32,000 nucleotides of DNA, taken from positions 585,010 to 617,009 of the forward strand of contig CAYHAA010000001.1 in assembly GCA_964354495.1 (NCBI GenBank), read 5' to 3'. The translations under genes and the position numbers were made by a program. The notes under the pieces were generated by a model. The model saw nothing but the letters and a program-made list of their open reading frames with translations. It ran no database searches and was not told the DNA's origin. This document shows positions 1 through 32,000 of the stretch, in pieces; position 1 is the first letter of the stretch; every line of letters begins with the position of its first letter. Source of the stretch: an uncultured archaeon. GTDB lineage: Archaea; Asgardarchaeota; Thorarchaeia; Thorarchaeales; Thorarchaeaceae.

Positions 1-140
1 CTGGTAAGGACATCTGCACATGGGTCACCCGGATCGACGAGGGAATTGGTCAGGCAGTTGACCCCGAAGTCAATATGACGATTCCCAAGTGTATGATGCG
101 GGGCGACGACTACTGCATCTATAGATATGAAAAGCAATAG
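1..140 (+). CDS. 3' end of a V4R / L-2-amino-thiazoline-4-carboxylate (ATC) hydrolase-like protein, truncated by the window edge
   Basis: Manual translation from position 3: GKDICTWVTRIDEGIGQAVDPEVNMTIPKCMMRGDDYCIYRYEKQ*, TAG at 138-140. The C..D..I and CMMxGDxxC pattern is typical of V4R/ATC-hydrolase folds. Not in the ORF track. Confidence 0.65.
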   Translation, partial: GKDICTWVTRIDEGIGQAVDPEVNMTIPKCMMRGDDYCIYRYEKQ

Positions 141-142
141 AA

Positions 143-820
143 GTGGATGAATTGACGAACAAGAGAAATATCATACTCCAGAGAACCCTTAAACTGTATG
201 TTGCCGCTTTGTCCGATGCTGCGGATGAAATTGGCTTGAATCAGGTCTGTATGGACCGCGGGATAGTTCCGCTTACAGAAAATAAGAGGATGGCTGGTTT
301 TGCAAGGACTGGAAAGATGGTGAGATCTCCAGTGAATCGTCCATACGACGAAGCTCAGTTGGACACATTCATGAGTCTGGTCACGCGAGCAGTCGATGGA
401 GACCTTATTACTATCGATATGTCCGGGGGCACCGATTGTTCAGCCTGGGGACAGGTTCTCACTCGCATCGGCAAACCGTTGGGAGTCCGTGGTGCCATTA
501 TAGATGGAACCTCCCGGGATATTGATGATATTGATAGAATGAACTTCACTGTCTTTGCGCGAGGTCGCCATCCTGGGACTATGCGTGGGCGAATGGATAT
601 GGAGTCTGTGCAGGAGCCCATTGTATGCGGAGGTGTCACTGTGCATCCTGGTGACCTAATCTTTGGAGACAGTGATGGCGTTGTAGTGATTCCTGCGGAC
701 CATATCGAAGACATTCTGGTTCATGCTGAGAATGTTGTGTCAACCGATAAATGGTGGGCAGAAAGACTCGATGAAGGAAGGGACCCACACGAGCTGCATA
801 AAGAAAGACCAATACCTTAG
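143..820 (+). CDS. RraA family / HMG-CHA aldolase-like protein
   Basis: LSDAAD, AWGQVLT, GAIIDGTSRD and VHPGDLIFGDSDGVVVIP are RraA-like/HMG aldolase motifs. Confidence 0.85.
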   Translation: MDELTNKRNIILQRTLKLYVAALSDAADEIGLNQVCMDRGIVPLTENKRMAGFARTGKMVRSPVNRPYDEAQLDTFMSLVTRAVDGDLITIDMSGGTDCSAWGQVLTRIGKPLGVRGAIIDGTSRDIDDIDRMNFTVFARGRHPGTMRGRMDMESVQEPIVCGGVTVHPGDLIFGDSDGVVVIPADHIEDILVHAENVVSTDKWWAERLDEGRDPHELHKERPIP

Positions 821-919
821 CCTTTTTCCGGTCAGGAGCATGGAGACCAAACCACAAGGCTTTAAGCTCGCAGATATTGAGCTGGGGTGGCCATAAACCA
901 AGGTGGAATAACAGGTCCA

Positions 920-1204
920 TTGGCGAAGAAACGTAAATCATCAGGTCGCGCAAAGGGAGGATCCGGCCATAAGGGTGCAGTCCAGTGCTCGAGATGTGGT
1001 CGTCTAGTCCCATCCGATAAGGCGAAGAAATTCACCAAAGCTGTCAGCGCTGTTGAGCCACAGATTGCACGAGAACTTCGGCAACAGGGTTCATACATTC
1101 CTGTGCACAGAGTAACATCATACTACTGTATCAGCTGTGCTGTACATTCCGGCAAGATGAATATCAGGGAACATAGCGAGAGAAAGACCGTTCCAAGTCG
1201 CTGA
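920..1204 (+). CDS. rps26e: 30S/40S ribosomal protein eS26 (S26e)
   Basis: KKRKSSGR..GGxG, VQCSRCGRLVPSDKAKK and YYCISCAVH form the eS26 Zn-ribbon signature. Likely TTG start at 920 after AGGTGG; the ORF track start is 887. Confidence 0.95.
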   Translation: MAKKRKSSGRAKGGSGHKGAVQCSRCGRLVPSDKAKKFTKAVSAVEPQIARELRQQGSYIPVHRVTSYYCISCAVHSGKMNIREHSERKTVPSR

Positions 1205-1212
1205 ATCACATC

Positions 1213-1280
1213 ACGATGAAGACCAACTACTCCCAGATTGAGGAATTCAGGTGAAGTGCCCGTATTAGGGGACCTACTGA
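1213..1280 (+). ncRNA. Candidate box C/D sRNA
   Basis: C-like ACGATGA 1213-1219, D'-like TTGA 1238-1241, C'-like GGTGAAG 1250-1256, D box CTGA 1277-1280, within a 113-bp intergenic gap. The terminal stem is weak. Confidence 0.3.
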
Positions 1281-1317
1281 ATATCTCTGTTGTGGCTAAC
1301 ACCGCATCTTGATGGAC

Positions 1318-2469
1318 TCATTTGTGAGCCTTCTTAGCTCTTGCCTTCTTCTTGTATACACCTTTCTTTGCCGCGTAGTCGTACATCTCGATTATCTTCT
1401 CGGGTGTTGAGTCAGGTTGGATGTTATGGGCAGGGGCAAGAATGTAGCCTCCATCGTGGGCGAGTGCAGCAAGCCTTGTATCTATCTCTTCTCTGAGATC
1501 CTCCATAGTACCGAGTTCTGCCATGGCACGCTGAAGGTCAATTCCACCGTGGAATGAGAGGCGGTTTCCATACTTGGCCTTAAGTGCACTCGATTCCATT
1601 CCGAAGGCAAGCGGCTGGATTGGGTTTAGGATGTCCACGCCTACCTCGATTAGATCATTGATTAGAGGCTCCACAGCGCCACAGCTATGATAGAATACCT
1701 TTACGTGGGGTGAACGTCTGTGTAACTCCCCATAGATCTTCTTATGTCGCGGCTTGATGAGCTCGCGATACATCTTGGGACTGATGATGAGACCGTTTTG
1801 ATGTCCAAGGTCATCTCCAACTTGAACTATGTCAAGATACTCTCCAACTTCATCCATGAGAACCCTGTTCATATCAAGCGCATACTTCATGCACTTGTCC
1901 ATCATGGCCTCAGCAAGTTTCCGATTCGTGGCCAAGTCGATTAGGAACTTGTCGAATCCTCTCATGTAGTGCTCGCAGATCTCGAAGACGCCCCATGGCC
2001 CTCCGACCATTCCAACCACAGCATATTCAGCTTCATCGTGGAGGTGTCTTGCCCACTCAACAACTCCCTTCATTCTTGAGGGGTCATCCGCATCGGGCAT
2101 TTCATAACTCTCTACCTCTTCGACCTCCGTGAACTGACCCCACGGATAGTAAGTGATTTCCCAATATGGTCCAAACCATTTCCCCCTGTATCCATACTCT
2201 GAATCAGTCGTTCCGTCGGGATAGGTCTTCATCTGGAAGCTCGATGCTGTGTTCATGTAGACCCTACGAAAGTCGACGTGAAGTCGACGCAGGAGTTCTT
2301 CCGAGGTTTTCCAGCTCGACATGATACCCCACTCTTGAGTTTCGGGAGATGTGATTCCAAGATGATCACGCAGTTTCTCATATGCTGCTGGAGTGGTCCA
2401 ATAGTCTAGAGGCACTCTGTCAGGTTCCTCGTGTTCTAATGCAGTCAGGACTCTTTCTCGCGATTTCAT
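1318..2469 (-). CDS. Uroporphyrinogen decarboxylase / MtaA-CmuA methyltransferase superfamily protein (not canonical HemE)
   Basis: RERVLTALEHEEPDRVP, MRGFDKFLIDL, GDDLGHQ, FYHSCG, FHGGID and GGYILAPAHNIQ motifs. Lacks the HemE MRQAGR motif. Confidence 0.85.
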   Translation of the reverse strand: MKSRERVLTALEHEEPDRVPLDYWTTPAAYEKLRDHLGITSPETQEWGIMSSWKTSEELLRRLHVDFRRVYMNTASSFQMKTYPDGTTDSEYGYRGKWFGPYWEITYYPWGQFTEVEEVESYEMPDADDPSRMKGVVEWARHLHDEAEYAVVGMVGGPWGVFEICEHYMRGFDKFLIDLATNRKLAEAMMDKCMKYALDMNRVLMDEVGEYLDIVQVGDDLGHQNGLIISPKMYRELIKPRHKKIYGELHRRSPHVKVFYHSCGAVEPLINDLIEVGVDILNPIQPLAFGMESSALKAKYGNRLSFHGGIDLQRAMAELGTMEDLREEIDTRLAALAHDGGYILAPAHNIQPDSTPEKIIEMYDYAAKKGVYKKKARAKKAHK

Positions 2470-2622
2470 GGCAGTATAATCTTATACACTCCAATATTAA
2501 AAACACTCTATAAGGTCAACTTTAAGAAAGGTTAATAGCGGGGCCCTCAATTGTGCCGGAACACGTCGCTATTCAGATGAAGCTATCGATGAAGTCAGCA
2601 TAGCATAATGGTGTGATAACAG

Positions 2623-4005
2623 ATGGTAGATGTAGCAAAGATTACTCGCCTTTTGACCGAGATAGTGTGTTCAGAGAGAGTCAGTGACCGGGATTTTGAC
2701 CTCATCCCCTATAGTAGGGACCTGAGCCCCGCAAGGCAGAAGCTACCCACACATGTGATCTTGCCGGAGAGCAGAGAAGAGATACAGGGCATCTTGAAGA
2801 TTGCCAATGAGGAGAATGTGCCAGTGTATGTCAGGGGTGGTGGCACTTCACACTGGGATGCATACCTTGCTCAAGAACCTGGCATTATGCTGGATATGAG
2901 CAGGATGAACAAGATCATCAATATTAACGAGCGCGATCTCGTCGTCACAGTTCAGCCAAACTGCACATGGGCGAAACTGGATAGAGAACTTCGAAAACAG
3001 GGCTTGACCTATCTCTGCAGCGAGGCCGGTGGTCCTGCTATGACAGTTGGAGGGTCAGTTATGAAGGCTGGTGCTGGACCGCATTCCACCGCGAAGTTCG
3101 GATGTCATGGAGATCAAGATGTAATCACACTTGAGATGGTGCTGCCTAATGGTGATATCATGCAGACCGGCTCTGCAGCATGGCCAGGTGCTGGAAAGTT
3201 CGAGAGGCAATGTCTCGGGCCTGACCTCGCTGGGATGTTCATTGGTGCGGAGGGAATCTTGGGAATATGCACTGAGCTCACTATGAGAATCCGCCCAGCA
3301 ACAGATCTTAAGGAACGACTGCTGGCTGTGATGCCATCACTTGATAGTGTGATAGAGTTCGGTCACTTCATCAATCGTAATATCGGCGACGAATATCTTC
3401 AGGGCATTTACCTGTGGGTTGACCCGAACGCTCCAGATGTCTTTACTCTCATGATGGATATCTTTGGCTATGAAGCTGAGATAATTGAACATAGAAAAAA
3501 GATGTTGATCGAGAAAGTCAGGAATCTGGGTGGGAAGCTTGGTGACAGCGCACCCGCTAATGACTATTTTGGCCATATTCTCACTGGACTGACTGACCTC
3601 TTTGTTACAGGGGTCTGGCACTTCTTTGGTGCTGGGACCCTCAGAATTGATGATATCAAGTTCGCGTATGATGTTTGGAAGACTGAGCTGCTCGAAAAGC
3701 GAGGCTATCGCAAGGCAGGTTTTGGTGGACAAGTCCTCCCACGACGTTGGCTTGCCTTCATGGTGACCAACTATAACGAGCCTGCAGAGTGGAATGAACT
3801 TGTCAAAATGACTCATGAGATTGATGAGATTATTCTTGCAGGGCCGGTCATACCATATGGCATTGGTGGACGCGATGGCCTTCGTGATATTGTTGCTTCT
3901 CATGATACAGGCTACTACCGACTCTTGAAGACCCTAAAACGAACGCTAGATCCCAAGAACATTCTGCAACGGGGAATATTCATACCTGAGGAGGATTTGC
4001 AATGA
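2623..4005 (+). CDS. FAD-binding oxidoreductase (GlcD / FAD-oxidase type 4 family)
   Basis: VRGGGTSH, TVGGSV, LEMVLPNGDI, GAEGILGI and C-terminal LDPKNIL motifs. Confidence 0.88.
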   Translation: MVDVAKITRLLTEIVCSERVSDRDFDLIPYSRDLSPARQKLPTHVILPESREEIQGILKIANEENVPVYVRGGGTSHWDAYLAQEPGIMLDMSRMNKIININERDLVVTVQPNCTWAKLDRELRKQGLTYLCSEAGGPAMTVGGSVMKAGAGPHSTAKFGCHGDQDVITLEMVLPNGDIMQTGSAAWPGAGKFERQCLGPDLAGMFIGAEGILGICTELTMRIRPATDLKERLLAVMPSLDSVIEFGHFINRNIGDEYLQGIYLWVDPNAPDVFTLMMDIFGYEAEIIEHRKKMLIEKVRNLGGKLGDSAPANDYFGHILTGLTDLFVTGVWHFFGAGTLRIDDIKFAYDVWKTELLEKRGYRKAGFGGQVLPRRWLAFMVTNYNEPAEWNELVKMTHEIDEIILAGPVIPYGIGGRDGLRDIVASHDTGYYRLLKTLKRTLDPKNILQRGIFIPEEDLQ

Positions 4006-5198
4006 GAATCAAGGAATTCCAGGACATGATCTATGCCTGTGGACGCTGCAACTACTGCAGAGGACAAGACTTCAACGAACGATGCCCTGAGATTTTCACT
4101 CAGATTTGGGAGTCCTCTACGGGTCGGGGAAGGATGGCAATCGCTCGTGGAATTCTTGAGGGAAAGCTCGACTACTCAGAGGAGCTGGCAGAGCGAATCT
4201 TTGGCTGTTTTATGTGCGGCCGCTGCAGGGAGGAATGCAAGAAGGCCGCTAAGATTGATATCATAGCAATTACGAAAGCCATGAGAGCTGATTTTATTGA
4301 GCAAAGGGTGAAAATACCTGAAGGCGGTTCAAGCATGGTCAGTACTGCTCTTTCGAGTGGTAATATCTTTGCAGACTCACCTGCAGCTCATGCGAAATGG
4401 GCGGATGGCCTTGAGTTTGTCAAAGGTTCTGGGACTCTCTTCTTTCCAGGCTGCCTTGCAAGCCACAGATTCAAAGAGAAGACGAACATACTTGTTCGAT
4501 TGTTGCAGGCCGCTGGCTACGCCCTTGACTTCTTGGGCGATGATCAGACATGTTGTGGAACTCCGCTCTGGATAACGGGGCAGACAACGGATGCCAAGAA
4601 GTGGGCCCAAGGCTACCTCAGGAAATTGAAGAAGCATGGTGTCAAAGAGATAATCACTCCTTGTCCGAGCTGCTTTAGAGCGTTTGACGAGGAATATCCT
4701 CACTTGCTCGGTATGGAGAAGTTCCCAATTCGGGTCCGGCATACAAGTGAGATACTTGAGGAGATTGTGGAGAAGAAGAAGCTGAAGTTCAAGGTGTCCA
4801 TCGATAAGCGTGTTACCTATCATGATCCCTGCGAGATCGGTCGTTACAGGGGTATCTACGAACCTGCCCGAAGAGTCATCAAAGCACTGCCCGGTGTCGA
4901 TTTTGTTGAGATGGAGAGAAACAGAGCAGATGCATTCTGCTGTGGCGGTGGAGGTGCTGTAAAGATCACGTATGAGCACCACTCCAATACTGTGGCAGAG
5001 GAGCGGATTCGGGACTTCGTCCGTAGTGGAGCTGAGGTCATGAGTACGGTCTGTCCAGCCTGTGAGATGAATCTCACCCATGGCATATATGCTGCAGACG
5101 TACAAGCTCGTGTCCTGGATGTCGCAGAGCTGATGGCAGTGGCTGCAGGAATCGTGGACAGAGAGATTCTAGAAACAGACTATTTCCCCGAGGATTAG
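4002..5198 (+). CDS. Fe-S oxidoreductase with CCG domains (GlcF/HdrD-like)
   Basis: CGRCNYC and CFMCGRCREEC 4Fe-4S motifs; CCG, CPSC, YHDPC, CCGGGG and CPAC CCG-domain motifs. Overlaps the upstream stop (ATGA), indicating translational coupling. Confidence 0.9.
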   Translation: MRIKEFQDMIYACGRCNYCRGQDFNERCPEIFTQIWESSTGRGRMAIARGILEGKLDYSEELAERIFGCFMCGRCREECKKAAKIDIIAITKAMRADFIEQRVKIPEGGSSMVSTALSSGNIFADSPAAHAKWADGLEFVKGSGTLFFPGCLASHRFKEKTNILVRLLQAAGYALDFLGDDQTCCGTPLWITGQTTDAKKWAQGYLRKLKKHGVKEIITPCPSCFRAFDEEYPHLLGMEKFPIRVRHTSEILEEIVEKKKLKFKVSIDKRVTYHDPCEIGRYRGIYEPARRVIKALPGVDFVEMERNRADAFCCGGGGAVKITYEHHSNTVAEERIRDFVRSGAEVMSTVCPACEMNLTHGIYAADVQARVLDVAELMAVAAGIVDREILETDYFPED

Positions 5199-5244
5199 AC
5201 GGATGGCTCGATAGTCTACTGAGTCTTGGGGATTCACTTTCTCC

Positions 5245-5535
5245 TTATCCCCCGACCGCAGCAATCATAAAGACAATAAGGTCGCCCTTTGAAACCTTCG
5301 TGTTGATACCTTCACGAGCAACCATGTTCATGCCATTTACGAACACAATAGTGTCTCTTCTTAGAATCCTCTCTTGTTTGTCATCAAGATAGACCTCAAA
5401 GCGACTGCCATATTCTTCGTGAAGCTCTTTAATCAGATCCTCTATCGTTGAGCCTTCTCTTGTGTCGAATAGGAATTTGTTATGCTCTGAGTTCTTTAGT
5501 CCTTTATTCATCAGCTTCACAAAGACTTCGGTCAC
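5245..5535 (-). CDS. MoaD/ThiS/SAMP ubiquitin-like sulfur carrier
   Basis: 96 aa beta-grasp pattern (STIEDLIKEL, VFVNG, GDLIVF) ending in a C-terminal GG. Confidence 0.9.
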   Translation of the reverse strand: MTEVFVKLMNKGLKNSEHNKFLFDTREGSTIEDLIKELHEEYGSRFEVYLDDKQERILRRDTIVFVNGMNMVAREGINTKVSKGDLIVFMIAAVGG

Positions 5536-5731
5536 TTCTTGAGTTCACCACTCAATATTCAAATAGATTAACTTTAAATTAAGTTTGTCGGAATGGTAGT
5601 CATTGGATTAAGCCCACCCATGCATCTGATGCGACTTAGGGCGGGCAGTCGCAGAAGTGTGTTGAAGAGACCTCTTCTGCTATTAGCCAAAAAGCATATG
5701 TGTCCTTAAGTTGGGCAGCAAAGGGCAATGA

Positions 5732-6538
5732 TTGAGTCCAAGAACATCAACGATGGGTGCGATTGACTTGTCAAATGCGAAAGAGCGTAGGACTCTTAGA
5801 GAATGGTTAATGGAAAACGCACGCGAAAATCCCGTCCACTATAGGGAGATTGCTGAGGCGCTGGATAGGGATCCTGCTTCTGTTTCTGCATCGCTATCTA
5901 TTGAAAAGGCACAGGCTCAAGTTGATGGACGCCCTGCATATTTCCAAAGAGTTGCACCAGGTCTCTATAGGTTTAATGACCTCTGCGAGGGAGCAATCAC
6001 AGAACAGCAGATAGATGAGGATCTCAGGGAGAAAGCGCGAGCCAGCAAATTGGCAACACGTGCAGAGATGAATCAGGCAATCGCCAACTTGGATTTGGAT
6101 GGGTTCAGAGAACTTGCCGCTATCATCCTCATAAACATTCGAGTGAACCGAGATGATGTCCAAGAACGTGAACGCTATAACAACACTATCGTGTTTACAG
6201 GCAGCTGGCTTGATGATGGTGGCAGAGCTCCAGTTGTGTTCTATGCGAAGAAGTGTGGCCTTGATGAACCAATTGGCAGAGAAACGATTCTGGAGATACG
6301 AGGAGCGCTTCCGGTCTATGGAGCGAATCAGGGTGTTCTGATCTCAAATGGCATCTGCACATCTGATGCAACCCATGAAGCAGTTCAGCCGAATCTCATA
6401 GTGCCACCTATTCATATCATGGATAAGGAAATAATCATGAATGTATTGTTTGAAAGCAGGACCGGTGTCAAGTCTAGCAAGGTCGAAATATTCCTCCTCG
6501 ACACAGATTTCTTCAAGGCATTGATGCCTGAGGAATGA
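5732..6538 (+). CDS. HARE-HTH plus Mrr-like restriction endonuclease-fold protein, probably catalytically degenerate
   Basis: N-terminal PVHYREIAE...YFQRVAPGLYRF (HARE-HTH-like). C-terminal AKK..IGRETILEIRGAL..GVLISNG..IHIMD..LDTDFF matches the Mrr_cat layout. Confidence 0.65.
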   Translation: MSPRTSTMGAIDLSNAKERRTLREWLMENARENPVHYREIAEALDRDPASVSASLSIEKAQAQVDGRPAYFQRVAPGLYRFNDLCEGAITEQQIDEDLREKARASKLATRAEMNQAIANLDLDGFRELAAIILINIRVNRDDVQERERYNNTIVFTGSWLDDGGRAPVVFYAKKCGLDEPIGRETILEIRGALPVYGANQGVLISNGICTSDATHEAVQPNLIVPPIHIMDKEIIMNVLFESRTGVKSSKVEIFLLDTDFFKALMPEE

Positions 6539-6773
6539 ATGGACCGTCAGTGTCCGTGATGTTGTGAGTTGCCTCGTTTCGACTCTCATTCTCAGGGGTT
6601 TTCTGACTTCAGGGATACACCCATCCATCAATCACGTTCTTCTGGTTAAATATCCAAGTTTAATATGAAAAAAAGTAAACCCCTCAACTTAAATATCAGG
6701 GTATACACTGGCAAGTGCATCACGATACGATTCTTTCTTGTCGTGAGAGAGAAAATAAAGGAGAACAACAAAA

Positions 6774-8306
6774 TTGAGTGAGGACAAACTCCTCTTTGTT
6801 AGAGAGTCGTCCGGCCTAGTTAAGGAAGTAGGCACGGGCTTTGCTCTCCTCCTCCCAATTGCACTAACCTTGGGCCCGTGGTTCCACTATTTTGGTCCAC
6901 AGGTATCAACTTGGTATCCTGGTGCGCATCTTGTTCCGATGTATGCACTGGGTGCAGGAATTGTCTTCTTTGAAGCCCTTGCACTCATGTGTCTGATGCT
7001 CGCCATGCCAAGATCTGGAGCATCTTACCACTTCACTGGAAGAGGTCTGAGCCCCATTTTTGGTGTCATGGAAGGTTGGAGAAGTGTAATCACGAACCCT
7101 GTCTTCAGGGGAACTGGAAGCTTTTTCGCAGTACAGATCTTTGCTGGTGGTCTTGCTGTCATTGGCGCCGCAACGGGCAATGCTGGCTTAGTCAGCTTTG
7201 CAGCGACCCTCAGCACAGACATCATCTGGCTCTTCACAGCTGCTGTGTTGATGATTCTAGTAGGATTCGTCTTCGCCTACCTTAGTGTCAAATGGTTAGG
7301 CTGGTACGTAATCATCATTGGACTCGTCAACATTTTGGCTCTGCTAGTAGCTGATCTTGTCATGCTTGGAACACCAATGAGTCAGGCGGTCTGGGAGAGC
7401 TCGATGGGCGCTGGAACTTGGGCTCCCATAGCTGCTTTCGACAACTCAGCCTATGTGAACTTCAACTTTGGCGCAGTCGGCGGAGCACTTCTAATTACTG
7501 TTGGTGGTATGTGGCCATATCTCATCATGCCTGTAGCTGGTGAGGTCTCACAGCCGAGCAGGAATATTCCACTGAGCAATGTTGGTGGGTGGGCAGGTAT
7601 TGCCGTCTTCTTCTTGCTCTCTGGTTTCGCAGTTGAATCATGCATGGGTGGATATCTGTACGGTGTCAACATGGTTGGTGGTGTGTTCCCTGGTTTCGGT
7701 AACTATGCCGCAGTCATTCTTGGTGCCAACCCACTTGCTTGGTTTGTGATATTATGTCCCATCTTTGCAAGTTTGGGCGACTCACCTAGCAACGCACTGT
7801 GGGTCACTCGACCAATGCACAGCATGGCCATGGACAGATTCTGTCCTGAAGCATTTGCTCGTGTCCATCCGAAATACCACGTACCACACATCACACTGTA
7901 CTTCTGGTTGATTCTTTCGGTTGGTACCGTCGCATATGCAACAACTCTGCAGTACTTCTTTGGTACAGCTCTTGCCTCGCTGATTGGAGTGGCGTATACA
8001 TACGTCTTCATCAGATGGCAGATGGCTTTGGCAGCAATTTCGTTGCCATACTACAGACCGACCCTATGGGAACGGAGTGGAGGCTGGAAAGTCCTCGGCA
8101 TTCCATTGGTTTCTCTAGGTGGTATCGTGTCTGGTGCCGCGTTCTTCTGGGCAATCATTGCATACGTGCCATCGCTACCCTTTGAGGTTGCGTTCACGAT
8201 TGCTGTGTATCTGATTGGTCAGATCGCCTACATGTACTATGGAGCAAAGAACAAGGCTAAGGGCATTGAGATGTCCGCCATCTTTGGTCAACTCCCACCA
8301 GAGTAG
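6774..8306 (+). CDS. APC family amino acid/polyamine permease
   Basis: LFVRESSGLVKE N-terminus, MPRSGASY, AGEVSQPSRNIP, FARVHPKYHVP; about 12 hydrophobic helices. Confidence 0.9.
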   Translation: MSEDKLLFVRESSGLVKEVGTGFALLLPIALTLGPWFHYFGPQVSTWYPGAHLVPMYALGAGIVFFEALALMCLMLAMPRSGASYHFTGRGLSPIFGVMEGWRSVITNPVFRGTGSFFAVQIFAGGLAVIGAATGNAGLVSFAATLSTDIIWLFTAAVLMILVGFVFAYLSVKWLGWYVIIIGLVNILALLVADLVMLGTPMSQAVWESSMGAGTWAPIAAFDNSAYVNFNFGAVGGALLITVGGMWPYLIMPVAGEVSQPSRNIPLSNVGGWAGIAVFFLLSGFAVESCMGGYLYGVNMVGGVFPGFGNYAAVILGANPLAWFVILCPIFASLGDSPSNALWVTRPMHSMAMDRFCPEAFARVHPKYHVPHITLYFWLILSVGTVAYATTLQYFFGTALASLIGVAYTYVFIRWQMALAAISLPYYRPTLWERSGGWKVLGIPLVSLGGIVSGAAFFWAIIAYVPSLPFEVAFTIAVYLIGQIAYMYYGAKNKAKGIEMSAIFGQLPPE

Positions 8307-8320
8307 AATCTAGATCGTAT

Positions 8321-8359
8321 GAAGAGAGCCGCAAGCTCTCTTCTTCCCTTTTCTTTTTC
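8321..8359 (+). terminator. Hairpin plus U-rich tract, putative terminator of the APC permease
   Basis: GAAGAGAGC-CGCAA-GCTCTCTTC (9-bp stem, 8321-8343) followed by TTCCCTTTTCTTTTTC, 15 nt after the stop codon. Confidence 0.6.
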
Positions 8360-8399
8360 AGTCTGCAGCTCACTAGAACTCTTCAGGCCCGGAGATTAT

Positions 8400-9335
8400 C
8401 TACTGTTCTTCTTCTGGAAAGTCTGTGATGGGTGGGAACCTATTTCTGCTGGCCTTACTTGCGAAGGGCTCCAGCTTATCCCATGTCCTGTGAAATCTCG
8501 ACGGAAACGACCAAGGCCGAATGACAAGATATTCACGAACATTCTCTGAAGAGCTGTACTCATCTAGAGCCTTCTTTGCCTCTCGAGTGAAAACATGCCG
8601 CTGGTCATCATCTAAGACCTGTTGCTCAAACATATAGGCATCCTCTTTCCATATGTATTTGACCTGGATTTCGTCATTGTCTTCAACTATGCGATGCACA
8701 AGTCTCCAGGGCCAAAATGTGGACATCTGTTCAAGTTGTTCTCCGGCACCATAGAAGTCAACTGACATTCCCTCTCTGCAATAGACGTAGTCAGGACCGC
8801 GTTCTCCGAATTTCTTGTTTGGTTTGGCCATACGACCCTTTCTAACCCAGTCATAGAACTCTCCTCTTACTCTACTGTAGATCTCACAACGGTCAAGTAT
8901 GTATTTCACAGCTGCAGCTGTTCCATGGTGTGCTAGTCCAGGAAGTGAGGGTCGATCGAGTCGCTTCTCAATCAACTCCCGGACAGTTTGGATGTCTTCA
9001 GTAGGAATCGTCGTCCAGATTGGGAAAACCGCTCTCCCAAAAGGGACTGTGTGTAGAAATACGATTCCAGCTGTTCCTATCGGTTTCAGGCCTTCAAGCA
9101 GTTCCTCGTTGACTGGCCAAGTGTCTCCATTCTTACAATAATGGACCTCACTTACTTCGAAGGAAACCACTTCATCCCATTGTGCATCAAAGATTGCCTG
9201 ATACTCCTTTCTCTTCTGCTGGCGTGGAAGAATAAACCTCGCTTCTGAGGGATTTATCTGTATTTCTTGTCGTGCCTTGCTGAATGGGCAATTTCCAATG
9301 TATTCTACGTCAGGCAGTGTTTCTTCATCGGACAT
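8400..9335 (-). CDS. Hypothetical soluble protein, possibly tandem PH-like domains
   Basis: 311-aa ORF filling the gap, with an acidic N-terminus and no recognised family motif. Confidence 0.7.
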   Translation of the reverse strand: MSDEETLPDVEYIGNCPFSKARQEIQINPSEARFILPRQQKRKEYQAIFDAQWDEVVSFEVSEVHYCKNGDTWPVNEELLEGLKPIGTAGIVFLHTVPFGRAVFPIWTTIPTEDIQTVRELIEKRLDRPSLPGLAHHGTAAAVKYILDRCEIYSRVRGEFYDWVRKGRMAKPNKKFGERGPDYVYCREGMSVDFYGAGEQLEQMSTFWPWRLVHRIVEDNDEIQVKYIWKEDAYMFEQQVLDDDQRHVFTREAKKALDEYSSSENVREYLVIRPWSFPSRFHRTWDKLEPFASKASRNRFPPITDFPEEEQ

Positions 9336-9492
9336 GATATCATCACCGTTGTGAAGTCGCTCTCGGATATTCTGGAAACGGTTTGGCTGGTCAGCTTCAC
9401 ACGTACTTAAACGAGTTGGTTAATACCTCTATAAGAAATCAAAAGGGTTAAAGGTGCGAGACCTTGTGCCTCCCTGAAGAGGATTTCTCACG

Positions 9493-10194
9493 ATGAGCCA
9501 AAGTTCAAACCGAGAACGCGACTCTAAAGCGTCTCTCGATGACTTCGAGTTTGATCCAACCGAGCTGGATTTGAAGCAAAGCAAGAATCTATTGACGGTC
9601 CTTGATGGTTATCGAATCCAGAGAACATATGACCTCAGGTTTGTAGACAAAGCAATAAACAAGGGTGAAATGCCAAAGTCATTCATCCGTCAGTGGGGGA
9701 CCATCAGAGGACTTCTGCACAAGCTAGCTGCCATCGGTCCTAAGGTGCCCGGTGTGGAGTCTTGGCTGAATCGGAAGCAATACTTTGCCTTTCTATCTCT
9801 AGCAGTGATCACCATAGCGGCTCCAGTGCTCCTTCTTACGTGGGTGTTTCGATGGGCAGCGCTTCAGGATATTGCAATGCCCTTGGCGCTGCTTGCTGTG
9901 GGTCTAATGCTTGTGAATTTCCTATTATCATCATGGTATAATCGAAAGGTTGCGTGGGCGATATACTACTACCTAGAGGATAATCCGAATTTGGTTGCCA
10001 AAGAACGAGCCATTCTCAAAAAATGGGTTCAGAGTCTCATCCATCACACAGCAAGAGTGATGAGAAAGAGCGGAATCGATCCTAATAAGAATTTGATCAA
10101 GTTCTTCAACGACGACTATGTGGGGATAGAAGTACTCAAAGAGCCTGCTGGAATAAGGAAGAACTATGTTGTGAAACTCAAACTGACTATGTAG
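9493..10194 (+). CDS. Hypothetical membrane protein (two TM helices)
   Basis: 233-aa ORF with two adjacent hydrophobic segments (YFAFLSLAVITIAAPVLLLTWVF; IAMPLALLAVGLMLVNFLLSSW) and an upstream GAAGAGG. Confidence 0.75.
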   Translation: MSQSSNRERDSKASLDDFEFDPTELDLKQSKNLLTVLDGYRIQRTYDLRFVDKAINKGEMPKSFIRQWGTIRGLLHKLAAIGPKVPGVESWLNRKQYFAFLSLAVITIAAPVLLLTWVFRWAALQDIAMPLALLAVGLMLVNFLLSSWYNRKVAWAIYYYLEDNPNLVAKERAILKKWVQSLIHHTARVMRKSGIDPNKNLIKFFNDDYVGIEVLKEPAGIRKNYVVKLKLTM

Positions 10195-10258
10195 TCCGAG
10201 CCTACTCCTTCCATTTATCTTTTCCATGGCTGAGAAGGCCGTAGTGGGTTCTCACCCA

Positions 10259-11374
10259 CTAGACTATCTTCTCTATGGGTCTGTACTCGAGATCGAATCC
10301 GAAATGCCGCGGGCCTAAAACCTTCAAGCCCTCAGTGCCCCTGAAGATTGGTTCTGCCTTCATTCCAATGACGCTTACCTTATCGCCTTTTTTGATGTCC
10401 GTGTTAGTGATGGGCTCGCCACTCTTGGCATTTATTATCTCTATGATATCTGGACTTGTCATCCAGGGCTTTTCATCAAGCCATGTCATATGGTTCTCAT
10501 TCTTGAACCACACCTTGAATTTCTTACCTGGTTTGATTCCAGAACCCGTGATCTCAGTTTCTCCCCACATGTACCCCTCTCGATTCTCCCATGTCCTGCC
10601 TGTAACTACCCCTCTGAAAAGTATCCATCCTCCAACACTCTCAACAATCTTCTCAGCAGGATCATCTCCTGACTCTCTACAGTTTCGAATCATCTTCCCC
10701 ACTTTGTAGCTCTTTGTGAGAGTTCCTTTGATAATCGCATCATGAAAGTCTGATCCCTTGACTGGAAAGGCGACATTGCCAAGACGACCCCATGCCACTT
10801 CACTCAAAGCCTTCGAGATTCGCTCGCCCATCTCGTAGTTGATGACGTTCTGTACGATGCTCTTATTTCCAAACCAGTCAATGAGAGCCATGGGCGCCAT
10901 TGAGAAGCCCTTGATACAAACAGTATTCTGGCATATCTCAGGTACCGCTCTCCCTGAATAGTCTCCATCAACACAAGGAATGCCATGTTTGACAGCAGCA
11001 TCGATTGGCGCTGGCGTATTCACTCCACCTAGCTCAAAGGGAGCGACTGCTTTGAATTTGACGCTCATGAAATCCTCGAGTGCCGCCAAACCACTTGACA
11101 GCTCTTTCTCAAAATAGTCCCAGGGGTATCTCTTCCTTAGAGCTTCAATCTCGGGAGTAGGAGGTGCGATTGTCCCAGAATAGTATGGGCATGCAACCCA
11201 GTCACTCTCTTTTACTGTATTCACGTCAACGATCTCAATTGTCTGTCCTTTGTCTACATGAGGATACAGCATATTGAGACCAAGTTGTTTGGACCCACCG
11301 CCGCCAGTTCCAAAGAAGGTACATCCCGTTGTGAGGTCTTCCACATCAGTTTTTGTCTTTAATATAAGCGTCAT
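10259..11374 (-). CDS. DUF917 family protein (paralog A)
   Basis: GTGGGG, FELGGVNTPAP, VDGDYSGRAVPE, W..NE, PDII and GPRHFG DUF917 motifs. Confidence 0.88.
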   Translation of the reverse strand: MTLILKTKTDVEDLTTGCTFFGTGGGGSKQLGLNMLYPHVDKGQTIEIVDVNTVKESDWVACPYYSGTIAPPTPEIEALRKRYPWDYFEKELSSGLAALEDFMSVKFKAVAPFELGGVNTPAPIDAAVKHGIPCVDGDYSGRAVPEICQNTVCIKGFSMAPMALIDWFGNKSIVQNVINYEMGERISKALSEVAWGRLGNVAFPVKGSDFHDAIIKGTLTKSYKVGKMIRNCRESGDDPAEKIVESVGGWILFRGVVTGRTWENREGYMWGETEITGSGIKPGKKFKVWFKNENHMTWLDEKPWMTSPDIIEIINAKSGEPITNTDIKKGDKVSVIGMKAEPIFRGTEGLKVLGPRHFGFDLEYRPIEKIV

Positions 11375-11485
11375 TGTAAGCAGTCCCTTTCAGATTTGTT
11401 AAATCCGGTTTAAGCTCGCCAGTATATATTTCCAGCGGATGGTATCGAAATAAACATTTCACTCGTGCTGGTCATTCGTCTTACG

Positions 11486-11529
11486 AAAAAAAACATAGTG
11501 AGAGAAGAGGGTAACTTCGCTCTTCTCTC
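11486..11529 (-). terminator. Hairpin plus T8 tract, putative terminator of the metallophosphoesterase gene
   Basis: GAGAGAAGAG (11500-11509) pairs with CTCTTCTCTC (11520-11529), a 10-bp stem. It is followed on the minus strand by ACTATG and a T8 tract. Confidence 0.65.
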
Positions 11530-11542
11530 TCAGATTTGAGAA

Positions 11543-12484
11543 TTACAGTTCGACGCGACCGGCCTGGACCCTTCCATCCTCAATGGTGATGAGGAATGCT
11601 TTCAGAATACCTTCTCTGTATTCAGAACCTGGATTCACACATAGCGTTTTGCCAATGCTTCGGTAGCCAACGCTTTCGTGTATATGCCCATGCAAGCCCA
11701 ACAAAGGTTGATACTTCTCAATCACAGCTCGCACTGACTTGCTTCCGACAGGACCAATAATCTCCTGTGCACCAGATTTCTTCACCTTGTGCTCTTCATC
11801 AAGCGTCGGTGCGGTATCAAGACCGGAGTTGTACGGAGGATCATGGAAGTTGCATATGACATTGGAGTAGTCCTTTGTATCAAGGCGGGCGAATTCCTCT
11901 TCCAGTTTTCCGAGTAACTCCTCATCAGGACATTCTCTGGGCGTCTTCCAAGGAGTCTTACTTACCCATTCACAGCTAATCATGGGATATCCTCTCACAT
12001 CTATCACTCTCTTCAGAGGGTATATGACCTGAGGATCTTTCTTAATCACATCATCAATCATCCAACTATCATCGTTTCCAGGGTTCACAACAACCATCAC
12101 GTCTTTGGAAATCTTCTCGTTAGCCATCTTCATCCAGAGTTCCATTCGTCCAATCATCAGCTCCTCGAAGAGCTTGGTGACTGAACCAGGAGTTTCGCGA
12201 AGCTTGGCGAATTCGTCAGCAGTCATGATTCTTGGATAGTACCCCTCATCCATAGTGAACTTAGTGAAATGATCCAAGTCCTTCTGCTTCTTGAATTCCT
12301 TTCTCTTTCCCTGAGGTGAGGCATACCACCTATCCTCCTTCTCTTGGATTATTGGTACTATGGCCTTGCCAGTTAGGTCGCCGCACATCATGGCAACGTC
12401 CGCCTTGAATACAGTCGGCGCACGACACATTTTTTCCCATGTCTGTTGACTGCCATGAGGGTCAGCCGCTAAGAAAATTCTCAT
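11543..12484 (-). CDS. Calcineurin-like (Icc-related) metallophosphoesterase
   Basis: DPHGS, GDLTGK, PGNDD, FHDPP and LHGHIHES motifs. Likely start is MRIFL at 12484; the ORF track start is 12526. Confidence 0.88.
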   Translation of the reverse strand: MRIFLAADPHGSQQTWEKMCRAPTVFKADVAMMCGDLTGKAIVPIIQEKEDRWYASPQGKRKEFKKQKDLDHFTKFTMDEGYYPRIMTADEFAKLRETPGSVTKLFEELMIGRMELWMKMANEKISKDVMVVVNPGNDDSWMIDDVIKKDPQVIYPLKRVIDVRGYPMISCEWVSKTPWKTPRECPDEELLGKLEEEFARLDTKDYSNVICNFHDPPYNSGLDTAPTLDEEHKVKKSGAQEIIGPVGSKSVRAVIEKYQPLLGLHGHIHESVGYRSIGKTLCVNPGSEYREGILKAFLITIEDGRVQAGRVEL

Positions 12485-12596
12485 CTTGTTACCTCGACTT
12501 GTTCTCTCTGCCTGGAGTTGAAACACTCCCTGCTCAGATTGTTCTTTGCGTGTAAATCGGATTTAAAATCCTAATGGTACAACACAATTGGCACTT

Positions 12597-12608
12597 TAAA
12601 CATGTTTA
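12597..12608. promoter_or_regulatory. 12-bp perfect palindrome between back-to-back TATA-like boxes of divergent genes
   Basis: TAAACATGTTTA, overlapping TTTAAA (12595-12600) and TTTATAAA (12605-12612). Confidence 0.35.
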
Positions 12609-12720
12609 TAAAAAACACAGTCAGGACACAAGATATTAATGTCAATATGTTTTCGGAGTGATTGCAACTGAGTCCTCACAATTTGAGGTGACATGGCTAT
12701 TGACAGGCAAATATGGACCA

Positions 12721-13500
12721 ATGAACGACGACTTCATGCAAGAAGCACTGAGAATTGAGAGAGCTGCCGCAGATAATGACATCCCTCTCCGTATAATAGG
12801 GTGTCTTGCATTCAGGCTGAAGAGCCCTGAATTCACGGATCTTCACATCAGGATGGGACGGCAAGTCACAGATATCGATTTCATCTCGTATTTCAAATAC
12901 CAGAGCAAGCTGGTGAAACTGTTCAGAGATGGACTTGGTTACTATTGGGTGCCCCCAGGTTTCGCCAGAGCAAGCAGTCTACGAGACCTTTTCATCGACC
13001 AACAGCGCAACAGGAAAATAGATGTATTCTACGACCATTTGGATTTCAGCCACAATATCGATTTTACCAAGAAGAAGAGACTCGAAGCCGACAAGCCCAC
13101 CATTCCTTTGGCTGAGTTGTTCCTTGAGAAGACGCAAATCCTAGAAATCAATGCCAAAGATCTGAAGGATTTGGTGATCACTTTCTTGGCGCACGATATT
13201 AGTGATACCTTCGATGACACGCACGTAAACGGTCGCTATATTGCAGATCTGCTCTCGGATGATTGGGGTTTCTACTACACTGCTACAGAGAACATCAAGA
13301 AATTGATTGACTTTGTTCCAACAATCAATGAGATCACACAAAAACAGAAGGACTTGGTTATTGCGCGTGCCCAGAAGATGCGAAAACTGATAGAGGATAC
13401 GCCCAAGACTCGGGCGTGGAAGAACCGTGCAGCGGTCGGCACAAAGAAGCGCTGGTATAAGTTCGTGCATTCGATGGAAGGAACACGGTCCGCAGAATAG
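12721..13500 (+). CDS. Uncharacterised nucleotidyltransferase-fold (Pol beta superfamily) protein
   Basis: LRIIGCLAF (G-G/x-A helix), TDIDF (DxD), IDVF (third Asp) and LLEK-like LFLEK. Likely ATG at 12721; the ORF track start is 12658. Confidence 0.65.
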   Translation: MNDDFMQEALRIERAAADNDIPLRIIGCLAFRLKSPEFTDLHIRMGRQVTDIDFISYFKYQSKLVKLFRDGLGYYWVPPGFARASSLRDLFIDQQRNRKIDVFYDHLDFSHNIDFTKKKRLEADKPTIPLAELFLEKTQILEINAKDLKDLVITFLAHDISDTFDDTHVNGRYIADLLSDDWGFYYTATENIKKLIDFVPTINEITQKQKDLVIARAQKMRKLIEDTPKTRAWKNRAAVGTKKRWYKFVHSMEGTRSAE

Positions 13501-13519
13501 AATGTCGAGGCGTATTGAA

Positions 13520-14638
13520 ATGAAGCTAACAAGAGAGAATGCATATGATATGCTAATCGGTGTCGGGATACTTGGCACGGGCGGCGGGGGCGATCCAGTG
13601 TCATTTGGCAGGCCTCTCGTTGACTGGGACTATCAAAGAGGTAGAACATACGAGATTGTTGACCCTGCTCGTATCAAGGACGATGCCTTTATTGTATGCG
13701 GAGGATACATGGGTTCTGTCAATGTCTTCAAGTCAATCGGCGATATGTTGCAGAGCTGGGAGAGTAGATTTGAACTCCATGAGGCAATGAAGATCTCTGA
13801 GCGAATCACAGGGAAGAAAGTGAACCACTTGGTTCCCTTTGAGCTCGGAGGAACAAATACGACTGTGATGCTGTCTCTAGCTGCTCGAGCGGGAATAACA
13901 ACGGTCGATGGCGATGGACTTGGTCGTTCTGCTCCAGAAACACAAATGATCTCTTTTGTTGGCTACGGTATTGAGCTCTGCCCGATGCCAGTTGTTTCAA
14001 AGAATGGAAGTGTCATCATTGTTGACAAGACTACATCTCCGGCACTTGCTGATGAAATTGGTCGTTTCGCAGTAGTACAAGATGGCGGTGTTGGAGCGAA
14101 TAACCACTACTACCAATCTGGCAAGCAGCTGAAGAAGGCAGTGATTCCTAATAGCATCTCCAAGTCAATTGAACTAGGAAGTGCTATTCGTGATGCAAAT
14201 GACAATAAGCGTAACCCAATCGATGCATTCTTGGATATAATGGGTGGACGAGTTCTCACTCATGGCATTATCGAAGAAGTGAAGGGTGAAGATCGTGCAG
14301 GTCACTGGCACGTGCAGGTGCGAATTAAGCCCGAGGACCTCCGAGGTAGTTTTGAGCTCGTAGTCAAGAACGAGTACATGATGGCTCTCTGCGACGGCAA
14401 GCCTGTCGTGATGTTCCCGGACCTCATATGCATGCATGACCCGAAGACTGGTCACGGTGTGATGAGTGCAAGTCTGAAGAAAGGACTCAAGGTCGTCGTG
14501 ACAGCGGTTCCAGCGCATGAGCGACTTCGTTATGCTGGTAGCACTCCAATTGGAAAGAAGGCATTCTCTCCTGAACGCTATGGGCATCCCGAGCTCGAGT
14601 ATAGACCCATGGAAGACATTATTGGGCGGCTTCACTAG
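13520..14638 (+). CDS. DUF917 family protein (paralog B)
   Basis: GTGGGGDP, FELGGTNT, VDGDGLGRSAPE, KNE, FPDLI and SPERYG motifs. Likely start is MKLTRE at 13520. Confidence 0.88.
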   Translation: MKLTRENAYDMLIGVGILGTGGGGDPVSFGRPLVDWDYQRGRTYEIVDPARIKDDAFIVCGGYMGSVNVFKSIGDMLQSWESRFELHEAMKISERITGKKVNHLVPFELGGTNTTVMLSLAARAGITTVDGDGLGRSAPETQMISFVGYGIELCPMPVVSKNGSVIIVDKTTSPALADEIGRFAVVQDGGVGANNHYYQSGKQLKKAVIPNSISKSIELGSAIRDANDNKRNPIDAFLDIMGGRVLTHGIIEEVKGEDRAGHWHVQVRIKPEDLRGSFELVVKNEYMMALCDGKPVVMFPDLICMHDPKTGHGVMSASLKKGLKVVVTAVPAHERLRYAGSTPIGKKAFSPERYGHPELEYRPMEDIIGRLH

Positions 14639-14694
14639 TTCTGTGAGTTGCCCTAACGTCCTGCCATGGGACACCATAGGAGTAGAGATACAAC

Positions 14695-15459
14695 TTGACA
14701 AAACTAGCATTAATTGGTGCAACAGGTACCGATTGGTGGGTCGACCCAAAAAAGAAGTCCTTCGTTCTGTCCTTTGCTCCCAAGGGCTGCGAGATTGGCA
14801 ATTTCACACCTCGATATGGTACTCACAGTGTTGAGTCACACGTTGACGAAGCCTACAACGCTCCATTCATTCTCGAGCAGGTTGTGAGGGCGAACAAAGA
14901 AGGCTACGATGTCATCGTTATTGATTGCGCATGTGATCCCATTCTAGATGCAGCAAGAGAGATTTCGAAGATTCCTGTTCTGGCTCCAAGAAATACGGCT
15001 CTTCATCTCGCACTAACACTGGGAACGAAGTTTGGAATCGTCACAGTGCAAGGAGACTCACTAAAACGGTGCATGGAGTCTGGGGTCAGAAGTGAAGGTC
15101 TAGAGTCATTCTGTGCTGGTGTTCGATTTCTGAAAATACCAGTTCTCGATATTGCCAAACGTCCTGACGAAGCTCAGAAAGAGCTTCTCTCCATGTGCAA
15201 GAAGCTCATAGAAGAGGATGGAGCCAACGTCATAATCCTTGGTTGCACGGCTCTGTCTCATGAAGTGGATTTGAAGCCAATAATGGCTAGGCTTGGGGTA
15301 CCGGTAATTGATCCTTGGGTAGTAGCAGTGAAGACTGCCTTCATGCTTGTTGAAGCAGGACTTTCGCATAGTAAAGTGGCCTATCCTTCTCCTCCTCTAA
15401 AACAGGTCAACGAGGACCCTTCAATCAAAGGTGCATTCGATGGTTATCTCGTCAAATGA
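14695..15459 (+). CDS. Asp/Glu/hydantoin racemase family protein (hydantoin/allantoin racemase-like)
   Basis: IDCACDP and ILGCTAL catalytic cysteine pair, AAREISKIPV, LGVPVIDP, and C-terminal SKVAYPSP. Confidence 0.88.
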   Translation: MTKLALIGATGTDWWVDPKKKSFVLSFAPKGCEIGNFTPRYGTHSVESHVDEAYNAPFILEQVVRANKEGYDVIVIDCACDPILDAAREISKIPVLAPRNTALHLALTLGTKFGIVTVQGDSLKRCMESGVRSEGLESFCAGVRFLKIPVLDIAKRPDEAQKELLSMCKKLIEEDGANVIILGCTALSHEVDLKPIMARLGVPVIDPWVVAVKTAFMLVEAGLSHSKVAYPSPPLKQVNEDPSIKGAFDGYLVK

Positions 15460-16704
15460 TTAGTCCCCTGTCTGCCGCTTCGATCTGCGAAGCAGAGGGA
15501 TCATAAAGAGAAGAACTATGGCTGATAGTACAGCACACATGACAAACGGATACACCGGAGAGATATCCCAAATATAGCCTCCCACCATCGGACCAAGGAA
15601 GAGACCTACTCCTCCCATGCTCTCAACAAGCCCGGCATGTCCTCCCTTTTCATCCTCCGTGGCTGATACAATCAGGTATAGAGCTCCTAGATAGCTGAAT
15701 CCGACAGCTATACCCGAAATGGCCATAGCCAATCCCCAGACCCACATGTTGTTGACCGTGAATATCATTACAGATGAAATAGCGGAGAGAGCTGCACCTG
15801 CGACTATCACGTTGCCCATCGACCTCTCTGGCAGACGTGCGCAGACTATGAAGGCTAGGGTCCTTACGAAATTCCAAATCATGAGAAGATTCCCAAAATC
15901 CTCTGTAAGATAGCCCAGTCCCTGAACATAACGGGGCAAGAGTGCAAGGATTACTGTGGATACTACGCCCCATAGGGCTATTGATAGATATGACGCGATG
16001 AATCTTGCACTTGTCTTTGAGTGGACTGGTCTAGGTCTGTCCGCTGTCTTCCGTCTCTCTCGAAAGATTGTCTTCATTCTGTAGTTTTGCATCATTGCTC
16101 CAATGATTCCCAAGGACACAAACTCGACAGCAATGATCACGTATATGCTTGAAAAGACTCCATACGCACCTGTAACGTATCCAATCAGGAATGGACTGAT
16201 TATCATGCCCGCACTCCATGATGTGGAGAAGTTGCCTAGTGTCACTGACTGAGATTGAGGCGATAGTTCTGCGACCATTCCTTCAATGGATGGTGCAATG
16301 AATCCATAGACAACTCCCTCTAGGGCACGGATGATGATCAGGTGTATTGGCGTACTGCTTAGGGGATACAGAATGAGAACCCCGATATAGGCCACGCTGG
16401 CGATCAACAGAGAGGTCTTTCTCCCTATTCGATCTGAGATTTTTCCACCAATCGATGGTGAGAGCATATACACAAGACCAAAGGACCCCATGGCAAGACC
16501 CGCAAGGAATCCGGATCCCCCAAGTTCCCCAGTGTACCATGGTGCAAAAATCTCTGTTGTCCCTAGAGTAAGTGTCACCAAGAATGTTATCACATAACCG
16601 ACAAGACGGTTCTTTCTCTTGGCAATCGAAGGGAGGTCAGGCTCCCCGTCTACGTCTAGGCAGAACATCTCTGTTGTCTCGGAAATATCGGCCATGATTT
16701 CCAT
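15460..16704 (-). CDS. MFS transporter
   Basis: GKISDRIGRK (MFS motif A) and RALEG; about 12 TM helices. Confidence 0.9.
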   Translation of the reverse strand: MEIMADISETTEMFCLDVDGEPDLPSIAKRKNRLVGYVITFLVTLTLGTTEIFAPWYTGELGGSGFLAGLAMGSFGLVYMLSPSIGGKISDRIGRKTSLLIASVAYIGVLILYPLSSTPIHLIIIRALEGVVYGFIAPSIEGMVAELSPQSQSVTLGNFSTSWSAGMIISPFLIGYVTGAYGVFSSIYVIIAVEFVSLGIIGAMMQNYRMKTIFRERRKTADRPRPVHSKTSARFIASYLSIALWGVVSTVILALLPRYVQGLGYLTEDFGNLLMIWNFVRTLAFIVCARLPERSMGNVIVAGAALSAISSVMIFTVNNMWVWGLAMAISGIAVGFSYLGALYLIVSATEDEKGGHAGLVESMGGVGLFLGPMVGGYIWDISPVYPFVMCAVLSAIVLLFMIPLLRRSKRQTGD

Positions 16705-16728
16705 CTCGCTAATTACAAATATCCGTGT

Positions 16729-17736
16729 TCAATGGAGGTGCGGTGTCACTTCCTTGGCAAGTATTCTTGCTGTCTTCACCGGGTCAGTACCTGGCACAGG
16801 GAAAGCTACCAAGGTGTTCGCACCGGCATCGATGAACTCCTGCAATCGCTTGATACATGATTCGACATCTCCGACTACACCTAGTGTCTGTACCATTTTG
16901 TCGGTGAGCAACTCACCAACATCTTTGCCTGCCTTCTCTGCTTCTTCGAAAGCGTGAGTATCCTCTTCTGTGATGTCTGCGTAATGCATGAGCGGTCCCC
17001 CTGGCTGTGAGTGAGGCACGTAAAGCTTCATGAGACCCCGTGCAAGATTGAGTGCCTTGTCATGGTCATCATCGATGACCATGGGTAGGTATGAGACCAT
17101 CTCGAACTTGGTCAGAGACTTACCCACCTTGTCAGCACCCTCTTTCACTCTATCCCACGCGAACTTGATGTAACCCGGAGTGCTGAAGATAGACAAGATT
17201 GCACCGTCACCAACCTCACCCGTGAGTTGGAGACCCATCTTGCCCTCAAATGCCAAATAGATTGGAGGATTCTTCCTCACGGGCTTGAAGATGAGTTGAA
17301 TGTCCTTTGCTGCAAAGAAGTCCCCTGTATATGTGATCTTTTCACCAGTGAGAATCATCCTGATGAGCTCTACGCACTCCCTTGTTCTCGTAAGAGGTTT
17401 CTTGACATCAAACCCCATCTGAGACATCCAGTAGGGCACTCCAGAACCGAGTCCGAAGACCATTCTCTTGTTGCTCATCTCATCAAGTGTGCCAAACTCC
17501 ATCGCTGTTAAGGCAGGATGACGTGAGTAGGGGTTCACAACGCCTAGGCCAATCCTTACCTTCTCTGTTGCCATAGCCGCAGCAGCTAGATACGGAACTC
17601 CGCCACGAAAGAAATAGTCTTCAGCAAACCATACCGATTTGAGACCTGCTTTCTCTGTTGCTACAGCCATATCTACTGCTTCTCTGACAGGGAATACTCC
17701 TGTCATTGCCAGTCCAAGTTCTTTGAAACCTTTCAT
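16729..17736 (-). CDS. LLM-class flavin/F420-dependent oxidoreductase (Mer-like)
   Basis: WFAED, ATEKVRIGLGVVNPYSRHPA, GLGSG, PPIYLA and GEVGDG motifs. Confidence 0.88.
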   Translation of the reverse strand: MKGFKELGLAMTGVFPVREAVDMAVATEKAGLKSVWFAEDYFFRGGVPYLAAAAMATEKVRIGLGVVNPYSRHPALTAMEFGTLDEMSNKRMVFGLGSGVPYWMSQMGFDVKKPLTRTRECVELIRMILTGEKITYTGDFFAAKDIQLIFKPVRKNPPIYLAFEGKMGLQLTGEVGDGAILSIFSTPGYIKFAWDRVKEGADKVGKSLTKFEMVSYLPMVIDDDHDKALNLARGLMKLYVPHSQPGGPLMHYADITEEDTHAFEEAEKAGKDVGELLTDKMVQTLGVVGDVESCIKRLQEFIDAGANTLVAFPVPGTDPVKTARILAKEVTPHLH

Positions 17737-17811
17737 TCAAATCGTTCTCCGCATCTATGGATATTCCGCTATTCTCACCATATAAGAGAAAGAAGAGGAG
17801 AAGTATCTCCT

Positions 17812-19737
17812 CTATTCCTCAGGAAGTTTCTTCATCTTTCCAAGATAGTCCGCTACGTCTTTCAAGCCCAGCTTCACTAAAGTACTCTTCTTTGGCCAGC
17901 TTGTTTCTTTGTCCCATTCGTGAAGTTCGTAGTAACGGTCGAGCATTCCATCAAGCTCTTCCGGGGAATTCATTGCACCCTTCAAAGGTCCTGAGGCTGC
18001 TCCTTCATGCATAAGACGCCAAGGCAGATTATCGTGGGCTCGCGTCGCACCTCTAGTGACGTTGAATGCCTTCTCCAAGTTACATACACGTCGTCCAGTC
18101 TGCATCATCTCCTCCTCTGTTAGTTCGATTCCCGTTGCGGCCGCATAGAGTCTTGCCATGTTGTCAGGATTCACACCGAATGCTGCTGTTGAAGTGAACA
18201 CACAGAAACCCAGTGCCTCAGTGATTTCATAGCAGTCCTCGTGCCATCTGACAATCTCTGCCCGATATTCTGTGAAGTGAGGAGATGCCCACTTCTTGTT
18301 TCCAGTTATCTTCTCGATGACAGCTACCGCTTCTGGACTTGTGCCAAACTCAGCGAAGGTCTCTGTCATCAAGTGATCATTGCCCCGTGGATTCACAGCA
18401 AAAGCGAGGGAGTACGCTTTTGCAGACCGCGTCTCTACGTTGGATTGTTCTAACCCTTTTGCGTTCATGATTGCCCATTTGTATGAGTCTTGACCGACCT
18501 TCTTTGTCGCAATCTTGAGGCCATCGCCCAGCAAGTTACCAAGCTTGCCCTTCCTGAAGGCAAGTGCATCTATCAACTTAAGCAACTCAGGCAGCTTGCC
18601 CCAGTCTAAGTCAAGTCCATTCGTGTCCTTCTTAGTTAGAACGCCCCTCAAATAGCTCTCAATTGCCCACTGCGCAACACCGCCCGCCGTGATGGTGTCG
18701 AGGCCGAGTCTATTGCACATCTCATTTGCCAACAGCACGCCTTCTGTGTTTACAATTCCAGGACCGTTGCCAAGAGCACCGAAGGTTTCGTATTCGGGAC
18801 CGCCGCTAGCAATGCCTGCATTCGGCCCTTTATCTATTGTAGAGTACCGGTGGCATCCAATCGTACAACCAAAACATGCCACTCTCCGTTTCAGATACCC
18901 TCCAGTATTGAGTGCCTGCCCAGTAAGCGGAAAGACATTCTCTGTGTACCCAGTCTGCCAGTTCCTACCCGGAAAGGCATGAAGTTCATTCACTCCAGCT
19001 ACGGATGCCGATGTTCCAAACTCATGAAGACCCTGCGCGCCACTGTCAGCTCTTAGATTCTCTCGCATCTCCTCCGCAATCTTGGCGAATTTCGCAGGAT
19101 CTTTGACTCGTACTGGATGTGTCCCTTTCACACAGATAGCCTTGAGCTTCTTCTTGCCCATGACTGCTGCTCCTCCGCCTCGCCCAGCTGCATGAAATAG
19201 CGAGCATTGAATAGAAGCTGCGCGAACAAGATTCTCCCCCGCTGGCCCAATATACAGACCTCTGGAGTCATCTCCATGCCATTTCTTCAGTAGCTTGTCG
19301 GTTTCGATGATGTCCTTGCGCCAGAGTCTCTTTGCATCCAAGACCTCTACTAGCCCATCCTGAATATGAATGTAAACTGGCTCCTCTGCCACGCCATGCA
19401 CAACGAGATGGTCATATCCAGCATACTTTAGCTCTGCACCCCAATGGCCTCCGGTATTACTCTTCAGATAGAGACCAGTGGTGCACCCACCTGTTGTTAC
19501 TGATGTTCTTCCTGATGCAGGAGCAGTTGTTCCTGTTACAGCTCCAGGTGCAAAGATGATAATGTTCCTCGGATCATCCCAAGTGATTTCAGGGTCCTTG
19601 CAGTAGTCCCATAGAATCCTTGCATTGATGCCTCTTGAACCAACGTACAACTTGCGCCATTCTTCAGGGAGTTCTTCTACCCAGCTCTTTCTCTTGCCAA
19701 TATCTACGTGTAGTATCTTTCCTTGATGACCGTACAA
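17812..19737 (-). CDS. aor: Tungsten-containing aldehyde:ferredoxin oxidoreductase family protein
   Basis: GGHWGAELKYAGYD, YIGPAGEN, AGRGGGAAVMGKKKLKAI, CFGCTIGC, GPEYET, CNRLGLD, GFCVF and YYELHEWD motifs. Confidence 0.93.
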   Translation of the reverse strand: MYGHQGKILHVDIGKRKSWVEELPEEWRKLYVGSRGINARILWDYCKDPEITWDDPRNIIIFAPGAVTGTTAPASGRTSVTTGGCTTGLYLKSNTGGHWGAELKYAGYDHLVVHGVAEEPVYIHIQDGLVEVLDAKRLWRKDIIETDKLLKKWHGDDSRGLYIGPAGENLVRAASIQCSLFHAAGRGGGAAVMGKKKLKAICVKGTHPVRVKDPAKFAKIAEEMRENLRADSGAQGLHEFGTSASVAGVNELHAFPGRNWQTGYTENVFPLTGQALNTGGYLKRRVACFGCTIGCHRYSTIDKGPNAGIASGGPEYETFGALGNGPGIVNTEGVLLANEMCNRLGLDTITAGGVAQWAIESYLRGVLTKKDTNGLDLDWGKLPELLKLIDALAFRKGKLGNLLGDGLKIATKKVGQDSYKWAIMNAKGLEQSNVETRSAKAYSLAFAVNPRGNDHLMTETFAEFGTSPEAVAVIEKITGNKKWASPHFTEYRAEIVRWHEDCYEITEALGFCVFTSTAAFGVNPDNMARLYAAATGIELTEEEMMQTGRRVCNLEKAFNVTRGATRAHDNLPWRLMHEGAASGPLKGAMNSPEELDGMLDRYYELHEWDKETSWPKKSTLVKLGLKDVADYLGKMKKLPEE

Positions 19738-19740
19738 CTT

Positions 19741-20232
19741 TCATGCAACCTCCTTCTTGATATCTTTGTAAGCAGCCATTCTGGCTGATCGAAGTTTTTT
19801 CTTCTGAGTGAACAACTCATCTGTCCTTTTCACCCACTGTAGAGCACCAGGAACGCAATGCTTGACGCAGTAAGGATCTCCTCCGCAGAGATTGCATATC
19901 AGGGGTACACCAGTTTCAGGATGGGACCTAATGCCATGGTATGGACAGGCCTCGACACAGGATCCGCATTGTGTGCATATCTCCATGTCAACCGTGATGA
20001 TTCCTGTTTTGGCATCTCTTGAGAGTGCCCCATCTGGGCATGCCTTAATACATGGATGCGCTTCACATTGTTCGCAAAGAAGAGGAACACCCAGTGCGAT
20101 TTCCTCCTTCTTCAGAATCTTGATCCTTCCTCGAGCTGGATCGAAGAGGTCTTCTTTGATGAGTGAACATGCAAGGCTGCACTGCTTACAACCCGTGCAT
20201 TTGTCCATATCAACAAGCAGCAGTTTTTCCAT
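19741..20232 (-). CDS. 4Fe-4S dicluster electron-transfer subunit (AorA/DmsB-like)
   Basis: CTGCKQCSLAC, CEQC..HPC..ACP, CTQCGSCVEACP and CNLC..DPYCVKHC motifs. Ends 3 nt before aor. Likely start is MEKLL at 20232. Confidence 0.92.
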   Translation of the reverse strand: MEKLLLVDMDKCTGCKQCSLACSLIKEDLFDPARGRIKILKKEEIALGVPLLCEQCEAHPCIKACPDGALSRDAKTGIITVDMEICTQCGSCVEACPYHGIRSHPETGVPLICNLCGGDPYCVKHCVPGALQWVKRTDELFTQKKKLRSARMAAYKDIKKEVA

Positions 20233-20562
20233 ATCTTTTCCTTCCAATGGCCAGTTGTTAAAGCATGTTTAGTATCTTCGGGGCCTATTTTAATCCTGCC
20301 CTTCCCGTTCTGTTCGTTAAAACATATCGGCGCACCAGTGATGCCATGGAAATGACGCGTAGACTCCCTTGACGCATTCCAAGTGAGTATCAGTATGACC
20401 AAGAAAAACGGTAGAAACGTGCTTGTCAGAAGCAATTTAAGATTCATCTTCATCTCTTTAACAATTGAGAGGTAACTCTGTACGAGTCCTAGCATAACAT
20501 TCGTCACGCCACAAAGCAATGAGTTTTAAGACGCAGGGAAGTTTCACATTCTGTGTATCACT

Positions 20563-21132
20563 GTGACAGAGGGACAAGAGAACATCACGCATGAAGACGA
20601 GCTCAGTCCAAAGGATTTGGAATGGGCACGATCTGACGATGTCAAGGAGGGTCTGCACATGATGCTGTCGCACCATCCTCCCTCTCTCTATGGTCATTGC
20701 CTCCGGGTTTCGATAGGAGGCCATTCTCTATATCTTTGCGGAAGGTGTACCGGGATATATGGCGGACTTGCATTGGGCCTTCTGATTCTGTTCTTGTTCA
20801 ATACTGTTCTCACACCGTCATGGTTATGGTTCTTAATATCTGTCGCCCTTGGTTTTTCGACCGTGGTTGACTGGATGAGTCAGAGACTGACTCCACGTAA
20901 GACTACTAACACCATTAGAGCTGTGACGGGTTTTTGTTCCGGAATAGGACTTGCCATAATCTTCTACCTCAGCAACGTACTGTATATGCTCGTAGCACTA
21001 GCAGTAATGAGCGTTTCAATTGGACTGGTGGGATTGATTGAGAACCGTAGAAGGTCGTCCAGCCTCGCAGCACAGAGAGCAGAGATTGATGTCGAGGATT
21101 TGCTTGATGATGATGAAAACAAATCGATTTGA
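20563..21132 (+). CDS. DUF2085 family membrane protein
   Basis: H...LCGRCTGIYGG motif followed by TM helices, and RAVTGF. Confidence 0.8.
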   Translation: MTEGQENITHEDELSPKDLEWARSDDVKEGLHMMLSHHPPSLYGHCLRVSIGGHSLYLCGRCTGIYGGLALGLLILFLFNTVLTPSWLWFLISVALGFSTVVDWMSQRLTPRKTTNTIRAVTGFCSGIGLAIIFYLSNVLYMLVALAVMSVSIGLVGLIENRRRSSSLAAQRAEIDVEDLLDDDENKSI

Positions 21133-21200
21133 GCAGTACACTATTGATTCATGCCAAAGTGTTTTAAACTAGCCATGGTGCGATTACCCAGTGACTGACG

Positions 21201-22337
21201 ATGATTCCGTTCACCAAACCAATAGTTGAAGACGAAGAAATTCAAGCCGTCAAGCGCGTCTTGGAATCTGGAATGCTCGCGGAGGGCAAGGTTGCACATG
21301 AGTTTGAGAAGTTATTCTCTGACTACATAGGCACAAAATTCGCCACAGTGACATCGAACGGAACAACAGCGCTTACAACGGCCCTAGAAGCGATGGGCAT
21401 TCAGCCGGGAGATGAGGTGATAACAACTCCTTTCACTTTTATCGCCTCCGCCAATTCGATCGCGATTCTTGGTGGTATTCCAGTCTTTGTGGATATCAAG
21501 CCCGATTCATACAACATAGATCCCGATCTCATGGAAGCAGCTATCACAAAGAAGACCAGAGCAATCATGCCAGTACATATCTTTGGTATGCCATGTGACA
21601 TGAAGCGAATTATGGAGATCGCAGAGGATCACGATCTCTTGGTCATCGAGGATGCATGTCAGGCACATGGTGCTGAGGTTGATGGAAAACGAGCTGGCAG
21701 CCTAGGCCATGTTGGATGCTTTTCATTCTATGCTACGAAGAATATACTGACAGGGGAGGGCGGCATGATTACGACAGACGATGAAGAGCTCTATAATCGG
21801 ATGCTGATGATAAAGAATCATGGCCGCGGCAAGGAGGGCGGATATAGTCATTTCCAAATTGGGTATAACAACAGAATGATGGATATTGCTGCTGCCATTG
21901 GCGTTGAGCAAATGAAACGTGTGTCTAGCCTCATCAGGAAAAGAAGACAGAATGCAAAGGAATATGATCGATTCCTTGCTGATTTCGAAGCAGTCCGGCC
22001 GCAGACACAGGACCCTGGCTTCAAGTCAGGATATCACTTATATGTCCCAAGACTGTATTCTGATAAGTTGTCACGTGACGAGATGGTATCCGCACTTCGA
22101 AATGCAGGCGTAGGTGCAAGAGCTGTGTATGCTCTTCCTTGCCATAGACAAGACACATACCTGAATATTCAGAAATGGCGTTGGGCGAAGTTCGTGGACT
22201 ATCCCGACTATTCGAAGGTAAGTCTACCAATCTCCGAGGATTTGGGCGCACGACATTTCGATATACCTGTTCATCCGAGTCTGACCAAAGAGGAAAAGGA
22301 AACCATTCAAGAAGCAATCAAGACCATTCTTTCTTGA
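21201..22337 (+). CDS. DegT/DnrJ/EryC1/StrS PLP-dependent aminotransferase
   Basis: NGTTAL, GDEVITTPFTFIAS, IEDACQAHGA and FSFYATKNILTGEGG (PLP lysine). Confidence 0.95.
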   Translation: MIPFTKPIVEDEEIQAVKRVLESGMLAEGKVAHEFEKLFSDYIGTKFATVTSNGTTALTTALEAMGIQPGDEVITTPFTFIASANSIAILGGIPVFVDIKPDSYNIDPDLMEAAITKKTRAIMPVHIFGMPCDMKRIMEIAEDHDLLVIEDACQAHGAEVDGKRAGSLGHVGCFSFYATKNILTGEGGMITTDDEELYNRMLMIKNHGRGKEGGYSHFQIGYNNRMMDIAAAIGVEQMKRVSSLIRKRRQNAKEYDRFLADFEAVRPQTQDPGFKSGYHLYVPRLYSDKLSRDEMVSALRNAGVGARAVYALPCHRQDTYLNIQKWRWAKFVDYPDYSKVSLPISEDLGARHFDIPVHPSLTKEEKETIQEAIKTILS

Positions 22338-22342
22338 TGTAT

Positions 22343-22984
22343 CTAGAAATGCTCTAGGACCGCTCTCAGATCCTTCGAGTGGACAGTAACACTGGCTGCT
22401 TTACTTACAGCCTCGCTTTGCGGGTTGAATGCAATGCTGAAGCCAGAGGTTTTGAATAGGTCGATATCATTGCTGCCATCGCCAATGCTTGCAAGGTGCT
22501 TTCCTTCGAAACCATTGTCGCCCAGTAGTTTCAATGCTGTTTCTGCCTTCTGTTTGCCGCCCATGATGAATTCCACTTCACCATTGTGAGCCCCGTTTTC
22601 CTCTCCTAGGATATTCGAATAGGCAAAATCGAGATCTATCCTTTGAGAAAAAGGTTCCATGAAGAACTGACTTACGCCGCTGGAGATACAGCCAACAATG
22701 TATCCCCTGTCCTTGAGAATCTCGACAGTTTCTTTCGCACCCAACCTGAGAGGAAGCTCATGGATGAGACTACTATATGCCCCGTTTGTCGCCACACCTC
22801 TCCAAATCGTGCAGCCCTCCGCAATCGAATCTTCGAAACTCTTTCTCTCTTTTGTGACTTTGGCATATACAGCCATGAATTTCTCTCCAAGTCCGAGATG
22901 TTGTGCGAGGGGAAATGCAGCGCTAGGACCGTCGAACAAGACTCCGTCCAGGTCAAGGGAAATGACCCTGATGTTCTCTCTCAT
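22343..22984 (-). CDS. HAD-IB phosphatase (phosphoserine phosphatase-like)
   Basis: DLDGVL (motif I), ISSG (II), K (III) and GDGSND (IV). Confidence 0.88.
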   Translation of the reverse strand: MRENIRVISLDLDGVLFDGPSAAFPLAQHLGLGEKFMAVYAKVTKERKSFEDSIAEGCTIWRGVATNGAYSSLIHELPLRLGAKETVEILKDRGYIVGCISSGVSQFFMEPFSQRIDLDFAYSNILGEENGAHNGEVEFIMGGKQKAETALKLLGDNGFEGKHLASIGDGSNDIDLFKTSGFSIAFNPQSEAVSKAASVTVHSKDLRAVLEHF

Positions 22985-23067
22985 GTTTCTGGCTCCATTG
23001 CTTTATGTGGTCGCGCAAGGCCACATACACAAGGGTAATTATCGGTTTTGCTCCATGGTGAACCGCA

Positions 23068-24222
23068 ATGAACATAATCAGAAAGTCCGGTTCTGGCTCG
23101 GTCAATGAGATTTCCAAGAAGTTCGTCAGACGAGAACGTTCGGAGAGCGAACTAATCTTCGACGTTGGGAAGATGCAGAGAGATGTCCTGTCGAAGATGC
23201 TCGTGGTCTGCGGGAAAGTAGGTAGTGACAATGTTGAACTGTATGAAAAGAAAGCCAAGGAAATAGAATGCGATTTCATCCTCGAAAAAGGGAGATCATG
23301 GGTTCTTACGCAGAAGACAATACGCGGAACCTATCAACCGAGCTATCATCGAGGAGTGCTCTTGATTGGGGACAATAAACAGCTTCCGGCCACTCAGGTT
23401 GCATATCATCAGGTATTCGGATTCACTGACTGGTTCCTCCAAGACCTCGACGGTGACTCAATTCCTGACTTTCCGATTGGTCGTATCTTTGGTCCCCCTC
23501 AGACAGTCTTGTATCACATGGACCCCCCCATTATTGATAGTAACATTGCCATTGTCTTTGATAGTCAGCCCGGAAGATCATCGCGATATGTCGAGGGTCT
23601 GACAAGTCTGGGTTTTGATGTTGAGGTACTCAGTAAATTCACAGAAAAGGAAAGCAAACTCCTTTCTGTCAGCGAGTTCATTCTGCAGTTTTCTGACGGC
23701 GTGCTGAACAATAGGATTCATGGTACTCCTCGTGAGTGGGCAACAAGCAATTCTGCAATCCTAACTCACGAACAGGCAGCAATGATTCATTTCGAGGGTT
23801 ATCCAGTTGTCTTCTCAGAGGCCTGTAGCACTGCTCAGGAGGGACCACTACTGAAAGCATTTCTCAATCAAGGCGCATTGTACATTGGCTCAACTCTGGA
23901 AACCATGAATAATCTGGAACCTTCTGACGACTGGAGAACGTGCGCTTACAGCGATGGAGTGAAATTCGGGTTCCTAGACTTGCTGGATTCTCTTGAGATG
24001 GTTGGAGAGGCGAAGGTGAGTGTCGAAAAAGAGATGACCAAGAATCTCTCCCCGAAAGTGCTCAAAGATCTCGAGAATGTACGAAATGGAAAATCGAATA
24101 CCCTAACAGAGGATCAAGCTGTTTCTGTTTGCGAATGGGTCCTATTCGGGAATCCACTACGCAAAACCACAGTAGGGCCAAATGCTAGATATACTCCTAG
24201 CAGGATCCTGGTGGACACCTAA
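23068..24222 (+). CDS. Peptidase C25 (gingipain)-like clan CD cysteine protease, no signal peptide
   Basis: DLDGDSIPDFPIGRI, IHGTPREW (His), PVVFSEACST (Cys), ALYIGST and WVLFGNP parallel the gingipain motifs IGR, HGSETAW, DVAC and FGDP. Confidence 0.6.
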   Translation: MNIIRKSGSGSVNEISKKFVRRERSESELIFDVGKMQRDVLSKMLVVCGKVGSDNVELYEKKAKEIECDFILEKGRSWVLTQKTIRGTYQPSYHRGVLLIGDNKQLPATQVAYHQVFGFTDWFLQDLDGDSIPDFPIGRIFGPPQTVLYHMDPPIIDSNIAIVFDSQPGRSSRYVEGLTSLGFDVEVLSKFTEKESKLLSVSEFILQFSDGVLNNRIHGTPREWATSNSAILTHEQAAMIHFEGYPVVFSEACSTAQEGPLLKAFLNQGALYIGSTLETMNNLEPSDDWRTCAYSDGVKFGFLDLLDSLEMVGEAKVSVEKEMTKNLSPKVLKDLENVRNGKSNTLTEDQAVSVCEWVLFGNPLRKTTVGPNARYTPSRILVDT

Positions 24223-24563
24223 TTCATCCTAGACCGATTCACAGAGTGGAGGAGCACACCAAGAGCTCCACCCGCAGCGCCCAGTATTCCCATAATCAGC
24301 ACTGCTGACGTTATGACAAGGACATCCATTGCTGTAGCGGCCGTGACTACAAAGATGATTGAGTATGCTACAGTGGCAGAGAGAAATCCGGTGAGAGCTC
24401 CTATCCTGTATTCATTGATGAAGTAGCCACTCACAATACCAGCAATCACTGGCGCAAGAATGGAAAGAATGAAGAACAGTCCAAAATTCAAAAGGATACC
24501 CACAGCTATGAAAGCTAGTATTCGAACTGGATTTTCATCATGTTGAATGCCTGAAACTGACAC
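24219..24563 (-). CDS. Small Gly/Ala-rich membrane protein (DUF5518-like)
   Basis: 114 aa with four hydrophobic segments containing GxxxG repeats (IAGIVSGYF, GILGAAGGALG). Confidence 0.7.
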   Translation of the reverse strand: MSVSGIQHDENPVRILAFIAVGILLNFGLFFILSILAPVIAGIVSGYFINEYRIGALTGFLSATVAYSIIFVVTAATAMDVLVITSAVLIMGILGAAGGALGVLLHSVNRSRMN

Positions 24564-24778
24564 TGTGACACCGCGGCCTTCTTCGGATTCTCTTCGATTT
24601 AACCATGATGTTCATTGAGTCACTCAACCAGCTCAAGTATCTCTTCAAGGAAGAGAATCAATACAAGAATAAGGAATGGAGCTAGTGCATCTTCTCAATA
24701 GCACTCGGCTGTTTCACTGGCCCAGTTGCTGCAGCTGCGAATCCGGAGAGGCAAATTCAAAACATGTGAGGTCTTTCA

Positions 24779-25738
24779 TTGCTCTTCGAACTGGAAACAC
24801 CAAGACAATACAATCTACTTGCATCAGTACACTCTTGGATCTATCCCGATATCCAGCCTGTTCCAGAAACCACAGGAGCAACATACTTTGCCCGCATATA
24901 TGACATTGATGACCAGCTAGTGCCCATTATTGTCGAACAATCTCGACCTGGAAGCACTGTCCGTGTCAAATACCCCTCGAAAAAAGTGCCCGTTGAATGT
25001 ATTGAAACGAAGTTGAATGAGGTACTTGGACTTAATACTAGGATGGCAGGCGCACTACGGATAATTCGGAGAAGTCCTCAGCTTTCTCATATTGCCTCAC
25101 GGGTGTCGGGGATACGACCTTATATCTCTGCTTCCGTCTACGAAGGTCTCATCAAGACTATTATCCAGCAGCAAATCTCCTATAGAGCTGCAAATGCCCT
25201 CACAAGAAGAATGGTTCTTGAGCTCTCTAGGAAAAGACAATATGAAGGTCTAACACTCTACTCCTTCCCTAGACCTGAAGAAATCCTGAGTTTTGGTCTT
25301 AGCGGATTACGAACCCTCGGCTTGGGTTACAAGAGTGAGTATGTTTACGAAGTCGTCAAGTTGTTACATGAGGGTACACTCAAACTGGAAGAACTCAAGG
25401 GCAAGAGCCATGACGAAATCCGGGAGACCTTGGTAGCTCTCCGAGGTATAGGGCCGTGGACAGTCCGTATGCTCTCAATTGCTGGACTTGGCGATTACAC
25501 GGTCTTTCCCATCGATGATCTCGGGGCCAGGAATCTCATGGGACGTCTGTACAACAAGAGCAGAAACAGGATGACTGCAAATGAGGTCGAGGACATAGCT
25601 TTGAGTTGGGGTAAGGATTGGCCACTTGTCATGTACCTATTGATGTGCGCGGACGTCTTGGGCTACTTTGGAGAAGAGGGTCGCCAGCAAACGCATAAAA
25701 GGGCCTCCAGCAATGATGCAACGCGAAAATCCGGGTGA
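24779..25738 (+). CDS. alkA: DNA-3-methyladenine glycosylase, AlkA/HhH-GPD family
   Basis: YEGLIKTIIQQQIS, FPRPEEI, HhH LRGIGPWT and catalytic FPIDD. TTG start after GTGAGG. Confidence 0.88.
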   Translation: MLFELETPRQYNLLASVHSWIYPDIQPVPETTGATYFARIYDIDDQLVPIIVEQSRPGSTVRVKYPSKKVPVECIETKLNEVLGLNTRMAGALRIIRRSPQLSHIASRVSGIRPYISASVYEGLIKTIIQQQISYRAANALTRRMVLELSRKRQYEGLTLYSFPRPEEILSFGLSGLRTLGLGYKSEYVYEVVKLLHEGTLKLEELKGKSHDEIRETLVALRGIGPWTVRMLSIAGLGDYTVFPIDDLGARNLMGRLYNKSRNRMTANEVEDIALSWGKDWPLVMYLLMCADVLGYFGEEGRQQTHKRASSNDATRKSG

Positions 25739-25744
25739 AGGTCA

Positions 25745-26908
25745 GTGTCTCGACTAGGCAAGAAGAAGAACACCAAGTTGTGGCGGGTCTGGTCCATGTT
25801 CCTGAAGGAACTGAGGATGATTTCTAACGACAGGTTCGCCTTGCTTCTTGTATTCGTTCTGCCCGGAATGATAATGGGTACGATGTACATAGCGATGAAC
25901 CAAGGAAGCACAATTGGCGCGTCCGCTGTTGATCCGACGAAGAATGCAGATGCACTCACCCTGGGCCTCATCGACATCGATACAACAGATACCTTTCCAG
26001 GTGAGGACCTATCTGTGAACTTCACTTGGTACCTCTCAAACAGTCGTGATTTCATTGTGATTGTCTATGATACAGAAGAGGAGGCATTGAATGCGCTGTA
26101 CTTCGATAGGGTGAATGCATACGCTGTCCTACCCTATGGCTTTGAGGGCAATATAACGAATGACATCCCTGCTTTCGTGGACATTCACATTAGCAGTACA
26201 GATTTTGAAAGCCAGTCAACAATCTTTTCGGCATTCAGTGGCGTAGTGCAAGACTTCAGATTCGACCACGGTTGGGTGAAGGGCGAAATCGCGACTGAGA
26301 TGTTTCAGGAATTTCGACCTCCCGGAGGAACAGGCCTCTCCGCAACTTTCGGTGTCTTCATGGTCGTGTTCGCTGTGTTCATCGCAGTTTCCGCAACCGC
26401 CGCCCAGGCAATCGTTGGGGACGTCCCACTGAATCGAATGCTGCTTACGCCTGCCACTAAGATGGAAGCAGTGCTCGCAAAGGTGCTTGCCTATTTCACG
26501 GTAGGAATGGTGCAGACGCAGTTCCTTCTAGTCCTGTGGCTCAGTCTCTTTGGCATAGATCTCTGGGGTCAGTATCTCAATCTAAACATCATTCTTGCCC
26601 TCATGTCCATATCTGGTTCAGCCCTCGGCGTTTTGATTTCCACAGTCGTGACCACACGGTTGCAGGCAAACCAATCTTTTCTGTTTCTGCTGTTTGGAAG
26701 CGTCATAATTGGAACCGGTTTCATGGATGTAGGATTGCTCGACGACTACTATCCTCTCAATCTGGGAAGGATAATGATGGTTGATGTCGGTTTCAAGAAC
26801 ATCTCTCTGACTGAATTCCTGCCGCAGATTTATATTATTCTCGAGATGACGTTGGCACTAATCCTCATTGCTTGGCTAATCTTCAGAAGACGACAAAGTC
26901 TTGCCTGA
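25745..26908 (+). CDS. ABC-2 type transporter permease
   Basis: MFLKELRMI N-terminus, one TM helix plus an extracytoplasmic domain, then five TM helices with LNRMLLTPATKMEAVLAK. Confidence 0.85.
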   Translation: MSRLGKKKNTKLWRVWSMFLKELRMISNDRFALLLVFVLPGMIMGTMYIAMNQGSTIGASAVDPTKNADALTLGLIDIDTTDTFPGEDLSVNFTWYLSNSRDFIVIVYDTEEEALNALYFDRVNAYAVLPYGFEGNITNDIPAFVDIHISSTDFESQSTIFSAFSGVVQDFRFDHGWVKGEIATEMFQEFRPPGGTGLSATFGVFMVVFAVFIAVSATAAQAIVGDVPLNRMLLTPATKMEAVLAKVLAYFTVGMVQTQFLLVLWLSLFGIDLWGQYLNLNIILALMSISGSALGVLISTVVTTRLQANQSFLFLLFGSVIIGTGFMDVGLLDDYYPLNLGRIMMVDVGFKNISLTEFLPQIYIILEMTLALILIAWLIFRRRQSLA

Positions 26909-27661
26909 GATGCCAAGTTCGTCTACGTTCTCCCACATGGAGGTCCGCTGATTTGCCTGAACCAATGAGGCGAACAATGCAAGCCAGACATTGCTGAGCA
27001 TCGAGGGACTGCAGTTGCAGAGATCCGAGAGGTCTCGTTGAGATATCTGAATTCGACGTTTGCCATCGAGAGTACAAATAGCTGAATAGACAGCTGCACC
27101 TGCTACTAGGATGGGATCATACTCCTCCGCCTTCGTAGAGTCCATTCTCCCGAATAGCTGACAGACCTGTTCTCGAATCTGATTGACATATGTTTCCACA
27201 TCTTCGGTCATCTCAACTACGGCCCGTGTGATACTTGCAAGAACTGCATCCACTGCTTCTCTGTAGTCGCTGTATTCGTTGCCATAGACCGAATTCAAAC
27301 AGCCCTTCCTTAGCGTAGCTCTGTTGTTGAAAAGCTGATTCCAAGCGGCGTTGATACTGCATGTTGATAGTCGGAAGGTTTCTCTCATCAGTGAGAGCCG
27401 GCATCTCACATGCGTTCTGCTCTCGTATTCAAGAAACGCATCATATAGTGCTGCTGCTGTAAGTATCTCTGGCATCCTCTTGCTGGTCGTCTTTCTTCTC
27501 AGCCCATGTACAAGCTGTTCTGCATGTTCCTCGACAAGAGGTATCCAAGCGCTCATTCTCTCTCGCTCGGTTTCATTTAGTTTCTCAATGAGAACTGCAA
27601 TCATGTCTGCTACTAGGTTCTTCTCGTGGGGGAACTGAACGCATATCGCTGTCGATGCCAT
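26876..27661 (-). CDS. Tandem cyclin-fold (TFIIB core-like) protein lacking the Zn ribbon
   Basis: Two repeats, PEILTAAALY and PILVAGAAVY, the second followed by ISQRDLSDLCNCSPSMLSN. AGGAGT precedes the ATG. Confidence 0.65.
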   Translation of the reverse strand: MASTAICVQFPHEKNLVADMIAVLIEKLNETERERMSAWIPLVEEHAEQLVHGLRRKTTSKRMPEILTAAALYDAFLEYESRTHVRCRLSLMRETFRLSTCSINAAWNQLFNNRATLRKGCLNSVYGNEYSDYREAVDAVLASITRAVVEMTEDVETYVNQIREQVCQLFGRMDSTKAEEYDPILVAGAAVYSAICTLDGKRRIQISQRDLSDLCNCSPSMLSNVWLALFASLVQANQRTSMWENVDELGISGKTLSSSED

Positions 27662-27866
27662 TGTAGTCTATACTCCTACTGTAGTGTGTGCAGTATCTAT
27701 AATGTACATTGTGCTGATCTCCATTACAGCCTCTTAATGCCATTTCGATGGCTATAGCAGTTATGATGCCCCTAAACAACCAAATTACCGATTTGCGGCT
27801 TGTTATTCATTCTGATAGACCTATGAACTTGTATCCGACTGGCTGAAGTGCTCAAACTGCAATTCC

Positions 27867-28670
27867 CTACGGCATCAATAGGGCAAGGATAATGACTATG
27901 GAGTTGTTGAATCCATGAGCCACGGTTGGTCCTAGTATTGAGTAGTTTCTTCTCTGCGCAAGGTACCCAAGAAACAGGCCAAGCACGAACCTTGTTGGTA
28001 ACCCAATAGGATCAAGATGAACAACTGCAAAGATGAAACTGGTGATGACAAGCGCAATAGGCCTGAAATTCTTGGACTGCTTGGTTCGATAGATGATTTC
28101 CAATCGTCTCTGTAAGAACCCTCTGAACATGAGTTCCTCTGTGAAACCAACAAGCACGAACATTGCGAAAACCCAAGATGCTAGCCAGATATAGAAACTC
28201 ATACCGCTAGCCGGAAAGAAGATATTCACGTCGCCCCCTGAGCCGGGTACTACTATCTCAATGATCCATGAGATGAGCAGGTTTGCGCCAAGCATCAATA
28301 CGCCAAATATGAGACCCAGTCCTATATCTGGGATAGATGTCATATTCTTGATACCAAGCGACTTGATGCTGATGCCCTGCTTCTTGACATACCAAAGAGG
28401 CGGAACAACGAATCCGATTTCTGCCGCAGTAAGGATGAGTAACGCCCACGGGTCTGTCAGGACACCATACCATCCAATGATCAAAATCATTGGAATCATA
28501 ATGATGATCTCAGTAATGAACATCAGGAGCCATCCAGCAAGTACAACGAGTAGGATGCTTGTGAGTCTGGAAGGTTCTATGCTGCGTTCAATAAATGCGC
28601 CTGGCTCGAAAATGCCTATCCCCTGTTCTTTGTCCTCTTCCTCAATAATATCTGGATCATCAATGACCAA
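27867..28670 (-). CDS. CPBP (Abi/CAAX, Rce1-like) intramembrane metalloprotease
   Basis: EELMFRG, FAVVH and HGFNN motifs; multi-TM protein. Confidence 0.92.
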   Translation of the reverse strand: MVIDDPDIIEEEDKEQGIGIFEPGAFIERSIEPSRLTSILLVVLAGWLLMFITEIIIMIPMILIIGWYGVLTDPWALLILTAAEIGFVVPPLWYVKKQGISIKSLGIKNMTSIPDIGLGLIFGVLMLGANLLISWIIEIVVPGSGGDVNIFFPASGMSFYIWLASWVFAMFVLVGFTEELMFRGFLQRRLEIIYRTKQSKNFRPIALVITSFIFAVVHLDPIGLPTRFVLGLFLGYLAQRRNYSILGPTVAHGFNNSIVIILALLMP

Positions 28671-28810
28671 TTACGCAACCTCCTCATGACAACTTTGGGT
28701 GTAGAATTAAGTATTTGGATTCTCTAGCTGGCATCTTGCGTATTCCGCGTAGCCTTTATTTGATTGAGTGTTGAGTGCGTTAACCGATTTCAAGCCTTCT
28801 GGCGATTTGG

Positions 28811-30823
28811 ATGATTGTTAGCATGGATGATGACAGCGTTGAACCGACCCGGCAGAGAGGTACTGCAATACTAGTCATCACGATTATCACTATTGCCAGT
28901 TCGCTGGTCATCCAATATATTCCTCGAATGTATGCAGAACCGGGTCTGGATGTAAGGGTCGCCATCGTTGATTCCGGAATCAATGTAGACACCGAGTTAC
29001 GACCGCGAGTCCTAGCTGAACGGAGCTTTGTCAATACATCTTTTGGCTATTTAAGTTCAGACAACTCAACCAGCGATAGTTACCCCTCTGGTAGTCTTCA
29101 TGGAACCTATGTTGCGAAAATCATAGCTCAGGAAGCGCCCAATGCCGGTATCGTGAATGCAAAGGTTGTTGGCTCAAATGATTACGCAACTGCGTCTGGA
29201 ATCGTTGAAGCTATCAGATGGTCAGTTCTTGAAGAGAATTGCAGCGTTATCAACCTCAGTCTTGGGATGGATGTCATCAGTGGTGATATTGTTGGAGACG
29301 CGGTGCAGTGGGCGTTTTGGCATGGGGTCTGTGTGGTCGCTGCTGCGGGAAACAATGGACAGGGAGGTATCAGTGGCAGCTCGATTGAATCGCCCGCTGT
29401 GTATCCTGAGGTCATCGCTGTTGCTGGCATCGACGATTCTCTTGTTCCCTACTCGTTCTCTGGGAGAGGCCCCCTTCGAGACAGGATCATGAAACCTGAT
29501 ATCGCAGCAAGGGGCTACTACAATGAAAATGGAGGCACGAAGTTCGGCACAAGTTTTGCCGCCCCGATTGTAAGTGCGGGGGCTGCTGTCATGATCGAGC
29601 ATTGCCTTCAAAATGATTGGACATGGACTCCTGGAATGATCAAAGCAGCAATCCTCGCAAGTGCATCGGAGCTTACTTCAGAGAATTGGGAAGTGGGAGT
29701 TGGTAGATTTGATCTTGCGACAGCATTGGTCTATATTGACAATGCACAGAAGGATGATGGTCTACCACTCATAGGGGCAGTTACCCCAATCGAAGGTCCT
29801 TTTTCCTTTGAATATTGGTTCGTCAATCACTCTGTGTTCATACCTGTGTCTGTGTTCTCTAGCAGAAACGTAACATTCAGTCTAGCCTACACTGGAGATG
29901 CTTCGCAATGGCTTCATGGACCATCATCGGTCACTATCAATCAGACAGGCTCTATGACACTGGAGCTCTGTGTTATTTCGTCTGGTGCTCTAGAAGACCT
30001 GGAAGCCTCTATTGTATTCATTGCGGAAGGATACTTGAACCTAAAGACTTCTCTAGAGTTCGATGTGGATCTTCCGTACAAAGAGATAGCATTCGATTTC
30101 AGTACGACTCCTTGGGCAATTGACTCCATCTACGGACAGTTCAGAGAATTAGCTGTGGAGCTAGGTGCAATCGGTTTCTCAATCGATGAACTTCGAAGTC
30201 TAGATGAAATCAATATTGCATCATTGAATCGATATGATGCAGTCTTTGTCTTTGACCCATGCGCATGGGACTATATCATCGAAAATAATTCTGCATCCAA
30301 GGTTTCACGATATTCCTATACACCCACAAAAATCAACTCGTATGTTCAATACTGGGAACAAGGTGGCAGTCTATTCCTGGTGGGGTTCTCGAACTCGAGC
30401 ATCGATCTTGAGAGTGCGAATAGTCTTTTTGCAGCATTCAACGTCACACTCAACTATGACAGAATTCCAGTGATAACAATCATCGTCAATGGAGTGGTAT
30501 CAACAACTGAAATCGTGAAAATGATAGACCATCCAATCACCGAATCCGTCGATTCCTTCGACTACAATGGATGTTCTCTAAATCATACGGGAGATGTCTT
30601 CGAGATTGCATGGACAGAAGTGTCATGGTTGGATGAAAACGACACAATACACATTGATAATCGGACAGTGCTTGCCGGTCTCGAGGGGCTGGCAGGCGGG
30701 CGTGTCTTGGCCACAGGAAGCAACTTCTTCCTCGATAACTGGGCAATTAGAGACCTGTATCTCTCAAGTCAAAACCACGAACTTGTTCTGAAGGCTCTCC
30801 TCTGGCTGGTTCACGAAGTCTGA
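28811..30823 (+). CDS. Membrane-anchored S8 subtilase with Ig-like linker and C-terminal GATase/DUF4350-like domain
   Basis: IVDSG (Asp), HGTYVA (His), AAGN and GTSFAAP (Ser); N-terminal TM helix; C-terminal GGSLFLVG ... GGRVLATGS ... NHELVLKALLWL. Confidence 0.85.
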   Translation: MIVSMDDDSVEPTRQRGTAILVITIITIASSLVIQYIPRMYAEPGLDVRVAIVDSGINVDTELRPRVLAERSFVNTSFGYLSSDNSTSDSYPSGSLHGTYVAKIIAQEAPNAGIVNAKVVGSNDYATASGIVEAIRWSVLEENCSVINLSLGMDVISGDIVGDAVQWAFWHGVCVVAAAGNNGQGGISGSSIESPAVYPEVIAVAGIDDSLVPYSFSGRGPLRDRIMKPDIAARGYYNENGGTKFGTSFAAPIVSAGAAVMIEHCLQNDWTWTPGMIKAAILASASELTSENWEVGVGRFDLATALVYIDNAQKDDGLPLIGAVTPIEGPFSFEYWFVNHSVFIPVSVFSSRNVTFSLAYTGDASQWLHGPSSVTINQTGSMTLELCVISSGALEDLEASIVFIAEGYLNLKTSLEFDVDLPYKEIAFDFSTTPWAIDSIYGQFRELAVELGAIGFSIDELRSLDEINIASLNRYDAVFVFDPCAWDYIIENNSASKVSRYSYTPTKINSYVQYWEQGGSLFLVGFSNSSIDLESANSLFAAFNVTLNYDRIPVITIIVNGVVSTTEIVKMIDHPITESVDSFDYNGCSLNHTGDVFEIAWTEVSWLDENDTIHIDNRTVLAGLEGLAGGRVLATGSNFFLDNWAIRDLYLSSQNHELVLKALLWLVHEV

Positions 30824-30825
30824 CG

Positions 30826-31218
30826 CTAAAGGAGTGGCGCTATTTTCTCTGTAGCTGTTGTTGCAGCATATACGAGAAGTCCTGTCTTGACCCCCTTGCT
30901 CGCAGCGAGAACTAGAATCGCTTTTTCTCCAGCGCTCTTCATGATCACTAGTCCTTTCTCATTGGTCATTAAAATCTCTTCCAATGCTCCCTGGTCCAGT
31001 CTCTCAGCTGCCATGTCTGCAACACCAAGAATGGATGCTGCCATTGCTGCAATCTCTGCTTCTTCAAGACCATGTGGCACTGCGCTTGATATGGGAAGAC
31101 CTTCTCTGGAAAGCAACATCCAAGCTCGAATTCCAGAGGCTAATGCAGTAGACTCTTCCATAATCAGTCTGAGTTTCTCCTGAAACTCTTCCAAGCCGGA
31201 ATCTAACATAGTGCCCAC
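30826..31218 (-). CDS. Roadblock/LC7 domain protein
   Basis: LLSREGLPISS, IAAMAASIL, LDQGALEEILM and ILVLAA pattern. Confidence 0.9.
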   Translation of the reverse strand: MGTMLDSGLEEFQEKLRLIMEESTALASGIRAWMLLSREGLPISSAVPHGLEEAEIAAMAASILGVADMAAERLDQGALEEILMTNEKGLVIMKSAGEKAILVLAASKGVKTGLLVYAATTATEKIAPLL

Positions 31219-31352
31219 TCTACTCTCTCTCTATGAGCTACGAGAGACTTAGAAGTGCCAATTAATAAAGTTTGCATGACTATTGTAACTATTATGTCAG
31301 AAATGAGGTCTACTCTGCTTCGGTTCGCTGCTTGAAAGAGGTGATTCATTCA

Positions 31353-31988
31353 TTGGGTCTAATTCGCAAGATTGAGCCTACATCAGGAGATGATTCTACT
31401 ATCGGGTGGAAATCAGGAGTCAGGATCCTTGGCATCGCTGAGAGCTTCAAGAAGAGCCAACTCACAAGCCTTGTTGCAGGAGTCGTGATGCGAGGCGATT
31501 TTCGGATTGATGGATTCGGCATCTGCCAGCCCACGATTGGAGGCACTGACTCCACTGCGTCATTGCTACAACTCTTTCGAAGACTGAAGAGGCATGACAT
31601 TCGAGCATGGATGCTCGGCGGCAGTCTGATCTCATGGTTCAATGTAGTCGACATCGTTGAACTCTATGTGGCAACCGGAGTACCTGTTGTCTGTGTGACC
31701 TATCATCCTTCAGAAGGCATCGAGAAATACCTGAAAGAGTACTTTCCGGATGATTGGCAATCGAGACTCGCGACTCTCGCTAAAGGTGGCGCTCGGACTC
31801 CTATACAACTGGAAACAGGTCATTCAGCCTTTCTTACGACTGCCGGAGTCGGAATAGAAAGAGCAAAGCGGCTCTTGGATAGGTTCACCCTCGATGGGAG
31901 GATTCCTGAACCCGTCCGAGTGGCACGTCTGGCGGCTGCCGGTCTATATCGAGACATGTTTCACAGCACAATCGAAGGCGAGCTCTAG
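31353..31988 (+). CDS. DUF99 family (endonuclease V-like / endonuclease dU) protein
   Basis: RILGIAESF, GVVMRGD..IDG, GGTDST, FNVVD and IPEPVRVARL motifs. Likely TTG start at 31353 after GAGGTG; the ORF track start is 31272. Confidence 0.85.
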   Translation: MGLIRKIEPTSGDDSTIGWKSGVRILGIAESFKKSQLTSLVAGVVMRGDFRIDGFGICQPTIGGTDSTASLLQLFRRLKRHDIRAWMLGGSLISWFNVVDIVELYVATGVPVVCVTYHPSEGIEKYLKEYFPDDWQSRLATLAKGGARTPIQLETGHSAFLTTAGVGIERAKRLLDRFTLDGRIPEPVRVARLAAAGLYRDMFHSTIEGEL

Positions 31989-32000
31989 TAGTGACCTCAT

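Follow-up and report, generated by a model that had tools for sequence, protein, structure and literature searches.

A divergent DUF917, phosphoesterase and nucleotidyltransferase locus of Thorarchaeia contains a widespread APC permease module and may serve nutrient uptake and catabolism

Hydantoin-utilisation clusters combine the racemase HyuE with a hydantoinase, a carbamoylase and an NCS1 permease such as Mhp1, and they share their type of racemase with allantoin racemase systems and with the locus described here. GlnD is a uridylyltransferase that also has uridylyl-removing hydrolase activity. ANT(2'')-Ia, LnuA and the MenT/AbiEii (DUF1814) proteins have in common with the nucleotidyltransferase (NTase) of this locus a minimal Pol-beta NTase core and a helical C-terminal domain. 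Co-occurrence of DUF917 and hydantoin racemase genes has been noted previously (bioRxiv 10.1101/2023.09.25.559410).

In a Thorarchaeota (Asgard) genome of 3.3 Mb (97.7% complete), we analysed a stretch of 32,000 nucleotides, here called the window, in which DUF917-A and a phosphoesterase face away from an NTase, DUF917-B and a racemase. All five open reading frames named in a preliminary description of this DNA were found where it had placed them, and the two DUF917 genes are the only ones in the genome. That description had also seen no hydantoinase in the window; this held, and hydantoinase A or B (HyuA/HyuB) and a dihydropyrimidinase-type hydantoinase were likewise not found in the genome. 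The window showed no N-carbamoyl-amino-acid amidohydrolase (carbamoylase) and contains the following features.

143..820, + strand: RraA-like / HMG-CHA aldolase-oxaloacetate decarboxylase family gene (PF03737, 111 bits)
1318..2469, − strand: URO-D family, MtaA/CmuA-like methyltransferase-like gene (PF01208, 108 bits)
2623–4005, + strand: GlcD-like FAD oxidase (PF01565; GlcD match)
4002–5198, + strand: CCG/Fe-S subunit (PF02754; GlpC, HdrD-like)
6774..8306, + strand: APC-superfamily permease (PF00324, 49 bits; homologous to cluster F3)
8400..9335, − strand: 311-aa protein, found in Thorarchaeia only (syntenic in their loci, 45–93% identity)
9493..10194, + strand: 2-TM membrane protein, c9 (two hydrophobic helices near residues 97–148)
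10259..11374, − strand: DUF917-A, clade A, S-Me-THD-like fold family (PF06032, 137 bits; PF20906, 178 bits)
11543..12484, − strand: calcineurin-like metallophosphoesterase, MPE (metal-binding motifs, model, Foldseek)
12485..12657, no strand: divergent intergenic region, AT-rich, with TATA-like boxes on both strands
12658..13500, + strand: Pol-beta-fold NTase (model, conserved motif; true start probably 12688 or 12700)
13502..14638, + strand: DUF917-B, clade B (PF06032, 127 bits; PF20906, 133 bits)
14695..15459, + strand: two-Cys hydantoin/allantoin-type racemase (PF01177, 135 bits)
15460..16704, − strand: MFS transporter, convergent with the racemase (PF07690, 124 bits)

The 311-aa protein had no Pfam, NCBIfam or PADLOC match and no reliable Atlas lead.

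The MPE was first called as 11543–12526, but its most probable start is ATG 12484. It scored 24.8 bits against Pfam, under the cut-off of 27; its metal-binding motifs DxH, GD, GNDD, H and GHxH are all kept and are invariant in 40 homologues, and Foldseek matched the predicted model (pLDDT 96) to aq_1956 (2yvt, E = 2e-11) and TT1561 (1uf3, E = 6e-9). The motifs and the match to aq_1956 bear out its assignment as a calcineurin-like phosphoesterase, with a helical insertion of ~90 residues between motifs II and III. The NTase matched no Pfam or NCBIfam family and, at sequence level, no PDB chain. Its predicted model (pLDDT 91) aligned best (VIA-align) with ANT(2'')-Ia (4xje; Z 12.3, rmsd 3.3, 154 residues aligned) and further with MenT1 (8an4; 12.0), JHP933 (10.9) and LnuA (4wh5; 10.5), and the other structural neighbours include MenT4 and TglT. 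Its fold and the absence of a Pfam or NCBIfam family agree with the earlier label of an uncharacterised Pol-beta-type NTase. The NTase family comprises 1522 representative clusters at E <= 1e-3; the G..DxD..D pattern of catalytic carboxylates is invariant in 50 homologues, and further invariant residues lie in the C-terminal domain (K148, Q150, K157, D158, D161, W193, R247, W256 and Y257). The best solved relatives of the racemase are hydantoin/allantoin racemases (3qvj, E = 3e-28; allantoin racemase 5lfd, E = 2e-20) and both catalytic Cys positions align, confirming it as a two-Cys hydantoin racemase. Given the invariant MPE motifs, the invariant NTase carboxylates and the presence of both racemase Cys residues, the three proteins look active.

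DUF917-A and DUF917-B are 28% identical over 335 residues (E = 1e-39) and both contain the motifs pointed out earlier (GTGGGG, FELGGxNT and VDGDxxGRxxPE). ATG 13502, rather than 13427, is the most likely start of DUF917-B; it lies one base past the NTase stop codon, and this 1-nt spacer suggests that DUF917-B is translationally coupled to the NTase gene. In the DUF917 tree, clades A, B and C are set apart at SH-aLRT 99–100, so that A and B are old and distinct and a recent duplication is not borne out. Clade A (SH-aLRT 99) places DUF917-A with Desulfurococcaceae, Firmicutes and Thermoplasmata orthologues (44–50% identity), and clade B (SH-aLRT 100) places DUF917-B with Bathyarchaeia, Baldr and Odin orthologues (53–57% identity), three of which adjoin NTase, MPE, APC and 2-TM genes.

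The NTase and MPE have a far wider partnership. Across many phyla of archaea and bacteria, an MPE gene lay in the NTase's locus in 74 of 80 loci, the two genes frequently overlapping or abutting, and 57 of 66 non-syntenic loci of the NTase also had an APC permease. A 2-TM protein accompanied them in more than 20 loci; homologues of c9 stand beside APC, MPE and NTase genes in at least 10 non-Thorarchaeia loci, and in bacterial loci an analogous 2-TM protein occurs together with a small soluble one. Our window has these extra genes too (6774–10194). The APC permease is the third constant member of the module, and in archaea the 2-TM protein is a fourth member; APC permease, MPE and Pol-beta NTase form a widespread, previously undescribed module. 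Its range takes in Asgard archaea, Bathyarchaeia, Thermoplasmata, Chloroflexota and Actinomycetota, among others, and a single genome often has many paralogous copies. Close to most of these modules there is no DUF917 or racemase gene. Because the flanking enzymes are so diverse (GS-like ligases, DAO+GCV_T, aminotransferase+FGGY, CN-hydrolase and LLM), a generic or regulatory role for NTase and MPE fits better than one shared chemistry.

The link to DUF917 recurs outside Thorarchaeia. NTase genes occurred in 91 of 301 Bathyarchaeia genomes, DUF917 in 49, and both in 21, adjacent in at least 4. Loci L060, L121 and L123 join a clade-B DUF917 to NTase, MPE, APC, 2-TM, GlcD-like and CCG genes in shuffled order, L121 and L123 adding RraA-like and URO-D genes, and loci L063, L171, L172 and L173 join a clade-C or C-like DUF917 and a racemase to NTase, MPE, APC and 2-TM genes. 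The NTases of the non-Thorarchaeia DUF917-linked loci fall in one 13-member clade (support 0.89). Since several Bathyarchaeia genomes repeat DUF917, racemase, NTase, MPE, permease and 2-TM protein in shuffled order, with no synteny with Thorarchaeia, the functional link appears to be real but facultative. In the neighbourhood comparison proposed earlier, the families recur together in Bathyarchaeia as well, and the mirror order is confined to Thorarchaeia.

Flanking genes of the window recur likewise. The GlcD-like and CCG/Fe-S genes, which overlap each other, also adjoin the module in L060, L121 and L123 (36–42% identity). The RraA-like gene, whose NCBIfam aldolase/decarboxylase relatives match below cut-off, is a repeated neighbour of DUF917-B and the NTase/MPE module, its homologues adjoining DUF917-B in L121, L123 and L160. 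The URO-D gene matches MtaA/CmuA weakly and below cut-off; DUF917-B is flanked by URO-D and corrinoid-protein genes in L121 and L123, and in L123 it is followed immediately by a corrinoid-protein gene and an MtaA-like gene. DAO+GCV_T genes adjoin the module in Chloroflexota; with the corrinoid and MtaA-like genes of L123, they touch on a methyl-group theme.

The gene content, folds, intact catalytic motifs and co-occurrence patterns of the locus are as described above. On balance, we favour with modest confidence a reading of the mirror module as the core of a larger composite cluster, roughly window 143–16704, for nutrient uptake and catabolism. Its backbone would be the APC permease, MPE and Pol-beta NTase module, often with the 2-TM protein, of which one archaeal branch may have been combined repeatedly with DUF917 enzymes and with a racemase of hydantoin/allantoin type; in the Thorarchaeia version, a clade-B DUF917 would be coupled to the NTase and a clade-A DUF917 lies behind the MPE, with the racemase in addition. 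We infer the substrate class and each reaction as follows. The permease may import a chiral, N-rich amino-acid derivative with a hydantoin-, thiohydantoin- or lactam-type ring and perhaps a methyl group, a (thio)hydantoin being plausible. The racemase would equilibrate its stereocentre, the DUF917 enzymes would open the ring or remove its sulfur, with no ATP-dependent hydantoinase (HyuA/HyuB) taking part, and the products would pass to the GlcD-like, RraA-like and MtaA-like neighbours. NTase and MPE would add a step that depends on a nucleotide and is linked to the permease, in which either the imported compound is transiently nucleotidylylated before phosphodiester cleavage or a module protein is reversibly nucleotidylylated. 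The MFS transporter, syntenic in Thorarchaeia, is a candidate member of the pathway.

We allow an appreciable minority chance that NTase and MPE are a regulatory writer and eraser: the NTase would reversibly nucleotidylylate a target (permease, 2-TM protein or pathway enzyme) and the MPE would remove the mark, so that uptake is gated by nutrient status and DUF917 with racemase is one catabolic payload among many. Permease, NTase and MPE are constant, often with the 2-TM protein, while flanking catabolic genes vary by lineage, and the paralogous modules of one Bathyarchaeia genome can number 8 or more; GlnD offers an analogy of an NTase with a removing hydrolase. The structural neighbours point both ways: the macromolecule modifiers MenT1, MenT4 and TglT are among them, but the best match is the small-molecule enzyme ANT(2''), with LnuA also high. 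We see neither a target residue nor a sensor domain, and the nearest MPE relatives, aq_1956 and TT1561, are uncharacterised.

The preliminary description had proposed a self-contained five-gene pathway for a (thio)hydantoin, with the racemase supplying two DUF917 enzymes or an A/B heteromer. The genome's only two DUF917 genes do flank the NTase/MPE pair, the racemase is of hydantoin/allantoin type and the DUF917–racemase pairing recurs; two nearby DUF917 genes also occur in L033 and L037 (clades A and C, 4–5 kb apart) and in L173 (both clade C). We nevertheless regard this pathway as unlikely: NTase and MPE belong to the wider APC permease/2-TM module, clade B occurs without A (L060, L121, L123 and the Thorarchaeia lineage L051) and clade A without B (L033–L038, Desulfurococcaceae and Firmicutes), and both paralogues score far below the thiohydantoin desulfurase cut-offs. 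An obligate A/B heteromer is disfavoured, each paralogue occurring without the other. The link between racemase and DUF917 stands; elsewhere the racemase accompanies DUF917 of clade A or C, and none was found near a clade-B DUF917 outside Thorarchaeia. Among three contexts of clade-A orthologues elsewhere, all had a racemase, two had an NCS1 permease and a second DUF917, and none had an NTase or MPE alongside.

It is quite improbable that permease/MPE/NTase and DUF917/racemase cassettes have simply been neighbours since the Thorarchaeia ancestor, unlinked in function and kept by synteny. Each cassette does stand alone in many other genomes. Within Thorarchaeia, 47 of 76 family genomes yielded the B gene and the layout is kept in 14 of 14 genus and family loci fetched around it, but five-gene conservation there is weak evidence by itself, because synteny extends over the whole 20-kb region, running from CCG to DegT. 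The promoter region said to be shared by two divergent arms is an AT-rich stretch of ~170–200 bp with putative TATA-like boxes pointing both ways; it is specific to Thorarchaeia, and the divergent layout was lost through inversion in two species (L022 and L065). Against mere juxtaposition, the families co-localise in at least 7 non-Thorarchaeia loci, in unlike gene orders and with DUF917 of different clades, and the NTase and DUF917-B genes are 1 nt apart.

A defence or toxin–antitoxin role, with the NTase as a MenT/AbiEii-like toxin or cyclic-nucleotide synthase and the MPE as antagonist, is hardly credible despite the fold resemblance to MenT1 (above), TglT and JHP933, with CD-NTases ranking much lower: no PADLOC model matched the NTase, 2-TM or DUF917 proteins and the MPE only as a 40-residue generic motif, its partners, a permease and catabolic enzymes, are neither antitoxins nor effectors, and the locus is stable, syntenic and without mobile-element signs.

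Compared with known systems, the MPE shares fold and metal-ligand motifs with aq_1956, TT1561 and Metallophos_2/_3; the first two are about 13–16% identical to it, lack its insertion and have GNH[DE] where its motif III is GNDD. ANT(2'')-Ia, LnuA and MenT/AbiEii are 11–15% identical to the NTase, whose family has its own extra set of invariant C-terminal residues; ANT(2''), LnuA and MenT belong to resistance or toxin–antitoxin contexts, whereas the NTase here is partnered by a permease and an MPE. GlnD is an analogy for the locus in its logic, as an NTase paired with a phosphohydrolase able to reverse its product, beside a nitrogen-compound permease; here the proteins are separate, the MPE replaces the HD domain and there is no PII-like target.

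Unlike hydantoin-utilisation clusters, the locus has an APC-type rather than an NCS1 permease, and neither kind of hydantoinase (genome) nor a carbamoylase (window) accompanies it. Its relatives come closer to such systems, clade-A orthologues through their racemase and, in two of three contexts, an NCS1 permease, and the Bathyarchaeia locus L171 through consecutive DUF917, HyuA-like and racemase genes. We reject DUF917-A and DUF917-B as thiohydantoin desulfurase (NF058529) or S-methyl thiohydantoin desulfurase (NF058532), because they score 50 and 78 bits, respectively, against equivalog cut-offs of 440–450; ergothioneine-pathway neighbours are absent here, and the genome's sole urocanase/ammonia-lyase pair sits on another contig. 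Both paralogues nonetheless belong to the DUF917/S-Me-THD-like family, matching PF06032 and PF20906 over their full length and the structure 2o3i at E = 1e-7 to 1e-8, and keeping its glycine-rich, ELGG and DGDxxGR motifs. A further difference from that known family is the linkage here to an NTase/MPE/permease module.

Four genes of the window form a module that recurs in archaea and bacteria:

6774–8306, APC-superfamily permease
9493–10194, 2-TM protein
11543–12484 (−), phosphoesterase (MPE)
12658–13500 (+), Pol-beta-fold nucleotidyltransferase (NTase)

A scan with the NTase alignment, in which each prokaryotic species was represented by one genome, recovered at least 568 loci, of which the best 80 were kept for neighbourhood analysis. 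MPE lay in the same locus as NTase in 74 of those best 80, the two genes often abutting or overlapping and occurring in either relative orientation. Clustering of flanking ORFs added an APC-superfamily permease (~530 aa, 57/66 non-syntenic loci) as the third constant partner, and also a small 2-TM protein. The latter is a single ~230-aa protein in archaea, whereas bacteria encode a 2-TM protein together with a small soluble one, the two being fused in some cases. The hosts of NTase/MPE loci included Asgard archaea (Thor, Hermod, Odin and Njord), Bathyarchaeia and Thermoplasmata among the archaea, and Chloroflexota, Actinomycetota, Proteobacteria and Thermodesulfobacteriota among the bacteria. 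Permease, NTase and MPE are constantly associated and are often joined by the 2-TM protein; DUF917 and racemase are facultative additions. Our literature search found nothing on the NTase/MPE/permease neighbourhood, and no curated family covers the NTase.

The module is present in several copies in some lineages. NTase was found in 91 of 301 sampled Bathyarchaeia genomes, reaching at least eight copies per genome, and for a family that lacks annotation such an expansion of paralogues is unusually large; genomes of ~2 Mb with at least eight scored copies were G102, G199, G241, G277, G286, G301, G304, G322, G331 and G337. Other Thorarchaeia (L018, L023 and L055–L059) carry a second, paralogous four-gene module (40–50% identity to copy 1, no DUF917) between their URO-D and FAD-oxidase genes; these two genes are adjacent in the window (2469 and 2623), so the second copy is missing from this genome. 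In one Thorarchaeota MAG (L046:5839–6785), the MPE gene was matched as two overlapping pieces, suggesting a frameshift or assembly error.

The preliminary description had called the two central proteins a calcineurin-like phosphoesterase and a Pol-beta-type NTase, and both assignments were borne out at the level of fold and motif, with catalytic motifs intact. MPE scored just below its Pfam cut-offs (24.8 versus 27), but its metal motifs (DxH, GD, GN[HD][DE], H and GHxH; residues D9, H11, G36-D37, G137-N138-D139-D140, H215, H268 and H270) were invariant or nearly so in a 40-sequence alignment, and its model (pLDDT 96) had the uncharacterised MPEs aq_1956 (2yvt, Foldseek E 2e-11) and TT1561 as top structural matches. 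In the NTase, G38, D62, D64 and D112 (hG[GS/C]...DxD...D pattern) were invariant or nearly so across 50 sequences, and the C-terminal helical domain held a further invariant residue set. Foldseek of the NTase model (pLDDT 91) against the PDB gave E values of only ~1e-3, so the fold assignment rests on the motifs and on VIA-align, where Z was 12.3 for ANT(2'')-Ia, 12.0 for MenT1, 10.9 for JHP933, 10.6 for TglT and 10.5 for LnuA, with 5uvd also within 10.5–12.3.

No Pfam or NCBIfam model matched the NTase, even at E 10, and the thresholds of NTP_transf_2, NTP_transf_5, Polbeta, DUF1814 and other curated NTase families were not reached; PDB sequences gave chance-level matches only, with single sequence or profile. 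One homologue matched NTP_transf_5 at E 0.076, and 19% of one Atlas cluster of the family carry PF14907. The family comprises 1522 representative clusters (E ≤ 1e-3); the encoding contigs of three distant representatives were only 1.5–4 kb long.

Two explanations for the NTase/MPE pair are live. The first, transient nucleotidylylation of an imported molecule followed by its cleavage, is favoured by the likeness of the NTase to ANT(2'') and LnuA. The second is a writer/eraser switch acting on a module protein, and is favoured by the unchanging permease/NTase/MPE core amid highly varied flanking catabolic genes. Prediction of an MPE–NTase complex with both alignments scored 0.00, a value that bears neither way on interaction. 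A defence or toxin–antitoxin element (CBASS, AbiE/MenAT type) found no clear support: PADLOC matched neither NTase, 2-TM protein nor DUF917 and aligned only 40 residues of MPE with PDC-S10. The genes beside the NTase encode a permease and catabolic enzymes.

The source of the window is a Thorarchaeota (Asgard) MAG (3.3 Mb, 51 contigs, 97.7% complete), and all five ORFs of the preliminary description exist there, MPE and NTase being accompanied by two DUF917 paralogues and a racemase. The remaining genes considered here are:

143–820 (+), RraA-like gene
1318–2469 (−), URO-D gene, MtaA-like
2623–5198 (+), GlcD-like FAD oxidase and its neighbouring Fe–S subunit (CCG)
5732–6538, gene with an Mrr-type restriction-endonuclease domain, between the CCG and permease genes
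8400–9335, 311-aa protein on the opposite strand, inserted between the permease and 2-TM genes
10259–11374 (−), DUF917-A, between the 2-TM and MPE genes
from 13502 (+), DUF917-B
14695–15459 (+), racemase
16729–20247, past an MFS gene: F420-type luciferase-like oxidoreductase (Mer-like, below cut-off), aldehyde:ferredoxin oxidoreductase and 4Fe-4S protein

Given the most likely MPE start at 12484, the divergent intergenic region between MPE and NTase is AT-rich and ~170–200 bp long. NTase and DUF917-B are tightly coupled, the start of the latter most likely lying at 13502, 1 base past the NTase stop codon. The luciferase-like, aldehyde:ferredoxin oxidoreductase and 4Fe-4S genes are syntenic across Thorarchaeia, and the luciferase-like gene may be part of the pathway, since such genes also adjoin NTase in the Bathyarchaeia loci L087 and L088. 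The Mrr-domain gene likewise keeps its synteny across Thorarchaeia (53–93% identity). The 311-aa protein is conserved in Thorarchaeia only and has no detectable family; an Atlas search gave no reliable lead.

The five-gene layout was kept in every Thorarchaeia locus examined, across several genera (NTase identity 57–94%), and DUF917-B was present in 47/76 genomes of the family. This conservation alone says little, because the whole 20-kb region is syntenic within Thorarchaeia; outside them the gene families recur, but in shuffled order. The shared promoter described for the two divergent arms has been removed in two species by inversion of the permease-to-MPE block, which places the Mrr-domain gene immediately upstream of the NTase gene. 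In a deeper Thorarchaeia lineage (L051), no DUF917-A lies between the 2-TM and MPE genes, while NTase, DUF917-B and racemase are kept; DUF917-A is dispensable.

DUF917-A and DUF917-B share 28% identity, are the only DUF917 proteins of the genome and match both family models over their full length (PF06032 and PF20906 at 137 and 178 bits for A, and 127 and 133 bits for B; cut-off 27 bits). Both carry the GTGGGG, ELGGxN and DGDxxGRxxPE motifs initially quoted for them. Two DUF917 equivalogs in NCBIfam bear thiohydantoin desulfurase names, and neither assignment could be adopted: scores fell far under the 440 bits of thiohydantoin desulfurase (NF058529) and the 450 bits of S-methyl thiohydantoin desulfurase (NF058532), at 50 and 38 bits for A (C-terminal half only) and 50 and 78 bits for B.

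In a quick IQ-TREE maximum-likelihood phylogeny, DUF917 proteins split into clades A, B and C (SH-aLRT 99–100), with the two window paralogues falling into separate clades. Clade A unites paralogue A with orthologues (44–50% identity) in Desulfurococcaceae, Thermoplasmata and Firmicutes; elsewhere its genes neighbour a racemase, with a clade-C DUF917 and an NCS1 permease added in both archaeal contexts, and no NTase or MPE. Clade B unites paralogue B with orthologues (53–57% identity) in Bathyarchaeia and in Baldr- and Odin-labelled MAGs. Three of its examined contexts hold NTase, MPE, APC permease, 2-TM protein and GlcD-like FAD oxidase with CCG, and two of them also hold RraA-like, URO-D (MtaA-like) and corrinoid-protein genes; order is shuffled and there is no racemase. 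The genes at 143–5198 of the window (RraA-like, URO-D, GlcD-like and CCG) are of these same kinds. Clade C contains, besides the second DUF917 of L033 and L037, those encoded in L063 and L173; that of L171 is nearest to these.

That A and B have distinct phyletic partners, together with the L051 arrangement, argues against an obligate A/B heteromer and against the five genes as a closed unit. The core inference of the preliminary description, that these families cooperate on an undescribed substrate, stands, owing to non-syntenic recurrences of DUF917 with NTase, MPE, permease and 2-TM genes. Such recurrences are the clade-B loci and four further loci of Bathyarchaeia (L063, L171, L172 and L173). 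In the latter the DUF917 belongs to clade C or is C-like, a racemase is present as well, and the gene order differs from locus to locus.

The DUF917 link was facultative: among the 301 sampled Bathyarchaeia genomes, 21 had both (adjacent in at least 4 of the 21), 70 NTase only and 28 DUF917 only. On a midpoint-rooted FastTree phylogeny, the non-Thor DUF917-linked NTases formed one 13-member clade (support 0.89), and all DUF917-linked NTases lay inside a 26/78 subtree.

As the preliminary description stated, neither hydantoinase A nor B is present in the window, and HyuA (PF01968) and HyuB (PF02538) had no match above cut-off in the whole 97.7%-complete genome. In L171 (7435–10938), DUF917, a 527-aa HyuA-like protein and racemase lie in a row directly beside the NTase/MPE pair. 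The HyuA-like protein has Hydant_A_N and Hydantoinase_A domains, is caprolactamase-alpha-like and comes with no HyuB, for which DUF917 may substitute there.

The racemase (PF01177, 135 bits; 3qvj, E 3e-28) was confirmed as a two-Cys enzyme, its intact DC(A)CDP and LGC motifs aligning with the catalytic Cys positions of solved racemases, of which its nearest relatives are hydantoin and allantoin racemases. By its sequence it belongs to the hydantoin/allantoin subgroup of PF01177 and is a putative racemase of that specificity. Earlier work on cyclodipeptide-oxidase clusters had already noted that DUF917 and hydantoin racemase occur together, and proposed a hydantoinase role for DUF917 there (bioRxiv 10.1101/2023.09.25.559410). 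Our literature search found nothing on thiohydantoin desulfurase, nor on hydantoin racemase in Thorarchaeota.

We propose that the permease would import a nitrogen-rich compound; in DUF917 variants of the locus this would be a chiral N-heterocycle with a five-membered ring, such as a hydantoin, thiohydantoin or lactam. This compound would be equilibrated by the racemase, DUF917 enzymes would open or desulfurise the ring without HyuA/HyuB, and GlcD-like and RraA-like enzymes would process the resulting hydroxy or oxo acids. There is a hint that the compound is a methylated amine or amino-acid derivative, from genes near the module: corrinoid-protein and MtaA-like genes, directly downstream of DUF917-B in L123 (the window also has an MtaA-like gene); DAO+GCV_T genes (sarcosine/dimethylglycine dehydrogenase-like) in Chloroflexota; and GS-like amine ligases in Actinomycetota and Proteobacteria. 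Glutamine-synthetase-like genes (Gln-synt_C, gamma-glutamyl-amine ligase type) directly flank MPE/permease/NTase in L093, L098 and L073 (from Actinomycetota, Proteobacteria and Solirubrobacterales, respectively), with an AllG-like gene also in L093 and a GFA gene in L098.

An ergothioneine-type pathway was considered and found no support, as the sole urocanase and aromatic ammonia-lyase of the source genome form a hut-like pair on another contig (C12:79463–82954). There the urocanase gene adjoins that of the histidine ammonia-lyase family, the genome having one of each, and the two are presumably an ordinary histidine-utilisation (hut) pair unlinked to the window.

Taken as a whole, we offer only tentatively the reading that APC permease, 2-TM protein, MPE and NTase might constitute a new, widespread nucleotide-dependent solute-uptake system, in which nucleotidylylation would act either on the imported compound, trapping or activating it before its cleavage, or reversibly on the permease, as a gate. 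Under this same doubtful reading, many specificities would have evolved in Bathyarchaeia, Asgard archaea and Chloroflexota, and the Thorarchaeia version would add ATP-independent DUF917 ring-opening enzymes.

Genomes are the main source of knowledge on the Bathyarchaeia and Asgard sediment lineages, so nearly everything that is proposed about their metabolism of organic nitrogen and methyl compounds is drawn from clusters such as this one. The NTase family, ~1500 representative clusters without a Pfam model, occurs in several copies per genome in Bathyarchaeia and Asgard archaea, and its genes nearly always neighbour a single MPE family and a single APC-permease family. The module is common, has clear limits and can be tested; working it out would provide annotations for thousands of genes and could uncover a novel coupling of nucleotides to solute uptake. 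In the large DUF917 family only two activities have been named, both recently, and the recurrent racemase, permease and nucleotide-handling pair are concrete handles towards its substrates. We regard the locus as a catabolic cluster of known superfamilies that contains an undescribed and very widespread module.
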